The translations under genes and the position numbers were made by a program. Shown piece after piece: positions 1 through 64,000 of a stretch of DNA of 64,000 nucleotides; position 1 is the first letter of the stretch; each line of letters begins with the position of its first letter. Location of the stretch: NCBI GenBank assembly GCA_037443365.1, contig JBBIOM010000007.1, positions 19,303 through 83,302 on the forward strand. Direction: 5' to 3'. The notes beneath the pieces are model-generated. The model did not search any database, was not told the DNA's origin, and was given only the letters and a program-made list of their open reading frames with translations. Source of the DNA: Armatimonadota bacterium. Its GTDB lineage: Bacteria > Sysuimicrobiota > Sysuimicrobiia > Sysuimicrobiales > Humicultoraceae.

Positions 1-120
1 CTTTCCAACGCCGACGAGGAGGCCCGGCTGCGTGCGCCTGCCTTCCGGCAGCGCCTGGCCGAGGCGGTCGCGCGCGCGGTGCAACGTTTCCTCGTGATCT
101 ACCCGGTACCCGCGAGCTAG
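1..120 (+). CDS. 3' end of an upstream gene; the tail resembles the C-terminus of an N-acetylmuramoyl-L-alanine amidase
   Basis: Frame 1 reads LSNADEEARLRAPAFRQRLAEAVARAVQRFLVIYPVPAS, then TAG at 118-120. The LSN..E..L pattern followed by an Ala-rich helix is typical of Amidase_3 ends. Only 39 codons are visible. Confidence 0.4.
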   Translation, partial: LSNADEEARLRAPAFRQRLAEAVARAVQRFLVIYPVPAS

Positions 121-144
121 CCTACAGGCCCAGGGGGGCGACCC

Positions 145-879
145 ATGCTTCGAGCCGACGGACGTGCCGCCGACGAGATGCGGCAGGTCCAGATCACCCG
201 GAACTTCATCCCGCACGCGGAAGGGTCGGTGCTCATTACGCTCGGCGAGACGCGCGTCGTGTGCACCGCTACCGTGGAGGAGCGCCTGCCGCCGTGGCTT
301 CGCGGTGCGGGCCAGGGTTGGATCACGGCCGAGTATGGCATGCTGCCCCGCTCGACGCACGAGCGCACCCCGCGTGATCCGGGTCGGCAGGGCGGGAGGA
401 CGCATGAGATCCAGCGCCTGATCGGGAGGTCGTTGCGCGCGGCGGTGGATCTCCAGAAGATGGGCGAGCGCACGATAACGGTGGATTGCGACGTCCTCCA
501 GGCCGACGGCGGTACCCGGACTGCCGCGATCACGGGCGCGATGGTGGCGCTCGTGGACGCGCTGGCCGTGCTGAGGCGCACCGGTGCCCTGGGCTGGTGG
601 CCGCTCCGCGAACTGGTGGCGGCCACCAGCGTGGGGATAGTCGAGAACGAGGTCCGCCTGGACCTGACCTATACCGAGGACGCGCGCGCCCGCGTGGACC
701 TCAACCTGGTCATGACCGAATCGGGCAACATGGTCGAGGTGCAGGGGACCGCGGAAGGCCTGCCATACAGCCGGGCGGAGCTCCTCGACATGCTGGCGCT
801 GGGCGAGGTCGGGATCCGCGCGCTCGTCGCGGAGCAGAAGGCGGCGCTGGGCGACGCCCTGTCGGGACAGCCGCGTTGA
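145..879 (+). CDS. rph: Ribonuclease PH
   Basis: The 244-aa ORF begins [46 protein letters not shown] and contains [14 protein letters not shown]. This is a full-length RNase PH signature. Confidence 0.93.
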
Positions 880-1493
880 CGCTGGAGATCGTCCTTGCCA
901 CGCGCAATCCCGGGAAGCTCCGCGAGCTGCGCGCGCTGCTCGAGGGCCTTCCGGTGCGCGTCCTGACCCTCGACGACTATCCGGGAGTCCCGGCCCTGCC
1001 CGAGACCGCCGACACCTTCGAGGGCAACGCGAGGTCGAAGGCGACGGCCGTAGCGCTCATGACCGGGCGAATCGCGCTTGCCGACGACTCGGGTCTCGAG
1101 GTGGATGCGCTGGGCGGCGCGCCTGGGGTTCACTCGGCGACGTTCCTGGGTGAGGGCGCGACCGACGCCGATCGGATCGCCTGGGTGCTCGAGCGGATGC
1201 GCGGGGTGGAGGATGACCGCCGCACTGCCCGGTTCCGCGCCGTGGTGGCCGTGTCCACCCCTGATGGGGCCGTGCGCACCTTCGAGGGCATCTGCGAGGG
1301 GCGCATTGCCGCGGCGCCCCGAGGGGCCGGGGGTTTTGGATACGATCCGATCTTCTTCCTTCCGGCGCACGGATGCACCATGGGGGAACTCCCTGTTGAG
1401 TCCAAGAACGCCATCAGCCACAGGGCGCGGGCGCTGCGGGCCGCGCGCGCACATCTGGCATCACTGGCCGGCGCGGCATCGTCTCCCGTGTGA
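876..1493 (+). CDS. rdgB: Non-canonical purine NTP pyrophosphatase (RdgB/HAM1 family)
   Basis: The TTG start at 876 overlaps the rph stop (TTGA). The product reads [20 protein letters not shown]...GNARSKA...[19 protein letters not shown]...GFGYDPIF...SHRARAL. The longer ORF from 486 is an in-frame run-on across rph. Confidence 0.9.
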
Positions 1494-1512
1494 AGAACCC
1501 TGGAGAAGGCGC

Positions 1513-3153
1513 CTAGAGGATTGCTCTGGAATCGCGCTCCAGCAGCGTGCGCCGCGCCAGGGGCACCGGTGGAGCGCCGAGCCCGATCAGCCGGTCGTGG
1601 AACTCCCGTAGCGAGAAGGCCGCCCCGCGTTCTGCCCTGTAGTCGTCACGCAGTTTCCGGATTAGGAACTTGCCCAGCGTGTAGTTGAGGTACCCCGGGT
1701 CGAAGGTGCCGCGCACTGCCTCCTTGCGCGCGGTGAGCGGCTCCATGTAGGCGCGGTCCTCGAACAGGGCCGCCGCCTGATCCACCGTCATCCCTCCCGC
1801 GTGCATCCTGATCGCGGCCAGGTACCTGACCTGCCGCACCAGGGCCTCGGCGAGCTGGGCCAGGTGGAACTTCGGGCTTCGGTCAACGCCGGCTTCGAGC
1901 ATCATCTCCTCGCAGTAGTGCGCCCACCCCTCGATGAAGGAGTACGAGGTCAGCATCTTGGCGGTCCGCGAGGGGGCGTTCCTGATCCTCAGGAAATGGA
2001 TGAAGTGACCCGGGTAGGCCTCGTGGATGCTGACGTCCTTGAGCGTGGCGTAGTCGAACTTCGTCAGCCATTCCTCGCGCTTCTCCCGCGGCCAGTCAGG
2101 CAGAGGAGGTGTGACGTAGTAGTAGGACTCGGCGGTCTCCTCAAAGGGGCCTGCTGAATCCATCATGGCGAAGGCCCACCGCGCGAACGGCGGCGTCTCC
2201 TCGACCAAAGGCCGCGCGTCACCTGGGATCGTCACGATCGCCTCCTCGATCAGGAACCGCCGCAGGCCCTCCAGCATCGCCTGCGTCTGCGGGATGAGCT
2301 CCTCTTCGCTCGGATGCTCCCTGGCCAGAAGACCCATGACCTCGCGCGGGTGCTCGCCCGGGGCAACCTGCGCTGCCACCTCACAGAGGTCCGCGCTCAG
2401 CCGCTCCATTTCGGATTCGCCCAGGGCGATGAGGCGGTCGAGGGGTACATCCACCATCTCGCCGCTTCGCAGCATCGCTGCCAGGGCCGCCTCGCCGATG
2501 GCGAACTCCCCGGTGGCGTGGTCCCTTGATTCGGCGAGGGACGCCTCGAATCGCTCCAGGGCGGCGCATGCCGCAGCGCGTGCCGCCTCGAACCGCGCGT
2601 GCAGCGGCGTGCCCGAGACCGCCGCGGCCGCGCGCGCCAGATCGCCAGCGTAGTACGCCCTGTATCCGCCGTAAACCTCGATCGCGGTCTCGACGATGGG
2701 TAGGGCCAGGGGCTCTTCGAGGTGAGCCCGGGCTGTCTCCAGGAAGCCGGGTATCTCCTCGAGGTGGCAGGCAAGCGCGCGCAGGCGCTCGGGGAGCGGC
2801 GCGTAGGCGCGCTTGATGTATGTGGTGACGTCCAGGGGGAAGCTCCAGGCGACCGGGTTGCGCGCGTGCTCGCGCAGGACCTCGAACCGAAGGCGCTCAT
2901 GGGCGATCGTCTGGGAGATCAGGGCTGCGTCATGTGAGGCCTGGGCCGTCAGGTCTTCACGCGGCAGTTCTACAAGACCCCGTTCCCACGTGGCGAGCCT
3001 GCGCATCCAGGAATCGAGCGCAGCCCTTGAGTAATCGCCCGCCCTCCCATCGTAGGCATGCAGCCCCATGCCCGAACCGCTGGTGGGGTAGAACTCCAGG
3101 TAATCGGCCAGGAATCCCTGCGAGATGCGCTCGAACTCGTTATCCGGTTGCAC
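1513..3153 (-). CDS. DUF885 family protein (putative metallopeptidase-like)
   Basis: 546 aa with YYYVTPP...HEAYPGHFIHF...EGWAHYCEEMM, which is characteristic of DUF885. Confidence 0.72.
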   Translation of the reverse strand: MQPDNEFERISQGFLADYLEFYPTSGSGMGLHAYDGRAGDYSRAALDSWMRRLATWERGLVELPREDLTAQASHDAALISQTIAHERLRFEVLREHARNPVAWSFPLDVTTYIKRAYAPLPERLRALACHLEEIPGFLETARAHLEEPLALPIVETAIEVYGGYRAYYAGDLARAAAAVSGTPLHARFEAARAAACAALERFEASLAESRDHATGEFAIGEAALAAMLRSGEMVDVPLDRLIALGESEMERLSADLCEVAAQVAPGEHPREVMGLLAREHPSEEELIPQTQAMLEGLRRFLIEEAIVTIPGDARPLVEETPPFARWAFAMMDSAGPFEETAESYYYVTPPLPDWPREKREEWLTKFDYATLKDVSIHEAYPGHFIHFLRIRNAPSRTAKMLTSYSFIEGWAHYCEEMMLEAGVDRSPKFHLAQLAEALVRQVRYLAAIRMHAGGMTVDQAAALFEDRAYMEPLTARKEAVRGTFDPGYLNYTLGKFLIRKLRDDYRAERGAAFSLREFHDRLIGLGAPPVPLARRTLLERDSRAIL

Positions 3154-3284
3154 GGATGCTCCTTTGTTGGGTTTGCCCGGACACTCACGCGGATGCCGGG
3201 CATCTTCTCCCGGAGCCGCCGTGATCCCTCCCTGGAACTTTCGGCTTGCCTAAAGAAGAGGATTCGGGTACCTTAAGAACGACC

Positions 3285-3536
3285 ATGATGACCGCGCGCA
3301 CGCTCTCGGAGATGCGCCCAGGCGAGACCGCCCGCCTGGGGCAGATGCCGGCCGTGGAGGTCGGCCTGGCGCAGGAACTTGCGGCCGTGAGGTTGCTGCC
3401 TGGAGAGGTCGTTACGGTTCTGGCCGAGGTGGGCGCAGGCGGGCCCTTGCTGGTGCAGGGAGCCGGCGGCGTCTTCGCCTTGGGCCGCCGTCTCGCCGCT
3501 CGCCTTTCCGTTGAGGGTCTGGGTCCGTGCCCCTAG
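3285..3536 (+). CDS. feoA: FeoA-domain ferrous iron transport protein
   Basis: The small SH3-like protein reads MMTARTLSEMRPGETARL...LPGEVVTVLAEVGAGGPLLV and sits directly upstream of feoB. I chose ATG 3285 rather than the alternative start at 3246. Confidence 0.8.
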   Translation: MMTARTLSEMRPGETARLGQMPAVEVGLAQELAAVRLLPGEVVTVLAEVGAGGPLLVQGAGGVFALGRRLAARLSVEGLGPCP

Positions 3537-3577
3537 GCTGCCACGATCCCAGGTCTGGCACCCCTGCCGACGGGGAC

Positions 3578-5515
3578 ATGCAGGTCGCCCTGGCCGGCAA
3601 CCCCAACGTCGGCAAGTCCACGGTCTTCAACCTGCTGACCGGCTTCGGCGCGGCCACCGCGAACTACCCGGGCACGACCGTCGAGGTCACCGTGGCCGCC
3701 GCGCGCATCAACGGGAGCCGCGTGACCATCCTCGACCTGCCGGGCACGTACGCCCTCACGGGACACACAGAGGATCAGCAGGCGGCTCGGCGCGCCCTCC
3801 TGGAGGAGCGTCCCGACGCCGTTGTGGCGATCCTTGATGCCACCAATCTGGCGCGCAACCTGTACCTGGTCCTGCAGCTTGTGGATCTGGGGTTCCCGGT
3901 TGTGGTGGCGCTGAACCTCACGGATGAGGCAGAGCGGCGGGGGATTCACATTGACGCGGCTCGCCTGGGAGCACTGCTGGGGGTTCCTGTGGTTCCCACG
4001 GTCGCCACGCGGCGCCACGGGATGTCCGACCTCATAGCCGAGGCCATGCGCCAGGGAAGGCCGTCCGCGCAGCCCAGGCACAGGTACTGCGCGGAGATCG
4101 AGGACATCGCCGCACGGGTCGCGGCGCTCCTGGAAGGACACGTTCTGCCGGCGCGCGGGCGCGCGCTGCTGCTCCTTGAGGAGGGTGACGCTTCCGGGTT
4201 GCCCCCTGGGGTGATCACACCAGGGGCCGCCGCGGAGGCCGCGGCGATTGCCCGCGCGGTGAGCGCTCAGGGCGGGGAGGCCCTGGCGCTGGCGATCGCG
4301 CGCGAGCGGCACCTGGCGGCCGAGCGCATCGCGCACGAGGCGACACTGCGTTCAGGCCAGGCGCAGCGGCTGCACCTCTGGCGCCTGGCCACGCGGCCTG
4401 CAACCGGCGTGCCCCTGCTCCTCGCGGTGCTGGGCGCGGTGTTCGCGTGCCTGTTCTGGGGCGGGGGCGTGCTGGCCGGATTCGTGGATGCCCTCTGGGT
4501 GCGCACCGCCTCGCCCGCCATCGCCACGCTCTCCGCCTGGGCCCTGGGAGACGGCGTGCTCACGCGCATCGTGCACTGGGGCCTGGATGCGGGCCTGCTG
4601 GCCGTGCTCACCGTGGGCATCCCCTATGTGTTGACGTTCTATCTGCTGCTCTCGATCCTGGAGGACAGCGGGTACCTCAACGTTGCCGCGGTGCTGACCG
4701 ACCGGTTGATGGGCCGCCTTGGCCTGAACGGCAGGGCCGCGATCCCCCTGGTGGCGGGCGCCGGCTGCAGCGTGCCGGCGATGCTCGGGTTGCGGGTGCT
4801 GCGCAGCGAGCGCGAGCGACTCATCGGCGCCACGCTCGTGGCCTTGCTGCCGTGCAGCGCGCGTACGGCCGTGATCATGGGCGCGGTCGCCTTCCTGGGC
4901 GGCTGGCGCGCGGCGCTGCTGCTCTACCTGACCGTGGGGGTTCTCATCCTGGCGACGGGCTGGGGGCTCAACCGCCTGGTGCCTGGCCGGGCGCCGGACC
5001 TGCTCATGGAGGTCTTCCCGTTTCGCTGGCCGATGCCGCAGGGCGTGCTGCGCAAGGCGTGGTCGCGGGCCCGCGAGTTCGTCACCGTGGCCGTTCCGTT
5101 CGTTTTGGTCGGGAGCCTCCTGCTGGGCGCGCTGTACGAGACGGGCCTGATCCGTCTAGCCGAGCGGCCGCTGTCCCCGATCGTGGAGGGCTGGCTCGGC
5201 CTGCCGCCGGTGGCCGGGCTCACGCTGATCTTCGCGGTGCTGCGCAAGGAGCTCGCGCTGCAACTGCTCATCGCGCTCGCCGTCGTGCAGTACGGCAGCA
5301 GCGCGAGCAGCCTGTCGGCGTTCATGACGCCCAACCAGGTGTTCACCTATGCGCTCGTGAACACGATATACATTCCCTGCGTGGCGACGATGGCAGTACT
5401 GGCGAGGATCCTGGGCTGGCGGCGGGCCGCGGCGATCTCCGTGTTCACGATCGTGCTGGCGCTTGCCGTCGGGGGGCTGGCCACGCGGCTGCTGGCTCTC
5501 TTGGGATTCGGATAG
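3578..5515 (+). CDS. feoB: Ferrous iron transporter FeoB (G-domain plus permease)
   Basis: It begins MQVALAGNPNVGKSTVFNLLTG (G1 motif), has DLPGTY (G3), and continues into a long polytopic membrane domain. I chose ATG 3578 inside ORF 3527..5515. Confidence 0.92.
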   Translation: MQVALAGNPNVGKSTVFNLLTGFGAATANYPGTTVEVTVAAARINGSRVTILDLPGTYALTGHTEDQQAARRALLEERPDAVVAILDATNLARNLYLVLQLVDLGFPVVVALNLTDEAERRGIHIDAARLGALLGVPVVPTVATRRHGMSDLIAEAMRQGRPSAQPRHRYCAEIEDIAARVAALLEGHVLPARGRALLLLEEGDASGLPPGVITPGAAAEAAAIARAVSAQGGEALALAIARERHLAAERIAHEATLRSGQAQRLHLWRLATRPATGVPLLLAVLGAVFACLFWGGGVLAGFVDALWVRTASPAIATLSAWALGDGVLTRIVHWGLDAGLLAVLTVGIPYVLTFYLLLSILEDSGYLNVAAVLTDRLMGRLGLNGRAAIPLVAGAGCSVPAMLGLRVLRSERERLIGATLVALLPCSARTAVIMGAVAFLGGWRAALLLYLTVGVLILATGWGLNRLVPGRAPDLLMEVFPFRWPMPQGVLRKAWSRAREFVTVAVPFVLVGSLLLGALYETGLIRLAERPLSPIVEGWLGLPPVAGLTLIFAVLRKELALQLLIALAVVQYGSSASSLSAFMTPNQVFTYALVNTIYIPCVATMAVLARILGWRRAAAISVFTIVLALAVGGLATRLLALLGFG

Positions 5516-5535
5516 CCGTGAAGGAGGCATGGCGC

Positions 5536-6891
5536 ATGTCCCCAGAGCACGTGCACAGGCACATAGACATGCACCGCCAGGAGTCGCTGGAGATCCTCAA
5601 GACCCTGGTTCGCCAACCCAGCATCAGCGCGCAGGGGATCGGCGTCAGCGAGTGCGCCCGCCTGCTGGCCGGGGTCATGAGCGATCTCGGGATTCCCTCG
5701 GAGGTGATCGAGACGCCGACCGCTCCGGTCGTGTATGGCGAGGTCGCCGGGAAGCCTGAGGGCTACACGCTGCTGTGCTACGGACACTACGACGTGCAGC
5801 CGCCCGAGCCGCTCGATCTGTGGGTGAGCCCGCCTTTCGAGCCCACGGTGCGCGACGGCCGGCTCTACGGCCGGGGGACCGGCGACAACAAGGGCCAGCT
5901 GATCGCCCACGTGCTGGCGGCCAAGGCCTGGATCGAGGCCGCGGGGGCGCCGCCTGTCAACCTCAAGTTCGTCTTCGAGGGGGAGGAGGAGTCGGGGTCG
6001 GGCGGGCTGGCCGAGTTCGTGAGGAAGCACAAGACGCGCCTGGCAGCGGACCTGGTCTACATCTCCGACGGCGGGCTGCATCCCAGCGGCGCGCCCGTCA
6101 TCTCCCTGGGCAACCGCGGGATAGTGGGGATCACGCTTGTCGCCCAGGGCGCCGATCGCGACAACCACTCGGGCAACAAGGGCGGCGTGGCGCCCAACCC
6201 TGTCTGGATGCTGGTGAACCTGCTCTCGACCATGGTGGATCCCGCGGGCCGGGTGCTGATCGAGGGCTTCTACGACAACGTGCGACCGATCGGTCCAGTG
6301 GAGGAACGGCTCCTGGCCGGTATGGAGTTTGACCCCCGCGAGTTCGCCGCAACAATGGGGCTCGATGACCTGCCGATGGACGGGGCCACCTACTGGAAGC
6401 GCATCATGCTGGAGCCGTACTTCAACATCAGCGGATTCGCCAGCGGCTACGTGGGTCCGGGATCCAAGACCATCATCCCCTCGAGGGCCGAGTGCCGCAT
6501 AGACATCCGGCTGGTGGTGGATCAGAAGACCGGCGAGATCTTCGAGAAGGTGAAGGCGCACGCGGCACGCGTGGACCCGCGCGTTCAGGTGCTCGCGCGC
6601 GGCTTCGGGTCCATGGAGCCCAGCCGCACTTCTGTGGACCACCCGGCCGTGGCCGTTGTGGCCGGCGCCATCCGGGCGGTACGGGGGATCGAGCCGTTTG
6701 TCAACCTCTGTTCAGGGGGGAGTCTACCCAACGCGGTCTGGCCCACGGTGCTTGGCGCAGATCACATCGGCGTGCCCTACGCCAACGCCGATGAGGGCAA
6801 CCACGGCCCCAACGAGAACCTGAGCCTGGAACGGTTCTACGACGGCATCCACGTGAGCGCCGAGGTCTTCCGCGCGCTGGCTGGCGTCTAG
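5536..6891 (+). CDS. M20 family metallopeptidase (dipeptidase/ArgE-DapE-like)
   Basis: It reads MSPEHVHRHIDMHRQESLEILKTLVRQPSIS...GHYDVQPPEPLDLWVSPPFEPTVRDGRLYGRGTGDNKGQL...FEGEEESGS. AGGAGG lies upstream of ATG 5536. The listed 814-aa ORF from 4447 is a run-on over feoB. Confidence 0.86.
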   Translation: MSPEHVHRHIDMHRQESLEILKTLVRQPSISAQGIGVSECARLLAGVMSDLGIPSEVIETPTAPVVYGEVAGKPEGYTLLCYGHYDVQPPEPLDLWVSPPFEPTVRDGRLYGRGTGDNKGQLIAHVLAAKAWIEAAGAPPVNLKFVFEGEEESGSGGLAEFVRKHKTRLAADLVYISDGGLHPSGAPVISLGNRGIVGITLVAQGADRDNHSGNKGGVAPNPVWMLVNLLSTMVDPAGRVLIEGFYDNVRPIGPVEERLLAGMEFDPREFAATMGLDDLPMDGATYWKRIMLEPYFNISGFASGYVGPGSKTIIPSRAECRIDIRLVVDQKTGEIFEKVKAHAARVDPRVQVLARGFGSMEPSRTSVDHPAVAVVAGAIRAVRGIEPFVNLCSGGSLPNAVWPTVLGADHIGVPYANADEGNHGPNENLSLERFYDGIHVSAEVFRALAGV

Positions 6892-6911
6892 GCGCCGCTG
6901 GCTCCTCGCCG

Positions 6912-6940
6912 TTGCGGAGCGCGCGCGGCTCTGCTACGAT
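6912..6940 (+). promoter_or_regulatory. Putative sigma-70 promoter for tRNA-Pro
   Basis: TTGCGG (6912-6917), a 17-nt spacer, then TACGAT (6935-6940), ending 8 nt before the tRNA 5' end. Confidence 0.35.
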
Positions 6941-6948
6941 CGCGGCGT

Positions 6949-7025
6949 CGGGGCGTAGCGCAGCTTGGCAGCGCGTCTGGTTTGGGACCAGAAGGTCGGC
7001 GGTTCGAGTCCGCCCGCCCCGACCA
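6949..7025 (+). tRNA. tRNA-Pro (anticodon TGG)
   Basis: It folds by hand as a 77-nt cloverleaf: acceptor CGGGGCG/CGCCCCG, D arm GCGC..GCGC, anticodon stem TCTGG/CCAGA with loop TTTGGGA, T arm GGCGG-TTCGAGT-CCGCC, discriminator A and an encoded CCA. Confidence 0.93.
6981..7025 (+). repeat. attL-like copy of a 45-bp direct repeat (the 3' part of tRNA-Pro)
   Basis: TTTGGGACCAGAAGGTCGGCGGTTCGAGTCCGCCCGCCCCGACCA recurs at 8448-8492 with a single mismatch (44/45). Confidence 0.8.
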
Positions 7026-7043
7026 GTGTTCATGCGAGTTTCG

Positions 7044-7300
7044 TCACTTCTCTCCGTTCGAGGATAGCCCAAGATCTAGGTGTAAGTCAGGTGTAGAGAA
7101 CAACCGCGCCCCCGGCACGCGGATGCCTTGCTCCTGCATCCCAGGGAGAACGTGCGCGTAGACATCACCTGCGACGCTCACGCACGAATGCCCTAGGGCT
7201 TCACTAACGACCTCCTAGGTCCACGTCTTCTCGACGGAGCCCAAGGGCCTCGCTCGGTCGCATCCCGCTCTCAATAGGCATGAGATGGAGCCGATAGTAG
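7044..7300 (-). pseudogene. Tyrosine-recombinase (phage-type integrase) remnant with internal deletion and frameshift
   Basis: On the minus strand, ...ESGMRPSEALGLRREDVDLGGR (Arg-I box) stops at 7204-7206. Immediately after, in another frame, comes ALGHSCVSVAGDVYAHVLPGMQEQ... (His-II/catalytic Tyr box), ending at TGA 7046-7044. The central part of the catalytic domain is missing. Confidence 0.7.
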
Positions 7301-7500
7301 CATGAGGATCGTTTCGCTTCGGCTGGGAGAGGCGTCCCAGAAATCGACTGCGAGGGCGCCTGTGCCGAGTGCTGATCGTTCTGAAAGGGCACAAACGGAC
7401 TTTCGATGATCAGCGAGGAGGGGGCCCGGACGGGAGGAGTGCAGGCGTCAAGAAGCAAACCTACGATAGATCGTTCTCAGCATCCTGCTGGGAGGCTGCC

Positions 7501-8151
7501 ATGCTGGTTCGCGAGCGAATGACAACGGATCCGGCGACCATCACATCCGGCATGTCGGTGCCGGACGCCCTGCGTCTGATGCGCCAGAGAAAGATCCGAC
7601 GCCTGCCCGTGGTCGATGGCCACGGACAGCTGGTCGGGATCGTCTCCGACAAGGATCTGCTCTACGTGGCGCCCTCGCCAGCGACCACGCTGGCGATCTG
7701 GGAGATCCCCGAGTTGCTCGGCAGGCTTAAGGTCGAGCAGGTTATGACCCGGGAGGTTGTCACAGTGTCTGAAGACGCGCCGCTGGAGGAAGCGGCGCGC
7801 ATCATGGTGGACCGCAGGATTGGCGGCCTGCCCGTCATGCGAGGCAAGACTCTGGTCGGCATCATCACCGAGACGGATCTGTTCAAGGTGTTCCTGGAAC
7901 TGCTGGGTGGCCGCAGACCAGGCGTGCGTGCGACCGTTTCCGTCTCTGGCGTCAAAGGCACGATGGCCAAGATCACCGGCGCGATCTTCGGCGTCGGCGG
8001 CGATATCGTCGGCCTCGGTCTGAGCGAAGTCAAGGATGCCGCCGGAACGCCCTGGCGTGTCACGTTGAAGGTGCAGGGCGTCTCCCGGGAGAAGCTCGTG
8101 GCGGCCATCCGGCCTGTCGTGCAAGATGTCCTGGAAGTGCGCGAGACGTAA
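7501..8151 (+). CDS. CBS-pair plus ACT domain protein (AcuB-like)
   Basis: The first CBS reads MLVRERMTTDPATITSGMSVPDALRLMRQRKIRRLPVVDGHGQLVGIVSDKDLL, and a second CBS contains VMTREVVTVSEDAPLEEAARIMVDRRIGGLPVM. An ACT-like tail follows (RATVSVSGVKGTMAKITGAIF). I chose ATG 7501 within ORF 7369..8151. Confidence 0.8.
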   Translation: MLVRERMTTDPATITSGMSVPDALRLMRQRKIRRLPVVDGHGQLVGIVSDKDLLYVAPSPATTLAIWEIPELLGRLKVEQVMTREVVTVSEDAPLEEAARIMVDRRIGGLPVMRGKTLVGIITETDLFKVFLELLGGRRPGVRATVSVSGVKGTMAKITGAIFGVGGDIVGLGLSEVKDAAGTPWRVTLKVQGVSREKLVAAIRPVVQDVLEVRET

Positions 8152-8209
8152 CGATCAGGGCGCGGAATACGGAAGTACCATTGGGTATGTAGGAAGACTT
8201 CCGACGTTC

Positions 8210-8366
8210 TTCGCGGTGGGGCCAGCACGGCCCCGCCCTAGCGTCTCCCGGTGCTACATCCTCCCCAAGCATCTTCAGGCCGCCTGGCGGGCCAAGTTGC
8301 AGCACGCCTATCGTCAGCCGACGTACGCAACCGCGCGCAGCGTTGCAGCAGAGCATGATGAAGGTG
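8210..8366 (+). pseudogene. Possible IS256/mutator-type transposase fragment
   Basis: The translated segment ...RCYILPKHLQAAWRAKLQHAYRQPTYATARSVAAEHDE resembles the ...kvPkklq.e.kaaLk.iy.Ap..eeA... region of IS256-family transposases. No DDE core and no plausible start are present. The call is weak. Confidence 0.3.
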
Positions 8367-8447
8367 AACGGCGGACTGGTGGCGTAATGGTGGCTGGGGC
8401 TGCTCGTGCAATCTCAACTGGCCTGGGTCTTGGAGTAGGACTACTCC

Positions 8448-8492
8448 TTTGGAACCAGAAGGTCGGCGGTTCGAGTCCGCCCGCCCCGACCA
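8448..8492 (+). repeat. attR-like copy of the tRNA-Pro 3' segment
   Basis: TTTGGAACCAGAAGGTCGGCGGTTCGAGTCCGCCCGCCCCGACCA. The upstream sequence (ctactcc) cannot form the anticodon stem or the 5' half, so this is not a functional tRNA. Confidence 0.8.
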
Positions 8493-8526
8493 ATGCAGCA
8501 CACCACCTCTGTCACGGAGGTATCGC

Positions 8527-9657
8527 ATGAAGCCTCGCCACAGCGGATCCCCCTGGTACACGACTTCGCGCAGGCGCGGTGCATTCGGGGTTGCGCTCGC
8601 GGTGCTGTTGTGCGCCGTCTCCCTGACACCGCCCTGCGGTATCGCCCAGACGCCGTTCTACGCGGGCAAGACCATCGAGCTGCTCGTCACGTTCGCGCCC
8701 GGGGGCGGCACCGACCTGGATGCGCGGTTCTTCGCTCCGTTCTTCGAGAAGCACACCCCGGGCAACCCGCGAGTGATCGTGCGCAACATGGCCGGCGGGG
8801 GAGGGGTCACCGGCGCCAACTGGTACTGGAACAACGCCAAGAACGACGGCCTGATGATCATCGCGGCTTCGGGTTCCAACAAGATACCCTTCATCCTCGG
8901 CGTGCCTCAGGTCCAGTACGACTTCCGCAAGTGGAGGCTCATCAAGGTCAACGGGGTGGGCGGTGCCGTCTACGTATCGCCGCGAACTGGCATCCGCAAG
9001 GTTGACGACGTCCTCAAGCCTCGTGAGCGGCTGGTGTACGGCAGCATAGGTCCCACATCCGTTGACCTGACGACGCTGCTGGCATTCGAGGTGCTCGGCA
9101 TGGAAGTCAAGGCGGTCTTCGGGTTCGAGGGCAGGGGCCCGGCCCGCCTGGCCTTTGAGCGGGGCGAGATCAGCATAGACCACCAGACGACGCCGGCCTT
9201 CTCATCGCAGGTGGGGCCGCTTGTCAAGGAAGGCAAGGCCGTCCCGATCTTCTCGCTGGGGCAGCTGAATGAGCGCGGGCAGATCGTCCGCGATCCCGGG
9301 TTTGCCGACCTGCCGACCGTGTACGAGGCCTTCCAGACGCTGTACAAGAGCAAGCCCGACGGCTACATCCGGTACAAGGCCTACAGGTCGATCCTTTCCG
9401 CGGGGTTCTCGTTCCAGAAGACCTTCTGGGTTCCGGAGGGGACACCGGTTGAGGCGCTAGGCGCCCTGCGCGAGGCAGTGGACCGGATGCAGCGCGACCC
9501 CGCCTTCCAGCAGCAGGCCAGTACCGTCCTGGAGGGCTATCCCGTGACCCGGGGTGACCTGGCCGAAACCGCGGTCCTGCGGTCGCTCGGCATCACGCTT
9601 GACGTGCGTCAGTACATCCTGAACCTGCTGCGCACGAAGTTCGGCGTGGCGATCTAG
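8527..9657 (+). CDS. tctC: Tripartite tricarboxylate transporter substrate-binding protein (TctC/Bug family)
   Basis: It has a signal peptide (GVALAVLLCAVSLTPPCGIAQ), then FYAGKTIELLVTFAPGGGTDLDARFFAPFF...VIVRNMAGGGGVTGANW, typical of Bug/TctC proteins. A tctA-like permease follows. Confidence 0.85.
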   Translation: MKPRHSGSPWYTTSRRRGAFGVALAVLLCAVSLTPPCGIAQTPFYAGKTIELLVTFAPGGGTDLDARFFAPFFEKHTPGNPRVIVRNMAGGGGVTGANWYWNNAKNDGLMIIAASGSNKIPFILGVPQVQYDFRKWRLIKVNGVGGAVYVSPRTGIRKVDDVLKPRERLVYGSIGPTSVDLTTLLAFEVLGMEVKAVFGFEGRGPARLAFERGEISIDHQTTPAFSSQVGPLVKEGKAVPIFSLGQLNERGQIVRDPGFADLPTVYEAFQTLYKSKPDGYIRYKAYRSILSAGFSFQKTFWVPEGTPVEALGALREAVDRMQRDPAFQQQASTVLEGYPVTRGDLAETAVLRSLGITLDVRQYILNLLRTKFGVAI

Positions 9658-9679
9658 CCCGGGGCAGCACGGGTTTCTC

Positions 9680-11632
9680 ATGGCAGAGGCCATCGCGGCG
9701 GCCGCGGCCGTCTTCCTGGATCCAGTTCGCCTGGGCCTCATGATGCTCGGGATCCTCGCGGGGATCTTCGTCGGCATACTCCCAGGGCTGGGCGGGATCG
9801 TGGCGGTGAGCATCATGCTGCCGTTCATCTACAAGCTGGACGCCGTGGCCGCGCTCGCGACCATGACCGGGGCGGTGGCGGTGGTGCACACCTCGGACAC
9901 CATCACCTCGGTGCTGCTGGGGGCACCCGGCTCGGCTGCCTCCACGCCCTCGGCGCTGGAAGGACACCCGCTGGCCAGGAAGGGACAGGCCGCGCGGGCC
10001 CTTTCGGCCGCGTACCTGGCATCGCTCATCGGGGGCATCATCGGCGCCGTCGGGCTCACGCTCTCGATCCCGATCGCGCGGCCGTTCGTCCTCGCCTTCG
10101 GGTCCCCTGAGCTCTTCATGCTGTGCGCGCTGGGCGTGTCCTTCGCTGGCGGCCTGCTCGGGAAGGTCCCGCTCAAGGGCATCGCCGCGGGCCTGTTTGG
10201 CCTGCTGCTGGGGACCGTGGGGCCCACGCCGGCGGTGGCCGAGTTGAGGTTCACCTTGGGCCAGATGTTCCTGGCCGACGGGTTCAACGTGGTCATCGTG
10301 GCGCTGGGCCTGTTCGGCATCGCGGAGATGATCTCCATCCTGTCCAGGGGCGGAGGCATCAGCCACAAGATAGATCTTGGCAGCGGATGGGCCGAGGGCG
10401 TGCGCGACGTGGTGCGGCACCGCTGGCTCGTGCTGCGCGGATCGCTCGTTGGAATGTGGGTCGGCGTCCTGCCGGCGTTGGGCGCCACGGCCGGCGCAAT
10501 GATGGCCTATGGGCAGGCCGTGGCCACCGCGAGGGACAAGGAGAACTTCGGGAAGGGCGACATTCGCGGGCTGATAGCCGCGGAGGCCTCCAACAACTCG
10601 GTCATGGCCGGCGACCTGATTCCCACGCTCCTGTTCAGCGTGCCTGGGAGCGCCACGGCCGCGCTGATGGTGGGCGCGCTGCTTCGCTACGGCATACTGC
10701 CGGGTCCCCGCTTCGTAACCGAGCACCTCGACCTGATGTACGTGATCGTGTGGTCGTTCGCGTTCTCCAGCGCCGTGGGAGCCGGGTTGTGCTTCCTGCT
10801 CAGCCCATCGCTCGCCAGGCTCACCCGCGTGCCGTTCTCCTACATCGCCCCGCCGGTGCTGCTGACGATGCTGCTCGGCGCCTACCAGGTCTCGAACGCT
10901 ATGGGCGAGATATGGTTGCTCCTCCTGCTGGGCCTCTTTGGGTGGGGCATGAAGCAGGCCGGCTGGCCCCGCGCCCCCCTGCTGATCGGATACGTGCTCG
11001 CGCTGCCCATGGAGCGGTACTTCTGGCTCACGCTCAACCTCTACGAGGGCTACACCTGGCTGCTGCGTCCATGGGTGGTGGCATTTGGCCTTGTGCTGGT
11101 GGCGCCGTTCGTGTGGGGCTTCGTCCTGCGGCGGCGGAAGCGCGAGGAGCAGGCGATCGAGCACCCCCGGTCCCCAGCGCGCTGGCAGGCGCCGTCGGCC
11201 GTGGGCGTGCTCTTCGTCATCCTGTTCGCGGCCGCGATTCTCGAGGCCGGCCGCTACCAGCCTGCGGCGCGCCTGCTGCCCTGGGCGGTCGCGATCCCGG
11301 GGCTCCTTGTGGCGGCCCTACAGGTGGCGGCGGAGTCGCGCGGGCGCTCTGGCGGCGCCGACGATGACGAGGAGGGCGATGAGGGCGCGCCTCCCGACCC
11401 GCTGGAGGCGCGGCGGCGTCCCAGGCGGGCCTTGATGCACCTGGGCGGGATCGTGGCCTGTGCCGCCCTGATCAGCGTGATGGGATTCCGCGCGGCCACG
11501 GCCCTGTACATGCTCGTCGCGCTCCTTGTGGCGGCCCGAATGACGCCGATCAAGGCGGCGCTGTACACGGCGATCACGATCGGCCTGTTGTGGTTCCTGG
11601 GCGATTCGGTCCTGGGGCTCAAGTGGCCGTAG
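9680..11632 (+). CDS. tctA: Tripartite tricarboxylate transporter permease TctA with a C-terminal TctB-like extension
   Basis: 650 aa. The first roughly 495 aa are a polytopic TctA-type permease (LPGLGGIVAVSIMLPF..., VLLGAPGSAASTPSALEGHPLARKGQAARAL). After a charged linker (RRRKREEQAIEH), about 150 aa carry four further hydrophobic segments, the size and shape of the small TctB subunit. Confidence 0.82.
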   Translation: MAEAIAAAAAVFLDPVRLGLMMLGILAGIFVGILPGLGGIVAVSIMLPFIYKLDAVAALATMTGAVAVVHTSDTITSVLLGAPGSAASTPSALEGHPLARKGQAARALSAAYLASLIGGIIGAVGLTLSIPIARPFVLAFGSPELFMLCALGVSFAGGLLGKVPLKGIAAGLFGLLLGTVGPTPAVAELRFTLGQMFLADGFNVVIVALGLFGIAEMISILSRGGGISHKIDLGSGWAEGVRDVVRHRWLVLRGSLVGMWVGVLPALGATAGAMMAYGQAVATARDKENFGKGDIRGLIAAEASNNSVMAGDLIPTLLFSVPGSATAALMVGALLRYGILPGPRFVTEHLDLMYVIVWSFAFSSAVGAGLCFLLSPSLARLTRVPFSYIAPPVLLTMLLGAYQVSNAMGEIWLLLLLGLFGWGMKQAGWPRAPLLIGYVLALPMERYFWLTLNLYEGYTWLLRPWVVAFGLVLVAPFVWGFVLRRRKREEQAIEHPRSPARWQAPSAVGVLFVILFAAAILEAGRYQPAARLLPWAVAIPGLLVAALQVAAESRGRSGGADDDEEGDEGAPPDPLEARRRPRRALMHLGGIVACAALISVMGFRAATALYMLVALLVAARMTPIKAALYTAITIGLLWFLGDSVLGLKWP

Positions 11633-11681
11633 TGAAGCGTGCCGCAGGAGTTAGGGAGCAGAAGCAGGGAGGAGGAGTCGC

Positions 11682-12872
11682 ATGCAGGCGCGCATTCCGG
11701 CGGTCATGATGCGCGGCGGCACCAGCCGGGGGCTGTTCTTCCGTCGTGAGGCCCTCCCGGGCCCGGGCGAGTTGAGGGACCGCGTGATCCTGCGGGCGTA
11801 CGGCAGCCCCGATCCCTACGCCAGGCAGATCGATGGAATGGGCGGCGCGACCTCGGTGACCAGCAAGGTCGTGATCGTGGGACCGTCCGATCACCCCGAC
11901 TGCGATGTGGACTACTTGTTTGGGCAGGTGGACATCCGGCGCCCGCTCGTGGACTACACCGGGAGTTGCGGAAACCTGGCCGCGGCCGTGGGACCGTTCG
12001 CCATCGAAGAAGGCCTCGTGGAATGCACGCATCCCCTCACCCGGGTGCGCATCTGGCAGGTCAACACCGGCAAGCGCATCATGGCTCACGTTCCGACTGA
12101 CGGGCGGTGCCCGGAGGTGGAGGGGGAGTTCGCCATTGACGGCGTTCCCTTTCCTGGGGCGATGATCCGTCTCGAGTTCCTGGAGCCCGGGGGTTCGTGC
12201 ACGAGCGGCTTCCTGCCCACCGGAGCCGCCTGTGACGAACTGGAGATTCCTGGCATGGGGCGGATCCAGGCAACCCTGGCAGATGCCGCTAATCCGGTTG
12301 TCTTTGTGCGCGCGGAAGATGTCGGGCTGCGCGGCGAGGAGTTGGGCGACGAGATCGATGGCAGTCCATCCGTCCTTCGCGCGCTCGAACTCATCCGTAG
12401 CCACGGAGCGGTCGCCATGGGCCTCGCCTCTTCCCCGCGCGAGGCCTCGGAACGCAGGCCCGGCACCCCCAAGGTTGCCTTCGTCTCGCCGCCGTCAGAC
12501 TACCGCACCTCGCGAGGAGAGCAGGTGGACGGCGGGGCAATCTCGCTCGTCGCCCGCATCATGACCATGGGCACGCTGCACCGGACCTACGCCATCACAG
12601 GCGCCATCGCCACGGCGGCGGCCGCGCTGGTGCCGGGAAGCGTGGTCAACCGAGTGGCGCGCACAGCCATCGGCGAGCCTGAGCAGGAGCTGCTGCTTGG
12701 GCATCCCAGCGGCGTGCTGCCCGTGGGCGCGCGCGTCACACGACGGGCCGAGGGCTGGGTTTGTGAGAAGGGCGTCGCTTTCCGGACGGCGCGACGCCTC
12801 ATGGAGGGTCACGTCTGTATCCCGGCCTCAACATACGCGGCGGACGCGCGCGTGCCCCAGCCCGGGGGCTAG
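11682..12872 (+). CDS. PrpF / 3-methylitaconate isomerase family protein
   Basis: The N-terminus MQARIPAVMMRGGTSRGLFFRREALP is diagnostic of the PrpF/Mii family. The protein is 396 aa. Confidence 0.85.
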   Translation: MQARIPAVMMRGGTSRGLFFRREALPGPGELRDRVILRAYGSPDPYARQIDGMGGATSVTSKVVIVGPSDHPDCDVDYLFGQVDIRRPLVDYTGSCGNLAAAVGPFAIEEGLVECTHPLTRVRIWQVNTGKRIMAHVPTDGRCPEVEGEFAIDGVPFPGAMIRLEFLEPGGSCTSGFLPTGAACDELEIPGMGRIQATLADAANPVVFVRAEDVGLRGEELGDEIDGSPSVLRALELIRSHGAVAMGLASSPREASERRPGTPKVAFVSPPSDYRTSRGEQVDGGAISLVARIMTMGTLHRTYAITGAIATAAAALVPGSVVNRVARTAIGEPEQELLLGHPSGVLPVGARVTRRAEGWVCEKGVAFRTARRLMEGHVCIPASTYAADARVPQPGG

Positions 12873-13705
12873 AAGAAGAACTCGTCGGTGCTCGCGCCGT
12901 CGTCGAAGACGAGGGTGCGTGCGATGCGCCCCTGGGGAACCACGAATACCAGCGAGCACGCCCCGGCATCTCCAGGCCGCACCAGCAGCGTCGAGCGGCA
13001 GGCGTCGGACAGCCGGAACGTGGATGGGTCGTAGGCGTAACCCTGGCCCTCGCGGTCCGTGAGCGCGAAGAAGTTGGGGTTGAGGGCCTTCGTCCCACGG
13101 CCCAGGTTCTTCAGCGTGATGGCTATCTGCGCCGAGCGCACAGGAGTACCGCTGTACTTGGGAGCGCGCGCGGTCAGCACGACGTCGCGGGCCGGGCGTT
13201 CATCCGCCAGCAGCGCCCGCACGAAGGCCTTGGGGTCGAAGACGCCGATCCGGATGATCGTGCCGCTTCCCACGCCCAGCACCAGCCCCATGGCGTCGTA
13301 CCAGAGGATCCGCTCATCGCCGCCTCCTGACGACGGCGGTCCGTACGCCGCTGTCGCGGTCGAAGCGGGTTGACCCACGCCCACTCCTCGCTCTGTACGG
13401 TACCGCTCGCCCGTCGTCAGCAGGATCACGACCTGGTCGTCACGCACGCCGACGGCGGTGCGCTGCCGGTCGTAGTAGAGGTACTGGACCGAGCCCGAGG
13501 CGTGCGTGCGGTCGGGTTGTCCCCATCCCGGCGTCTGGTGTATCGTCCGTGTGGGAACACCCAGGCGCAACGCCCCCAGCGACTGCCCCGGCACCACGAG
13601 CCAAGCGTCGGCCGGCGCCCCGGAGGTCAGCACAGGCGGTGTGGAGAGCACGCAGAGGCCAGCGGCAAGATGGAGTGCGATGATGACGCACAGCGCACGA
13701 TACAT
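12869..13705 (-). CDS. Secreted hypothetical protein (C-terminal DUF4352-like beta domain)
   Basis: It has a signal peptide (MYRALCVIIALHLAAGLCVLS). The C-terminal part reads AQIAITLKNLGRGTKALNPNFFALTDREGQGYAYDP, resembling Ig-like DUF4352 domains. Confidence 0.5.
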   Translation of the reverse strand: MYRALCVIIALHLAAGLCVLSTPPVLTSGAPADAWLVVPGQSLGALRLGVPTRTIHQTPGWGQPDRTHASGSVQYLYYDRQRTAVGVRDDQVVILLTTGERYRTERGVGVGQPASTATAAYGPPSSGGGDERILWYDAMGLVLGVGSGTIIRIGVFDPKAFVRALLADERPARDVVLTARAPKYSGTPVRSAQIAITLKNLGRGTKALNPNFFALTDREGQGYAYDPSTFRLSDACRSTLLVRPGDAGACSLVFVVPQGRIARTLVFDDGASTDEFFF

Positions 13706-13798
13706 GTCAGCATCTAGTTCGCCACGGCCTTGCCTTGACCCCCTTTTGGGGCGGTGCTACCGTGGCGGTAGCGTGTGCGAGCAAGAGGGAGGAGCAGG

Positions 13799-14845
13799 GT
13801 GACGAAGCCGCTGGAGTTGTTCCAACAGGCCTCCGCGACGATGCGTAAGGTGCTCTACGAGATCAAGCGCGTGATCGTGGGGCAGGACCTGATGCTGGAG
13901 CGTCTGCTGGTGGCGCTCCTTGCGCGGGGGCACGTCCTCCTCGAGGGCGTTCCCGGCCTGGCCAAGACCCTGGCCATCAAGAGCGCGGCCCGGGCGATCG
14001 ACTGCGAGTTCAAGCGCATCCAGTTCACGCCGGACCTGGTTCCGGCCGATCTGGTCGGAACCCGCATATACAACCGCCAGACCGGCGCGTTCGACGTGGA
14101 ACTGGGTCCTGTCTTCGCCAACTTCGTCCTGGCGGACGAGATCAACCGCGCTCCGGCCAAGGTTCAGTCGGCGCTGCTCGAGGCGATGCAGGAGAGGCAG
14201 GTGACGATCGGCAAGCAGACCTTCCCCCTGCCGTCTCCCTTCCTCGTGATGGCCACGCAGAACCCCATCGAGAGCGAGGGGACCTACCCGCTGCCCGAGG
14301 CGCAGGTGGACCGCTTCATGTTCAAGGTGGTCATAACCTATCCCAGCCGGCACGAGGAGGTCACGATCGTCGAGCGCATGAGCGCCGCCCCTCCCGAGGT
14401 GGCTCCTGCGATCAGCGCTGCGGAGCTGCTCGAGCTGCAGGCCATCACCGACGCGGTGTACGTGGACGCGCGGATCCGCGAGTACTCGGTGACGCTGGCC
14501 GCCGCGACCCGCCGTCCGGACGAGGTGGGGCTGGACCGGCTGGGCCGCTACATCGCCTACGGAGCCAGCCCGCGCGCGTCGCTCAACATGGTGCTCGGAG
14601 CCCGCGCCCTGGCGCTGCTGCGGGGGCGGGAGTACGTGATGCCCGAGGACATAAGGGACATAGCGCCCGAGGTGCTGCGCCACCGCCTAGTACTCTCGTA
14701 CGAGGCCCTGGCCGACGCGGTCGGGCCCGATGCGCTAGTGGAGCAGGTGATCGCGGCCGTGCCGGCACCGCGCCTGGCGTTGGGCGATCCGCACGAATCA
14801 CAGCGCGTCGGGGCCTCCGGGGGCGACATCGCCCGGGGAGAGTAG
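13799..14845 (+). CDS. MoxR-family AAA+ ATPase
   Basis: It contains VIVGQDLMLERLLVALLARGHVLLEGVPGLAKT (Walker A) and LADEINRAPAKVQSALLEAMQE. I preferred GTG 13799 because GGGAGGAG lies upstream; the listed ORF starts at 13775. Confidence 0.9.
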   Translation: MTKPLELFQQASATMRKVLYEIKRVIVGQDLMLERLLVALLARGHVLLEGVPGLAKTLAIKSAARAIDCEFKRIQFTPDLVPADLVGTRIYNRQTGAFDVELGPVFANFVLADEINRAPAKVQSALLEAMQERQVTIGKQTFPLPSPFLVMATQNPIESEGTYPLPEAQVDRFMFKVVITYPSRHEEVTIVERMSAAPPEVAPAISAAELLELQAITDAVYVDARIREYSVTLAAATRRPDEVGLDRLGRYIAYGASPRASLNMVLGARALALLRGREYVMPEDIRDIAPEVLRHRLVLSYEALADAVGPDALVEQVIAAVPAPRLALGDPHESQRVGASGGDIARGE

Positions 14846-14851
14846 CCGGCC

Positions 14852-15799
14852 GTGCCGGCCGCCGTGTTGCCCGAGACGCCCGAGCAGCTGCTGCGGCGGC
14901 TGGAGTTTGCGGTCGTGCGCCGCCTGGACGGCTTCCTGTTCGGGGACTACCGCGGGGTCTTCTACGGGCCCAGCCTCGATCTGGCCGAGGTGCGGGAATA
15001 CCAGCCGGGTGACGAGATCCGTCGAATAGACTGGAACGTGACGGCGCGCATGCGCCGCCTCTTCGTCAGGCAGTACCACGAGGAGCGCGAACTCACCGCC
15101 TGGCTCCTGGTGGACGCCTCGCCTTCCATGGGCTTTGGCACGCGGCGGCTCCTCAAGCGCGAGATGGCGGTCGAGTTCGCGGGGACCGCCGCCTACATCG
15201 TCGCCCGCCACGGCGACAAGATAGGCGCGATCGCGTTTCCGGGCCGGGGCCTGCCGCTGGTCCCGCCCCGCGCGGGCCGGCGCCACGCCCTGCGCATCCT
15301 GCACTCCCTGATGCAGGCCGGATCCCCAGGCCCAGAGACGCCTGGCGTGCCCGGGACGGCCAGTCCACAGGGGATGACCGATCTCGCTGGCGCGCTTCGC
15401 GCCGCGTCCGGGATGCTGCGCCGCCGCTGCCTTGTCTTCATCGTATCGGACTTCATCGCGTCCGACGGATGGGAGAGGCCGCTGTGCGAGCTTGGACGCC
15501 GTCACGATGTGATCGCGGCCTGGATCCGCGATCCGGCTGAGGAAGCCCTGCCCGATGTGGGCGTGATCCCGGTAAGCGATCCCGAGACCGGGGAGCACAT
15601 CTGGATCGACACATCCGACGCGCGCGTGCGTTCTGCCCATCAGGCGCTCGTCAGCGAGCGCCGGGCGAGCGTGACAGGGGCGTTCCGGCGCGCGCGTGTG
15701 GACCACCTGGTGCTCTCCACGGCCGAGACGCTTGTGGGTCCCCTGGTGGATTTCGTGCTGCGGAGGCGCAGGCGCCTGTGGATTTCACCTGGCCGCTGA
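14852..15799 (+). CDS. DUF58 domain protein (MoxR-associated)
   Basis: It contains GDYRGVFYGPSLDLAEVREYQPGDEIRRIDWNVTAR, which is the DUF58 signature, and it follows moxR. Confidence 0.85.
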   Translation: MPAAVLPETPEQLLRRLEFAVVRRLDGFLFGDYRGVFYGPSLDLAEVREYQPGDEIRRIDWNVTARMRRLFVRQYHEERELTAWLLVDASPSMGFGTRRLLKREMAVEFAGTAAYIVARHGDKIGAIAFPGRGLPLVPPRAGRRHALRILHSLMQAGSPGPETPGVPGTASPQGMTDLAGALRAASGMLRRRCLVFIVSDFIASDGWERPLCELGRRHDVIAAWIRDPAEEALPDVGVIPVSDPETGEHIWIDTSDARVRSAHQALVSERRASVTGAFRRARVDHLVLSTAETLVGPLVDFVLRRRRRLWISPGR

Positions 15800-16710
15800 T
15801 GCTCTGGACGCTGGCCCTGGCCCCGCTCCTCTGGTGGGGGTACCGCGCCCTCATCCGGCGCCAGCGGCGGGCAGCCGAGCAGTTTGCCGAGCCGCGACTG
15901 TTCGGGATGGTGGTATCGCGCCCGCCGGGATGGCAGAGATCCCTTCCTGCCGCGTGCCAGTTGGCCGCCCTGCTCCTGCTGGCGGCGGGCATGGCGCGCC
16001 CTGTCACCGCGCTGCCCCACCGGGTGAACCGCGCGGCCGTCGTCATCGCGATTGACACGAGCAAGAGCATGATCGCGACAGACGCGCAGCCGACGCGCCT
16101 GGAAGCCGCGCGCAGGGCGGCGCTCCTGCTGGCGGACCTGGTGCCCCGAACGACCGCGCTCGGGCTCGTGTCGTTCAGCGAGTACGGCACGGTCCTGCTT
16201 CCGCCCGGGACCGACAGGCGCGCGCTGGCCGATGCGATCGAGCGTCTCCGGCCGCAATCGGCCACCTCCATCGGCGGCGGCATCACGGAGGCGGTGCGCG
16301 TGCTCGCTGCGCGCGCGGGTTCTCCTGGTTCCATCGTGATCGTCTCGGATGGTGTGAGCAACTTCGGGCCGGACCCGGACCAGGCCGCAGCCCGTGCGCG
16401 GGACGAGGGCGTGCGGATCTTCGCGGTGGGCGTGGGCAGGCCGGGCGGGACCGTCATGCGGGTCGAGGGCCAGCTCGTGCTCGTGCCCGCCGACAGGGCC
16501 GGGCTTGCGCGCATAGCCCAGATCACCGGCGGGCAGTTCTTTTCGGCGGCCGGCGAGGAGGAGCTGCGGGCGATTGCGCGCATGCTCAACCGCGACATGG
16601 GTTGGGAGTTCTCCCGCCAGGAGGCGACGTTTCTCCTCGTTGGGGCGGCCGGACTCCTCATGCTGGTCGGCGGCGGGTTCTCGCTGCGATGGTTCGGACG
16701 CCTCCCGTGA
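15778..16710 (+). CDS. VWA domain protein (BatA-like)
   Basis: It has an N-terminal TM segment (MDFTWPLMLWTLALAPLLW), a VWA MIDAS motif (VVIAIDTSKSM) and a C-terminal TM segment. Confidence 0.85.
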   Translation: MDFTWPLMLWTLALAPLLWWGYRALIRRQRRAAEQFAEPRLFGMVVSRPPGWQRSLPAACQLAALLLLAAGMARPVTALPHRVNRAAVVIAIDTSKSMIATDAQPTRLEAARRAALLLADLVPRTTALGLVSFSEYGTVLLPPGTDRRALADAIERLRPQSATSIGGGITEAVRVLAARAGSPGSIVIVSDGVSNFGPDPDQAAARARDEGVRIFAVGVGRPGGTVMRVEGQLVLVPADRAGLARIAQITGGQFFSAAGEEELRAIARMLNRDMGWEFSRQEATFLLVGAAGLLMLVGGGFSLRWFGRLP

Positions 16711-16744
16711 TGCTGCGCCCGCCTTCTGGGGGCGTTTCCGGGCC

Positions 16745-17722
16745 ATGACCTTCGAGTGGCCGTTCGTGCTGTGGGCACTGGCGGCGCTGCCGCTGCTGGC
16801 GTGGGCGTACGGCAGGTCGCAGCGGAGGCGCCCGCGCGCGGTCGTGGTCGTCCCAGACGTGGGGATGCTGGCGCGGGCAGGGGGAGGCCGCCGCAGTTGG
16901 CGCAGGTGGACGCCCCCGACCCTCTACCTGCTCGGACTCGCGGCGATTGTGATCGGGCTGGCGCGACCCTCTGCGCCGCTGCCGGCGCCCGCGCGCGAGG
17001 GGGTGGTGGTGCTCTCCATTGATGTGAGCCGGAGCATGCTGGCCGATGATCTGCGGCCCAGCCGGCTAGCCGGCGCGAGGACCGCGGCGGCGGAGTTCGT
17101 CCGGGCGCTGCCCGACGGCTTCCGCGTGGGCCTGGTCACCTTCAGCAGCTACGCCACGACGGTCGTGCCGCCGACCACCGACCGGGCCCGCGTGCAAGAC
17201 GCGATCAGCCTGCTCACCACGGAGTATGCCACCGCGATAGGCGAAGGCCTGCTCGAAGCGGTCTGGGCGCTGCCCGGCCGCGTCCGCCCGCCGCTGGGAA
17301 GCACGGCGATGCCGGAGCCGGCCGGCCGGCTTCCCCCAGGGGTCGTGGTGCTGCTTTCGGACGGTCAGAGCAACCGGGGGACTCACCCGCTGGAGGCCGC
17401 GCGCATCGCGCGCGATCTCGGCGTGAGGGTTTACACCGTGGGGCTTGGCACGCCTGAGGGCACGGTTCTCAATGTCGCCGGGCGCAGCATCCTTGTGCGC
17501 CTGGACGAGCAGACCCTGCGGGAGATGTCCGAGATCGCCGGCGGCGCGTACTACCGGACCACGAACCTGCGCGAGTTGCGCCGGGCGTACAGGGACCTGG
17601 GCCGGGAGATCGGGTGGGAGCGCCGTCCCACCGAGGTGACCGCGCTAGCCGGCGGTGCGGCGCTGGTGTGCCTGCTGGCCGCGGTGGTGTCTTCGCGCCT
17701 CGCAGTGCACCGGATTCCATAG
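16745..17722 (+). CDS. VWA domain protein (BatB-like)
   Basis: It begins MTFEWPFVLWALAALPLLAW, has a MIDAS motif (VVLSIDVSRSM) and a C-terminal TM segment. I chose ATG 16745 within ORF 16574..17722. Confidence 0.85.
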   Translation: MTFEWPFVLWALAALPLLAWAYGRSQRRRPRAVVVVPDVGMLARAGGGRRSWRRWTPPTLYLLGLAAIVIGLARPSAPLPAPAREGVVVLSIDVSRSMLADDLRPSRLAGARTAAAEFVRALPDGFRVGLVTFSSYATTVVPPTTDRARVQDAISLLTTEYATAIGEGLLEAVWALPGRVRPPLGSTAMPEPAGRLPPGVVVLLSDGQSNRGTHPLEAARIARDLGVRVYTVGLGTPEGTVLNVAGRSILVRLDEQTLREMSEIAGGAYYRTTNLRELRRAYRDLGREIGWERRPTEVTALAGGAALVCLLAAVVSSRLAVHRIP

Positions 17723-17776
17723 GGAGCCGGGCGAAGGGCGAGGCGTGACATCTGTGCTATACTCGTGCCTGGCCGC

Positions 17777-17852
17777 GCGCCTGTAGCTCAGCGGATAGAG
17801 CGGCTGCCTTCTAAGCAGCGGGCCGGGGGTTCGAGTCCCTCCAGGCGCGCCA
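17777..17852 (+). tRNA. tRNA-Arg (anticodon TCT)
   Basis: A 76-nt cloverleaf: acceptor GCGCCTG/CAGGCGC, D arm GCTC-AGCGGATA-GAGC, anticodon stem GCTGC/GCAGC with loop CTTCTAA, T arm GGGGG-TTCGAGT-CCCTC and an encoded CCA. A TGcTATACT extended -10-like element lies at 17755-17763. Confidence 0.92.
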
Positions 17853-17868
17853 GTTCGTCCCCGGGGGC

Positions 17869-18282
17869 CTAACGGCAGGCGATCTCCGCAGCCCGGAACT
17901 TCCACTCGTATGTAACCGGCTCAGCCTTCGACGGAAAGGTGAATGACACCCTGTGCCAGCCCACAGCCAGCGGGGCCCTGGGCTGGTAGGCAAGGGTGGC
18001 CAGGCTCTGGGGCAAGTCCTTCGTGCCGCTCGCCTGGGCACTCGCCGTGACGTCCCTGCCATCGAGTCTCAGCGTCACCACCGTGACGTCGAGACTGCCA
18101 TACCGCCGCATGGCATCGGTCAGGCGCAGGTGTACGCCTATCACGGGCGTGCGACAGACCGTGCTAGTAGGCCGCGGCAAGACCCCTGAGATCTCGGGCG
18201 GCAACGCATCCGGCGTTCCGTTCGCCAGTGCTGCCGCCGCCGCAGCCAACACCAAGCATGCGATTGCCCCGAGCGACCTCAC
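17869..18282 (-). CDS. Small secreted hypothetical protein
   Basis: 137 aa with a signal peptide (MRSLGAIACLVLAAAAAALA). I recognise no family. It lies antisense to the run-on 5' part of ORF 17996..19528. Confidence 0.5.
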   Translation of the reverse strand: MRSLGAIACLVLAAAAAALANGTPDALPPEISGVLPRPTSTVCRTPVIGVHLRLTDAMRRYGSLDVTVVTLRLDGRDVTASAQASGTKDLPQSLATLAYQPRAPLAVGWHRVSFTFPSKAEPVTYEWKFRAAEIACR

Positions 18283-18439
18283 TCCACACCTCTTGAGTCA
18301 GGATGAGACACCTTGCTTGCTTCTCGCAGCACCACACGTGTTCCTACTGAATGGGCGCCCGACGACACGAAGCAGGACTGGAGCAGAGCCGCGGCAAAAG
18401 CCCCATGCAAACCTGGCCGATCAGCGCCGGAAGGGATGC

Positions 18440-19528
18440 CGCGGCGTGCATGACGCAACCGGGACGTACCCACTGATCTTCGACGGTCACAACGACACGG
18501 TCCTGAGCCTGCAGGACACCGGCCGATCGTTCTTCGAGCGGTCTGATGCAGGACACGTGGACCTGCCCCGCGCGATGGAGGGCGGGCTGGGCGGCGGGTT
18601 CTTCGCCATCTACATCCGTGATCCGGCCGTATCGGACAAGACCCAGGAGGACCCCTCGCGGGCCGACAGCTCGATGCGCCTGTACACGGACGAGAGCACG
18701 TGGCCCGCTCCGATGTCGCTCGAGTACGCGCAGGCCACCGCGCTGGACATGCTGGGACGGCTGCTGGCGATCGAGCGGGCCTCCGACGGGAAGGCAAGGG
18801 TCGTGCGCAGCGCGGCCGAGCTGCAGCGGTGTCTCGCCACGGGCGTCTTCGCCATGCTGCTGCACTTCGAGGGAGCCGAGCCGCTCGATCCTGAAGGCCG
18901 CGCGCTCGAGGTGTTCTACGCCGCGGGGCTGCGCTCGGTTGGGATAACGCACAGCCGCCGCAACCGCTTCGCGCAGGGCGTGCCGTTCAAGTTCCCTCAC
19001 TCGCCCGATACCGGTCCCGGGCTCACCGACGCCGGAAGGGAACTGGTGCGGCAGCTCAACCGCCGCAGGGTTGTGATCGATCTGTCGCACATCACCGAGC
19101 AGGGCTTCTGGGATGTGGCGGGGCTGACCGATGCCCCGCTGGTCGCCACGCACTCCAACGCCTTTGCGCTGACGCCATCCCCGCGCAACCTCACGGATCG
19201 GCAACTCGACGCGATCCGCGATAGCCGGGGGGTAGTGGGACTGAACTTCCACGTGGGCTTCCTGCGCGATGACGGCGCGCGGGACGCCAATACGCCGGTC
19301 GCGCGCATGGTCGAGCACATTGACTACATGGTCGAGCGGATGGGGATTGACTGCGTGGCCCTGGGCTCGGACCTGGACGGAGCGGTCATGCCCGCCGAGC
19401 TGAAGGACGCCGCCGGTCTGCCCGGTCTCATGCGTGCGCTCGCGGACCGCGGGTATGCGGGAGATGACCTGCGCAAGGTCGCCCATCAGAACTGGGTCAG
19501 GGTCTTGCGTGAGACCTGGGGTGATTAG
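18440..19528 (+). CDS. Membrane dipeptidase (peptidase family M19)
   Basis: It begins MHDATGTYPLIFDGHNDTVLSL (HxD zinc motif), with ...VIDLSHITEQGFWDV...PLVATHSNA...GLNFH... and GSDLDG. I chose ATG 18440 within the longer ORF. Confidence 0.88.
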   Translation, partial: RGVHDATGTYPLIFDGHNDTVLSLQDTGRSFFERSDAGHVDLPRAMEGGLGGGFFAIYIRDPAVSDKTQEDPSRADSSMRLYTDESTWPAPMSLEYAQATALDMLGRLLAIERASDGKARVVRSAAELQRCLATGVFAMLLHFEGAEPLDPEGRALEVFYAAGLRSVGITHSRRNRFAQGVPFKFPHSPDTGPGLTDAGRELVRQLNRRRVVIDLSHITEQGFWDVAGLTDAPLVATHSNAFALTPSPRNLTDRQLDAIRDSRGVVGLNFHVGFLRDDGARDANTPVARMVEHIDYMVERMGIDCVALGSDLDGAVMPAELKDAAGLPGLMRALADRGYAGDDLRKVAHQNWVRVLRETWGD

Positions 19529-19546
19529 GCGCGCCGTCTCTCGCCC

Positions 19547-20701
19547 GTGATGAAGATCCTGATCGTCACGCCGGTCTTCCCGCCCGACATCGGCGGGCAT
19601 GCCACGGCCATCCCGCCCCTGGCCGGCGAGCTCTGCCGACGCGGGCACCGGGTCACCGTGATCGCGGTGGCCGACCGCGCGGACCCGGACGATGCGCGGC
19701 ATGCGTTCGCGATCGTGCGCCTTCCCCGGCGTACCCCCAGGCCCCTGCGGTGGCTGCGGACGATCGGAGCGATCTGCGATCTGGGAAGACACGCCGATGT
19801 CCTGCTGGTGTACGGTCTCGCCCTGGAAGCGGTGGTTGCCAACGCCGTGATCCGGCGGCCCTTGGTAATGAAGGTCGTGGGCGACCTTGCCTGGGAGCGT
19901 GCGGTGCTGCTGGGTTGGGTGCGCGACACGTTCGAGGCGTTCCAGCAGCGCCGGTACGGGATCAGGGTAGGGGCGCTGCGGCGTCTTCGATCCTGGTGGA
20001 CGCGGCGGGCGGATCGCGTGATCGCGCACTCGAGGTGGATGGCCGGTTGGATCGAGCGCTGGGGAGTTCCGCTTTCCCGTATTGCGGTAGTACCCAACGG
20101 CGTCGAGCCGCCCGAGGAGCGGGTGCCGGGCGTCAAGCCGCTTTCGACGCCGGTGACGCTCGCGACCGCGGCGCGTCTTACGCCCTGGAAGGGAATCGAG
20201 GATCTGATCCGCACGGTCGCCGCCATGCCCGGCGTGGGCCTGATCGTGATCGGTGACGGCCCACACCGGGGGCATCTGGAAGGCGTCGCCCGTAGTTCGG
20301 GCACATCCGGCCGCGTGCACTTCGCGGGCCTGCGCACGCGCGAGGAGACGCTTGCCATCATGGCCTCGTGTGACATCTTCGTGCTGAACTCCACCTGGGA
20401 AGGCATGCCCCATGCCGTGCTCGACGCGATGGTCCTGGGGATGCCCCTGATAGCCACGGCGGTCGGAGGCGTGCCAGAGGTCGTCCTGCACGGAGAGAGC
20501 GGTCTGCTGATACCTCCTTCAGATCCCGATGCTCTGCGCAGGGCGCTCGAGCGCCTGGTCGCGTCGCCCGCCGAGCGCGCGCACCTGGCAGGCGGCGCGC
20601 GCCGCCGCGCGGAATGCTTCACGATCTCGCGCGTGGCCGACGCTACCGAGGATCTCCTGCGCACCGCCGCGCAGCGGGCCGCCGGGACGGCCCGACCGTG
20701 A
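19547..20701 (+). CDS. Glycosyltransferase family 4 (GT-B, GT1/GT4-like)
   Basis: It begins MMKILIVTPVFPPDIGGHATAIPPLAGELCRRGHRVTV, and the C-terminal half has NSTWEGMPHAVLDAMVLGMPLIATAVGGVPEVV (E-x7-E region). Confidence 0.85.
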   Translation: MMKILIVTPVFPPDIGGHATAIPPLAGELCRRGHRVTVIAVADRADPDDARHAFAIVRLPRRTPRPLRWLRTIGAICDLGRHADVLLVYGLALEAVVANAVIRRPLVMKVVGDLAWERAVLLGWVRDTFEAFQQRRYGIRVGALRRLRSWWTRRADRVIAHSRWMAGWIERWGVPLSRIAVVPNGVEPPEERVPGVKPLSTPVTLATAARLTPWKGIEDLIRTVAAMPGVGLIVIGDGPHRGHLEGVARSSGTSGRVHFAGLRTREETLAIMASCDIFVLNSTWEGMPHAVLDAMVLGMPLIATAVGGVPEVVLHGESGLLIPPSDPDALRRALERLVASPAERAHLAGGARRRAECFTISRVADATEDLLRTAAQRAAGTARP

Positions 20702-21816
20702 AGATTCTCCACGTCACCAATACGGTGACGGTGGGTGGGGCGGAGACCGCGCTGCTGGCGCTGTGCCGGCAGCACCGCGAGGCCGGGCTCGATCTGACCG
20801 TTGCGTGCCTGCGCGAGTACGCCGGCGGCCCCCGGTCGCTGCGGCATGAGTTCGAGCGTGTTGGGGTGGCGGTGCGCGACCTGGACCGCGCCCGGGGAGA
20901 TCCCTTCTGCGTCTGGGACCTTGGCGCCGTGGTCCGCCAGGAGCGCCCTGACATACTTCACACGCACCTGCCCAGATCAGACATCGCGGGAGTGATCGCG
21001 CGCGGGCGGAAGCCGATTCCCAGGGTTGTGACCGTGCACGGTGCATACGGCGCGCACGGGCTCTGGCGGCTCCTGCTGCCGGCGCTGGCGGGCGTATGGC
21101 GCACTGCCGACGCCGTGTTGGCGCCTTCGAATGCCGTGCGCCTCTGGCTGGCTCGGGCATGCGGCGTGCGTTCGGAAAGGGTGCGCGTGGTTCACAATGG
21201 CGTTGAGGTCGAGCAGTACGCTTCGGCGCGGCGCGATCTTCGGACAGAGTGGGGGATGGACGCGCGGCCGACCATCGGTGCCGTGGGCCGGATCGAGCCC
21301 GACAAGGGGCACGATCTCCTGGTCCGCGGCATGCAGTCCGTGCTGCGCGAGTTCCCCGACGCGCTGCTGCTGATCGCAGGGACAGGCGCGCCGCGGCACT
21401 TGCGTTCGCTGGTCGGGCTAGTGCGCCGCCTGGGGTTGGCCGAGAGCGTGCGGCTCGTGGGATTCCAAGAGGACATCTGCTCCTTCCTGCACGCCGTGGA
21501 TGTGTTTGCCTGCGGGTCACGCCTTGAGGGTTTCGGGCTGGCCGTCGCCGAGGCGATGGCCGCGGGGAAGCCCGTTGTCGCTGCCCGCATCCCGCCCATG
21601 GACGAGGTCGTTCAGGACGGCGAGACCGGCCTGCTCGTGGCCCCGGAGTCACCTGAGGCGTTTGGACGAGCGATCACGGCGCTTCTGCGTGATACCTCTG
21701 CCGCGCTGCGGATGGGCCGGGCAGGACATCTGCGCGCGGCTCTGCGGTTCACCTCCGCGCGCATGGCCGCCGAGATCCTTGCCGCGTATCACGCTGTGCT
21801 GCGAGGGACCGGGTGA
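20698..21816 (+). CDS. Glycosyltransferase family 4
   Basis: The GTG start at 20698 overlaps the upstream stop (GTGA). It reads VKILHVTNTVTVGGAETALLALC...GSRLEGFGLAVAEAMAAGKPVVAARIPPMDEVV. Confidence 0.85.
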   Translation: MKILHVTNTVTVGGAETALLALCRQHREAGLDLTVACLREYAGGPRSLRHEFERVGVAVRDLDRARGDPFCVWDLGAVVRQERPDILHTHLPRSDIAGVIARGRKPIPRVVTVHGAYGAHGLWRLLLPALAGVWRTADAVLAPSNAVRLWLARACGVRSERVRVVHNGVEVEQYASARRDLRTEWGMDARPTIGAVGRIEPDKGHDLLVRGMQSVLREFPDALLLIAGTGAPRHLRSLVGLVRRLGLAESVRLVGFQEDICSFLHAVDVFACGSRLEGFGLAVAEAMAAGKPVVAARIPPMDEVVQDGETGLLVAPESPEAFGRAITALLRDTSAALRMGRAGHLRAALRFTSARMAAEILAAYHAVLRGTG

Positions 21817-23018
21817 AGCCGGGCTGGCTGCGGCCGGTCTTGGACAGCGCGTTCCTGGCCGGGGGTCGGGCCGCGGGGATGGTAGCCGGGTTCGCCATGG
21901 CCGCTGTGTTCGCCCACCTTTCGACCCGGGAGGTCTTCGGGCAGTACCGCTACGTTATGGTGCTCCTCGGGGTGATCGGGCTGACCGCGCTCCCCGGTGT
22001 GACCGTGGCGGTGATGCGGGCCAGCGCCCGCGGGGATGAAGGCGCGCTCGGCGCGGGCATACGCGCCCGCTTCAGAGCGTCGCCGCTTGGGGTCGGCATC
22101 CTGCTCGTGCTGGCCGTGACGCTGGGCGTCGGGGGCCAGCCAGCCGTGGGGCGCGCGCTTGGGATCGCCGCCCTCTGCTTCCCTCTGCTGACCGCGCTGG
22201 AGCTCTACCTGCCGTTCCTTGGCGGTAGGCAGGACTTCCACAGGTACGCGCTGTTCCAGGGCGCGGTCGTGGCGCTGCCGGTCCCGGTCGTTGCGATGGC
22301 GCTGCTGACAATTGGCCGGGCGGAGGCCGCGGTGTTCGCCTGGCTTGCCAGCACAGTCCTGCTACACGCCGTCCTTCTGCGGGCGACCGCGCGCGATCTG
22401 CGTTTCGATGCGGCCGCCAGTCCCGAGGTGGTGCGCTACGGGCGCCGGCTTTCGCCGATCTACTTCGTTTCAACCGGCCAGACCTATCTCTCGGGCCTGG
22501 TCGTGGGGACCTCCTTGGGACATGTCAGTCTGGCGGTATTCTCCATCGGCATGGTGTGGTGGGAGGCCCTGCGGCAGGGGATGTCCCTGATCAACCTTCA
22601 GATGCTTCCGCGCATGGCCGCGGCCCCGCAGGATGACGCGCACCGCATCGTGCGGCGCAGCCTGGCCATCGGTTCTCCGGCGGCGGCCGCGGTTGGAGGC
22701 TTGATGGCCCTCGCCATGCCGGTGCTGGTGCCGGCGTTATTCACGGCGCAGTACCGCGAGAGCGTGCTGGTGTCTCAGATACTGGTTGCCGGAGCGGCGT
22801 TGGGCTTTCCCGGGAGTCAGGCAAACGCCTTCCTGGCGGCCCGGGGTCATGTCCGGGCGCAGTACTGGCTGGCCGCTACGGCGTTCGCCGCCGAGGTTCT
22901 GGGTCTTGTTCTGTTGACGACACGCTTCGGTGTGGCCGGCGTGGCCGCGGCCAAGTCCATCGCGCGGCTGTGGCACTCGTTGTTCGGGACGGCGCTTGTG
23001 GCAGCGATCGGGCGATGA
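21813..23018 (+). CDS. Polysaccharide flippase (Wzx/MOP superfamily)
   Basis: A 401-aa polytopic membrane protein located between glycosyltransferases and sugar-modifying enzymes. Its start overlaps the upstream stop. Confidence 0.7.
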   Translation: MKPGWLRPVLDSAFLAGGRAAGMVAGFAMAAVFAHLSTREVFGQYRYVMVLLGVIGLTALPGVTVAVMRASARGDEGALGAGIRARFRASPLGVGILLVLAVTLGVGGQPAVGRALGIAALCFPLLTALELYLPFLGGRQDFHRYALFQGAVVALPVPVVAMALLTIGRAEAAVFAWLASTVLLHAVLLRATARDLRFDAAASPEVVRYGRRLSPIYFVSTGQTYLSGLVVGTSLGHVSLAVFSIGMVWWEALRQGMSLINLQMLPRMAAAPQDDAHRIVRRSLAIGSPAAAAVGGLMALAMPVLVPALFTAQYRESVLVSQILVAGAALGFPGSQANAFLAARGHVRAQYWLAATAFAAEVLGLVLLTTRFGVAGVAAAKSIARLWHSLFGTALVAAIGR

Positions 23019-24385
23019 GGCCACTTCGCGCGGCCCTGGCGCGCGGCCTCTTTGAGGTTGGGTCGCGCCTGTTCCGCCGCGAGGCCCGGCGCGAACTGGC
23101 CGTGCTGAGGTGGGCCGAGCATGCCGATCCGCGGGAACTGCGTGCCCGACAGGAGGCCCGGCTCCGTGCGTTGATCCGATGGGCCTACGACACGGTTCCC
23201 TACTACCGGCATGCCATGGACCAGGCAGGGGTTTCGCCCGGCGACATCCGGGGCATTGACGATCTCCCGCTTCTGCCCGTACTGCGACGGCGCGATGTCC
23301 GAACCAACCTTGATTCCCTGGTGTCAGATCGCGCGCACACCAGGGATCTGTTGCCCCAGGTGACATCAGGGACGAGCGCTGGTCCGATCAGGTCATTCCT
23401 CGACAGGCGTGCCTTGCCGTTCGAGCGGGCTACCCAGTGGCATTCCCTGGAGTGGGCCGGTGTAATGCCATGGGAACCCGTTCTGATGCTCACGATGGCC
23501 GGGTTCGGTCCGCAGACCCAGATCAGCACGTGGTGGAACAAGCTGACCGGGAGCGCCTTAATGCCGCTGGAGATCCTTCATGCGCGCCGGCCGTTGCCGG
23601 TCATCGAGATGCTGGAGCGCCTGGCACCAGCGGCGATCCTGGGTATGCCCAGTCTACTGCACCTGCTGGCGCAAACGGTCCTACTCTCCGGGCGGCCGCT
23701 GCGCGCCCGGCCGCGCCGCGTCTTCTACCAAGCGGAGCACATGGGGGAGGACACGCGCGAGTTGATCGCACGGGCATTTGGAGTGCCGGTATTCTCACGC
23801 TATGGGGCGCGGGAGCTCTCGGGGCTGATCGCCCAGACCTGCGAGTGCGGGCTGTGGCATCTGGACACCGAGGGTTTCATGGTCGAGGTTGTATCGGGGG
23901 AACCGGGCGACCCGCAGGGGATGCCGGCCCAAAGAGGGCGATTGGTCATCACCGACCTGCGCAACCATGTCATGCCTTTCATACGGTACGAGATCGGAGA
24001 CGTAGGCGCGGCTGTCAGGGAGGAAGGGTGCGCGTGCGGTTGTACCCTGCCGGTCCTGGGCGCACTGGAAGGCAGGTACTGGGATTGGGTTGTAACGGCT
24101 GCAGGTCTTACGATTCCCGCGTCGGTCCTTCAGTACAAGACGACACGGCTGCACGGCGATCTGATCTGGGAGTACCAGTTCCGGCAGGACCGCACTGAGA
24201 AGCTGGAGGTCGCGGTTGTGCCGGTCGGCGACTACGGCGACGACCGCCAGGAGGAGCTGGCCCGGTGCCTGGAGGCGGTATTGGGAGGTGGGATCGCCGT
24301 GCGAGTGACGCCGGTCGGGCACATACCCCGCGAGCCGTCGGGCAAGCGTCCCGTGCTGAAGAGCACGCTCCACCAAGGCAGGTAG
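23015..24385 (+). CDS. PaaK/CapK-like adenylate-forming enzyme (phenylacetate-CoA ligase family), paralog 1
   Basis: ATG 23015 overlaps the flippase stop (ATGA). It has TVPYYRHAMDQAGVSPGDIRGIDDLPLLPVLRRRDV, an AMP-binding loop (TSGTSAGPI) and a C-terminal IPREPSGKRPV. Confidence 0.8.
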   Translation: MRPLRAALARGLFEVGSRLFRREARRELAVLRWAEHADPRELRARQEARLRALIRWAYDTVPYYRHAMDQAGVSPGDIRGIDDLPLLPVLRRRDVRTNLDSLVSDRAHTRDLLPQVTSGTSAGPIRSFLDRRALPFERATQWHSLEWAGVMPWEPVLMLTMAGFGPQTQISTWWNKLTGSALMPLEILHARRPLPVIEMLERLAPAAILGMPSLLHLLAQTVLLSGRPLRARPRRVFYQAEHMGEDTRELIARAFGVPVFSRYGARELSGLIAQTCECGLWHLDTEGFMVEVVSGEPGDPQGMPAQRGRLVITDLRNHVMPFIRYEIGDVGAAVREEGCACGCTLPVLGALEGRYWDWVVTAAGLTIPASVLQYKTTRLHGDLIWEYQFRQDRTEKLEVAVVPVGDYGDDRQEELARCLEAVLGGGIAVRVTPVGHIPREPSGKRPVLKSTLHQGR

Positions 24386-24389
24386 AGGC

Positions 24390-25751
24390 ATGCTGCGCAC
24401 ATCCCTCATGCACGGTCTCTTTGAGCTGGGATCGCGCCTGGTCCGCCGTCGGGCGCGGAGCGAGCTCGCCGTCCTGAGGTGGGCCGAGCGTGCGGATCCC
24501 GAAGAGCTGCGCGCGCGGCAGGAAGCCCGGCTCCGTGCCCTGATCCGCTGGGCCTACGAGACGGTTCCCTACTACCGCCAAGTCATGGACCAGGCAGGGG
24601 TGGCGCCCGGCGACATCCGGGGCGTAGATGATCTTCCTCTGTTGCCCATACTGCGCCGGCGCGACGTCAGGTCGCATGGCAAGGCCCTGGTCTCGCATCG
24701 GGCCAGGAGCCGAGACCTGCTGACCAGGACGACATCGGGTACGAGCGGCGAGCCAATCGTCTTCTTTCGCGACAGGCGCACCGTGCCGTTCGAGCAGGCC
24801 ACCAGGTGGCTTTCCGCGGAGTGGGCAGGGGTAGCGCCCACCGACCCCACACTGCGGCTGACGCTGGGCGATGTCTCGGCGCGGGCCTCTCAGGGGTCCT
24901 GGTGGAACAGGATTGCAGGTGGCACCTCCATCCCGCTGGAGGTCCTGTACTCGCGAGAGCCGGCTCCCATTATGCGGGCACTGGAGCGCTGTGCGCCGGT
25001 GGTCATCCTTGGGTATCCGAGCCTCCTGCACCTGCTGGCCCAGGCGGTCCTTCGCGCCGCCAGGCCGCTGCGCGCCCGGCCGCGCTGCGTCTTCTACCAG
25101 GCGGAGCAGATGGGGGACGATACGCGTCATCTGCTCGTCCGCGCTCTCGGCGTGCCCGTCTTCTCACGCTACGGGGCGGCGGAACTGTCAGGTCTGGTTG
25201 CTCAGACCTGTGCGAGCGGACGGTGGCATCTGAACACCGAAGGGTTCGTAGTGGAGATCGTGGATGGGGAGCCCGGCTGCGCCCAGGGAGTGCCAGCACA
25301 CAGGGGGCGTCTGGTCGTAACCGACCTGCGCAACATGGCGATGCCGTTTGTGCGCTACGAGATCGGCGATGCGGGCACGGCGGCAGTGGAGGAGAAGTGC
25401 CCGTGCGGTAGGACCCTGCCGCTGCTGGGCGAGTTGGACGGCCGGGCCTGGGAGTGGGTCCTGACGCCGGCGTGCCTCCGGATCCCGTCAATCATTCTCC
25501 AACGCATCATGCGGCTGCACGCTGATCTGCTTTGGGAATACCAGTTCCGGCAGGACCGGCCCGAGGAACTGGAAGTCGCGGTCGTACCCGTCGGCGACTA
25601 CGGTGAGGACCGCCGGGACGAGCTGGCCCGGGCCCTGCAGGCGGAATTGGGGCGCGACATAGCGGTGCGCGTGACGCAGGTCGAGCGCATACCACGCGAG
25701 CCGTCAGGCAAGCGCCCGGTGATGAAGAGCACCTTCGACCAGGAGAGGTAG
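24390..25751 (+). CDS. PaaK/CapK-like adenylate-forming enzyme, paralog 2
   Basis: It is collinear with paralog 1 and shares long identical runs (ARQEARLRALIRWAY, PSLLHLLAQ, GVPVFSRYGA, VAVVPVGDYG, IPREPSGKRPV). It has TSGTSGEPI. Confidence 0.8.
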   Translation: MLRTSLMHGLFELGSRLVRRRARSELAVLRWAERADPEELRARQEARLRALIRWAYETVPYYRQVMDQAGVAPGDIRGVDDLPLLPILRRRDVRSHGKALVSHRARSRDLLTRTTSGTSGEPIVFFRDRRTVPFEQATRWLSAEWAGVAPTDPTLRLTLGDVSARASQGSWWNRIAGGTSIPLEVLYSREPAPIMRALERCAPVVILGYPSLLHLLAQAVLRAARPLRARPRCVFYQAEQMGDDTRHLLVRALGVPVFSRYGAAELSGLVAQTCASGRWHLNTEGFVVEIVDGEPGCAQGVPAHRGRLVVTDLRNMAMPFVRYEIGDAGTAAVEEKCPCGRTLPLLGELDGRAWEWVLTPACLRIPSIILQRIMRLHADLLWEYQFRQDRPEELEVAVVPVGDYGEDRRDELARALQAELGRDIAVRVTQVERIPREPSGKRPVMKSTFDQER

Positions 25752-25755
25752 CACC

Positions 25756-27171
25756 GTGGCACACGGCAGCGCAGGCGGGATCATGCGCGCCGCGCGGTCG
25801 GCCGGGTTCCGCGCGCTGTTCCGGATGGCGGCCCCCTTTGCCCTGCGCGAGACGTGGCAGCATCTGGTGCTGCTGCGCGCGATGGAGCGCGCCGATACCG
25901 GCGTGCTGCTGGAGAGGCAGGAGGCCCGCCTGCGCGGGCTGATCGCCTGGGCGCACTCAACGGTTCCCTACTACGAGCGGATCATGCGACAGGCGGGCGT
26001 ATCCCCATCCGACATCAGCGGCATCGAGGATCTGCGCGCGCTTCCGATACTCCGGCGCTCCGACATCAGGGCCGCGGCCACTGACATGATCTCACGGTGC
26101 GCCGGTCCTGGCGACTGGTTCATCAAGTCCACGTCTGGAACCACGGGCCAGCCGCTGCGCATCTACCGTGACCGCAGGACCTTCTCGTTCGAGCAGGCCA
26201 CCATCTGGCACTCGCATGAGTGGGCCGGTGCGACCCCGGTGGACAGGTGGTTGATGGTGACCGCCCCTGCCAATCAGCACGGCCGCTCGAACATCACCCG
26301 GTGGAAGCGCCTCTGCGGAGGACGCCTGGTGCCGCTCGAACCCCTGGTGGGTATGCAGTCGCAGCCGGTGCTGGCAACGCTCGACGCCACGGCGCCGGAG
26401 GTGATCCGGGGCGTCCCCAGCCTGCTCGGCCTGCTGGCACAGATCGTCCTGCGCGAGGGGTACCGGCTGCCAGAACGCCCTCGGTGCCTGCTCTATACGG
26501 GCGAGCACATGAGTGAGGAGGTCCGCGGGCTGATCGGCGCGGCGTTTGGCGCTCCCATCTTCTCCGTGTACGGGGCCAACGAACTCGCTGGCGTGGTGGC
26601 GCAAACATGCGAGTTCGGGCGCCTGCACCTGAACACCGAGGGGTTCATCGTGGAGGTCGCAGACGGCCAGCCCGGCGACAGGCAGGGTGCGCCGGCTGCG
26701 CGCGGGCGGCTGCTCATCACCGACCTGCGCAACCGCGTCATGCCGATCATCCGGTACGAGGTGGGCGATGCTGGCGTGGTAGGCGACGGCGCGGGCTGCC
26801 CCTGCGGCAGGACGCTGCCGCTGCTGGGCGGGCTGGAGGGACGGATCGCGGACCTCATTGTCACGCCGTCGGGCCGGCGGCTCCCGGTGACGCTGCTCCG
26901 CCAGCCGGCCCGAAGGTATCAAGAGATCTTTGGAGAGTACCAGTTCAGACAGGAGCGTCCGGACGAGCTGGTGATGCTCCTGGTGCCCACGGATGGCTTC
27001 ACGCGCGAGGCGGCCCAGGGGCTGGCGCGCGTTCTCGAGTCTGCCCTGTACGGTGAGGTGGTTGTGCACGTGGAGGCCGTGGAGCGCATAGCGCGCGAGC
27101 CCTCGGGCAAGCGTCCCCTGCTGAAGACCACCCTTGTCAATCTTGACGACACCCTCCAGCGTCGCGCATGA
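25756..27171 (+). CDS. PaaK/CapK-like adenylate-forming enzyme, paralog 3 (more diverged)
   Basis: It has TSGTTGQPL, TVPYYERIMRQAGVSPSDISGIEDLRALPILRRSDI and IAREPSGKRPL. GTG 25756 has AGGAGAGG upstream. By alignment with the paralogs, ATG 25783 is an alternative start. Confidence 0.8.
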   Translation: MAHGSAGGIMRAARSAGFRALFRMAAPFALRETWQHLVLLRAMERADTGVLLERQEARLRGLIAWAHSTVPYYERIMRQAGVSPSDISGIEDLRALPILRRSDIRAAATDMISRCAGPGDWFIKSTSGTTGQPLRIYRDRRTFSFEQATIWHSHEWAGATPVDRWLMVTAPANQHGRSNITRWKRLCGGRLVPLEPLVGMQSQPVLATLDATAPEVIRGVPSLLGLLAQIVLREGYRLPERPRCLLYTGEHMSEEVRGLIGAAFGAPIFSVYGANELAGVVAQTCEFGRLHLNTEGFIVEVADGQPGDRQGAPAARGRLLITDLRNRVMPIIRYEVGDAGVVGDGAGCPCGRTLPLLGGLEGRIADLIVTPSGRRLPVTLLRQPARRYQEIFGEYQFRQERPDELVMLLVPTDGFTREAAQGLARVLESALYGEVVVHVEAVERIAREPSGKRPLLKTTLVNLDDTLQRRA

Positions 27172-28580
27172 CCACGGGCATCCCAGCGGCGCCCGACAAC
27201 GACGCGCTGATCCCGGCCCTCGAGATCGCCCGGCTGCTGCGCGACCGGTACTGCGGAAGAAGCGGGCTCCTGGCGCGCGTCGTGGACGTGCGGCGCGGGC
27301 AGGTTGTTGATCCCGGCCCGATCGTGGATGAGCTGGGCGACTACGTGCAGTACGTGCACGAGCTCGGGCGGATTGCAGGTGAGGACGCGCTGTGCGAGTG
27401 GGCGCAGGGGCAGGTCATCGGCGCGCTGCGCCTCACCCAGGCCCCGGGCGGCCTCATCCATCCTTTCGCGCCCGGGTCCGGCCCGCGTGGACGCGTCCAC
27501 AGGGTGATCTACTCCAACCTGGCCACCGTGGACACGCTGTGGGGCCTGGTGGAATCGCTTCGCACCTGGGGGAAGGGCGTGATATCCCTCGAGACCGATC
27601 GCATGCTCACCGGCGTCAGGCGTCTTGCCTGCGGCCGCGACGGGCTTCCGGTCTACGCGGCGCTTCCCTGGGGGTTCCCTGGGATGCAACTGCCCGTCTC
27701 CAGCCCCATGCTGGCCGGCATCTGGATGGAGTGCCTCGTCAAGTTCGGCGATGCCACCGGCGATGATGCCCATCTCTCGTGGGCCACGGACATGGCGCAG
27801 GCGGTGTTGGACACGCCGGAGTTCCGCTCGCGCGGGCTTCCTCCGGCGCGCCTTCCCACCAGCGCACTGGGTGACGCGCTGGCCTCCCTGCTCGACCTCG
27901 CGTTCAGGGCGCGCGGGCGCCTTGAGTCCGCCGGCGGTGTTGTTGCCAAGGGTGATGCCTTCTTCGCCTTTGGGCTGCTCGCCCTCCACAGGGCGACCGG
28001 TTGGGAGTGGGCTCGCGACGCCGTGCTGCGCTGGAAGCGGGCCGCGCTCGATTCCATGACGGCGCAGGACGGCAGGTTCTACGACGTCCGTCCGGCGCGG
28101 GGAGCGCCAAGAGACGTCGCGCTGTTCGCGAACAACACCTGGCTGGAGGTGCTGCTGGACATCTTCCACGACCTGCGCGACGAAGAGTCCCTCGCGGCCG
28201 CATGCCGCTCCGCGCGCGCGTGGCTGCATCGGCGCACGGCCGCCGGCCTGATGCCGGACCGCGACACCGACAGCCGCGCCACGCTCGACCCGCTGGTGGA
28301 TTTCGCCGTGAACCTGCTCAAGATCGCGGAGCAGACAGGGGATAGGGAGTGGGGGGAGGCCGCCGCAGGGATCTCCGAAGCCATTGAGCGGTGCTTCCGC
28401 CAGCCGTTTGGCCTGGCATGGTCCGCCGAGGCGCGAACCGGGGAGGCGGCCTCCACCGTGATTGCCGCCAAGTACCTGGGGCTCTACCTCAAGCTGCACC
28501 TGGTGCATCACCGCGTGCGCGCGCAGGGTGCCCGCATCTTCGCGGATCCGCACCTCCGGTCCCTGGCCACCGATCGGTAG
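27168..28580 (+). CDS. Hypothetical protein, helix-rich, possibly an (alpha/alpha)-toroid fold
   Basis: 470 aa. The start overlaps the upstream stop (ATGA), so it is co-operonic with the adenylating enzymes. It has no TM segment and no motif I can assign. The fold guess rests only on the repeated Trp/Leu-rich helical pattern. Confidence 0.55.
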   Translation: MTTGIPAAPDNDALIPALEIARLLRDRYCGRSGLLARVVDVRRGQVVDPGPIVDELGDYVQYVHELGRIAGEDALCEWAQGQVIGALRLTQAPGGLIHPFAPGSGPRGRVHRVIYSNLATVDTLWGLVESLRTWGKGVISLETDRMLTGVRRLACGRDGLPVYAALPWGFPGMQLPVSSPMLAGIWMECLVKFGDATGDDAHLSWATDMAQAVLDTPEFRSRGLPPARLPTSALGDALASLLDLAFRARGRLESAGGVVAKGDAFFAFGLLALHRATGWEWARDAVLRWKRAALDSMTAQDGRFYDVRPARGAPRDVALFANNTWLEVLLDIFHDLRDEESLAAACRSARAWLHRRTAAGLMPDRDTDSRATLDPLVDFAVNLLKIAEQTGDREWGEAAAGISEAIERCFRQPFGLAWSAEARTGEAASTVIAAKYLGLYLKLHLVHHRVRAQGARIFADPHLRSLATDR

Positions 28581-28681
28581 GGCGCGCCGCGGGGCCGCCT
28601 AGAAGCCTCGCTTCTTGGGTACAACTCCCTGTAGAGGGACCATCAGCAGGGCTGATCCCTGTTGCCGGAGGGGAGAGGCCG

Positions 28682-28999
28682 GTGTACCCAGACCTAGCGG
28701 CCGACGTTGCGCGGCTGCTCCTGGCATTGCTTGACGAGAAGGCCTGGTTCCGCCACGGCCTCAACGACGCCCGCCTTGCCGAACTAACGGGGATGTCGCC
28801 GCATCAGGTCGCCGGCGCCCGCGCGGAGGCGGAGGCCCTGGGGCTGGTCGAGAGGCAGGGTGCGGGCACCGACCGCGCGGTAACGATGCTCACGCCCAGG
28901 GGCGTCGCGAGGGCGCAGGCCCTGCGCCCTCGCGCTGAGGGACCTGGCAGCGAAGGAGGAGCAGGCGCCGAAGCAGGCGGCGAAGGCGCGCCCGATTGA
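28682..28999 (+). CDS. Small winged-helix-like hypothetical protein
   Basis: GTG 28682 follows GGAGGGGAGAGG. It reads LNDARLAELTGMSPHQVAGARAEAEALGLVERQG, which looks like an HTH/wHTH, followed by a low-complexity Gly/Ala/Glu tail. Confidence 0.4.
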   Translation: MYPDLAADVARLLLALLDEKAWFRHGLNDARLAELTGMSPHQVAGARAEAEALGLVERQGAGTDRAVTMLTPRGVARAQALRPRAEGPGSEGGAGAEAGGEGAPD

Positions 29000-29025
29000 G
29001 ACGCCCCAAGGCGCTGTGCTACAAT
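28996..29025 (+). promoter_or_regulatory. Putative sigma-70 promoter for tRNA-His
   Basis: TTGAGA (28996-29001), an 18-nt spacer, then TACAAT (29020-29025), 14 nt upstream of the tRNA. Confidence 0.45.
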
Positions 29026-29039
29026 CGGGGCTGACCCGT

Positions 29040-29118
29040 GGTGGCCGTAGCTCAGCCTGGTTAGAGCGCCTGGCTGTGGCCCAGGAGGGCGCGGGTTCGA
29101 ATCCCGTCGGTCACCCCA
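29040..29118 (+). tRNA. tRNA-His (anticodon GTG)
   Basis: The cloverleaf has the His-specific extra 5' G(-1) opposite discriminator C. Acceptor GTGGCCG/CGGTCAC, anticodon stem CCTGG/CCAGG with loop CTGTGGC, T arm GCGGG-TTCGAAT-CCCGT and an encoded CCA. Confidence 0.92.
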
Positions 29119-29143
29119 TGCCTGTGCATTGAGGTCAGAAACC

Positions 29144-29175
29144 GCGAGGGACGCGGATGATCCCGCGTCCCTCGC
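29144..29175. terminator. Bidirectional intrinsic terminator between tRNA-His and groEL
   Basis: A 13-bp GC-rich stem (GCGAGGGACGCGG ... CCGCGTCCCTCGC) is followed by TTCTT on the plus strand and by GGTTTCT on the minus strand. Confidence 0.6.
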
Positions 29176-29207
29176 TTCTTCACCTGGCCGATCCAGGGAA
29201 GCCGCTT

Positions 29208-30839
<1,632 letters not shown>

Positions 30840-30863
30840 CTTGATCCTCCCAACGAAAGTGTG

Positions 30864-30890
30864 TTAGCACTCTCCACCGGAAAGTGCTAA
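30864..30890 (-). promoter_or_regulatory. CIRCE operator (HrcA binding site)
   Basis: TTAGCACTC-N9-AAGTGCTAA is one mismatch from the consensus TTAGCACTC-N9-GAGTGCTAA. It lies in the groEL leader, 25 nt upstream of the start. A possible TTGACG-17-TATGGA promoter lies at 30897-30925 on the minus strand. Confidence 0.85.
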
Positions 30891-31065
30891 TCCAACTCCA
30901 TATTGTTCAGGACCGGCAGCGTCAACGCAAGAATGGAGCCCGGGCCGTGCTGGTTGGTTTTCGGCCACTGGCTCGCAATATCTCAACGAAGTTCGCGATT
31001 TCTCCGCCTTTCGCGCCTTTTCGCCGCCAGGGGCCGGCGTTGCCGCCGGCTGCTATACTTAGGGC

Positions 31066-31806
31066 GTGTCGCGCGCTACCCGGCCTTTGCAGTCCGCCCG
31101 CTGGCTTCAGGGCGTAGTGGCGCTCTTCCTGCTGGCGGTCGGCTTCATGCTGGCGGCGCAGGTGCGGGCCCGGGAGCCCATTCGCCAGGCAGGAGCCCTG
31201 CCCTCATGGCGTCTCCCGGAGCTGGCCGTGCTCGTCCGGCAGCAGGAGGAGGCGCGGCGGCTGCTAGAGGCCGAGGTGGATGAACTCCGAAGGCGCTCAC
31301 GCGACTACGAGGCCGCGGTCATCGAAGGCCGGGGCCTCTCGCAGGCCATGGCCAGGGAGTTGACCCGCTACAGGCTTGCGCTGGGTCTGGTTCCGGTGGA
31401 AGGCCCTGGGGTCCGCGTGGTGGCCAGGGGTGGGGCTCCGGGGAAAGGCGGCATCGTGCCCGCGGGCGTCGAGGCGCAGGACCTGTCGGGCGTGGCAAAC
31501 GAGCTCTGGGCTGCGGGTGCCGAGGCCATGGCCATCAACGGCGTGCGCATCCTGGCCACCACAGGCATCCGGATGGATGAGGGCACCTTGCGCGTGGGTT
31601 CGGCGGCCGTCGCGCCTCCCTACACAATCGAAGCCATCGGTGATCCGGCCGCGCTGCAGGCAGCCTTGGCCATCCGCGGCGGGTTCGTGGAGGGACTGCG
31701 CTCGGTGGGGATTCACGTGACGGTCGCGGCCCAGGAGCGCCTGCGGATACCGGCCAGGGATGCCGTGGCGCCCCTGCGTCATGCCCGGCCCATGAGCGCC
31801 GACTGA
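31066..31806 (+). CDS. DUF881 domain protein (YlxW/YlxX-like, cell-division associated)
   Basis: It has an N-terminal TM segment, then a coiled coil (LLEAEVDELRRR), then GPGVRVV...AQDLSGVANELWAAGAEAMAINGVRI...TIEAIGDPAALQAAL, which is the DUF881 signature. Confidence 0.8.
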   Translation: MSRATRPLQSARWLQGVVALFLLAVGFMLAAQVRAREPIRQAGALPSWRLPELAVLVRQQEEARRLLEAEVDELRRRSRDYEAAVIEGRGLSQAMARELTRYRLALGLVPVEGPGVRVVARGGAPGKGGIVPAGVEAQDLSGVANELWAAGAEAMAINGVRILATTGIRMDEGTLRVGSAAVAPPYTIEAIGDPAALQAALAIRGGFVEGLRSVGIHVTVAAQERLRIPARDAVAPLRHARPMSAD

Positions 31807-32019
31807 TACCCCCAAACGGCGGCGCGGCCGCCGCCAGGTGAGCAGGGGGTTGCCCCTTCTCCTCCGGCCGGCACGGCCGCACCGTTGCCCCCGTCCTCAG
31901 AGATGCGGACCGCGCTTGGGTCAGGGGCGCTAGGCGCGTTCTTGATACGCCCCGGCCTTGCGATCCCTTCCTCTTTCGAGGCGGGGCCTCATTATATGCA
32001 TGCCCTCCCGGGCCGTCAA

Positions 32020-33198
32020 TCAGTCTCGCCCGTGCCTCTCGACCGCCAGCGCCACCGCCTCACCGCCGGCCAGGCAGGCCGCGGCCACGCCGCGCCGGCC
32101 CTCGCGGGCGGGCATCGCATGCAGGAGCGTGGTCAGGATGCGCGCGCCGCTGGCGCCTATGGGGTGCCCCATTGCCACGGCTCCACCCCGGATGTTGACG
32201 CGATCGGAGCCGATCCCGAGCTCCCGGCTTGCGGCGATCACCACCGCCGAGAACGCCTCGTTGATCTCGTAGAGGTCTACATCCTGTGCGGCCCATCCCG
32301 TCTTGGCAAGCAAGCGCCGGATCGCCTCGGCGGGCGCGATCGTGAACCACTCGGGCGCCATCGCCGCGGTGGCACCGCCGGCGATCCGGGCCAGCGGCGC
32401 CAGCCCCATGCGTCGGCTGGCCTCGCTCGAGGCCAGCACCACGGCCGCGGCGCCGTCGCTGATCGAACTCGCGTTGGCCGCGGTCACGGTGCCGTCTTCC
32501 TTGAAGGCGGGCTTCAACGCCGGTATCTTGGCGTAGTTCACTCGACGCGGCTCCTCGTCCTCGGTTACCACCGGGGCGCCGCCCCCGGGCTCGACCGGCA
32601 GAACCTCGGAGCCGAACTCGCCCGCGTCCATCGCGGCGATCGCCCGGCGGTAGCTCTGTGCGGCGAACGCGTCCTGCTCCTCCCTCGTGATCCCGCGTGT
32701 GCGGGCCAGCAGCTCGGCGCAGTTGCCCATGTGCCCGTGGCCGTAGGCGTCGTGCAGCCCGTCACGCAGGATGACGTCCACAAGAGCGCCGTCGCCGAGC
32801 CGGTACCCGGTGCGCGCCCGCTCGGCCAGATACGGGGCCGCGCTCATGTTCTCCATACCGCCGGCGACCACGACCTCGGCCTCCCCGGTCTGGATCGCCT
32901 GGCAGCCGAGCATCACGGCCTTGAGTCCCGACCCGCACATCTTGTTGACCAGCGTGGCCGGAACCGAGTCAGGCAAGCCGGCCGCCAGCGCTGCCTGGCG
33001 CGCCGGGGCCTGGCCCAGGCCCGCGCTCAGCACGTTGCCCATGATCACCTCGTCCACCGAGCCAGCCGGAACACCGGCGCGGCGCACGGCCTCGGCCACC
33101 ACGAGGCCGCCCAGCCTCGTGGCCGGGATCGCCGACAGGCCGCCCATGAACCGTCCGATCGGAGTCCGCACCGCGCTCAGGATCACCACTTCAGCCAT
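32020..33198 (-). CDS. Acetyl-CoA C-acetyltransferase (thiolase II)
   Basis: It begins MAEVVILSAVRTPIGRFMGGLS and contains NKMCGSGLKAV (active-site Cys), NEAFSAV and GGAVAMGHPIGASGARIL. I chose the start at Met 33198 within the longer ORF. Confidence 0.92.
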   Translation of the reverse strand: MAEVVILSAVRTPIGRFMGGLSAIPATRLGGLVVAEAVRRAGVPAGSVDEVIMGNVLSAGLGQAPARQAALAAGLPDSVPATLVNKMCGSGLKAVMLGCQAIQTGEAEVVVAGGMENMSAAPYLAERARTGYRLGDGALVDVILRDGLHDAYGHGHMGNCAELLARTRGITREEQDAFAAQSYRRAIAAMDAGEFGSEVLPVEPGGGAPVVTEDEEPRRVNYAKIPALKPAFKEDGTVTAANASSISDGAAAVVLASSEASRRMGLAPLARIAGGATAAMAPEWFTIAPAEAIRRLLAKTGWAAQDVDLYEINEAFSAVVIAASRELGIGSDRVNIRGGAVAMGHPIGASGARILTTLLHAMPAREGRRGVAAACLAGGEAVALAVERHGRD

Positions 33199-33265
33199 GC
33201 CGCACCTCCGCTCGATGTCCCCCACCCAGTCTACCGTGAGCACCGCGGCCCGCAAGGTGGGTTCT

Positions 33266-33295
33266 TTGACACCCCGTCTGGGGCTGATGTATAAT
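33266..33295 (+). promoter_or_regulatory. Putative sigma-70 promoter upstream of rpsU
   Basis: TTGACA (33266-33271), an 18-nt spacer, then TATAAT (33290-33295). This would give a leader of about 130 nt before rpsU. Confidence 0.55.
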
Positions 33296-33428
33296 ACGCC
33301 CGTCACAAGACCTGCCACGGTCGTTGAGGCGGCGGTCGGAAGCGGCGGCCGCGTCGGTTCTGGAGGGCAGGTTCCTCAAGCGCAGGGTGGAGGAGCCTGC
33401 TTCCTGTCTGTCTGAGGGGTGATGCGCG

Positions 33429-33605
33429 ATGGCGGAGATACGCGTGGGCAAGGACGAGAGCCTGGATGCCGCGCTGCGTCGTTTCAAGCGGCAGGTGAAG
33501 CGGTCCGGGATCCTCACCGACGCCAAGCGTCACGAGCACTACGAGACCCCGGCCCAGAAGCGGCGCCGCAAGATCGCGCGCAGCGCGAAGCGGCGGCGCC
33601 GATAG
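33429..33605 (+). CDS. rpsU: 30S ribosomal protein S21
   Basis: I translated it by hand: MAEIRVGKDESLDAALRRFKRQVKRSGILTDAKRHEHYETPAQKRRRKIARSAKRRRR, then TAG. At 58 aa it falls below the ORF-track cutoff and is therefore not listed. Confidence 0.9.
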   Translation: MAEIRVGKDESLDAALRRFKRQVKRSGILTDAKRHEHYETPAQKRRRKIARSAKRRRR

Positions 33606-33623
33606 GCGAGGCAGCCGCGCGGC

Positions 33624-34082
33624 ATGGAGGCGCCGGGGGCGATTCAGCACCGCCTGGAGGAGGATCTGAAGGCGGCGCTGCGCGCCAGGGACACGCTGCG
33701 CACCTCCACGATCCGCCTGGCGCGGGCCGCCCTCAAGAACGCCGAGATCGAGCGCCGTCGGCCCCTCAATGAGGCCGAGGTAATCGAGGTCCTCCGGCGC
33801 GAGGTGCGACGCCGGCGCGAGGCGATCGAGGCCTTCACGAGGGGCGGGCGCGACGACCTCGTCGAGAAGGAGCAGCTGGAGATGGCCGTCCTGCTGGGGT
33901 ACCTGCCGGCGCAGCTCGAGGAAGCCGAGATCCACCGGATCGTGGCCGAAGTGGTCGCGGAGGTGGGCGCGACCGGCGGCGGGGAGTTCGGGCGCGTTAT
34001 GGGTCCGGTGATGCGCCGCGTTGCCGGGCGGGCAGATGGCAGGACCGTGGAGCGCATCGTACGCGAGGCGTTGGGGTGCTAG
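33624..34082 (+). CDS. yqeY: GatB/YqeY domain protein
   Basis: It reads IQHRLEEDLKAALRARDTLRTSTIRLARAALKNAEIE...EVIEVLRREVRRRREAIEAF and follows rpsU, as in Firmicutes. Confidence 0.88.
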   Translation: MEAPGAIQHRLEEDLKAALRARDTLRTSTIRLARAALKNAEIERRRPLNEAEVIEVLRREVRRRREAIEAFTRGGRDDLVEKEQLEMAVLLGYLPAQLEEAEIHRIVAEVVAEVGATGGGEFGRVMGPVMRRVAGRADGRTVERIVREALGC

Positions 34083-34108
34083 GCGGGTCTTTGGGCGAAA
34101 GCGCGTGA

Positions 34109-34137
34109 GCCCGGGGCGGTCCCCGGGCTTTCGTGTT
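34109..34137 (+). terminator. Intrinsic terminator after yqeY
   Basis: GCCCGGGG-CGGT-CCCCGGGC followed by TTTCGTGTT. Confidence 0.6.
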
Positions 34138-34174
34138 GGCGGCCGACGCGGCCGGAAGGGGTGATCCGCGGGCA

Positions 34175-34657
34175 ATGACTGCGCCGTCGAGACGGAGGAG
34201 ACCGACCAAGCGCGCCCAGAGCGCGGGCGGCGTGGTCTACGAGCGCCAGGGCGGAGCAGTGCGCATACTGATCCTTCAGCACGAGGCCGGCAAGTGGATG
34301 CTGCCGAAAGGCACGATTGAGCCCGGGGAAGCGGCCGAGGCCGTGGCGCTGCGAGAGGTGCACGAAGAGGCGGGTCTCTCGAACGTGCGCGTGGTGGGAG
34401 ACCTGGGACAGGAGCGGTACTCGTTCTACTGGCGTACGGAAGGAGCGTTCTACGACAAGACCGTGCACTACTTCCTCCTGGAGTTCCTGGGCGGGCAGGA
34501 GACCAGGCCCCAACGCGAGGAAGGATTCGTCGCGGCGGAGTGGGTGTCGTTTGACGAGGCGCTGGCGCGGATCAAGTACAAGGAGACACGCGAGATAGTC
34601 CGCCGGGCGCAGATCGCGTTGGAAAGCCGCTTTGCGGCCGGGGAGGCAGAGGGATGA
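34175..34657 (+). CDS. NUDIX hydrolase
   Basis: The Nudix box reads GKWMLPKGTIEPGEAAEAVALREVHEEAGL. I chose ATG 34175 because the listed start at 34133 lies inside the terminator. Confidence 0.85.
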   Translation: MTAPSRRRRPTKRAQSAGGVVYERQGGAVRILILQHEAGKWMLPKGTIEPGEAAEAVALREVHEEAGLSNVRVVGDLGQERYSFYWRTEGAFYDKTVHYFLLEFLGGQETRPQREEGFVAAEWVSFDEALARIKYKETREIVRRAQIALESRFAAGEAEG

Positions 34658-35931
34658 GCAGCGAGACGGACGAGCGCGTGCGGCGTGTGCTGCAGCAGTA
34701 CTCAGACCACCTGAACCCCTCGTGGGTTCGCGGGTACAAGTTCCTGGGTGTGGAGACGCTGGAGACGGAGGCCGAGGGCGCGATCATACGGGACGCCTAC
34801 GGCCGCGAGTACCTGGACTTCGCCTGTGGCCCCGCCGTATTCATCGTGGGGCACCGTCACCCCAGGGTTGTTGAGGCCGCACGGCGCGAGCTCGACCGGA
34901 TGCCGCTCTCGGTCAGGATCATGCCTAACGAACCGATGGGCCGGCTGGCCGAGCTCCTGGCCGAGATCACACCGGGCGATCTCCAGTACGTGTTCCTCTG
35001 CAACAGCGGCGCCGAGGCGAACGAGGGCGCGATCAAGCTGGCGCGCGCCGCGACCGGGCGCCCTGAGATCATCGCGACGATAGGCGCGTTCCACGGCAAG
35101 ACGCTGGGCGCCCTCTCGATCTCAGGACGCGAGCTGTACCGCAAGCCGTTCGAGCCCCTGATCCCCGGCGTCACACATGTGCCGTTCGGGGATGCCGGGG
35201 CCGTCGCCGACAGGATAACCCCTCAGACCGGCGCCGTGATCGTGGAGCCGATCCAGGGCGAGAACGGCGTCGTGGTCCCTCCCGACGGCTACCTCCGCGC
35301 GCTGCGCGGCGTCTGCGACCGCTCTGGCGCCCTGCTGATCTTCGACGAGGTGCAGACAGGCCTGGGCCGCACCGGGAGGATGTGGGCGTGTGAGCACGAG
35401 GGCGTGGTTCCCGATATCCTCACCTCGTCCAAGGGCCTGGGTGGTGGCATCGCGCCCGTCGGCGCCTTCATCGCCCGTCCCCACCTGTGGGAGGCCATGA
35501 CCAGGCATCCATACATGCACACAACGACCTTCGGCAACCGCCTGGGGTGGGCGGCGTCCGCGGCCACCATACGCGTCATCCAGGAAGAGGGGCTGCTGGC
35601 GCGCGCCACGGTGATAGGGGATCGCCTCATGGCGGGGCTGAGGCGGGCCGCCGCGTCTGTGCCCGGGATGGTCACGGGTGTGCGCGGCCGCGGCTGCCTG
35701 GTGGGCGCGGAGTTCGCCGACGCCGACGTGGCGTTTCTGGTCCTGGCGGGGATGGTGCAGCGGCAGGTGCTGGCCTTCCACGGGATCAACCGCGGCGAGG
35801 TCATCAGGTTCGCTCCGCCCCTGATCGCCACCGACGCGCAGGTGGACCGCGCCGTGGAGGTGTTCGGCGAAGCCATGGGTGAAGCGGAGGCGCTGCTCGC
35901 CGAGCTGCGCGCCTCCTCCGACGCGTCATAG
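34654..35931 (+). CDS. Class-III (omega) aminotransferase, PLP-dependent
   Basis: It contains NSGAEANEGAIKLAR, FDEVQTGLGRTG and DILTSSKGLGGG (PLP Lys). The start overlaps the upstream stop (ATGA). Confidence 0.9.
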   Translation: MSSETDERVRRVLQQYSDHLNPSWVRGYKFLGVETLETEAEGAIIRDAYGREYLDFACGPAVFIVGHRHPRVVEAARRELDRMPLSVRIMPNEPMGRLAELLAEITPGDLQYVFLCNSGAEANEGAIKLARAATGRPEIIATIGAFHGKTLGALSISGRELYRKPFEPLIPGVTHVPFGDAGAVADRITPQTGAVIVEPIQGENGVVVPPDGYLRALRGVCDRSGALLIFDEVQTGLGRTGRMWACEHEGVVPDILTSSKGLGGGIAPVGAFIARPHLWEAMTRHPYMHTTTFGNRLGWAASAATIRVIQEEGLLARATVIGDRLMAGLRRAAASVPGMVTGVRGRGCLVGAEFADADVAFLVLAGMVQRQVLAFHGINRGEVIRFAPPLIATDAQVDRAVEVFGEAMGEAEALLAELRASSDAS

Positions 35932-36069
35932 GCCGCACCCGAAGCGGGCGACAGCGTGAGCCGTGTTGTGGACGGGTCCATGATATGCTAGTGTCTCAAT
36001 GAGCCGGATGGGACAGAGGACGAAGCAGGTGGATCAGAAACAGGAGGAACAGAAGGAGGGAACGCCATC

Positions 36070-37626
36070 GTGAGGTACCTTCCCGGGCGCGCAGTTGCGC
36101 TTGCAGTTGTTCTGGCCCTTGTTCTAATCCCGCTGATGCCCACCGCGGCGCAGCAGCCACGGCGTGGCGGCGCGCTGCGAATCGCGCACATCGGTGAGCC
36201 GCCGACGCTGGATCAGCACTGGACCACCGCGGCGATCACCGGCCACATCATGTACCACGTCAACGAGGGCCTGTTCGCGGTCAACCGCAAGTTCGAGCCC
36301 AAGCCGGTGCTGGTGGACAAGTGGACGCTCTCCCCAGACCGGATGACCTACACGTTCACCCTGCGCAAGGGGGTGAAGTTCCACAACGGCAAGGAGATGA
36401 CCAGCGAGGACGTCAAGGCGTCGCTCGAGCGGTGGGGACGCATCGCGACACGGGGCAGGGGGCTGTTCGCCAACGTGGTGTCGGTCTCGAATCCCGACGC
36501 CCTGACCGTGGTGATGAAACTGCGGGAACCGTACGCGCTGCTGCCGCTGGATCTGGGCTGGGTCGGACAGTCCGCGGTCATCTTCCCCAAGGAAGTGATC
36601 GACGAGGCCGGCACAGGCATGGTCAAGCGGTTCATCAGCACCGGCCCGTACAGGTTCGTTGAGCACCTCCCCGACCGCCACATCCGGCTTGATCGGTTTG
36701 AGGGCTACGCGGCCCGCACCGAGGATCCAGACGGCGCGACAGGCCGCAAGCACGCCTACTTCGACTCGATCTACATCATCCCGGTGCCGGATGCCGCTGT
36801 TAGAATCGCGGGCGTCAAGCGTGGCGAGTTCCACTTCGCCGAGACGATTCCGCCCGACGAGTACGACCGCCTTCGCACCGATCCCGACCTCGTGCCCTTC
36901 ATTACCGAGACGGCGAGCTGGCTCACCGCGGTCTTCAACAACAGGTCCCCGCTGATGGGCAACCGCAAGATCCGCCAGGCCTTCCAGGCCGCGCTGGATC
37001 AAGAAGCCGTCATGCGCGCCGCCTATGGCAACCCGCGCTTCTGGCGGATAGACCCCGGGCTGATGCCCAAGGAGCACTATCTCTGGACGGATGCCGGCAA
37101 GGAGTTCGTCAACCAGAAGAACCCCGAACGCGCGCGCCAGTTGCTGGCGGAGGCCGGGTACAAGGGCGAGCCCATTCGCTGGATAACGACGATGGAGTAC
37201 GTTGCCTACGGGACCGCGGCCCAGGTGGTCAAGCCGATGCTCGAGCGCGCAGGATTCGTCGTGGACCTCCAGGTTGTTGACTGGGCCACGCTCGTGGCGC
37301 GCCGCGCCCGGCCCGAACTCTGGGACGTGTTCAGCACGGCCTTCAGCTTCGTGGCCGACCCGGTGCTGTTGTTGTCGCTTCAGCCCACGTGGCCGGGCTG
37401 GTACGACAACCGTGACATGAACGCGATGATGACCCTGATGCGGCGGCACTCCGATCCGAAGGTCCGCCACGATCTCTGGAAGCGAATGCAGAAGCTCTGG
37501 TACGAGGACGCCGGCACCATCAAGTTCGGCGACTACTTCGTGCTGCACCTCTTCAGGAAGGAACTCAAGGGCTACGTGAACATACCGACGCACGTCTGGT
37601 GGAACTCGTGGCTCGATGCGCGCTAG
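36070..37626 (+). CDS. ABC transporter substrate-binding protein, family 5 (peptide/nickel type)
   Basis: It has a signal peptide, then QQPRRGGALRIAHIGEPPTLDQHWTT...FTLRKGVKFHNGKEMTSEDVKASLER. This is an SBP_bac_5 pattern. Confidence 0.9.
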   Translation: MRYLPGRAVALAVVLALVLIPLMPTAAQQPRRGGALRIAHIGEPPTLDQHWTTAAITGHIMYHVNEGLFAVNRKFEPKPVLVDKWTLSPDRMTYTFTLRKGVKFHNGKEMTSEDVKASLERWGRIATRGRGLFANVVSVSNPDALTVVMKLREPYALLPLDLGWVGQSAVIFPKEVIDEAGTGMVKRFISTGPYRFVEHLPDRHIRLDRFEGYAARTEDPDGATGRKHAYFDSIYIIPVPDAAVRIAGVKRGEFHFAETIPPDEYDRLRTDPDLVPFITETASWLTAVFNNRSPLMGNRKIRQAFQAALDQEAVMRAAYGNPRFWRIDPGLMPKEHYLWTDAGKEFVNQKNPERARQLLAEAGYKGEPIRWITTMEYVAYGTAAQVVKPMLERAGFVVDLQVVDWATLVARRARPELWDVFSTAFSFVADPVLLLSLQPTWPGWYDNRDMNAMMTLMRRHSDPKVRHDLWKRMQKLWYEDAGTIKFGDYFVLHLFRKELKGYVNIPTHVWWNSWLDAR

Positions 37627-37719
37627 CGTGGAGACGGGTCGTGCGATGGAGGGGGCCATAGCCCCCTCCATCGGGAACGCGCAGGCCTCGCGGGCCTCGG
37701 ACAGGACTCCGAGTCAACC

Positions 37720-38664
37720 ATGAGCGGATACATCGTCCGCCGGCTGATCGCCCTTCTGCCGGTGTTGCTGATAGTCGCAACCGTGGGGTTCTTCCTCATC
37801 TACCTGACGCCGGGCGACCCGGCGTCGGTCATGCTGGGTCCCGACGCCACCACCGAGGACGTGGAGAACCTCAGGCACCTGATGGGATTGGACAGGCCCC
37901 TCATCGTCCAGATCCTCCGGTGGTACGGCCGCACACTGCGGGGGGATCTGGGCTACTCGATCTTCCTGCAACGCCCGGTGGTCCAGGCGATATTCGAGCG
38001 GCTGCAGCCCACCGTGATGCTGACGCTCATGTCCCTCATCGTGGCGGTGCTCATCGGGATTCCTACCGGCGTCGTCGCCGCGGTGCGGCGCAACACCTGG
38101 GTGGACCAGGCCGCGATGGGCGTGGCGCTGCTGGGCGTGTCGATGCCCAGCTTCTGGTTCGGCCTGAACCTCATTCTGGTCTTCTCGGTGTACCTGGGGC
38201 TCTTCCCGGTGGCGGGGTACGTGCCCCTGGCCGAGTCGGTCTCCGGCGCCTTTCGGTCGTTGGTCCTGCCCGCCGTGACGCTGGGCTTCGGCGCCTCGGC
38301 GCTGATTGCGCGCATGACGCGGTCGAGCATGCTCGAGGTGCTGGGACAGGACTACATCCGGACGGCCCGGGCCAAGGGGAACCTGGAGCGGATAGTCGTC
38401 TATCACCACGCGCTCCGCAACGCCATGATCCCCACGCTGACAGTGGTGGGCCTGGCGATGGGCGGTCTTCTCGCCGGCGCCATAGTGACCGAGACGGTCT
38501 TCGCCCTGCCGGGCGTGGGGCGCCTGGTAATCTCGTCCGTGATGAGGCGCGACTACCCCGTCGTCCAGGGGGTGTTGATGTTCGTTGCGGGATCGTACGT
38601 GTTCGTGAACCTGTTGATTGACGTGCTCTACGTATACCTAGATCCGCGGATCAAGTACGCGTGA
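37720..38664 (+). CDS. ABC transporter permease (DppB/OppB-like)
   Basis: It begins MSGYIVRRLIALLPVLLIVATVGFFLIYLTPGDP and has an EAA loop (DYIRTARAKG). Confidence 0.92.
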   Translation: MSGYIVRRLIALLPVLLIVATVGFFLIYLTPGDPASVMLGPDATTEDVENLRHLMGLDRPLIVQILRWYGRTLRGDLGYSIFLQRPVVQAIFERLQPTVMLTLMSLIVAVLIGIPTGVVAAVRRNTWVDQAAMGVALLGVSMPSFWFGLNLILVFSVYLGLFPVAGYVPLAESVSGAFRSLVLPAVTLGFGASALIARMTRSSMLEVLGQDYIRTARAKGNLERIVVYHHALRNAMIPTLTVVGLAMGGLLAGAIVTETVFALPGVGRLVISSVMRRDYPVVQGVLMFVAGSYVFVNLLIDVLYVYLDPRIKYA

Positions 38665-38671
38665 GGTCGGC

Positions 38672-39574
38672 ATGAGCGAGGGAATAGTCACGACGGGTGC
38701 TCTCCCGGCGTACCAGGCGCGCTCGACGGGCGCCTGGGCCGCGGTAGTGCGCGGGCTGCGGCGGAGCAGGTCCACGGCGATAGGCGGGTGCATAGCCCTG
38801 GCCATCCTCACGATCGCCGTGCTGGCCCCGGTGTTCGCGCCCTACGATCCCATGGAGATTGAGGTCCCGCGGCGGCTGCTGGGTCCCAGTGTCACGCACC
38901 CCTTCGGCACCGACAACATGGGGCGCGATATCCTGAGCCGGGTGATCTTCGGGGCCCGGATATCGCTCGTGGTCGGGATCTTCGTGGTGTTCTGCGCCGC
39001 GACAGCGGGGATAACGCTCGGCCTGACGGCGGGGTACTCCGACCGACTCGACCGGTACATCATGAGGGTCATGGACGGCCTGATGGCGTTCCCTTCGACG
39101 CTGCTGGCCATCGCGCTCATGGCCGCCCTGGGCGCCCGGCTCTCGAACGTCATCATTGCCCTGTCCATCGTCTACACGCCCAACGTCGCGCGCGTTGTGC
39201 GCAGCATCACGCTCGTGGTCCGCGAGCAGGACTACGTGCAGGCGGCCCAGGCCCTGGGTGCGCGCGACTCGCGCATACTCTCCCGCCACATACTGCCCAA
39301 CTGCCTGCCCCCCGTGATTGTGCAGGGCACCTTCATCTTCGCGCAGTCGGTGCTTGCCGAGGCCGCCCTGAGCTTCCTGGGCGTGGGCCTACCCCCGTAC
39401 ATACCGAGCTGGGGGACCGTCATAACCACCGGGCGAATGTTCATGCAGACCGCACCCTGGATCACCATATTCCCAGGGGTGGCTATCCTCGTGACGGTGC
39501 TGGGCCTGAACCTGCTGGGCGACGGGCTCAGGGACCTGGCAGACCCAAGGCTGCGTGGACGGCTCGGCCAGTAG
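38672..39574 (+). CDS. ABC transporter permease (DppC/OppC-like)
   Basis: It contains HPFGTDNMGRDILSRVIFGARISL and QDYVQAAQALGARDSRILSRHILPN. Confidence 0.92.
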   Translation: MSEGIVTTGALPAYQARSTGAWAAVVRGLRRSRSTAIGGCIALAILTIAVLAPVFAPYDPMEIEVPRRLLGPSVTHPFGTDNMGRDILSRVIFGARISLVVGIFVVFCAATAGITLGLTAGYSDRLDRYIMRVMDGLMAFPSTLLAIALMAALGARLSNVIIALSIVYTPNVARVVRSITLVVREQDYVQAAQALGARDSRILSRHILPNCLPPVIVQGTFIFAQSVLAEAALSFLGVGLPPYIPSWGTVITTGRMFMQTAPWITIFPGVAILVTVLGLNLLGDGLRDLADPRLRGRLGQ

Positions 39575-39591
39575 GCGGCAGGGCTTCACCT

Positions 39592-42264
39592 GTGGATGAA
39601 CTGAACGGGCGCGGGATGAGCGGGATGGCAATCGCCCGCCGCTTCCTGCGCTTCTTCCAGGACCGCGACCACCGGGTGGTCCCCAGCGCCTCGCTGGTGC
39701 CCCCCGGCGACCCCACGCTCCTCTTTACGAACGCCGGCATGGTGCAGTTCAAGGACGTCTTCCTGGGGGTCGAGCAGAGGTCATACGCTCGCGCGGCCTC
39801 AATACAACGCTGCATGCGCGTCAGCGGCAAGCACAACGACCTGGAGCAGGTGGGGCCCAGCCCCCGCCACCACACGCTGTTCTTCATGGCCGGCAACTTC
39901 AGCTTCGGCGACTACTTCAAGCGCGAGGCGATAGCGTACGCCTGGGAGTTCATGACGCGCGAGTTGGGCATCGCTCCCGAGCGGCTGGTCGCCACGGTGA
40001 TGGACGGCGATGACGAGGCGCTCGCGCACTGGAAGGCCGTGGGCCTGCCGGCGGAGCGCATCCTGCGCATGGGCGAGGCGACCAACTTCTGGTCGATGGG
40101 CGAGGTCGGCCCGTGCGGCCCCACGGCGGAACTGCACTACGACTGGGGCCCGTCGCGGTGCACGTGCGGCCGATCCGACTGCAGCGTGGCCCTGGACAAC
40201 AATTGCCAGCGATGGCTCGAGGTGTGGAACCTGGTGTTCATGCAGTACAACCAGGCGCCAGACGGCAGCCGCGCGCCCCTGCCCAAGCCGGGTGTGGACA
40301 CCGGGATGGGAATCGAGCGTGTGGCGGCCGTCCTGCAACAGGCGGCCTCCAACTACGACACCGACATGTTCGCGCCGATCCTGGGGCGGGTGCAGTCGCT
40401 CCTCGGGCACACCGACGCACAGCGCCAGGAGGCCATCGTCGCCTACCGCGTGATCGCCGACCACGGCCGGGCCGCGACGTTCCTGGTCGCCGACGGGGTG
40501 GTGCCGGGCAACGAGGGGCGCTCCTACGTGCTGCGCATGATCATGCGCCGGGCGATCCGGTTCGGACGGCGCATCGGCTTCGAGGGACCGTTCCTGGGTG
40601 AGATCGCCGACGCCGTGATCGCGCACATGGCCGCGGAGTTCCCCGAGTTGAGCGCACGGCGCGAGTTCATCCTCAAGATCCTGGGAGACGAGGAGGCGCG
40701 CTTCGCCCAGACGCTCTCCGGAGGGCTGGAGCGGCTGGCCGAGGTCGTGGCGGCGACGCGCGCGCAGGGTGGGAGCATCATCTCAGGCCCCGACGCCTTC
40801 CGGCTGTACGACACCTTCGGGTTCCCGATTGAGATGACACGGGATCTCGCGGGCGAGGCGGGCCTTGGAGTGGACGAGGTGGGCTTCCAGCGCGAGATGC
40901 AGGAGCAGCGCCGCCGGAGCCGCGAGGGCGCGGGCGATCAGGGGGGGAGAGGAGCGGCCGCGGTGGAGCCGGGCGCGCTTGACGGTCTTCCGGCCACGAT
41001 CTCGGCCGGCCACGCCCGCCGCGAGGCGCAGGCGCGGGTGCTGGCGGTGATCCGCGATGGCGTGCGAGTACCCGCATCCGACGCGGGCGACGAGGCAGTG
41101 ATCGTCTTGGACCGCACGCCGTTCTACGCCGAGGCAGGAGGCCAGGTGGGCGATGCGGGCACCCTCCTCGCACGCGGCCTGCGCCTGGAGGTCGGCGATG
41201 CGCGCCACATCACGCCGACCCTCGTCGGGCACTTCGGGCGCGTGGCCGCTGGCCGGGTGCGCGAGGGGATGCGCGTGCGGGCAGCGATTGACGGGCCCCG
41301 GCGGGACGCGGTGCGACGCAACCACACCGCCACCCATCTGCTGCACCAGGCCCTCGTGGAGGTGCTCGGGGAGCACGTGCAGCAGGCGGGATCGCTCGTG
41401 GCGCCCGATCGCCTGCGATTCGATTTCACCCACCCCGCCGCCCTGGCACCGGAGCAGCGGGCGCTCGTGGAGCGCCGCGTGAACGAGATGGTGATGGCCG
41501 CGCGGCCGGTGCGCGCGGAGGTGATGCCGCTCGACCGCGCGCTCTCGCGCGGGGCGAAGGCCCTCTTCGGCGAGAAGTACGGCGAGCGCGTCCGCGTCGT
41601 TTCGGTCGCGGGGTACAGCCGCGAGCTCTGCGGCGGAACGCACCTGGCCAACACCGGAAGCGTGGGCCTGTTCACCATCACATCCGAGAGCGCGGTGGCC
41701 GCGGGCATCCGGCGGATAGAGGCCGTGACAGGATGGCACGCGTACGAACGCGCGCGAGCGCACGAGCAGCTTCTCGGGGAGGTGGGCGCGGCGCTCCGCG
41801 CCGCACCCGCGGAGGTGCTCGAGCGCGTGCGGCGCCTCAGCGAGCGTGTGCGCGTCCTCGAGCGCGAGGCGAAGCAGCGTCCGGCCGGCCAGGAGAGCGA
41901 GGCGCGCTGCGAGGTGACCGATGCAGGGGGCGTGCGCGTCGTGACCGCGCGCCTGGAGGGCGACGCCGGGCACGAATCCCTGCGCGCGGCGGGCGACCGC
42001 CTGCGTGGTCGCTTCGGCAGCGGCGTTTACGTGCTTGCGGGTCCGGCCGGAGGCAGGGTGAACCTGGTCGTGATGGTAACCCCGGATCTCGCCGGGCGCG
42101 GCCTGCGCGCGGATGTCCTGGCGCGCGCGATCGCCGGGCGCATGGGAGGCACCGGGGGGGGAAAGGCCGAACTGGCGCAGGCGGCAGGCCGAGACCTGGA
42201 GCGTCTGGATGAAGCCATGGCGTCGGCCGCTGACGAGGTGAGGCGCCTGGGTGCGACAGGCTGA
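39592..42264 (+). CDS. alaS: Alanine--tRNA ligase
   Basis: It contains RRFLRFFQDRDHRVVPSASLVPPGDPTLLFTNAGMVQFKDVFLG, the editing domain (HTATHLL, CGGTHL) and a C-terminal DHHA1 region. The start may be ATG 39616 rather than 39592. Confidence 0.95.
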   Translation: MDELNGRGMSGMAIARRFLRFFQDRDHRVVPSASLVPPGDPTLLFTNAGMVQFKDVFLGVEQRSYARAASIQRCMRVSGKHNDLEQVGPSPRHHTLFFMAGNFSFGDYFKREAIAYAWEFMTRELGIAPERLVATVMDGDDEALAHWKAVGLPAERILRMGEATNFWSMGEVGPCGPTAELHYDWGPSRCTCGRSDCSVALDNNCQRWLEVWNLVFMQYNQAPDGSRAPLPKPGVDTGMGIERVAAVLQQAASNYDTDMFAPILGRVQSLLGHTDAQRQEAIVAYRVIADHGRAATFLVADGVVPGNEGRSYVLRMIMRRAIRFGRRIGFEGPFLGEIADAVIAHMAAEFPELSARREFILKILGDEEARFAQTLSGGLERLAEVVAATRAQGGSIISGPDAFRLYDTFGFPIEMTRDLAGEAGLGVDEVGFQREMQEQRRRSREGAGDQGGRGAAAVEPGALDGLPATISAGHARREAQARVLAVIRDGVRVPASDAGDEAVIVLDRTPFYAEAGGQVGDAGTLLARGLRLEVGDARHITPTLVGHFGRVAAGRVREGMRVRAAIDGPRRDAVRRNHTATHLLHQALVEVLGEHVQQAGSLVAPDRLRFDFTHPAALAPEQRALVERRVNEMVMAARPVRAEVMPLDRALSRGAKALFGEKYGERVRVVSVAGYSRELCGGTHLANTGSVGLFTITSESAVAAGIRRIEAVTGWHAYERARAHEQLLGEVGAALRAAPAEVLERVRRLSERVRVLEREAKQRPAGQESEARCEVTDAGGVRVVTARLEGDAGHESLRAAGDRLRGRFGSGVYVLAGPAGGRVNLVVMVTPDLAGRGLRADVLARAIAGRMGGTGGGKAELAQAAGRDLERLDEAMASAADEVRRLGATG

Positions 42265-42721
42265 CGGGCCGCGCGTCCTGGCGATAGACCCGGGCGAGCG
42301 GCGGTGGGGGATCGCCATCAGCGATCCGTTGGGTCGCATCGCCCTGCCCCTCGAGGTACGCGCGCGAGCCGGCTGGGCGGGTGACCTGGCCTATCTGCGG
42401 CAACTGGTGGACACATACCGCGTGGGCGAGGTCGTCGTGGGACGCCCCCTGACGACCCGGGGGAGCGCCGGCCCCCAGGCACAGGCTGCCGCGCGCCTTA
42501 CCCTGCGCCTGCGCAGTGCGCTTCGCGTGCCGGTGGTGGAGGTGGACGAACGCTTTTCCACGGCGGGCGCGGACCGGGCCCTGCGCGAGGGGGGTGCTGG
42601 CGGCCGGCGGCGCCGCATGCAACGCGACGCGGTGGCGGCCGCGCTTATCCTGCAGCCATACCTGGACCGCCGCCGCGGGGCGTTGCCCGGTTCGGATGAA
42701 GGTGCTATGCTCCCTCCGTAG
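42251..42721 (+). CDS. ruvX: Holliday junction resolvase-like protein RuvX (YqgF)
   Basis: It reads RVLAIDPGERRWGIAISDPLGRIALPLEV...VVVGRPL...VDERFST and overlaps the alaS 3' end. Confidence 0.9.
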   Translation: MRQADGPRVLAIDPGERRWGIAISDPLGRIALPLEVRARAGWAGDLAYLRQLVDTYRVGEVVVGRPLTTRGSAGPQAQAAARLTLRLRSALRVPVVEVDERFSTAGADRALREGGAGGRRRRMQRDAVAAALILQPYLDRRRGALPGSDEGAMLPP

Positions 42722-42744
42722 CTGACGACCGCGCCGGGGGAGGC

Positions 42745-43143
42745 GTGGCGGGCAATGGGGAGTCGCCGGCTCGGAGGTGCTGCGTGATCGAGGAACTGGA
42801 AACCGTTACGTTGGAAGACGAGGACGGCATCGAGCATCGGTTCAACGTCGTGGAGATCGTGGAAGTTGAGCGTCGTCGCTATGCCGTGTTGCTCCCCGAG
42901 GACGAGGAGGACGCGGCGGCGGTCATCTTCAGGATGGAGAGCGCCGACCATCTCGTACCGATCGAGGACGACGAGGAACTAGGCCGGGTGGTGGCCGCGC
43001 TTGAGGAGACGGCGGGCTACAGCGAGATCATTCTCGAGGAGGGCGGCGAGGATCGCGGCGACCTGGAATCGCTCGACGATCTCGTCGGCGAGGTTACGCC
43101 GAACGGGGACCGTGGAGACGATGACGACGAGGAGGATGAGTAG
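42745..43143 (+). CDS. DUF1292 domain protein
   Basis: It reads VTLEDEDGIEHRFNVVEIVEVERRRYAVLLPEDEED plus an acidic tail, in the conserved position between ruvX and mltG. Confidence 0.8.
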   Translation: MAGNGESPARRCCVIEELETVTLEDEDGIEHRFNVVEIVEVERRRYAVLLPEDEEDAAAVIFRMESADHLVPIEDDEELGRVVAALEETAGYSEIILEEGGEDRGDLESLDDLVGEVTPNGDRGDDDDEEDE

Positions 43144-43161
43144 GCGCTCCTGCGGACCGCC

Positions 43162-44151
43162 ATGATCGGGGCAGGCGTGATGCGCCGCCACTGGCTCCGG
43201 CGCGCGGTGTTGCTTGCAGGCACCGCGATCGCCGGCGCCGCGTTTCTGGGCCTGTGCGCGGGCGCGCTCCTCTGGTGCATGATGCGTCCTGTCGGAGGAC
43301 CCGGCCCGGCGCGAACGGTTGTCTTGACACCGGGGCAGACCACCTCGCAGATCGGCGCTGCCCTTGTGCAGGCCGGCCTGGTGCGCAGCGCGCGCGCGGT
43401 CGTCCTCGCCGCGCGGCTGCAGCGCGCCGACGGACGGCTCCGCCACGGCGAGTACGCGCTTGACCCCGGTCAGGGCGCCTGGCAGATCGTGCGCGTCCTG
43501 GCCCGGGGCGAGGCGGTTCTCCACCGGCTCACAATCCCGGAGGGATTCACGGTTGCTCAGATAGCCGATGAGCTGGCCAGGACCGGGCTGGGCGACCGCG
43601 GCCGGTTCCTCGAGATGGCGCAGGGCCTCGAGGGCTATCTCTTTCCTGACACCTACCTCCTGCCGCGCGGTCTGGGGGAGGAGGCCATCATCGAGCGCAT
43701 GCGCGCGCGATTCAACGACGTGGTCGGCCCCGAACTGCGCAAGGCGGCCCGAGAGCGCGGGTTGTCCCTGCAGGCGTTGGTGACGGTGGCCTCAATGATC
43801 GAGCGGGAAGCCCGGGTTCCCGAAGAGCGCCCGGTGATCGCGGGCGTCATCTACAACCGCCTGCGCCTGGGCATGCGCCTGGAGATAGACGCCACGGTCC
43901 TGTACGCGTTGGGGAGGCACAAGACCGAGCTCGCGCTCGCCGATCTGGGCGTGGAATCGCCGTACAATACCTACCGGCATGCGGGCCTGCCGCCGGGACC
44001 GATTGCCAACCCCGGCCTGGCCGCGATCTCCGCCGCGGCCGCCCCGGCGGAGACGCCGTTCCTGTTCTATGTCCTGCGGCCCGACGGCTCGCATCACTTC
44101 AGCCGCACGCTGCGGGAGCACCAGGAGGCGGTCAGGCGGTACAGGCGATGA
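43162..44151 (+). CDS. mltG: Endolytic peptidoglycan transglycosylase MltG (YceG-like)
   Basis: It has an N-terminal TM segment, then TIPEGFTVAQIADEL, ASMIEREA, and YNTYRHAGLPPGPIANPG. Confidence 0.9.
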   Translation: MIGAGVMRRHWLRRAVLLAGTAIAGAAFLGLCAGALLWCMMRPVGGPGPARTVVLTPGQTTSQIGAALVQAGLVRSARAVVLAARLQRADGRLRHGEYALDPGQGAWQIVRVLARGEAVLHRLTIPEGFTVAQIADELARTGLGDRGRFLEMAQGLEGYLFPDTYLLPRGLGEEAIIERMRARFNDVVGPELRKAARERGLSLQALVTVASMIEREARVPEERPVIAGVIYNRLRLGMRLEIDATVLYALGRHKTELALADLGVESPYNTYRHAGLPPGPIANPGLAAISAAAAPAETPFLFYVLRPDGSHHFSRTLREHQEAVRRYRR

Positions 44152-44678
44152 GCCGTCTGCTGCGCCTGCTCGCTCCGCGGTACCGAGTCCGCACAATCGT
44201 TGACCTCACACCCTCGCGGCTGCGGGCCTGGGGGATCGAGGCCCTCATGCTCGATCTCGACAACACGCTGGTCGCCTGGGGCAGGCTGGACCCGCCGGAC
44301 GAGGTCGTGGCCTGGCTGGAGGACCTCCGGCGGTCTGGAGTGCCGGTCTGCCTGGTGTCCAACACCCTCCCGTGGAGACTGGGGGCCGCTTCCGCGGCGC
44401 TGGGTCTGCCGGCGGCGCCGGGGCGGTCCAAGCCCAGCGCCGACAAGCTGCGCCGGGCGCTGCGCATCCTGGGCACACCGTTGGGGCGGACGGCGATAGC
44501 CGGCGACCAGCTCTTCACCGACGTGCTGGCCGGGAACAGGCTGGGCGTGCCCACAATCCTGGCTGGCCCGCTGTCCCCGCGCGAACCCCTGCGCGCGCGC
44601 GTGGTGCGGGCGTTGGAGCGGCTCGTGCTTCGCGCGCTGGCCCGCAGGGGGGTGGAGGCGGAGTGGCCTGAGGACTGA
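44148..44678 (+). CDS. YqeG-family HAD-IIIA phosphatase
   Basis: It contains LMLDLDNTLVAW (DxD motif), VSNT, and AIAGDQLFTDVLAGNRLG. Confidence 0.8.
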   Translation: MSRLLRLLAPRYRVRTIVDLTPSRLRAWGIEALMLDLDNTLVAWGRLDPPDEVVAWLEDLRRSGVPVCLVSNTLPWRLGAASAALGLPAAPGRSKPSADKLRRALRILGTPLGRTAIAGDQLFTDVLAGNRLGVPTILAGPLSPREPLRARVVRALERLVLRALARRGVEAEWPED

Positions 44679-44705
44679 CCGCGCCCTGGCGCGGGCATAG
44701 AGAGT

Positions 44706-46361
44706 GTGCGCGGAACGCGCGCATGCCTGCTGGAGCCGGAGATGAGAAGCGAGGGCAGGGTGGAATGGTGGCCCCTTCACGTGCGCGCGCTGATCGCGCT
44801 CTTCGGCCTTTCCGTTGTCCTTGTCGGCGTGCCTGCCGGGACCACGGTCAAGTCGCCGCTCACCCTGGCAGCGCTGCTTGTATTGCTGGTCGCCGCGGGC
44901 CTGCCCGGCGCCCTGACGCCTGCCCGTACCGGCGAGTTCCCCCTGGCCCGGCACAGCGGGGTGGCGCTGGAGCTGCTCATTGTGTCCTTCATCGTGTTCG
45001 AGACCGGCGGCGCCACCAGCTTCTTCTACTTCCTGTACGTGCCGGCGCTGATGCTGGCCACGCCTGGGCGCGGGATCGCCATGGGCGCGGTAACTGGCGC
45101 GGCATCCGCGGTCGGCTACGCTGTCGCAGCGGCCGCGCAGGGGGCAGTCGGGACGGTTGTGCTCCCGCGCGCGGCGCTCCTGATCCTGGCCGGGGTTCTG
45201 CTCGGGCTGATCGAGGAACGCCGGCGCGCGAGCGCCGCGCCGCTCGCCCGGGGCTACGAGATGCTTGCGCGCGAGGTCAACGCGGCCGCCGAGCAGCGCG
45301 CGGCCCTGGCGTCAATGGCGCCGCTGGATCTGGCCGGGCGCGCCAGGCAGTTCCTCGAGCGGGCGCTCCGCCTGGCGGATGCGCAGTGGGGCCTTGTGGC
45401 CATGCTGGATGACGACGGGCGTCCGGTCGTGGAAGCCCGCACCGGAACCGATGGGAGGCCCCGGCCCGCAGGCGTTTCCCTCGCGTTGGGCGGTGCGCTG
45501 GCCACCGCGCTCAGGTCAGGCGCTTCCCAGATGGTTCTGGACGCGGACAAGGACGCGGACTGGGTCAGCGTCTTCGGCGAGGATCCCGCGCGCTGCGCGG
45601 TCGTGATCCCGCTCTCGGCGCAGGGCGTACCGTTCGGCGCCCTCGTCCTGGCGCGCGATGGGCCCGGGCCGCTCTCCGACGAGCAGATGGCGGCCGCGCG
45701 AGCCCTGACCGAGATGACGGCCCCCCTGCTGAGGGACGCCCGGGCAGTGGCGCAGTCCAGCGAGTTCCTGCTGAACACGGTGAAGGCGCTGGCCGCGGCC
45801 CTGGAGGCCAAGGACCCCTACACGCTCGGCCACTCGCAGCGCGTTGCGACCTGCGCCGTCGCGATCGCCTCCGACCTGGGGCTTCCCGCGGACGAGATAG
45901 ACCGCATCCGCTGGGCGAGTCTCCTGCACGATATCGGGAAGATCGCGATCCCGGAGCACGTCCTGCGCAAACGCGGCCCCCTGAGCGATGAGGAGCGGGC
46001 GCTGATGAACCAGCACCCGGAGCGCGGGGCCAGCATCATGCGCGACGTGACGCTGTTCAGGCCGCTCGCCGACGACATCCGCTCCCACCAGGAGGCCTAC
46101 GACGGGAGCGGATACCCGGACGGCCTTGTCGGAAACGAGATTCCACTGGGCGCGCGCATCATCCGCGTCGGCGATACCTTTGACGCGGTGACCTCAAACC
46201 GCTCCTACCGGCCGGGCCGTACTGTGGAGCAGGCGATGGCCGAACTCAGCCGAGAGGCCGGTACCACGCTCGATCCGGCGCTGGTGGACGTGTTCCTCCG
46301 CATTCTGCGAGAGAAGCCGCCCTTTGAGATCCAGCTCCGGTTGTGGAGGGAGCGGTCGTAG
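44706..46361 (+). CDS. Membrane-anchored GAF plus HD-GYP domain protein (c-di-GMP phosphodiesterase type)
   Basis: It has N-terminal hydrophobic segments and a central GAF-like region. The HD-GYP region reads HSQRVATCAVAIASDLGL...LLHDIGKIAIPEHVLRKRGPLSDEERALMNQHPERG...HQEAYDGSGYPDGL. The start is uncertain: 44706 or ATG 44742. Confidence 0.88.
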   Translation: MRGTRACLLEPEMRSEGRVEWWPLHVRALIALFGLSVVLVGVPAGTTVKSPLTLAALLVLLVAAGLPGALTPARTGEFPLARHSGVALELLIVSFIVFETGGATSFFYFLYVPALMLATPGRGIAMGAVTGAASAVGYAVAAAAQGAVGTVVLPRAALLILAGVLLGLIEERRRASAAPLARGYEMLAREVNAAAEQRAALASMAPLDLAGRARQFLERALRLADAQWGLVAMLDDDGRPVVEARTGTDGRPRPAGVSLALGGALATALRSGASQMVLDADKDADWVSVFGEDPARCAVVIPLSAQGVPFGALVLARDGPGPLSDEQMAAARALTEMTAPLLRDARAVAQSSEFLLNTVKALAAALEAKDPYTLGHSQRVATCAVAIASDLGLPADEIDRIRWASLLHDIGKIAIPEHVLRKRGPLSDEERALMNQHPERGASIMRDVTLFRPLADDIRSHQEAYDGSGYPDGLVGNEIPLGARIIRVGDTFDAVTSNRSYRPGRTVEQAMAELSREAGTTLDPALVDVFLRILREKPPFEIQLRLWRERS

Positions 46362-46368
46362 CAGGGAC

Positions 46369-47385
46369 TCAGAAGTCGCCGGCCGAGGCGGTAGCGACCG
46401 TCGTGTTGCCCCCGGCACAGGCGCGCACAAGGGCTTCCTCCGCCCGCTCTATGAGCCCCTGGGCGCTCTCGGCGTCCCGGGGGTAGCACGCCAGTCCTAT
46501 GCTGACGGTGGGCGTCAGCGGGTACGGATGCCCGGGGGGGACGAACACCGTGCTCTCGACGGACCTACGGATGCGCTCCGCCAGCGCGAACGCTCCCTCG
46601 AGCGATGTCTCGGGCAGGACCAGCCCAAACCTGCCCGAACCCAGAGAGGCGCGGAGATCAACGAGCCGCGTCTCGGCCGTCAGTACTCCGGAGATGTGCA
46701 CGGCTATGGCCGTGGATGCCTCGCTCCCCAGGGTGCCGCTGATCTCCTCTTCCTGGTCAACCGCGAGCAGGGCCAGGGCGAAGGTGCGCCCGAACCGCTG
46801 GCTCCTGGCCAGTTCGCGCGCGGCGGCAGTCGCGAAGAAGGTCGCGTTGAACAGGCCGGTCTGCGCATCAACGATTATCTGCCTCCGCGCGCGCTCGCGC
46901 AGCTCGTCGAGCCGGCTCTGCTCGGTCAGCCCCCTGCGCGCGCGCTGCCGCTCGTGCCGCTGGATGACCTCGAGGACACCGGCCGATATCAGGCGGTTCA
47001 AGAAATGGACTGCCTCGGCATCCTGGTCGCCGGGGGGCACGGCTCCGGCCAGGAAGTCGAGCACGGCCGGCTTTACGTCCAGGAGGGCCCGGATCACCTC
47101 TTCCAGCGGCGTGTCCAGGGCGAAGGCCTCACCGCTGAGCCTGCCCGCGAACTCAACGAAGGACGACACCTGCCCGGTGCTTGCCGCCTCGGCGAGCGCG
47201 TCCAGCCCGGCCTGGGCATGCCGCTCCAGCCGCTCGTGGTCCTTCCACACCTGCCCACGAGCGGGAGTGAGGGCCATGGCGCGGGCCCAGTGCGTCGCCA
47301 GCATCCGGCGTCGCGTGCGTATGAGCTCAAGGGTGGAGGGGTTCATCGCGGCATCTTGTAGACCTGTTACTATGGCCGAGCGCAA
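46369..47385 (-). CDS. Degenerate GGDEF-domain protein with retained RxxD I-site (candidate c-di-GMP receptor)
   Basis: The C-terminal GGDEF fold reads DAQTGLFNATFF...LLAVDQEEE...TRLVDLRASLGSGRFGLVLPET...TVSIGLA...AEEALVRA. The signature GG(D/E)EF is replaced by GSGRF, while RLVD sits exactly 5 residues upstream. The N-terminal roughly 165 aa form a helical domain of unknown type. The start codon is uncertain. Confidence 0.82.
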   Translation of the reverse strand: MRSAIVTGLQDAAMNPSTLELIRTRRRMLATHWARAMALTPARGQVWKDHERLERHAQAGLDALAEAASTGQVSSFVEFAGRLSGEAFALDTPLEEVIRALLDVKPAVLDFLAGAVPPGDQDAEAVHFLNRLISAGVLEVIQRHERQRARRGLTEQSRLDELRERARRQIIVDAQTGLFNATFFATAAARELARSQRFGRTFALALLAVDQEEEISGTLGSEASTAIAVHISGVLTAETRLVDLRASLGSGRFGLVLPETSLEGAFALAERIRRSVESTVFVPPGHPYPLTPTVSIGLACYPRDAESAQGLIERAEEALVRACAGGNTTVATASAGDF

Positions 47386-47447
47386 ACTCCTTTCGCGCAG
47401 GGAAGGGAGGACCCAGCGGTGAATGCCCCAGACGGCGTCAGGCGACC

Positions 47448-47807
47448 ATGAGCACGAGTCTGAGAGGCATCCTCCAGGGACTTGCAGGCGACGATACGCG
47501 CGCCGTTGTGCTGCTCGACGCCGACGGCCGCGCGATCGAGACGGTCCTCAAGGGCGGCGCCGGCGATCCAGGCATAGTGGCTGGCGACCTGGCCGCGCTG
47601 TTCAAGGTCGGCGCCTACTGCGGCCGCAAGATGGACGGCGGCGAGATCGACTACCTCACCGTGACCACCGAGAGCCTGGCCCTCCTCGTGGTGGCGGTTG
47701 GGCCGGCGCACATCCTGGCGGCGGTGCTCGAGGCGGGCGGCAACATCGCGCGTGCCCGGCTGGCGGTACGCCGGTGCAAGGCCGAGATCATCGAGGCGCT
47801 GGGATGA
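47448..47807 (+). CDS. Roadblock/LC7 (MglB-like) domain protein
   Basis: 119 aa. It reads [25 protein letters not shown]...[43 protein letters not shown], the typical Roadblock/LC7 pattern. Confidence 0.85.
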
Positions 47808-48787
47808 AGCGCGCCCTGATCCTCGCGGCTGCCTGGATCGCCGCGGTCGGGCTCATGCAAGGAGCCGCATACGGCGCCGGGCCTGCCTCCGACCCGCTGC
47901 GCGTCGGCGCGGCGCTGTTTGCGCGGGGCGACCTCGCGGGCGCCGAGGCCGCCTTCGTGCGCGCGGTGGGGCGGCATCCCGGTTCGGCCCACGCGTGGCT
48001 TTGGCTCGGCGTCGTGCAGTTCCACGCGGGCGCCACGGAGCGCTGCGAACAGTCGCTCGCCCGGGCCGCCCGGCTCTCACCGCGCAATGGGATGGTGCTG
48101 CTCTGGTGGGGTCATGCGCTGGTCTTGGTGGGGCGCCCGGTCGAGGCCGCGACCGCCTTTCGGCACGCCGCGATCACCCAGGCGCCCGATGCCGTGCGTG
48201 ATCTGGCCCGTCAGGCGCTGCGGGCGTTGGGGCCGCTCCCACAGCCTGCCGGTCATCCTGCTCCTGACGGCGCGCGATCTCCGACCGCGCCGTCCTGGGT
48301 GACGGATGTTGCCAGCTACGGCGCCATCGCCCGCTTCTACAACTCCGGCCTTACGCACGGGCAGACGGCCGCGATCGGTCAAGCCCTGCTCGGCTACAGC
48401 AGGCACTTCAACGTGGATCCCCGGCTGGTGGTTGCGCTCGTGGTGGTCGAGTCGGGATTCCAGCCGGCGGCGCGCTCCCGGGCGGGCGCGATCGGGCTGG
48501 GACAGCTCATGCCGGACACCGCCCGCGCGATGGGAGTGGACGCTACCGACCCTGTGCAGAATCTCTACGGCACCATCCGGTACCTCCGCGGCAACCTGGA
48601 CCGGTTCGGATGGGACAGGGCGCACCTGGCGCTGGCCGCCTACAACGCGGGCAAAGGCGCCGTGCTGAGGCACAACGGAATCCCTCCGTACGCCGAGACG
48701 CAGTGGTACGTGGCGAACGTGTCCGGACTCTACCGGCGGCTTCTGCAGATTCCCGGTGGGAGTGGGGAGCTATCCGGGCGTCTCTAG
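47804..48787 (+). CDS. Secreted TPR plus SLT-domain lytic transglycosylase
   Basis: ATG 47804 overlaps the Roadblock stop (ATGA). It has a signal peptide, a TPR-like region, and an SLT catalytic region: [27 protein letters not shown]...[10 protein letters not shown]...ALAAYNAG. Confidence 0.85.
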
Positions 48788-48840
48788 GTAAGTTAGGGGG
48801 GGACTAGGCAGAGCCAAGAGCGGGAAAGAAGCAGGTTGCA

Positions 48841-48938
48841 GGCAACCCTCGAACAGGCAAACCCGCCGCGAGGCGGGGACGCAAAGCCAACGGGGCCTGG
48901 AGGCCCGAGTCCGCGGGCTCCGGGCCGGCCGGGTTGCC
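48841..48938 (+). promoter_or_regulatory. c-di-GMP-I (GEMM-I) riboswitch-like aptamer, copy A
   Basis: GGCAACCC-tcgaaca-GGCAAACC-CGCC-GCGA-GGCG-GGGACGCAAAGCC-aaCGGGGCC-tgga-GGCCCG...GCCGGGTTGCC. It has the two conserved GEMM-I cores, a GNRA-capped hairpin between them and an outer 8-bp helix (48841-48848 with 48931-48938). An SD-like AAGGGGAG follows 2 nt later. Confidence 0.78.
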
Positions 48939-49674
48939 GAAGGGGAGACGCTTGGAATCCCTTCGTGTCCAGAGCTTTGAGGCGATTGGGGCTGGGGCGA
49001 TCGTCTTCGCGGGTTTGTGCGGAGACGAGGTGGACCTGGAGCGGCTTGTGGCGCACCTGGCCGCGCGCGGCTTTGACGGCGGCGTGCTCGTGGGCGATGA
49101 GGCGACCGAGGGAGTGCTCTGGTTCCGGGACGGCGCGCCGCGCGAGGCATGGGTGTTCGAGGCGGGCGACATCCCGGAGATGCTGCCCGATGGCCCTGGT
49201 CGCGAGCGCCTGAGTGCACTGGCCTCGCGAGGCTGCCGGATCAGCGTCGTGGCGTGCGAGCCGCCTGACGAGCCGCCGGAACTGGCGGACTGGTCCGACG
49301 CACAGCCCCCCGAGTACGGGACGGCCGCTGAGCCGCCTGCCCACCCGTGGCCCGCGATCCTCGAACGCATGGCGGTGCGCATCGCGCGCAGCCGCGGGCC
49401 CCGCCTGGCGAGCCATTTCGCGGCGGCCCTGGTCAGGGCGCTGGAGCGTCACGGCGGCGGCATGGACGGCGAGCGCGTGCACGCCCCGCAACTGCCCGAG
49501 TCGACTTGGCGCGCGATAGTGGAGGTGGCATGCGCGCCGATAGTGACGATCGCCGGGCGCGCCTTCGCCGACCGGACCATAGCAGCCTGCGAACGCGACG
49601 TGCGCGATGCCGAAGGGATGCCAGAAGCGGTGGCCGAAGGCGAGGGGCCGGCCGAAGGCGAGGGGCCGGCATGA
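48934..49674 (+). CDS. Hypothetical protein (no recognisable family; DUF4388-like flavour in the N-terminal part)
   Basis: 246-aa ORF. TTG 48934 lies inside the riboswitch outer helix, so in-frame TTG 48952, downstream of AAGGGGAG, may be the real start. It reads LERLVAHLAARGFDGGVLVGDEATEGVLWFRDGAPREAWV, and the C-terminus carries a duplicated EGEGPA. Confidence 0.55.
   Translation: MPKGRRLESLRVQSFEAIGAGAIVFAGLCGDEVDLERLVAHLAARGFDGGVLVGDEATEGVLWFRDGAPREAWVFEAGDIPEMLPDGPGRERLSALASRGCRISVVACEPPDEPPELADWSDAQPPEYGTAAEPPAHPWPAILERMAVRIARSRGPRLASHFAAALVRALERHGGGMDGERVHAPQLPESTWRAIVEVACAPIVTIAGRAFADRTIAACERDVRDAEGMPEAVAEGEGPAEGEGPA
49633..49668 (+). repeat. Perfect 2 x 18-bp tandem duplication inside the CDS
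   Basis: GCCGAAGGCGAGGGGCCG occurs twice in a row, encoding AEGEGP AEGEGP at the C-terminus of the 48934 gene. Confidence 0.9.
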
Positions 49675-50423
49675 GGCCGCCCCCCTGGCTGCCCAAGGCG
49701 GTCATCGGCCTCATGGCAGGGGCGGCCGGCATCACCTACGGCCTGGACGGCGGCGGCGCTCACGTGCAGGCGGCGCGGGCCGCGGTCGGGTCAACGCTGC
49801 AACTCCTGGCGCCGCTCGTGGCCGGGTTCGGGTGCCTGATGGCGGCTGCGGCCTATGCGCGTGGTGACCGCGAGCGCGCGGTGTGGGTGATCGCGGCGTG
49901 GGCCACGCTGGCCTGGGCCGCCGGGCGTGCCATCTCCGCGGCCGGACGGTGGGGCGGGGGCGGCGCGGCGTACTCCCCGTCGGCGGCCGACGCGTTCTAT
50001 GTCGCCTTCTTCGTGCTGCTCAGTGCCGCCGTTTGGATGGAGGCCCGGCTTGTCTGGCCCGTGCTGGAACCGCGGATCCGCAGGAATCTGGTCGTGTACG
50101 GCGGTCTGATATGGGGGTCTGTGGTTGTCGCGACGCTGGCATTGCTCGCGCGCGGCGAGGCCCCGGTCTTCCAGAAGATGCTGGCCGCCTTCTACCCTGC
50201 GGCCGCGATGCTGCTCGTACCTGCCTGCCTGGTTCCTGCCGCCGGCTTCAGTGGAGGCACCTCCGCCTACACGTGGCTCACCCTGGCGATGGCTGCGTTG
50301 TGCATGGCCGGGGCGAGTCTCCTGCATCCGATCGTGCACAGGGCCGACGCGCTGTGGGTGGCGGGCTTCATCTTCCTGGCGGCCGGTGCCTTCTGGCAGC
50401 GCGCCGCGCTGGAGGAGGTCTAG
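49671..50423 (+). CDS. Polytopic integral membrane protein, unknown family
   Basis: ATG 49671 overlaps the upstream stop (ATGA). It is about 250 aa with roughly 6-7 hydrophobic segments and has no soluble domain. Confidence 0.6.
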   Translation: MRPPPWLPKAVIGLMAGAAGITYGLDGGGAHVQAARAAVGSTLQLLAPLVAGFGCLMAAAAYARGDRERAVWVIAAWATLAWAAGRAISAAGRWGGGGAAYSPSAADAFYVAFFVLLSAAVWMEARLVWPVLEPRIRRNLVVYGGLIWGSVVVATLALLARGEAPVFQKMLAAFYPAAAMLLVPACLVPAAGFSGGTSAYTWLTLAMAALCMAGASLLHPIVHRADALWVAGFIFLAAGAFWQRAALEEV

Positions 50424-50428
50424 CTGCC

Positions 50429-51169
50429 GTGGCCGCCGCTGGTGTGGCCGGTCTGCTGCACTACGGGTGGACACGGGGCTTTGCCGCCGTGGTCGAGGCG
50501 CCTGCCCGGCGAACCGCGGCGGTCTTCGGTCCTGCTGGCTGGGTGCAGGGCGATCCCTCGTCCGTCCTGCCCGCCGGCGCACCGCCTGGCGCAGAGGTGG
50601 TGCGCCTGGCGCTCACCGAGCGGCTGGCCGATCAGATAGCCGGCCTGCAGTTCTCCATTGGCGGTCTGCACACCGAGTTCGTGCGGCTGCGCTCCTTGTT
50701 GGGACGGCTGTGCGCGCAGGGCGCCGACAGCGTGGTGCTCGTCCTCGGCGAGAGGCCCGCGGTCTTCGCGGTGGCAGACGGCGAGATCACCTCGGCCGGG
50801 CTGGATGCGACACCCCCCGAGGAAGCCCGAGGATGGATCGTGGTCTTCTCCGGCAAGGTCAGCCTGCCCGCGGCCGAGGCCCCGGGTGCTGCCGATGAGA
50901 CCTACTTCGTTCCCAGCAACAGCCGGGACTCACTGCCCGAGGAGGTGGCGACCGCCATCCTGAAGGTGGCCGGGCCCGCGGGCGAACGCGTGCCCGGTCT
51001 GCTCGACGGCACGCGCACGATTGGGGTGGTCGCAGGCATGGCCGGGCTGAGCGCCGGACAGGCGCGCGCAGCCGTGGGCGTGCTGGTCGCGCACCGGCTG
51101 GCCTTCAGGTGCGTCAGCCGCCCCAAGGCCGGCTCGCGTACGAAGCAGGGCAGTTCAGCGCAACCCTGA
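50429..51169 (+). CDS. Hypothetical protein, unknown family
   Basis: GTG 50429 lies 10 nt after GGAGGAGG. It reads LRSLLGRLCAQGADSVVLVLGERPAVFAVADGEITSAG, similar in pattern to the 48934 product. The C-terminal part LLDGTRTIGVVAGMAGLSAGQARAAVGVLVAHRL looks winged-helix-like. Confidence 0.5.
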   Translation: MAAAGVAGLLHYGWTRGFAAVVEAPARRTAAVFGPAGWVQGDPSSVLPAGAPPGAEVVRLALTERLADQIAGLQFSIGGLHTEFVRLRSLLGRLCAQGADSVVLVLGERPAVFAVADGEITSAGLDATPPEEARGWIVVFSGKVSLPAAEAPGAADETYFVPSNSRDSLPEEVATAILKVAGPAGERVPGLLDGTRTIGVVAGMAGLSAGQARAAVGVLVAHRLAFRCVSRPKAGSRTKQGSSAQP

Positions 51170-51250
51170 GGGAGGCCTTGCGCAAATGCCCGTGACGCGC
51201 TATCATTTGCTTCCGCCGGGTCCGGCCACCGGACGCGGAAACCGAATATG

Positions 51251-51336
51251 AACCCCGAAAAGGGCAAACCCATCGTGAGGTGGGGGCGCAAAGCCTCGGG
51301 ACCAGCAGGTGTGGTCAGCCGGGCTGCCGGAGGTTG
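51251..51336 (+). promoter_or_regulatory. c-di-GMP-I (GEMM-I) riboswitch-like aptamer, copy B
   Basis: aaccccgaaaaGGGCAAACC-CATC-GTGA-GGTG-GGGGCGCAAAGCC-tCGGGACC...CAGCCGGGCTGCCGGAGGTT. The architecture matches copy A, with one deviation in the second core (GGGGCGC instead of GGGACGC). A hairpin follows (51344-51351 with 51362-51369, containing CCUCCC) that could act as a weak terminator or as an anti-SD against AGGAGG at 51381-51386. Confidence 0.68.
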
Positions 51337-51394
51337 ACATACCGTCCTCCCAAGGCAGCCCGGGAGGGCTCGTTGTATTCAGGAGGCGTAGCAC

Positions 51395-52210
51395 ATGGCG
51401 GCAAGACCGCCGCAACGCCAGGCAGTGGTGCCGGAGCCCCGCGGCGCAGAGGCCTCCGGCCCCGACGACGCCGACCTGGCGCTTGAGGAATACGCCGCCA
51501 CGCGCAGCCCGCAGGCGCAGGAGCGCGTCGTCGCCGCCTGCACGCCACTGGTGCGGCGCATCGCCGCCGAGTTCGCGTACTCGGGAGTCCCGACCGAGGA
51601 TCTGATCCAGGTGGGCTACATCGGGCTGCTCAACGCCATCAACGGGTTCGACGCGGGCCGCGGCGCGAAGTTCGCCACCTACGCCGGCTACCTCGTACGC
51701 GGCGAGATCCGTCACTACCTGCGCGACCAGCGGGACACGATCCGCAGACCGCGCTGGTTTCAGAGGCTCAACACCCGCATCGAGGAGACCATCAGCGCGC
51801 ACGTCAGCGAGACCGGGCGCTTCCCCGGTCTCGACGTCCTGGCGCGCGCTCTCAACGTGGAGGAGGAGGGGCTCCTGGAGGTCCTGCGCGCAAGGGAGAT
51901 CCTTCGCACGGTCTCCATCGAGGCCGACGACGATGGGGCCGACCTCCGCGTTGATCGCGACCGGATACGGCACCGCACGCACGTCAGCTTCCAGCTTCCG
52001 ATCGAGGACCGCGTCACGCTGATGGAGGCGCTGGAGTCGCTCACCGCGCTGCAGCGCAAGGTCGTTTACTACCTTTTCTACACCGACCTTACACAGATGG
52101 AGGCCGCCAAACAGATCGGCATCTCGCAGAAGCACGTGTCGCGCGTGCTTGCCGCCGCGCTGAACAAGCTGCGCGGCGCGCTGGGCGCGCCGTCGCACGG
52201 GGCTCTGTAG
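51395..52210 (+). CDS. Group-3 sigma-70 family factor (SigB/SigF/SigG-like)
   Basis: Region 2 reads DLIQVGYIGLLNAINGFDAGRGAKFATYAGYLVRGEIRHYLRD. Region 4 reads LQRKVVYYLFYTDLTQMEAAKQIGISQKHVSRVLAAALNKLR. AGGAGG lies 9 nt upstream of the ATG. Confidence 0.9.
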   Translation: MAARPPQRQAVVPEPRGAEASGPDDADLALEEYAATRSPQAQERVVAACTPLVRRIAAEFAYSGVPTEDLIQVGYIGLLNAINGFDAGRGAKFATYAGYLVRGEIRHYLRDQRDTIRRPRWFQRLNTRIEETISAHVSETGRFPGLDVLARALNVEEEGLLEVLRAREILRTVSIEADDDGADLRVDRDRIRHRTHVSFQLPIEDRVTLMEALESLTALQRKVVYYLFYTDLTQMEAAKQIGISQKHVSRVLAAALNKLRGALGAPSHGAL

Positions 52211-52229
52211 GATAGGGGAGGAATCCGGG

Positions 52230-52586
52230 ATGTCGCAGTTGAAGGACTTGCTCGCCGAACTGACCAGGGTTGACGGCGTGGTGGCGGCCATGATCGTGGG
52301 CCGTGACGGGTTCGTCGTGGAGGGCCTGACGACGGAGGAGCGGGTGGACCTCGAGGCGGTCGGCGCGGTCGTGGCCAGCAACATAGCGGTGGCCGACTCG
52401 ATGGGCAAGGAGATGGGCCGCGGCTCGCTGCGCACGATGCTGCTGGAGTACGACGAGGGCCCGGTGGCCGTCGGGCCGGCCGGGGCCGACGCCGTCATCG
52501 TCGTGGTGGGTACGCGGCTGGCCAACCTGGGGCGCGTCCGCCTCGAGATGCGGCGCAACAGCCAACTCGCGGCCGCGCTGGTCTAG
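52230..52586 (+). CDS. Roadblock/LC7 (MglB-like) domain protein
   Basis: 118 aa. It reads LAELTRVDGVVAAMIVGRDGFVVEGL...LRTMLLEYDEGPVAVGPAGADAVIVVVGTRLANLGRVRLEM and begins 19 nt after the sigma gene. Confidence 0.85.
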   Translation: MSQLKDLLAELTRVDGVVAAMIVGRDGFVVEGLTTEERVDLEAVGAVVASNIAVADSMGKEMGRGSLRTMLLEYDEGPVAVGPAGADAVIVVVGTRLANLGRVRLEMRRNSQLAAALV

Positions 52587-52681
52587 ATGGTCCCGGCCCC
52601 GCCTGCTTCCCGCAATGTTCCCGGGACTAGCCCGGAACCCTTCGGGGAACATACCCACCGCAGAATCATCTCTGGAGGAGC

Positions 52682-53125
52682 ATGACGATGCGGCGTCAGT
52701 CGCGGCCCGGCCGAGCCAGGGGCGAGGCAGGGTTCACATACCTTGAGTTGCTCGTTGCCCTCTCGCTCTTCGCCGCGTTCTCGGTGATCCTTCTCCAGAC
52801 ATTCATCGTCGGCATGGCGCATGCCGGCCGGGCCAACGACCGCGCGGCCGCCACTACCCTCGCCGTTCAGGTGATGGAGCAGATCCGCGCCAGCGTTAAC
52901 CCGGTGGAGATGGTGGGCTTCACGGACCTTGCGCGCTCGCCGCTCCCCCTGCCGGATCCCTACACCGGCGTGACCAACCCGACCCCCCACACGTTCCAGG
53001 TGGCCGTGGACGTCACCCACGATACGAACCTGCGCCTCACCACCGCCACCGTCCAGATCTACAGGCCCGCCGATCTGAACGGCGCGCCGTTTGTCACGCT
53101 CACGACGGTGCTGGATGACAAGTGA
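52682..53125 (+). CDS. Prepilin-type N-terminal cleavage/methylation domain protein (pilin or PilV/GspI-like minor pilin)
   Basis: A charged leader is followed by G|FTYLELLVALSLFAAFSVILL (Glu at +5). The protein is 147 aa. Confidence 0.8.
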   Translation: MTMRRQSRPGRARGEAGFTYLELLVALSLFAAFSVILLQTFIVGMAHAGRANDRAAATTLAVQVMEQIRASVNPVEMVGFTDLARSPLPLPDPYTGVTNPTPHTFQVAVDVTHDTNLRLTTATVQIYRPADLNGAPFVTLTTVLDDK

Positions 53126-53702
53126 GATTCGCGCCGCGCCAGAGTTGCCGCCCCTGCAAGGAGACCGTGGCGTCACCCTGATCGAGCTGGTCGTGGCGCT
53201 GGGCCTGCTGATGCTCGTTCTGGGGAGCATCTACGCGATCGTGGCCGTCGGGGGCAGGTCCGCCCGCACAACCAACGACTTCCTCCAGGCCCAGGCGCAC
53301 GTGCGCACGGCCCTCGACGTCATGGTGGACGAGATGCGCTGGGCAGAGGCCGTCACATGCGCGTCGCAGACGGCGGTCACGCTGGCCGTGCCGCAGGACA
53401 CGCCCTTCTCTCAGACGAGTCCCTACCGGGTGACCTTCGCGCACGACGCCAGCGCCGCGACGCTCGTGCGCAGGCAGGACGATGCCGGAAGCGGGTGCCC
53501 GAGTTCGGGCGTAGGCAGGCCACTGGCGTACTTCATTGGCGCAGGCGGCCTGGCCTTCGAGTACTTCGACGCCAACGGCGACACGCTGGGAACGACGCCC
53601 GGCGACCTGACGCCCATCGCTCGCGTCAGGATCAGGGTGACCGTCACGCGGGATCACGTGAGCCGCACCTTCGCAGGTGATGCCGCACTGCGCGCCCGCT
53701 AG
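53115..53702 (+). CDS. Prepilin-type protein (PilW/GspJ-like minor pilin)
   Basis: ATG 53115 overlaps the upstream gene by 11 nt. It reads G|VTLIELVVALGLLMLVLGSIYAIV (Glu +5), with DVMVDEMRWAE typical of PilW-like proteins. Confidence 0.75.
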   Translation: MTSEIRAAPELPPLQGDRGVTLIELVVALGLLMLVLGSIYAIVAVGGRSARTTNDFLQAQAHVRTALDVMVDEMRWAEAVTCASQTAVTLAVPQDTPFSQTSPYRVTFAHDASAATLVRRQDDAGSGCPSSGVGRPLAYFIGAGGLAFEYFDANGDTLGTTPGDLTPIARVRIRVTVTRDHVSRTFAGDAALRAR

Positions 53703-53725
53703 GCGCGGGCAAGGGGTGAGAAGAG

Positions 53726-55816
53726 ATGCTGCGCCTGACTAGATGCCAACAGGGGATGGCGCTCGTCGCGGTACTGGCCGTCATCCTCATCCTGTCGCTT
53801 CTGGGCGCCCTCATTCTCTATCTGAGCGGGAAGGAGATGGGACTGAGCGCGCTGCGGGTCATCGGCGCGCAGAGCATGTACATCGCCGAGGGGGGCGCCT
53901 ATTCGGGCCGCGCCGCGCTCATGGCGCTCATGGGCGCCGATCCGATCGGGCAGGTCACCGTGGACCCGTCCCTGGACAGCACGACCCTGCTCGTCTGGTA
54001 TGGAGGCGCGACCGGGGAGGTGGGCCTCCAGAACTCGCTTCGCATCATTGACTTCCTTATCCTCGACGGCCGGCGCTTCACCCTCAACGCGACCCCGTCC
54101 ACGGACTCGCTCGTCTTCCACGTCAACTGGGGCCTGCCCGAGCCGCACCGGAAGCTGCAGGCGGCCGCTGGGCTACCGCCTTCCAACCCGCTGGGGGAAG
54201 GGAGCCACAGGACTACGGTCACGCTCAGGCGGCGGCTCGCATCGCCCGAGAGCGCCCCGAACGAGCCGGCCCGGTACATCCAGCGTATGGGCGGGGCCGG
54301 GGGCGACCACGAGTACGAGTTCTACTACTCCTACGAGATCACGAGCGACGGGCGCGTGAACCCGCAGGCCAGGCGCAGGATCGCGCTGCGCGGCGACTTC
54401 AGCATCTACCTGCGGCGGGATACCTTCGCCAAGTACGCGCTGTTCTCGCACGTGCACACCGGACCCGCGGGCGAGGCGCTCTGGTTCGCCGATATGTCCA
54501 TGTACGACGGGCCCGTGCACACGAACACCGAGTTCCGCTTCGCCTACTTCCCGAAGTTCGGCACCCCTGACAGCGGGATACCCTGCCGGGAGGCGAACGC
54601 CAGGACCACGCGCCTGACCAGCGCCTGGCGGACGGCCTGGTTCTTCAACCGCGGCAGCCCGCGTCAGATAGAGGCCAACGAGAACGTGGTCAGCGGACAG
54701 CGCCGCGACGCACCGGTGTTGCCCGACTGCGACACCAACAGCAGCAACGATCACGACAACGCCCCGGCCGACTTCACGCGCGGGGTGGCCACGATCCCCA
54801 TTCCCTCCAACCCGTTCAGCCAGAAGGGCGTGACCGTGGGACGCGACCCGTCGGATACCAGCGCGGTCCCCAACCGGCTCATACGGGAGGCGGTCCCCGA
54901 ACTCCCGGACAACTCGAGCGCGGTTCCCTCCGGGATATACGTACCGGTTCGAGACGACAACGCCAACGGCATCTCCGACCCCGACGAACCCCTCTCAGGC
55001 GGCATCCTCGTGCAGGGCGATCTGACAAGCTTGGTGCTCGGCATGACCGACAGCGGCGCGTCGCCGGGCGCCTGCAGCCAGAGCGCGGGGTCGCCGGGCG
55101 GCTGCGCGCGTTACACCCTGGTCCAGGGGACTCAAACCGTCACGGTGGTCGTGGACCGCGTGACGCAGCGCACCACGGTCACCAACACGGCCTGGCCCTC
55201 GGGCAACCAGACGCGGACGTTCGCCGGCGTTCCCAAGGGATGGCAGGGCCTGGGCAACGCGAACGCGGCCATCATCTACGTCGAGGGAGCGATCCTCTCG
55301 CTGCACGGCACGCTCGAGGAGAAGGAGCAGACCACGATCGTTGCCTCCGGGCGCATTGACATCACCAACCACATCCGCTACGAGGCGCCTCCTGTGGTCA
55401 CCAATCCCGAGCACAACCCGATCAACCTGCTCGGGATATACTCGCCCAACAACGACGTGCGCTTCGTCACCAACCCCAACGACCCGAGCACGCGCGACCT
55501 CGACATCCACGCCGTGATCATGGCGGGCAACCTGGCGGACGGGTACAACAGCCGCGTGTTCAACGCGACGTGGAACGACAATCCCCCGCGGGGCGAGATA
55601 CGCCTGATCGGCGGGCTGATCCAGGAGTACCTGGGCGTCTTCGGGGTCATGAACACCGCCGGGCAGCTCATCAGGGGCTACGGCTCGTACTTCAGGTACG
55701 ACCGCAGGATGAACCGCGGGTTCTCGCCGCCCTACTTCCCGACGATGACCCTGTATCAGGTGGAGGCGCGCAACTTCGCCGGTCGGCGGCCCACGTGGCG
55801 CGAGGGGTCCCCTTGA
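53726..55816 (+). CDS. Large PilX-N-terminal-like pilus protein (possible tip or adhesin component)
   Basis: It begins QQG|MALVAVLAVILILSLLGALILYL (PilX_N-like, no Glu +5), followed by about 650 aa of Gly/Asn/Thr/Pro-rich, beta-rich sequence with no further motif I can name. Confidence 0.6.
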   Translation: MLRLTRCQQGMALVAVLAVILILSLLGALILYLSGKEMGLSALRVIGAQSMYIAEGGAYSGRAALMALMGADPIGQVTVDPSLDSTTLLVWYGGATGEVGLQNSLRIIDFLILDGRRFTLNATPSTDSLVFHVNWGLPEPHRKLQAAAGLPPSNPLGEGSHRTTVTLRRRLASPESAPNEPARYIQRMGGAGGDHEYEFYYSYEITSDGRVNPQARRRIALRGDFSIYLRRDTFAKYALFSHVHTGPAGEALWFADMSMYDGPVHTNTEFRFAYFPKFGTPDSGIPCREANARTTRLTSAWRTAWFFNRGSPRQIEANENVVSGQRRDAPVLPDCDTNSSNDHDNAPADFTRGVATIPIPSNPFSQKGVTVGRDPSDTSAVPNRLIREAVPELPDNSSAVPSGIYVPVRDDNANGISDPDEPLSGGILVQGDLTSLVLGMTDSGASPGACSQSAGSPGGCARYTLVQGTQTVTVVVDRVTQRTTVTNTAWPSGNQTRTFAGVPKGWQGLGNANAAIIYVEGAILSLHGTLEEKEQTTIVASGRIDITNHIRYEAPPVVTNPEHNPINLLGIYSPNNDVRFVTNPNDPSTRDLDIHAVIMAGNLADGYNSRVFNATWNDNPPRGEIRLIGGLIQEYLGVFGVMNTAGQLIRGYGSYFRYDRRMNRGFSPPYFPTMTLYQVEARNFAGRRPTWREGSP

Positions 55817-56244
55817 GCCGCCGCCGCTCGCAGGAAGGCTTCGGCCTGCTCGAGACGGTCGTCGTGGCGGTGCTGGTCGTCATCCTGCTGACGATGGGGA
55901 TGTCGAGCTGGCGGGGGCACGTGGCGCAGCAGCGCCTGCGCTACGGCGCGGCCCAGGTGGCCTCGGACCTACGCCTGGCCCACGAGCGCGCCAAGGCCGA
56001 GCGCACCCCGTACACGGTCTCCTTCTCGGCCTCGTCGGGGTCCTACGCGATCGCGCGCACGAGCGGGGGGTTTCTCGAGAACGCCATGTTGCCCGACGGG
56101 GTAACCGTGGCCGAGACACTCGTCATCACTTTCTCGGCCTTCGGCGCCCCGGGCGCCGAGTGTACGCTCACCGTGGGCAATGCCGCGGGGACGGCCACGG
56201 TGACGGTGAGCGAGGCAGGCGGCGTGATCTACCAGGAGAACTGA
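55813..56244 (+). CDS. Prepilin-type protein (GspH/FimT-like minor pilin)
   Basis: The TTG start at 55813 overlaps the upstream stop (TTGA). It reads G|FGLLETVVVAVLVVILLT (Glu +5), and QRLRYGAAQVASDLRLAHERA is typical of GspH/FimT. Confidence 0.75.
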   Translation: MSRRRSQEGFGLLETVVVAVLVVILLTMGMSSWRGHVAQQRLRYGAAQVASDLRLAHERAKAERTPYTVSFSASSGSYAIARTSGGFLENAMLPDGVTVAETLVITFSAFGAPGAECTLTVGNAAGTATVTVSEAGGVIYQEN

Positions 56245-56251
56245 CCGCGGC

Positions 56252-58460
<2,209 letters not shown>

Positions 58461-58465
<5 letters not shown>

Positions 58466-58540
58466 CCCAGCCAGCCGGGGGCTTCCACCACCGGCCCTGT
58501 GGCTTTGCGTCCCCGGATCGCTCCGGGTTTGCCCTTACGG
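58461..58540 (-). promoter_or_regulatory. c-di-GMP-I (GEMM-I) riboswitch-like aptamer, copy C
   Basis: The minus strand reads ccgtaaGGGCAAACC-CGGA-GCGA-TCCG-GGGACGCAAAGCC-aCAGGGCCGG...GGCTGGGTTGCC. The 3' conserved GGGTTGCC (58468-58461) overlaps the first candidate start codon (TTG 58465) of the TPR-PilB gene. Confidence 0.76.
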
Positions 58541-58658
58541 GACTAGTGCACTAAACTTCTGGGTATACTCTAACTTGCCCCTGCAGAGATTGCACCGAGG
58601 GTATCACGGAGCGCGGCTTGGCGCAAGGCCATATTGAGAGGAGTTCCGGGGAGGAATC

Positions 58659-60236
58659 ATGGAGACTTACCAGATGGAGACGCGCCTGCTCTCCGGCCTC
58701 ATCCGAGACCGGCACCTGCTCACGCTGGCGGTCAACGAGGGGTTCCACGTCGACCAGCTCGTATCGCCGCAGGCGCGGCGCCTGGCGAAGGTCACCATTG
58801 ACGCGCACGCGATGACGCCGATCCTCGACGAGGCCACGCTGCGGGCCGAGATGACCGATCGCGGTCTCCTGACCCCTGAGATGGAGCAGTACCTGGCGTC
58901 GGTGCTGCTGCTCCCGCCGCCCAACGCCGGGGACCTTCTTGGCTACGTTGAGGAGCTGAAGGCCCGGGAGAGCCGCGACCTCCTGGCGCGCGTCCACGAA
59001 TCCATCGGGGGCTATCTATACCGCCGTACCCCAGAGCAGGCGGACATCGTGCAGTTCACCACCGACGCGATCCATAATCTGCTCGAGATCCAGCGGCGCA
59101 GGACGCGCCGCCAGGTGGCGCCCATCTCCGAGACGTTCGGCCCGATGATTGACGCCCGGCCCCAGGCGACGAACGGCATCCTGGGCTTCTCGATCAGCCC
59201 GTTTGACCGTCTCAACACCCTGCTCTCGGGTTTGCGGCGGGGCTTCTACTACGGCCTGGCCGGTGCTCCCCGCCGCGGCAAGACCAACTTCGCCCTCGAC
59301 CTGGCCGTGCACGTGGCCGCCAACCACAAGGTGCCGGTGCTGTTCTACACCTGGGAGCAGACCCGCCGCGTGCTGGCGGCCCGCCTGATCGCCAAGGAGG
59401 TGGGCATCAACCCCACCTCGATCCTGGTGGGGAGCAACGGGGACGGCGAGTCCGTGGCCGAGAAGGTGAACGAGGCCCGCGGGCCGCTGGGGCGCTACGC
59501 GCCGTTCCTGTACCTGGTGGAGGCGGGCCGCAAGGAGACGCTCGACCGCATCCGCGCCCACGCCCACAACCTGATGCAGGAGTTCCAGACCACGGACGTG
59601 GTGCTGTTCTTCGACTACCTGCAGAAGATCCCGCTGTCGGCCTACGTGGACGACTGGAAGGCCCGGACCGACATGGTCTCCACCGCGCTGGCCGAGCTGA
59701 GCCTCGAGCTCAACTGCCCGGTCTTCGCGATCTCGCCCCTGGACAAGGAGGGCTGCCGGCTGGACGAGCGGCCGGCCGAGGAGACCGAGATCTTCAACCC
59801 GTTCAACCGGCCCACGATGCACCACAGCATGGGCAGCGGCGATCTCGAGTACGACCTCGACGTCGCCATGGTCCTGGCCAAGGACTGGAAGGCCACGGCC
59901 GACCTGCGGCAGTTGATCGAGTCGCGGGCCAAGGCCGAGGGCTTCGACACCAGCGATCTGCCCAGGGTGGACATCCTCAACCTGTTCGTGGACAAGAACC
60001 GCGACGCGCCAGAGGCGGCCTCCAACATAGTGCAGTACGCGTTCTTCGTGACCCTGAACAAGCTGGTGGAACTGGACTACAAGATGGAGCAGGAGTATCG
60101 CCCCGACTACCAGGGCTTCTCCAAACTCCAGGAGATCTACACGTTCCTGCGCGACCACGGGTTCCGCCCGCAGCGCGAGGCGCCCGCCGCCGCGCGCGTC
60201 GGAGGCGTGGGGGGAGCCGGAGGGAGAAGCCGATGA
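58659..60236 (+). CDS. Diverged DnaB-like protein (DnaB-type N-terminal domain plus RecA-fold ATPase)
   Basis: The N-terminus METRLLSGLIRDRHLLTLAVNEGFHVDQLVSPQARRLAKVTID resembles the DnaB N-domain. Walker A is GLAGAPRRGKTNFALDLA (59262-59285). The Walker B/DnaB box is VVLFFDYLQKI, and it also has PVFAISPL and GSGDLEYDLDVAMVL. A strong SD (GGGGAGGAA) precedes the ATG. Confidence 0.72.
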   Translation: METYQMETRLLSGLIRDRHLLTLAVNEGFHVDQLVSPQARRLAKVTIDAHAMTPILDEATLRAEMTDRGLLTPEMEQYLASVLLLPPPNAGDLLGYVEELKARESRDLLARVHESIGGYLYRRTPEQADIVQFTTDAIHNLLEIQRRRTRRQVAPISETFGPMIDARPQATNGILGFSISPFDRLNTLLSGLRRGFYYGLAGAPRRGKTNFALDLAVHVAANHKVPVLFYTWEQTRRVLAARLIAKEVGINPTSILVGSNGDGESVAEKVNEARGPLGRYAPFLYLVEAGRKETLDRIRAHAHNLMQEFQTTDVVLFFDYLQKIPLSAYVDDWKARTDMVSTALAELSLELNCPVFAISPLDKEGCRLDERPAEETEIFNPFNRPTMHHSMGSGDLEYDLDVAMVLAKDWKATADLRQLIESRAKAEGFDTSDLPRVDILNLFVDKNRDAPEAASNIVQYAFFVTLNKLVELDYKMEQEYRPDYQGFSKLQEIYTFLRDHGFRPQREAPAAARVGGVGGAGGRSR

Positions 60237-60511
60237 TCGTGGACAAGCGCGCGCCCATCTACCCCATTCGCACGGTGGCGCACCTCACCGGCGTGAACCC
60301 CAGGCGCATCCGCGCCTGGGAGGACCAGTACAACCTGTTCGTCCCGGCGCGCACAGGGGGAGGGCACCGGCTCTACAGCGAAGAGGATGTGGAACGCATA
60401 CGGTGGGTCAAGGCGATGGTGGAGCGTGGGGTGAGCCTGCGGGGCATTCAGCGGCTGGTGGAGCGCCCCCGCGCAGTCGAGACGGTCGCCGAGGGAAGGG
60501 GTGCCCGATGA
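60233..60511 (+). CDS. Small MerR-family HTH regulator
   Basis: It reads IYPIRTVAHLTGVNPRRIRAWEDQYNLFVPARTGGGHRLYSEEDVERIRWVKAMVERGVSLRGI. The start overlaps the upstream stop (ATGA). Confidence 0.85.
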   Translation: MIVDKRAPIYPIRTVAHLTGVNPRRIRAWEDQYNLFVPARTGGGHRLYSEEDVERIRWVKAMVERGVSLRGIQRLVERPRAVETVAEGRGAR

Positions 60512-60750
60512 AGGTGGAGCTGGACCGCGAGCAGGTCGTGATCTTCACGCCGTCACACAGGATCGAGGGCGAGCTGCACCTGCCCTCGAGCGCCCGGCTC
60601 TCCGACCGGCTGAACCAGGCCAAGGACTTCCTGGCCATTACCTCGGCGCGCGTCTTCACCCTGGACGACCGTCCGCTCTACGAGGCCGGCGTCGTGTTTC
60701 TGCACAAGTCCTACATCGTGATGCTTATGGAGCGTCATGAGGCCATCTAG
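60508..60750 (+). CDS. 80-aa hypothetical protein, unknown family
   Basis: It reads MKVELDREQVVIFTPSHRIEGELHLPSSARLSDRLNQAKDFLAITSARVFTLDDRPLYEAGVVFLHKSYIVMLMERHEAI. It has an ATGA overlap with merR-like and a 14-nt overlap with pilB. The pattern looks beta-rich. Confidence 0.5.
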   Translation: MKVELDREQVVIFTPSHRIEGELHLPSSARLSDRLNQAKDFLAITSARVFTLDDRPLYEAGVVFLHKSYIVMLMERHEAI

Positions 60751-62446
60751 GAGCCCGACCTCGCGTCGCCGGGTGCGGCTCGGCGAGATCCTGGTGGAGG
60801 CCGGGCTGATCACGAGCGCCCAGCTCGAGAAGGCGCTGTCGGCACAGAACGCCAGCGGCGACCGCCTGGGCAGGGTGCTGGTGAGCCAGGGGCTGACCAC
60901 GCAGGAGGCCATCAGCAAGGCCGTGGCCAGCCAGATGGGAATCGAGTACGTCAACGTGCAGTCCGTAGGGATCCCCGAGGAGGTGCTCACGGCCGTTCCC
61001 GAGTGGCTGATACGGCGCCACCAGGTCATCCCGCTGCGCAGGGAAGGGAACACGCTCGTCGTGGGGATGGTGGACCCCCTCGACGTGGTGGCGCTCGATA
61101 CGGTCCGGCGCGTCGCCAAGCTCGACCTGGTACCGGCCGCGATCACGCCCGAGGGGTTCCAGCACGCCGTCAACCAGTACCCGGCCCTGGAGGGCACCCT
61201 GGACCAGGTCATCCAGGAGATCCGCCCCGCGGACGTGGGCGAGGAGGAGCCGGGCCTCGATCGGCTGCGCGAGATAGTCGAGGACGCCCCGGTCGTGCGC
61301 CTGGTGAACCTGATGCTGGTTCAGGCGGTGCGCCAGGGCGCCAGCGATGTGCACGTGGAGCCGCAGGAGGACCGCGTTCGCATACGCTACCGCATTGACG
61401 GCACGCTCTACGGCGTCATGACCGCGCCCAAGCACGTGCAGGCCGCGACCACGAGCCGCATCAAGATCATGGCCAACATGAACATCGCCGAGCGCCGCGC
61501 GCCGCAGGACGGGCGGATCGAACTGCGCGTGGACAACCGCGAGATTGACCTGCGCGTCAGCAGCGTCCCCACCGTGTTCGGCGAGAAGGTGGTCATGCGG
61601 ATCCTCGACAAGCGGGCGGCGCTGGTCGGCGTGGACAGGCTCGGCCTGTTGGGGCCGGACCTGCCGCGATTCGAGTCGCTGATCGCCAAGCCTTACGGCA
61701 TCATCCTCATCACCGGCCCGACCGGCAGCGGCAAGACCACCAGCCTGTACGCCATCCTCAACCGGCTGAACAAGACCGACGTCAACATAATCACGGTCGA
61801 GGACCCGGTGGAGTACCAGCTCGCCGGCATCAGCCAGGTCCAGATCAACCCCAAGGCCGGTCTGACCTTCGCCACCGGTTTGCGGTCTTTCCTGAGGCAG
61901 GACCCGGATATTATCATGGTGGGGGAGATACGCGACGAGGAGACCGCGCGCATCGCGATCCACGCCGCGCTGACCGGGCACTTGGTCCTCTCGACGCTGC
62001 ACACCAACGACGCGCCCGGCGCCGTGGCTCGCCTCGCGGACATGGGCGTGGAGCCGTTCCTGGTCTCCTCTTCGGTGATCGGCGTGGTCGCGCAGCGCCT
62101 GGTGCGCGTGCTCTGCCCGCAGTGCCGCGAGGCGTACACGCCTCCGGTCGAGGTGCTGGAGCGCTACCGGCTCATAGGCCCCGGCGACCCGCCGCCCGTG
62201 ATCTACCGTCCGCGGGGCTGCGACCGGTGCAACCACATCGGATACAAGGGGCGCATCGGGCTCTTCGAGATCATGGTCATGGACGATGAAGTGCGCGCGC
62301 TCGTCGTGCGGGAGTCCTCGGCGGATGTGCTCAAGGCCGCCGCCGTCGCCGCCGGGATGCGCACGCTGCACCTGGACGGCGTGGCCAAGGTGCTGGCCGG
62401 GACGACGTCGCTCGAAGAACTGCTCCGAGTCGTTTTCGTCGAATAG
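60737..62446 (+). CDS. pilB: Type IV pilus assembly ATPase PilB (GspE family) with intact MshEN-type motifs
   Basis: It has tandem RLGEILVEAGLITSAQLEKALSAQ and RLGRVLVSQGLTTQEAISKAVASQ, a T2SSE_N region and ILITGPTGSGKTTSL (Walker A). It also has FLRQDPDIIMVGEIRD and a tetracysteine motif (CPQCR...CDRCNHIGY). Confidence 0.93.
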   Translation: MRPSRSPTSRRRVRLGEILVEAGLITSAQLEKALSAQNASGDRLGRVLVSQGLTTQEAISKAVASQMGIEYVNVQSVGIPEEVLTAVPEWLIRRHQVIPLRREGNTLVVGMVDPLDVVALDTVRRVAKLDLVPAAITPEGFQHAVNQYPALEGTLDQVIQEIRPADVGEEEPGLDRLREIVEDAPVVRLVNLMLVQAVRQGASDVHVEPQEDRVRIRYRIDGTLYGVMTAPKHVQAATTSRIKIMANMNIAERRAPQDGRIELRVDNREIDLRVSSVPTVFGEKVVMRILDKRAALVGVDRLGLLGPDLPRFESLIAKPYGIILITGPTGSGKTTSLYAILNRLNKTDVNIITVEDPVEYQLAGISQVQINPKAGLTFATGLRSFLRQDPDIIMVGEIRDEETARIAIHAALTGHLVLSTLHTNDAPGAVARLADMGVEPFLVSSSVIGVVAQRLVRVLCPQCREAYTPPVEVLERYRLIGPGDPPPVIYRPRGCDRCNHIGYKGRIGLFEIMVMDDEVRALVVRESSADVLKAAAVAAGMRTLHLDGVAKVLAGTTSLEELLRVVFVE

Positions 62447-62455
62447 GGGGCTGCC

Positions 62456-63637
62456 ATGCACATCGAAGACCTGCTGCGAGAGGTCGTCGCGGCCCAGGCG
62501 TCGGACCTGCACCTGACGAGTGGGATCAAGCCCACGATGCGGCTTTGGGGCCGGCTGACGCCGATGGAGCACCACGAGGTCCTCTCGGCCGAGGACACCT
62601 TCCAGCTCGGCTACAGCATGCTCAACACCTTCCAGAAGCAGAAGTTCGAGAAGTTCTGGGAACTCGATCTTTCCTACGGCGTGCCCGGGCTGGGACGCTT
62701 CCGGGTGAACATCTACCGCCAGCGCGGGGCGCTGGGGATCGCGCTCCGGGTCATCCCCATGTCGATCCCGACGCTCGAGGCGCTCAACCTGCCCACCGTC
62801 CTGAGGGAACTCACGCGCAAGCCCCGGGGGCTGGTGCTGGTGACCGGGCCCACCGGACAGGGCAAGAGCACGACGCTGGCCTCGATGATAAGCTTCATCA
62901 ACTACGAGCGCAGCGCCCACATCGTGACGGTGGAGGACCCGATCGAGTACCTGCACCAGCACGGCAAGAGCATCATCAACCAGCGCGAGCTGGGGTTCGA
63001 CACGCAGTCGTTCCCGGCGGCGCTGCGCGCGGTGCTGCGCGAGGACCCCAACGTCGTGCTGATCGGCGAGATGCGCGACCTCGAGACGATCTCGGCGGCG
63101 CTCACGATCGCCGAGACCGGCCACCTGGTCTTCGCCACCCTGCACACGGCCAACGCCGCGCAGTCGATAGACCGCATCATTGACGTCTTTCCGCCCTACC
63201 AGCAGCAGCAGATCCGCATCCAGATCTCCATGGTGCTCGAGGCCGTGGTGTCGCAGCAACTGCTCCCCAACGCGAAGTACAAGGGGAATGCTGACGCACA
63301 GCCGGCGGCGCGCAAGCGCCTGGGGGGCGCCGTCGGGCAGTCCTGGCCGAGCCTGGACGAGATAGGGCGGGTGCCCGCGGTCGAGATCATGCTGGCCACG
63401 CCCGCCATCCGCAACCTGGTACGCGAGGCCAAGACGCACCAGATCGAGACGGCAATACAGACGGGCGGGCAGTACGGCATGCAGACGATGGACCAATCGC
63501 TGCGCGATCTCGTCCTGCGCAAGATGGTGAGGTTGGACGACGCGCTCAGCCGGGCCATCCGCCCCGATGAACTGCGCAAGATACTGTACGAGGCCGGCGT
63601 TGACGTCGAGCGCGCCGCTCGTAGCGCGAGGGGGTAG
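62456..63637 (+). CDS. pilT: Twitching-motility retraction ATPase PilT (with an internal insertion)
   Basis: It has ASDLHLTSGIKPTMRLWG, GLVLVTGPTGQGKSTTL, VLREDPNVVLIGEMRD, GHLVFATLHT and AIRNLVRE. It is 393 aa, with about 26 extra residues between QQLLP and GRVPAVEIM. Confidence 0.92.
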   Translation: MHIEDLLREVVAAQASDLHLTSGIKPTMRLWGRLTPMEHHEVLSAEDTFQLGYSMLNTFQKQKFEKFWELDLSYGVPGLGRFRVNIYRQRGALGIALRVIPMSIPTLEALNLPTVLRELTRKPRGLVLVTGPTGQGKSTTLASMISFINYERSAHIVTVEDPIEYLHQHGKSIINQRELGFDTQSFPAALRAVLREDPNVVLIGEMRDLETISAALTIAETGHLVFATLHTANAAQSIDRIIDVFPPYQQQQIRIQISMVLEAVVSQQLLPNAKYKGNADAQPAARKRLGGAVGQSWPSLDEIGRVPAVEIMLATPAIRNLVREAKTHQIETAIQTGGQYGMQTMDQSLRDLVLRKMVRLDDALSRAIRPDELRKILYEAGVDVERAARSARG

Positions 63638-63645
63638 GCGCCGCC

Positions 63646-64000
63646 ATGGCAGTATTCCGGTACAGCGCCAAGGACAACAGCGGGCGCCTGATCTCGGGCG
63701 TCATAGAGGCCGACAACGACGCCATGGTCGTGGACCGGCTCCGCGACATGGGCTTCTTCATCACGCACCTGGAGCGCGTGGTCGAGCGCGCGGACGTCTT
63801 CCAGTCGCTGCAGTCCATGTTCGGCATAGCGCTGAGGGACCTGGCGGTATTCAGCCGGCAGTTCGCCACGATGGTGAACTCCGGGCTGTCGCTGGTGCGC
63901 ACGCTCACGATCCTGGAGCAGCAGTCCAGCAACAAGCGCCTGAGGGAGATCGTCGCCGGGGTGCGCGCCGACGTCGAGGCCGGCCGTCCGCTCTCGGACG
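63646..64000 (+). CDS. pilC: Type IV pilus platform protein PilC (GspF family), 5' part only
   Basis: It reads MAVFRYSAKDNSGRLISGVIEADNDAMVVDRLRDMGFFITHLE...LAVFSRQFATMVNSGLSLVRTLTIL and runs off the end of the window. Confidence 0.88.
   Translation, partial: MAVFRYSAKDNSGRLISGVIEADNDAMVVDRLRDMGFFITHLERVVERADVFQSLQSMFGIALRDLAVFSRQFATMVNSGLSLVRTLTILEQQSSNKRLREIVAGVRADVEAGRPLSD

Follow-up and report, generated by a model that had tools for sequence, protein, structure and literature searches.

In the 64,000-nt stretch of DNA analysed here (the window, to which all positions refer unless a locus is named), a gene for a pilus-type ATPase on the minus strand begins directly behind an RNA element that a first-pass annotation had called a GEMM-I-like aptamer. 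The locus raises two questions: what kind of RNA switch the element is, and how an aptamer lying so close to its gene might control it. The reading that we favour, with a rough probability of 0.62, is that a canonical c-di-GMP-I riboswitch occupies the leader of the TPR-PilB gene, that the 3' strand of its closing helix P1 is the Shine-Dalgarno (SD) sequence, and that c-di-GMP turns translation off.

In the following sections, we describe the gene, the aptamer and its orthologs, and the start of translation, and then weigh the possible modes of control.

The regulated gene

The gene and the ligand motif predicted in its product are as follows.

56252..58450, minus strand: TPR, linker, MshE-type c-di-GMP motif, MshEN and T2SSE (PilB/GspE-type) ATPase, 732 aa (Pfam, NCBIfam)
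57779..57937, minus strand: predicted MshE-type c-di-GMP-binding motif, residues 172-224 (53 aa), PLGQVLLGLGLVSEAQLAEAMEIQ-SRTGE-RIGHILLEMGAATEADLARGMAEQ

The Pfam matches are TPR_11, MshEN and T2SSE (8e-146), and the domain order is TPR, a Pro/Ala-rich linker, and MshEN with the T2SSE ATPase. Among the NCBIfam models, TIGR02533 (GspE) gives 650.7 bits, above its cutoff of 630.25, and TIGR02538 (PilB) gives 662.5, just below its cutoff of 675.65; the gene context, which includes PilT, PilC and pilin-like genes, favours a pilus ATPase. Judged from sequence, the gene is a second PilB-type ATPase paralog beside a canonical PilB-PilT-PilC operon. NF053729 scores 57.4 bits on the protein (cutoff 38), and residues 172-224 fit the relaxed 24-5-24 c-di-GMP-binding motif defined in PMC5013675, with P, not R, as the first residue.

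Detection of the aptamer and orthologous loci

Rfam cmscan, run on the 64-kb window at gathering thresholds, places a c-di-GMP-I-clan aptamer at 58457-58542 on the minus strand, where RF03167 scores 59.3 bits (gathering score 59); the E-values are 1.9e-11 for the entire window and 1.3e-13 for a local scan. A covariance model made in this analysis from the orthologous aptamers, R1, gives the window copy 100.2 bits over 58453-58544. The match is far above chance. Scoring with covariance models, which the first-pass annotation had proposed as a check, is thus positive with both models, and the sequence quoted there, GGGCAAACC-CGGA-GCGA-UCCG-GGGACGCAAAGCC ... GGCUGGGUUGCC, is present on the minus strand.

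58457..58542, minus strand: aptamer copy C, c-di-GMP class I (GEMM-I), UCCCGUAAGGGCAAACCCGGAGCGAUCCGGGGACGCAAAGCC...GGCUGGGUUGCCGGUG (Rfam, R1 and pairing)

Orthologous loci were recovered by genome, metagenome and protein searches and are referred to as L001, L081, L082, L083, L084, L085, L086, L087 and L088. The nearest relatives that bear a name are Armatimonadota MAGs. L083 matches the corresponding L082 sequence, but its DNA reaches only 27 nt beyond the gene on the upstream side; it stands outside the count of nine loci, which comprises the window, L001, L081, L082, L084, L085, L086, L087 and L088. In all nine TPR-PilB loci that have upstream DNA (9/9), the aptamer lies directly upstream of the gene in the same orientation. 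Among the other 79 PilB-family loci, the ortholog-built model gave no credible aptamer match and a single marginal hit (L045, 21.4 bits, E 0.017); the association of aptamer and gene is specific to the TPR-PilB paralog. Note that the family is rare (nine loci; searches for further protein orthologs yielded only three proteins), so the power of the comparison is limited.

The loci fall into two designs. In the abutting clade (window, L081, L082 and L086), the N-terminal 130 residues of the protein are 76-93% identical, and three of the four examples are mutually 91-93% identical over these residues. In five spaced orthologs (L001, L084, L085, L087 and L088), 60-110 nt separate the aptamer from the start; L001, L084, L085 and L087 are 50-61% identical to the abutting clade, and the L088 protein is 59% identical to that of the window. 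In the annotation of L086 (GCA_964384245.1), the ortholog at 3001-5325 is divided into a gene of 144 aa (TPR) and another of 591 aa, which points to a frameshift, to an error of assembly or to a genuine split.

Class of the aptamer

In Vc2, the bases G20, A47 and C92 are the key ligand contacts (PMC11218506), and the window copy has the canonical set at the corresponding positions.

58533, minus strand: G20 equivalent, an unpaired G directly 5' of the GC:GC pairs, invariant in 11 aptamers
58506, minus strand: A47 equivalent, in ACGCAAAGCC, invariant in 11 aptamers
58462, minus strand: C92 equivalent, the unpaired C of UGCC between P1b and P1 (Rfam alignment, all copies)

All three equivalents are invariant across an alignment of 11 related aptamers, in which ACGCAAAGCC, with A at the A47 position, occurs 11 times out of 11. 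RF03167 is labelled as the 'GGC variant'. Reading the family name together with the model consensus, we take 'GGC' to mean that G replaces A47, since the consensus at this column is ACGCGAAgCc in RF03167 and ACGCAAAgCc in RF01051. The label is misleading for the window copy because G20, A47 and C92 are all canonical there; on sequence grounds we regard it as an artefact of clan competition, the score gain of RF03167 probably coming only from the fact that this model covers P1 and the short second hairpin. Orthologs L081 and L082, which are nearly identical to the window copy, have RF01051 as their best model (58.9 and 59.6 bits, respectively; gathering score 35). It is therefore a problem of annotation that Rfam clan competition gives the 'GGC' label to canonical G20/A47/C92 aptamers with short second hairpins.

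True membership in the c-di-GMP-I-GGC class (RF03167), with a ligand other than c-di-GMP, is highly improbable: RF03167 is the top-scoring clan member, but its score lies only at the threshold (59.3 against 59), the class-distinguishing position 47 is A, not G, in the window and in all 11 related aptamers, and the near-identical L081 and L082 prefer RF01051. A cGAMP-sensing GEMM-Ib riboswitch was considered and rejected as well: position 20 is G (G58533), invariant in every copy, and the cGAMP-sensing type reportedly has A, not G, at this position. The earlier label 'GEMM-I-like' named the right family and was too cautious, in that the sequence is that of a canonical c-di-GMP-I aptamer of the GYRA-tetraloop type without receptor, from which we infer that it binds c-di-GMP.

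Structure of the aptamer and its leader

The aptamer consists of the following parts.

58538..58543, minus strand: P1 5' strand GUCCCG; (A)GUCCCG is invariant in the orthologs, with GUCUCG in L001
58507..58532, minus strand: first hairpin P1a/P2, GC-AAA-CCCGGA-GCGA-UCCGGG-GAC-GC (Rfam alignment)
58464..58504, minus strand: second hairpin P1b/P3 with a GGAA tip loop at 58486-58483 (Rfam alignment, ViennaRNA fold, pair counts)
58455..58461, minus strand: P1 3' strand CGG(U)GGU, which pairs with 58543-58538 and has U58458 bulged

The two hairpins are joined by AAA (ACGC-AAA-GCC), the first is capped by GCGA, and both are enclosed by P1; a layout of two hairpins with a linker and a GNRA tetraloop has been described for the family (PMC1950547). 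The GNRA hairpin noted in the first-pass annotation is indeed present, as a GCGA (GYRA) tetraloop at 58521-58518 on a stem of 6 bp. The second hairpin of the window copy has no 11-nt tetraloop receptor, which is usual for aptamers with a GYRA loop (PMC1950547).

Pairing is well supported by the alignment of 11 sequences, where 92.5% of cells are paired, compared with 21-49% for slid-partner controls, and 11 pairs are changed on both sides; the observed values were reached in 0 of 500 shuffles. In the first hairpin, all pairs are retained in the 11 sequences, with compensatory changes in three. Unconstrained MFE folds of the leaders are no better than those of shuffles (z -0.15 and -0.43) and do not reproduce the full aptamer.

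In the window, P1 is short, with 6 bp, a bulge and two G.U pairs. Its 3' strand reads CGG-U-GAU in L081, L082 and L086, CGG-A-GACU in L085, and CGAGAU in L001. The pairing GUCCCG:CGG(N)GRU is kept in the orthologs, with a compensatory change from C:G to U:A in L001 and exchanges among G.U, G:C and U:A in P1 of the others. A conserved extension of P1 beyond 6-7 bp was considered and discarded: the predicted outer helix of 8 bp, GUGCACUA:UGGUGCAU, occurs in the window only.

Two further patterns flank P1. Direct repeats of 6-7 nt, at 58546-58551 (just 5' of ACUAGUCCCG) and at 58451-58456 before the GTG on the minus strand, vary in parallel among loci: the window has GUGCAC/GUGCAU, L081 and L086 have GAUGGAC/GAUGGAC, and L082 has GAUGGAC/GAUGAC. 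The two copies are complementary to each other in the window only, where they correspond to the predicted 8-bp outer helix. In addition, a DNA palindrome of 10-12 bp, (G)GGACTAGTCC(C), overlaps the P1 5' strand (58539-58548, minus strand, in the window); L081, L082, L085, L086 and L087 have it, and the window, L001 and L084 have an imperfect form (GCACTAGTCC). The palindrome could serve as an operator, given that the divergent operon includes a MerR-like gene, or it could fold in the RNA as a hairpin in competition with P1.

Upstream of the aptamer, the leader contains a putative promoter region.

58567..58626, minus strand: promoter-like block, conserved in all orthologous leaders

The block reads TTGCGC (58626-58621)-N17-TACCCT, then GTGCAA (58595-58590)-N17-TAGAGT (58572-58567), and then CCCAGAAG. 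Consensus promoter and terminator scans made no calls in the leaders of the window, L081 and L084, and for this reason our statements on promoters and terminators draw on conservation and ViennaRNA folds only.

Start codon and ribosome-binding site

Four candidate start codons proposed in the first-pass annotation, TTG 58465 and GTG 58459, 58456 and 58450, are all in frame with the ORF 56252-58465. The first of them, TTG 58465 within GGGTTGCC, had been put forward as the point where the aptamer contains the start; it is almost certainly not the start, judging by L082, where the same frame runs TTG CCG GTG ATG ACG TGA. GTG 58459 and GTG 58456 were rejected together with the TTG: their SD duplexes are weak, and the TTG/ATG frame of L082 meets TGA.

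58448..58450, minus strand: likeliest start codon, GTG (usable in 4/4 abutting loci; N-termini, SD duplex, GC3)

The comparison of sequences makes GTG 58450 the most likely start. Only its equivalent is usable in all four abutting loci (window, L081, L082 and L086). The conserved N-terminus, V/M-TSD-D/E-xGLxALKTASGLSGENLTLERA, follows right after it, and orthologs that start with ATG (MPTADHRDGALHTLK...) align from this residue onward. GC3 climbs to the coding level from about 58450. The possibility raised in the first-pass annotation, that translation really starts much further downstream, finds no support: the stretch conserved among the ortholog proteins sets in one residue past GTG 58450, and no further in-frame ATG, GTG or TTG occurs between this codon and the conserved TPR region. 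The SD duplex of the 20 nt before GTG 58450 has an energy of -8.8 kcal/mol, the other three candidates reach only -4.5 to -5.1, and the corresponding values in L081, L082 and L086 are -9.2 to -9.4 kcal/mol, all calculated with an assumed, generic anti-SD sequence, as the window has no 16S rRNA gene.

The SD and P1 coincide. GGUGAU is complementary to AUCACC at the usual 3' end of 16S rRNA. Bases 58460-58455 on the minus strand are at the same time the SD-like GGUGGU and P1 3' strand, and GTG 58450 lies 4 nt downstream of them. The junctions between aptamer and gene read UGCC-GGUGGU-GCAU-GUG in the window, UGCC-GGUGAU-GGAC-GUG in L081 and L086, and UGCC-GGUGAU-GAC-GUG in L082. In the window copy all six SD nucleotides are inside P1, whose 3' strand thus probably doubles as the ribosome-binding site. 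The overlap of the closing helix with the initiation region, as first proposed, is real because the last base of the aptamer, 58457, is only 7 nt from GTG 58450; what changes is the element involved, which is the SD-like GGUGGU and not a TTG start codon.

Some details of the start region vary among loci. An out-of-frame start-stop, AUG-UGA, at 58447-58452 on the minus strand overlaps the GUG start, and L082 has AUG ACG UGA at this site. L081 and L086 have an in-frame ATG two codons before the GTG, and this is the annotated start in L086.

Spaced orthologs

A GC-rich hairpin and, behind it, a U-rich tract make up a terminator-like element in the spacer of the five spaced orthologs; this element does not overlap the aptamer. 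These orthologs have a G-rich SD-like stretch of their own (GGAGG in L087). Antiterminator folds were calculated for L001, L084, L085 and L087, and three of the four show the pairing: when the RNA ends after the 5' arm of the hairpin, this arm pairs with the aptamer 3' strand GGGCUGC in the MFE structures of L001, L084 and L087. In L085 the same pairing is possible (-12.5 kcal/mol) and is not the MFE structure.

The abutting clade has neither the terminator nor the spacer segment. Relative to L001, the window is missing about 102 nt, including the terminator, the SD and the original ATG, and the proteins of the abutting clade are 3-6 residues shorter at the N-terminus. These differences fit a deletion of terminator, SD and ATG that may have left P1 as the SD; the opposite direction is possible, the tree being unrooted.

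This deletion can be extended to a wider scenario that we consider rather unlikely. An ancestral riboswitch of the terminator type would have lost a platform of about 100 nt together with the SD and ATG, and the 3' strand of P1 would have become the SD of a new GTG. The high-affinity RNA would then stop synthesis of an ATPase that is itself a c-di-GMP receptor, at the same time as the lower-affinity MshE-type motif requires c-di-GMP for activity, so that an alternative pilus motor would be under incoherent control of a band-pass or pulse type.

Proposed mechanism and alternatives

Vc2-type aptamers take up c-di-GMP at the junction, and P1 is stabilised by the bound ligand. In the same manner, c-di-GMP would bind the three-helix junction of the window copy and lock P1. 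The locked P1 would bury the SD and block the initiation of translation, so that the gene is off. The clade of the window would thereby do without a separate expression platform, since the putative SD is the P1 3' strand. With every base of the SD in P1, the bound RNA cannot leave it exposed, and a translational OFF switch is predicted; both the direction and the translational level of control are thus inferred. In the spaced orthologs, the arm of the hairpin and the aptamer 3' strand would form an antiterminator when the ligand is absent; the ligand would preclude this pairing, and the bound aptamer would free the arm, so that the terminator forms and the gene is likewise off. As modelled, the two designs agree in direction: with c-di-GMP the gene would be off, through SD occlusion in the window and through termination in the spaced orthologs.

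The calculated folds are less simple than this scheme. In the apo ensemble of the abutting leaders, calculated with no ligand term, the SD is 26-51% unpaired, and there is no clean two-state picture. The 8-bp outer helix predicted in the window could keep the ribosome-binding site closed whatever the ligand state. In addition, since the regulated ATPase has a c-di-GMP-binding motif of its own, the same messenger may act on both mRNA and protein. This motif would make OFF control incoherent with activation by the ligand, which may reflect a band-pass design or speak against the predicted direction.

The strongest alternative, which we rate as improbable yet worth keeping in view, is a functional aptamer that acts at another level or in the opposite direction, either with SD occlusion mainly triggering Rho-dependent termination or mRNA decay, or as an ON switch. 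In the ON version, the apo RNA would sequester the ribosome-binding site by the 8-bp outer helix or the first codons, and the ligand would shift the pairing register. MFE folds do draw a CCC-GUAA-GGG mini-hairpin near the ribosome-binding site, and the outer helix in the window, but these alternative helices are not conserved in L081, L082 and L086. ON switches are numerous among GEMM-I representatives, their terminators overlapping the aptamer (PMC1950547), and the c-di-GMP motif of the encoded ATPase would fit coherent ON control, as with pilA1 of C. difficile (PMC6366702). Against an ON switch stand the six SD nucleotides, all in P1, which the ligand-bound fold must mask, and the spaced orthologs, in which pairing of the terminator 5' arm with the aptamer 3' strand follows an OFF logic.

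A less probable alternative, to which we give little weight, is that the aptamer of the window's clade is a relic that regulates nothing, its expression platform having been removed by the deletion of about 100 nt. It accounts for the segment missing relative to L001 and for the shortened N-termini described above, but the aptamer is intact in four abutting lineages despite a protein identity of 76-93%, with the conserved core bases all kept. Moreover, as we read the sequences, changes within the clade in the second hairpin keep pairing (G:C in the window, A:U in L086), and the junction regularly recreates an SD-like GGUGAU or GGUGGU 3-4 nt before the GTG. These observations argue against a relic.

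Comparison with known systems

The element is a known kind of RNA switch in a new host and before a new gene, and not a new kind. It resembles the GYRA type of RF01051 (PMC1950547) in its two hairpins, AAA linker, GCGA tetraloop and canonical G20/A47/C92, and the RF01051 family in its 5' regulatory position and its association with pilus genes; GEMM-I elements upstream of pilus genes were reported when the family was discovered (Weinberg et al. 2007, PMC1950547). The aptamer itself is the same as in that family, whereas the host lineage and the TPR-MshEN-PilB gene are absent from the examples in the literature searched.

Among individual switches, Cd1 (Cdi-1-3), which belongs to the flgB operon of C. 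difficile, and Bc1 of B. thuringiensis are class I OFF switches of motility or surface-appendage operons and act through c-di-GMP-promoted termination (PMC6366702, PMC11218506). The spaced L001, L084, L085, L087 and L088 resemble them; the window copy differs in having no terminator or spacer, and its predicted control is translational, with the SD in P1. Cdi-2-4 of C. difficile, upstream of pilA1 and the pilB operon, is a class II switch turned ON by antitermination (PMC6366702). It is likewise a c-di-GMP riboswitch at type IV pilus genes, but it is class II, ON and before a pilin gene, whereas that of the window is class I and before an ATPase paralog.

The position of the SD has parallels in other classes. 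The preQ1-I type III, preQ1-II and SAM-II riboswitches have the SD within the aptamer fold (PMC10622847, PMC11625349). Such designs share with the predicted mechanism the lack of a separate platform and the direct occlusion of the SD by ligand-stabilised pairing. They differ in being pseudoknots with other ligands; in the window copy, which folds as a three-way junction, the closing helix provides the SD with its 3' strand. No class I c-di-GMP riboswitch whose SD is one strand of P1 turned up in a limited search of the literature.

At the protein level, the 24-5-24 motif ahead of MshEN/T2SSE is shared with the MshE/PilB ATPases that have MshEN (Wang et al. 2016, PMC5013675). The window protein adds an N-terminal TPR and a Pro-rich linker to that architecture, and its first motif, starting with P instead of R, corresponds only to the relaxed form of the motif in PMC5013675.

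These comparisons add a well-supported c-di-GMP-I riboswitch regulon for a poorly studied lineage, Armatimonadota. The orthologous riboswitches of a single gene appear to use two platforms, a terminator and an SD embedded in P1, and the pair of the window and a spaced ortholog is a natural case for studying the exchange of platforms.

Type IV pilus and c-di-GMP island

In addition to copy C, the window contains two aptamers of the c-di-GMP-I clan.

48846-48941, plus strand: aptamer A, RF01051, 51.1 bits
51254-51332, plus strand: aptamer B, RF03167 label, 70 bits, with A at the A47 position

By sequence, the window thus has three probable c-di-GMP riboswitches, copy C among them, within an island of type IV pilus and c-di-GMP genes. 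The first-pass annotation had noticed copy C through its likeness to the reverse complement of 48857-48889, in aptamer A. As quoted, this comparison gives 12 of 33 identities; with a shift of one base (48856-48888) it gives 29 of 33, so that the likeness stands and the coordinates do not. The four differences between copy C and 48856-48888 form two compensatory pairs in the P1a stem.

Aptamer B lies 62 nt upstream of a gene for a SigB/F/G-like sigma factor (genes 51395-55816), which is followed by genes for a Roadblock/LC7 protein, two pilin-like (N_methyl) ORFs and a DUF4900 protein. The operon divergent from the TPR-PilB gene encodes a DnaB_C/AAA_25 protein, a MerR-like regulator, DUF6812, the canonical MshEN-PilB, PilT and PilC. 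The DnaB_C/AAA_25 protein with which this operon opens is unusual, and the gene order is kept in L086 and L087. The canonical PilB paralog (60737-62446, plus strand) scores 66.4 bits with NF053729, yet has no riboswitch. Just upstream of the three riboswitches, at 44706-47385, are a GAF and HD-GYP (HD_5) gene and a convergent GGDEF gene. With genes for making and breaking c-di-GMP next to the riboswitches, enzymes and RNA sensors lie in one island.

The ORFs behind aptamer A (48934-49674 and 49883-51169) have no Pfam or NCBIfam match. In aptamer A, GGGTTGCC holds the first candidate start (TTG 48934) of the downstream ORF, and is followed by an SD-like GGGGAG and then a second in-frame TTG. 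In the spacer of aptamer B, GGCAGCCCGG is complementary to the aptamer 3' strand, and a small hairpin there carries a U-rich tail; L001 has an ortholog of aptamer B at 5579-5656 on the minus strand.

Follow-up and report, generated by a model that had tools for sequence, protein, structure and literature searches.

A DnaB paralogue fixed in the type IV pilus motor operon of a Sysuimicrobiota clade

In one clade of the Sysuimicrobiota, a DnaB-like paralogue (hereafter DnaB-L) has settled permanently in the operon that encodes the type IV pilus motor. It belongs to a small, sharply bounded paralogous side branch of the DnaB family, previously unnamed, that combines an intact ATPase site with a rebuilt pore, and a whole clade of an uncultured phylum has retained DnaB-L in that operon despite several rearrangements. 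In type IV pilus motors, PilB and PilT hexamers act on the PilC platform; to our knowledge, no described bacterial type IV pilus system contains a RecA- or DnaB-fold ATPase. Two readings of this association are possible: DnaB-L could be a new component of the pilus machine with an accessory motor or regulatory role, in parallel to the archaellum protein ArlH, or a new DNA motor coupled to pilus-mediated uptake.

Gene content of the locus

The gene was studied in a 64,000-nt stretch of DNA (the window) from the Sysuimicrobiota, a lineage also called CSP1-3. These bacteria are uncultured and have a global distribution in hot springs and soil. All the parts of a type IVa motor were found (Table 1), namely PilB-type ATPases, PilT, PilC (T2SSF) and prepilin-type pilins, and no PilM/N/O or secretin was recognised among the annotated genes of the cluster. 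The window ends within pilC, but the full protein (405 aa, T2SSF) is encoded at the matching position on contig CAZTQE010000010.1 (locus L089). PilB2 matches TIGR02533 with 638 bits and the c-di-GMP motif model NF053729 with 66 bits (cut-off 38), and the MshEN c-di-GMP motif is present in both PilBs. The second PilB, TPR-PilB, is made up of an N-terminal TPR region, a Pro/Ala-rich linker, MshEN and T2SSE; its start codon is uncertain, since the list of open reading frames places it at a TTG in position 58465 and the gene caller predicts a protein of 735 aa. This gene, missing from the preliminary description of the locus, is divergently transcribed immediately upstream of DnaB-L. In the pilin-like genes, profile searches recognised N_methyl motifs, DUF4900 (51.4 bits) and GspH (23.6-24.3 bits). 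The sigma factor and Roadblock/LC7 genes lie upstream in the cluster and are conserved in two of the three operon layouts described below (layouts 1 and 2).

Table 1 Features of the pilus cluster and its surroundings (positions in the window)
Feature	Position	Strand	Evidence or remark
c-di-GMP-I riboswitch	48846-48941		RF01051 51.1 bits, full-length match
c-di-GMP-I-clan riboswitch before the sigma factor gene	51254-51332	+	RF03167 70 bits, full-length
Group-3-type sigma factor (271 aa) and Roadblock/LC7 protein (118 aa)	51395-52586	+	Sigma70_r2/r4; Robl_LC7 58.9 bits
Pilin-like genes: two prepilin-type proteins, 696-aa DUF4900 protein, GspH-like minor pilin	52688-56244	+	
TPR-PilB, second extension ATPase	56252-58459 (ORF start TTG 58465)	-	T2SSE 485.9, MshEN 82.8, TPR_11 36.1 bits
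c-di-GMP-I-clan riboswitch, 5' leader of TPR-pilB	58457-58542	-	RF03167 59.3 bits, E 6e-14
Conserved intergenic element GGGACTAGTsC ... TTCTGGG(C/T)ATA(T/C)TCT ... CTTGCCC	58539-58581	.	Between riboswitch and DnaB-L start
DnaB-like paralogue (DnaB-L), 525 aa	58659-60236	+	ATG start, GGAGG 6 nt upstream
MerR-family HTH protein, 92 aa	60233-60511	+	Start overlaps DnaB-L stop via ATGA
DUF6812 protein, 80 aa	60508-60750	+	ATGA overlap with MerR, 14-nt overlap with pilB
PilB2, extension ATPase, MshEN-type c-di-GMP-binding N-terminus	60737-62446	+	T2SSE 474.9 bits, MshEN 62.9 bits
PilT retraction ATPase	62456-63637	+	TIGR01420 464.7 bits, cut-off 319
PilC platform protein, N-terminal part	63646-64000	+	Translation; gene runs past window end

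The chain of overlaps that the preliminary description reported between the genes of the 525-aa, 92-aa and 80-aa proteins and pilB exists exactly as described, and the overlapping stop and start codons suggest a coupled synthesis of DnaB-L with its neighbours. The 92-aa protein contains a MerR-type winged HTH (MerR_1, 78.2 bits for a cut-off of 21.6). Its best NCBIfam match, HspR, stays under the cut-off of that model (59 versus 105 bits), and at a length of 92 aa the protein has no effector domain. The 80-aa protein had been presented as unknown, but it belongs to a family known to Pfam, DUF6812 (PF20660), whose profile it matches over positions 1-53 of 53 with 57.8 bits (cut-off 27.1); 23 close homologues were found. 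The structure prediction that had been suggested for this protein produced an AF2 model (pLDDT 74) with five strands and one helix, a small beta-rich fold without strong structural matches, the best Foldseek hit being a weak one to SmF (E = 0.06, TM = 0.34).

Distribution and genomic context of the DnaB-L family

An exhaustive HMMER search against 1.84 billion representative sequences recovered 28 matches at E <= 1e-30. The family is delimited by a score gap: the full-length DnaB-L sequences score at least 312 bits with at least 36% identity, whereas the next best match reaches 104 bits and 26% identity. Ordinary DnaBs stay at or below ~100 bits; among named proteins, the first ones after the gap are replicative DnaBs of this ordinary type, from Treponema and Myxococcus. 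The branch comprises at least 218 GTDB species from several phyla. All the pil-linked sequences form one monophyletic Sysuimicrobiota clade (clade A; 40 tips, 38-40 species-level loci). TPR-PilB adjoins DnaB-L in every clade A locus with enough flanking sequence, and (PilB2)-PilT-PilC are found downstream wherever the contig reaches, across the three operon layouts. The junction overlaps of -4/-4/-14 nt recur in 16 species-level loci, with gaps of 10-54 nt elsewhere, so the four-gene junction, whose conservation in relatives had been proposed as a check, is real and not unique to this genome. In layout 2 the genes are co-directional (sigma-MerR-sigma-Robl-TPRPilB-DnaB-L-PilB2-PilT-PilC). Adjacency survived at least three rearrangements, namely divergent versus co-directional TPR-PilB, the loss of PilB2 and the displacement of MerR, over a divergence reaching down to 55% identity.

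The suggestion that DnaB-L, MerR and the 80-aa protein might form one module does not hold: of the three, only DnaB-L accompanies the pil genes constantly. MerR and DUF6812 share the ATGA overlap in 21/21 loci, but the MerR orthologue (59% identity) lies between the two sigma genes in the layout 2 loci, none was found in layout 3, and DUF6812 is absent from layouts 2 and 3. Outside clade A, the other 44 family members examined, which come from other Sysuimicrobiota, "Armatimonadetes" MAGs, Acidobacteriota, Desulfomonile, Eisenbacteria and Limnocylindrales, have heterogeneous neighbours and no pil gene within 10 kb. DnaB-L was found in 0/80 generic pilB loci, and neither these ordinary loci nor the literature searched contained a counterpart of the arrangement between DnaB-L and the pilus motor.

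Several scenarios may explain this distribution. One is that an ancestral stand-alone DnaB-L gene with some housekeeping or repair role landed once between pilB genes and was kept there by a shared promoter or regulon, in which case DnaB-L would be co-regulated with the pilus and mechanistically unrelated to it. The origin of the association in a single clade, the heterogeneous surroundings of the unlinked members and the near-identity of linked and unlinked members at conserved, biochemically relevant positions (see below) are all compatible with such a history. Nevertheless, an adjacency that outlived so many rearrangements and so much sequence divergence, together with the stop/start overlaps indicative of coupled synthesis, makes it unlikely.

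Alternatively, the preliminary description had considered these genes as a possible captured mobile-element module, a candidate that is not supported, given the monophyletic synteny in 38-40 species-level genomes and the housekeeping flanks (Aminotran_3-alaS-ruvX on one side). More generally, a mobile element or defence island made up of a helicase, a MerR/excisionase-like HTH protein and a small ORF could have left a remnant upstream of pilB. The MerR-like protein does weakly match phage HTH and excisionase families as well as PADLOC mad1, phages and plasmids commonly carry DnaB-like helicases, and in the Desulfomonile relatives the downstream gene encodes an AAA_21/AAA_15 ATPase that is similar to those of defence systems. 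Yet the locus is chromosomal and syntenic, its GC content is uniform (~0.67-0.69 across the region), no close relative of DnaB-L exists among 50,697 phage and 72,556 plasmid records (best identity 22-26%), PADLOC gave no match for DnaB-L, and no integrase or transposase was seen in the annotated parts of the window. The one intergenic stretch scanned for repeats contained short, chance-level ones only. A mobile or defence origin is thus largely refuted and we regard it as extremely improbable.

Domain architecture and conserved motifs of DnaB-L

DnaB-L matches the Pfam families DnaB_C (85.7 bits) and AAA_25 (32.8 bits). TIGR00665 aligns its residues 4-454 to model positions 6-418, but with 115.2 bits for an equivalog cut-off of 385.25, and the protein is likewise far under the cut-off of every other DnaB equivalog model. 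It can be divided into a DnaB-type head with a helical hairpin (~1-155), a linker and a RecA-type ATPase domain (~181-505). Pfam PF00772, the DnaB N-domain, does not match the 525-aa sequence; the DnaB-type N-domain noticed in the first description is supported by the TIGR00665 coverage and by the alignment to full-length DnaB in Foldseek. The AF2 model (pLDDT 72.9), a structure prediction that had also been recommended for this protein, displays the full two-domain DnaB fold. Its top Foldseek matches are full-length DnaBs (E = 9e-21, ~480 aligned columns), and the best 50 matches are all DnaB-type replicative helicases (cellular DnaBs and one phage DnaB-like helicase). The architecture of DnaB, with an N-terminal domain, a linker and a RecA-type C-terminal domain, is therefore found in DnaB-L according to both TIGR00665 and Foldseek. 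An affiliation to the KaiC/ArlH family was rejected because of this two-domain fold and because DnaB-L has no match to KaiC (PF06745) at E <= 0.01.

The motifs were surveyed in an alignment of 83 family members with E. coli DnaB numbering as reference. The Walker A GAPRRGKT (202-209) and the DYLQ box (319-322) are present in the 525-aa protein, and the previous characterization of the protein as DnaB-type, its Walker motifs intact and its helicase motifs diverged, is supported. All the residues required for ATP hydrolysis are kept: Walker A Lys/Thr, the catalytic Glu (H1a), Walker B Asp (H2) and the trans Lys-x-Arg finger. K208, E233, D319, K446 and R448 (E. coli K237, E262, D343, K440 and R442) are invariant, and T209 (E. 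coli T238) is Thr in 81/83 and Ser in 2/83 sequences. In contrast, the H3 Gln (E. coli Q384) is absent in 83/83, position 360 being Pro, Ala, Ser or, once, Gly, and so is the H4 Arg-Glu (E. coli R403/E404), replaced by Met/Val/Thr and Gly at positions 391/392. Where E. coli R403-G406 forms the H4 Arg-Glu-Ser-Gly DNA-contact motif, DnaB-L has (M/V/T)-G-S/G-G. Both elements through which DnaB links hydrolysis to single-stranded DNA are replaced in DnaB-L. Between H3 and H4, at the position of the pore loop, lies a family-specific and nearly invariant insert (residues 362-398, ~35 residues) which is the most conserved segment of the protein (49% invariant columns). C366 and H388 are invariant in the 83 members, and the basic residues K363, R367 and R384 are kept; DnaB-L also has extra residues after H4 relative to DnaB. 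Pil-linked and unlinked members have only 2 positions that are conserved but different, so their core biochemistry is probably alike rather than pilus-specific.

DnaB-L thus resembles the E. coli DnaB and the Geobacillus DnaB (4ESV) in its two-domain architecture, fold, Walker A, catalytic Glu, DYLQ and K-x-R finger, but it shares only ~20-25% identity with replicative DnaBs, lacks their H3 Gln and R-E-S-G, carries a Cys/His insert and resides in a pilus operon instead of a replication context. The full architecture, the intact ATPase site and the name "replicative DNA helicase" that IMG gives to many members could suggest that DnaB-L is the fast-evolving and oddly placed replicative DnaB of its own lineage. 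No canonical dnaB was found in the window or in any of the fetched loci, a result that concerns those loci only. Nevertheless, the score of 115 bits for a 385-bit cut-off and the loss of the H3 Gln and H4 Arg-Glu argue against this. The NCBI pipeline names the proteins "DnaB-like helicase C-terminal domain-containing protein" or "AAA family ATPase", not replicative helicase. No replication genes occur in the annotated neighbourhoods, in agreement with the initial view that a pilus motor operon is not a replication context. Moreover, the same tight family is present in Acidobacteriota and Desulfomonile MAGs; these phyla have an ordinary DnaB, which implies paralogy. A replicative function appears very remote, and DnaB-L is probably a diverged, non-replicative copy of DnaB.

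Possible functions of DnaB-L

A functional precedent comes from the archaellum, in which ArlH (FlaH), a KaiC-like protein, is the ATP-binding partner of the motor ATPase ArlI, so that a RecA-fold ATPase partners a PilB-family motor (bioRxiv 10.1101/2021.03.19.436134; PMC8978795). Both ArlH and DnaB-L are ATP-binding proteins of the RecA superfamily, ArlH being ring-forming and DnaB-L predicted to be so, and arlH lies beside the genes of a PilB-family ATPase and a polytopic membrane platform, a setting also seen in the clade A loci with flanking sequence, where DnaB-L stands between TPR-PilB and PilB2/PilT/PilC. Yet ArlH has a single KaiC-type domain, whereas the 525 aa of DnaB-L form a homologue of DnaB with two domains; motor binding has been shown for ArlH and is proposed by analogy for DnaB-L; and one system is an archaeal rotary filament, the other a bacterial pilus. 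Since the fold of DnaB-L is that of a two-domain DnaB, the parallel with ArlH-ArlI drawn in the preliminary description stands as an analogy of role and fails as one of family.

DnaB-L may be a ring NTPase whose production is tied to that of the pilus motor and which probably works together with it, an interpretation that we favor tentatively and with slightly less than even confidence. DnaB-L would be synthesised along with the motor ATPases, would assemble into a ring with putative NTPase activity, and could work on the cytoplasmic side of the pilus machine as a ring ATPase with an accessory or regulatory function, a functional counterpart of ArlH. We also infer a physical partnership with PilB/PilT/PilC. 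In its most specific form, a hexameric ATPase derived from DnaB would have been taken over by the pilus motor as an accessory ring in physical contact with it, maybe docking via the TPR head of PilB, with the remodelled Cys/His pore maybe acting on something other than a replication fork; this version seems doubtful. If true, the bacterial motor and its accessory ring would parallel the ArlH-ArlI pair by convergence and, as far as we know, provide the first RecA-fold accessory ATPase of a bacterial type IV pilus. Nevertheless, any action with the pilus has to be reconciled with the 44 family members devoid of nearby pil genes, with the probably shared biochemistry of linked and unlinked members, and with the basic residues of the pore insert, which could still serve an action on nucleic acids.

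Alternatively, DnaB-L could be a helicase of DNA uptake or transformation that processes the DNA imported by the pilus, like RadA or ComM, and is co-transcribed as part of one uptake pathway. Competence regulons do include these hexameric helicases (RadA, PMC5512693; ComM, bioRxiv 10.1101/147660), which are, like DnaB-L, ring helicase-type ATPases tied to an uptake of DNA initiated by type IV pili, and the DnaB-type RadA has a KNR-containing motif (PMC5512693) comparable to the KNR of DnaB-L. However, RadA/Sms differs by its zinc finger, its Lon-like domain and the absence of the DnaB N-domain, and ComM is an AAA+ protein. We know of neither being encoded within pilB-pilT-pilC operons. The DnaB fold with its complete ATPase site and trans arginine finger, the basic residues of the conserved insert, the GspH-like minor pilin in the cluster and the existence of stand-alone members elsewhere, as expected of a general DNA enzyme, would all suit an uptake helicase. 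Against it, the residues that contact or sense single-stranded DNA are lost in 83/83 members, no competence or DNA-processing genes, including comEA, comEC, dprA and recA, were found in the annotated parts of the cluster, and no sequence similarity was found between the large pilin-like protein and a solved competence pilin. The wiring of the cluster instead involves c-di-GMP, a sigma factor and Roadblock proteins, as commonly seen in the control of motility and adhesion. We therefore consider this hypothesis rather unlikely.

Regulatory elements of the cluster

Three riboswitches, the MshEN regions of the two PilBs and the neighbouring GGDEF/HD-GYP genes, which are located just upstream, connect the cluster densely to c-di-GMP. 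The cluster resembles in this respect the c-di-GMP-controlled type IVa pilus clusters (MshE/PilB MshEN; GEMM-I), which have PilB/PilT/PilC, prepilins, MshEN motifs and leader riboswitches, but it differs from them by the additional DnaB-family ATPase, short MerR and DUF6812 inside the motor operon and by its two PilB paralogues, one of them with a TPR head. The RF03167 aptamers correspond to the GGC variant of the c-di-GMP-I clan and their ligand is predicted. The one in the TPR-pilB leader, which the preliminary description did not mention, is a full-length model match just above the gathering score of 59. It lies in the intergenic region between TPR-pilB and DnaB-L, its 3' end reaches the start-codon region, and it occupies the matching position in L001, L010, L011, L012, L015, L027 and L070. 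The riboswitch before the sigma factor gene is conserved in L001, L002, L006, L011, L013, L014, L016, L021, L022 and L028, and in layout 2 one riboswitch heads the co-directional array from sigma to PilC. From these predictions, the whole cluster appears to be under c-di-GMP riboswitches; it has its own sigma factor.

The intergenic element between the TPR-pilB riboswitch and DnaB-L is well conserved in an alignment of 13 loci, in which the ATA is invariant and the TGGG/T..C block nearly so. On the + strand it can be read as GGGACT, 19 nt, TATACT; MerR-family regulators have their operator dyads in promoter spacers of 19-20 bp. Since a sigma-70 consensus scan of positions 58539-58581 found nothing, we infer from conservation a candidate divergent promoter and operator, on which MerR may act. 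The dyad GGACTAGTCC is present in close relatives.

Gene content and chromosomal setting of the pilus cluster

The type IV pilus cluster of the window includes an additional ATPase of the DnaB family, here called DnaB-L, which also defines an unnamed side branch of DnaB. The reading frames of the DnaB-L operon and the overlaps that join them, as given in the preliminary description, were borne out by translation and by Pfam/NCBIfam, and a Shine-Dalgarno-like purine run precedes every start. The 80-aa ORF, previously listed as unknown, kept its coordinates and overlaps and is not an orphan, as it corresponds to a DUF6812 domain. Both the divergent gene for TPR-PilB (a further PilB, headed by a TPR domain) and the riboswitch in the 193-nt intergenic region that separates it from DnaB-L were absent from that description. 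Alongside the three tRNA genes, no integrated element was apparent among the ORFs examined.

Features of the window, with the domain matches and overlaps of the genes around DnaB-L
Feature	Position	Strand	Remarks
Three tRNA genes	6949-7022; 17777-17849; 29041-29115	+	
GAF-HD-GYP phosphodiesterase-type gene and GGDEF diguanylate cyclase-type gene	within 44706-47385	+ and - respectively	
Two Roadblock/LC7 (MglB-like) genes	47448-47807; 52230-52586	+	
TPR and SLT lytic-transglycosylase protein	47804-48787	+	head of pilus cluster
c-di-GMP riboswitch	48846-48941	+	precedes three conserved ORFs
Three consecutive ORFs	49030-51169	+	214/250/246 aa; no Pfam match
c-di-GMP riboswitch	51254-51332	+	precedes sigma factor gene
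DUF4900 protein	53726-55816	+	696 aa; amid prepilin-type genes and a GspH-like minor pilin
TPR-PilB	56252-58465	-	directly upstream of DnaB-L, divergent
c-di-GMP riboswitch	58457-58542	-	TPR-pilB leader; 3' end reaches start-codon region
DnaB-L	58659-60236	+	525 aa; DnaB_C 85.7 bits and AAA_25
MerR-like	60233-60511	+	92 aa; MerR_1 78 bits; ATGA overlap with DnaB-L
DUF6812 protein	60508-60750	+	80 aa; DUF6812 57.8 bits; ATGA overlap with MerR
pilB (PilB2)	60737-62446	+	T2SSE and MshEN; 14-nt overlap with DUF6812 gene
pilT	62456-63637	+	TIGR01420 465 bits
pilC	from 63646	+	only partly in window

The window is ordinary chromosome. Genes for RNase PH, FeoB, MoxR/BatA, GroEL, a thiolase, an ABC transporter, Aminotran_3, alaS, ruvX and mltG are followed by GAF-HD-GYP, GGDEF and then the pilus cluster; GC content is flat throughout, and the Aminotran_3-alaS-ruvX flank also stands ahead of the cluster in a relative (L002) whose DnaB-like protein is 56% identical. 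No integrase was seen in the annotated parts of the window, and a repeat scan of the intergenic stretch (58440-58680) returned short chance-level matches only. DnaB-L has no match in PADLOC and matches only a generic DnaB-like family in PHROGs, its best counterparts among 50,697 phage and 72,556 plasmid records being generic DnaBs of 22-26% identity. Given the chromosomal flanks, these distant matches and the PADLOC result, the earlier suggestion of a captured mobile element is not supported, and it is very improbable that DnaB-L is a mobile or defence remnant.

Identity of the DnaB-like family

By profile and by fold DnaB-L is a full DnaB homologue, yet it is remote from any real DnaB. TIGR00665 aligns to residues 4-454 with 115 bits against an equivalog cut-off of 385, and all Foldseek matches of the AF2 model (pLDDT 72.9) are DnaB-type replicative helicases (best E 9e-21, ~480 columns aligned), which upholds the initial assignment to the DnaB type; identity to solved DnaBs is 20-25%. 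That a protein scoring this far under the cut-off is itself the replicative DnaB is hardly credible; no canonical dnaB was found within the window or in the 168 loci retrieved. The family boundary was taken from an exhaustive HMMER search, run over 1.84 billion representatives. Full-length members score 312 bits or more at 36% identity or higher, and the first protein outside the family 104 bits and 26% identity; the proteins just under the boundary include replicative DNA helicases of Treponema and Myxococcus, the others being nameless. On these scores the family is sharply bounded and stands as an unnamed side branch of DnaB. Two of its proteins, P0155 (728 aa) and P0156 (793 aa), bear N-terminal extensions of 210-275 residues in which no Pfam domain was found.

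When 83 family members are aligned to E. coli DnaB, the Walker A Lys is retained throughout, with the neighbouring Thr in 81 and a Ser in the other two, and Glu233 (E. coli E262), Asp319 (D343) and Lys446/Arg448 (K440/R442, the trans finger) are essentially invariant. None of the 83 has the H3 Gln (E. coli Q384), whose position is occupied by Pro in every pil-linked member, or the Arg-Glu of the H4 RESG loop. This alignment confirms that the Walker/ATPase motifs are intact and the helicase motifs diverged. The most conserved segment of DnaB-L (49% invariant columns) is an insert between H3 and H4, DKEGCRLDERP...RPTMHH, predicted to be flexible (pLDDT 35-44 in the AF2 model); Cys366 and His388 are invariant in the 83 members. 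Since the trans finger makes sense only in an oligomer, we infer that DnaB-L would still be a ring NTPase, with its pore chemistry rebuilt.

Linkage to pilus genes across relatives

A GTDB scan recovered a family member in 218 species. The best 80 of these loci were examined, five more contexts were added by exact look-up, and linkage was read from a tblastn survey of the flanks and a neighbour-joining tree. Homologues are named Armatimonadota or 'bacterium' MAGs, and the close relatives are Candidatus Fervidifonticultor, Geohabitans, Sysuimicrobium, Tepidifontimicrobium and 'Armatimonadetes bacterium CSP1-3', lineages of the candidate phylum Sysuimicrobiota, alias CSP1-3 (PMC11604079). The pil-linked members, which share 55% identity or more with the window protein, form a single clade of 40 tips (two on contigs too short to judge) in which, wherever the flank reaches, DnaB-L lies beside TPR-PilB and ahead of the pil genes. 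Three layouts occur: that of the window, TPR-PilB(-) / DnaB-L-MerR-DUF6812-PilB2-PilT-PilC; a single-strand array, sigma-MerR-sigma-x-Robl-TPR-PilB-DnaB-L-PilB2-PilT-PilC; and a shorter form, TPR-PilB(-) / DnaB-L-PilT-PilC. The -4/-4/-14 overlaps were found in 16 loci of the clade, and the junction is thus conserved in relatives; the ATGA overlap between MerR and DUF6812 occurs in 21 of 21 loci, and gaps in layouts other than that of the window measure 10-54 nt. Since DnaB-L is present in all three layouts and MerR and DUF6812 vary, only DnaB-L accompanies the motor genes consistently. MerR and DUF6812 are accessory genes of one sub-clade, and the three genes do not form a single module.

For none of the 44 remaining family members, whose identity to the window protein is 52% at most, is there a pil gene within 10 kb. 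Their hosts are other Sysuimicrobiota and 'Armatimonadetes' MAGs, Acidobacteriota, Desulfomonile, Eisenbacteria and Limnocylindrales; their neighbours are heterogeneous (small unknown proteins, Metallophos, MFS and, in Desulfomonile, an AAA_21 ATPase), and no common theme emerged among them. DnaB-L, MerR, DUF6812 and the Roadblock gene are all absent from 80 generic metagenome pilB loci used as a negative control. These loci came from a TPR-PilB metagenome scan whose only matches were generic PilBs of 44-59% identity that lack the TPR head; when that head was used by itself as a protein query, two fragments were recovered.

Predicted regulation by c-di-GMP

An Rfam search placed three c-di-GMP-I-clan aptamers at or above the gathering score, two of which score best as the 'GGC' variant RF03167. 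The sigma and TPR-pilB aptamers recur in relatives (L001, L002, L006, L010-L016, L021, L022, L027, L028 and L070), and in the single-strand layout one riboswitch heads the entire co-directional array, DnaB-L included. Both PilBs carry the MshEN c-di-GMP motif and, as the GGDEF and HD-GYP genes directly adjoin the cluster upstream, synthesis and breakdown of c-di-GMP are encoded beside its three riboswitches and two MshEN PilBs. Because the TPR-pilB aptamer runs at its 3' end into the TTG/GTG start-codon region (58457-58465, minus strand), the start of TPR-pilB is ambiguous (737 or 735 aa); the arrangement suggests that this riboswitch acts by direct translational control. The stretch from this aptamer to the DnaB-L start contains a conserved element of ~43 nt (on the plus strand GGGACT, 19 nt, TATACT), within which close relatives carry the dyad GGACTAGTCC. 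Judged from its sequence, the element may combine overlapping divergent promoters with an operator; a sigma-70 consensus scan of the intergenic region gave no site.

Possible role of DnaB-L

We tentatively favor DnaB-L as a ring ATPase with an accessory or regulatory part in the pilus motor, which would work in or with the pilus machine, because it has been kept inside the motor module through three rearrangements, because its synthesis appears coupled to that of its neighbours and because it belongs to a c-di-GMP/sigma/Roadblock regulon among whose annotated genes none for DNA uptake was found. The archaellum offers a precedent in ArlH-ArlI, where a RecA-fold ring assists a PilB-family ATPase (bioRxiv 10.1101/2021.03.19.436134; PMC8978795); for DnaB-L a similar partnership is a proposal. 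Against a pilus-specific activity, the unlinked relatives share nearly all conserved positions, only two being conserved but different between pil-linked and unlinked members, and DnaB-L folds like a nucleic-acid motor. Two other explanations therefore stay alive. DnaB-L could be a helicase of DNA uptake or recombination in the manner of RadA (PMC5512693) or ComM (bioRxiv 10.1101/147660), as both the fold and the shared positions would allow; with no DNA-uptake gene among the annotated genes of the regulon, this is an unlikely but serious candidate. Alternatively, the protein could be unrelated to the pilus and only co-regulated with it, a scenario congruent with the near-identity of the conserved positions and at odds with the retention in the motor module, and which seems quite unlikely. 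Literature searches found no paper on DnaB-like proteins tied to PilB or on a DnaB-like gene in a pilB operon, and no description of pili in Sysuimicrobiota; KO terms and pilus terms were not found in the supplements of two published CSP1-3 studies.

Other proteins of the cluster and its relatives

The DUF6812 protein has only 23 close homologues, and a literature search on it found no paper. The AF2 prediction, of moderate quality (pLDDT 74), shows five strands and a single helix. Its best Foldseek matches, Sm proteins at E 0.06 and TM 0.34, are not significant, and the order of strands and helix differs from that of the Sm fold. To judge from the fixed ATGA coupling to MerR and the overlap with pilB, the protein may be a small partner of either MerR or the pilB product. 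The 88-aa ORF that takes its place in L006 is not related to it.

In most relatives one of the Roadblock/LC7 genes is paired with the sigma factor; an MglA-type GTPase was not recognised near these genes. The TPR and SLT protein would fit the need to open peptidoglycan for pilus assembly. The three ORFs without Pfam match, whose slot in L001 and L006 is likewise filled by unannotated ORFs and which have counterparts of equal size on the L089 contig, may encode components of pilus assembly that escape recognition. A suspected resemblance of the DUF4900 protein and the GspH-like pilin to competence pilins drew no match among PDB sequences; the DUF4900 protein could be a large tip protein or one associated with minor pilins.

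In Desulfomonile, the unlinked DnaB-like gene has directly behind it the gene of a 239-aa AAA_21/AAA_15 ABC-type ATPase (L073 3224-3943 and 13 more loci) whose PADLOC matches are AriA, PtuA and GajA-type ATPases; the pair may represent another two-gene system, built around a member of this DnaB side branch. Downstream of pilC, relatives (L001 16230-21575; L006 17659-21680) carry a prepilin-type gene and then PMT_2 and GT2 glycosyltransferases, which may glycosylate the pilin; the L001 stretch also holds HepT/MNT and PIN toxin-antitoxin pairs.
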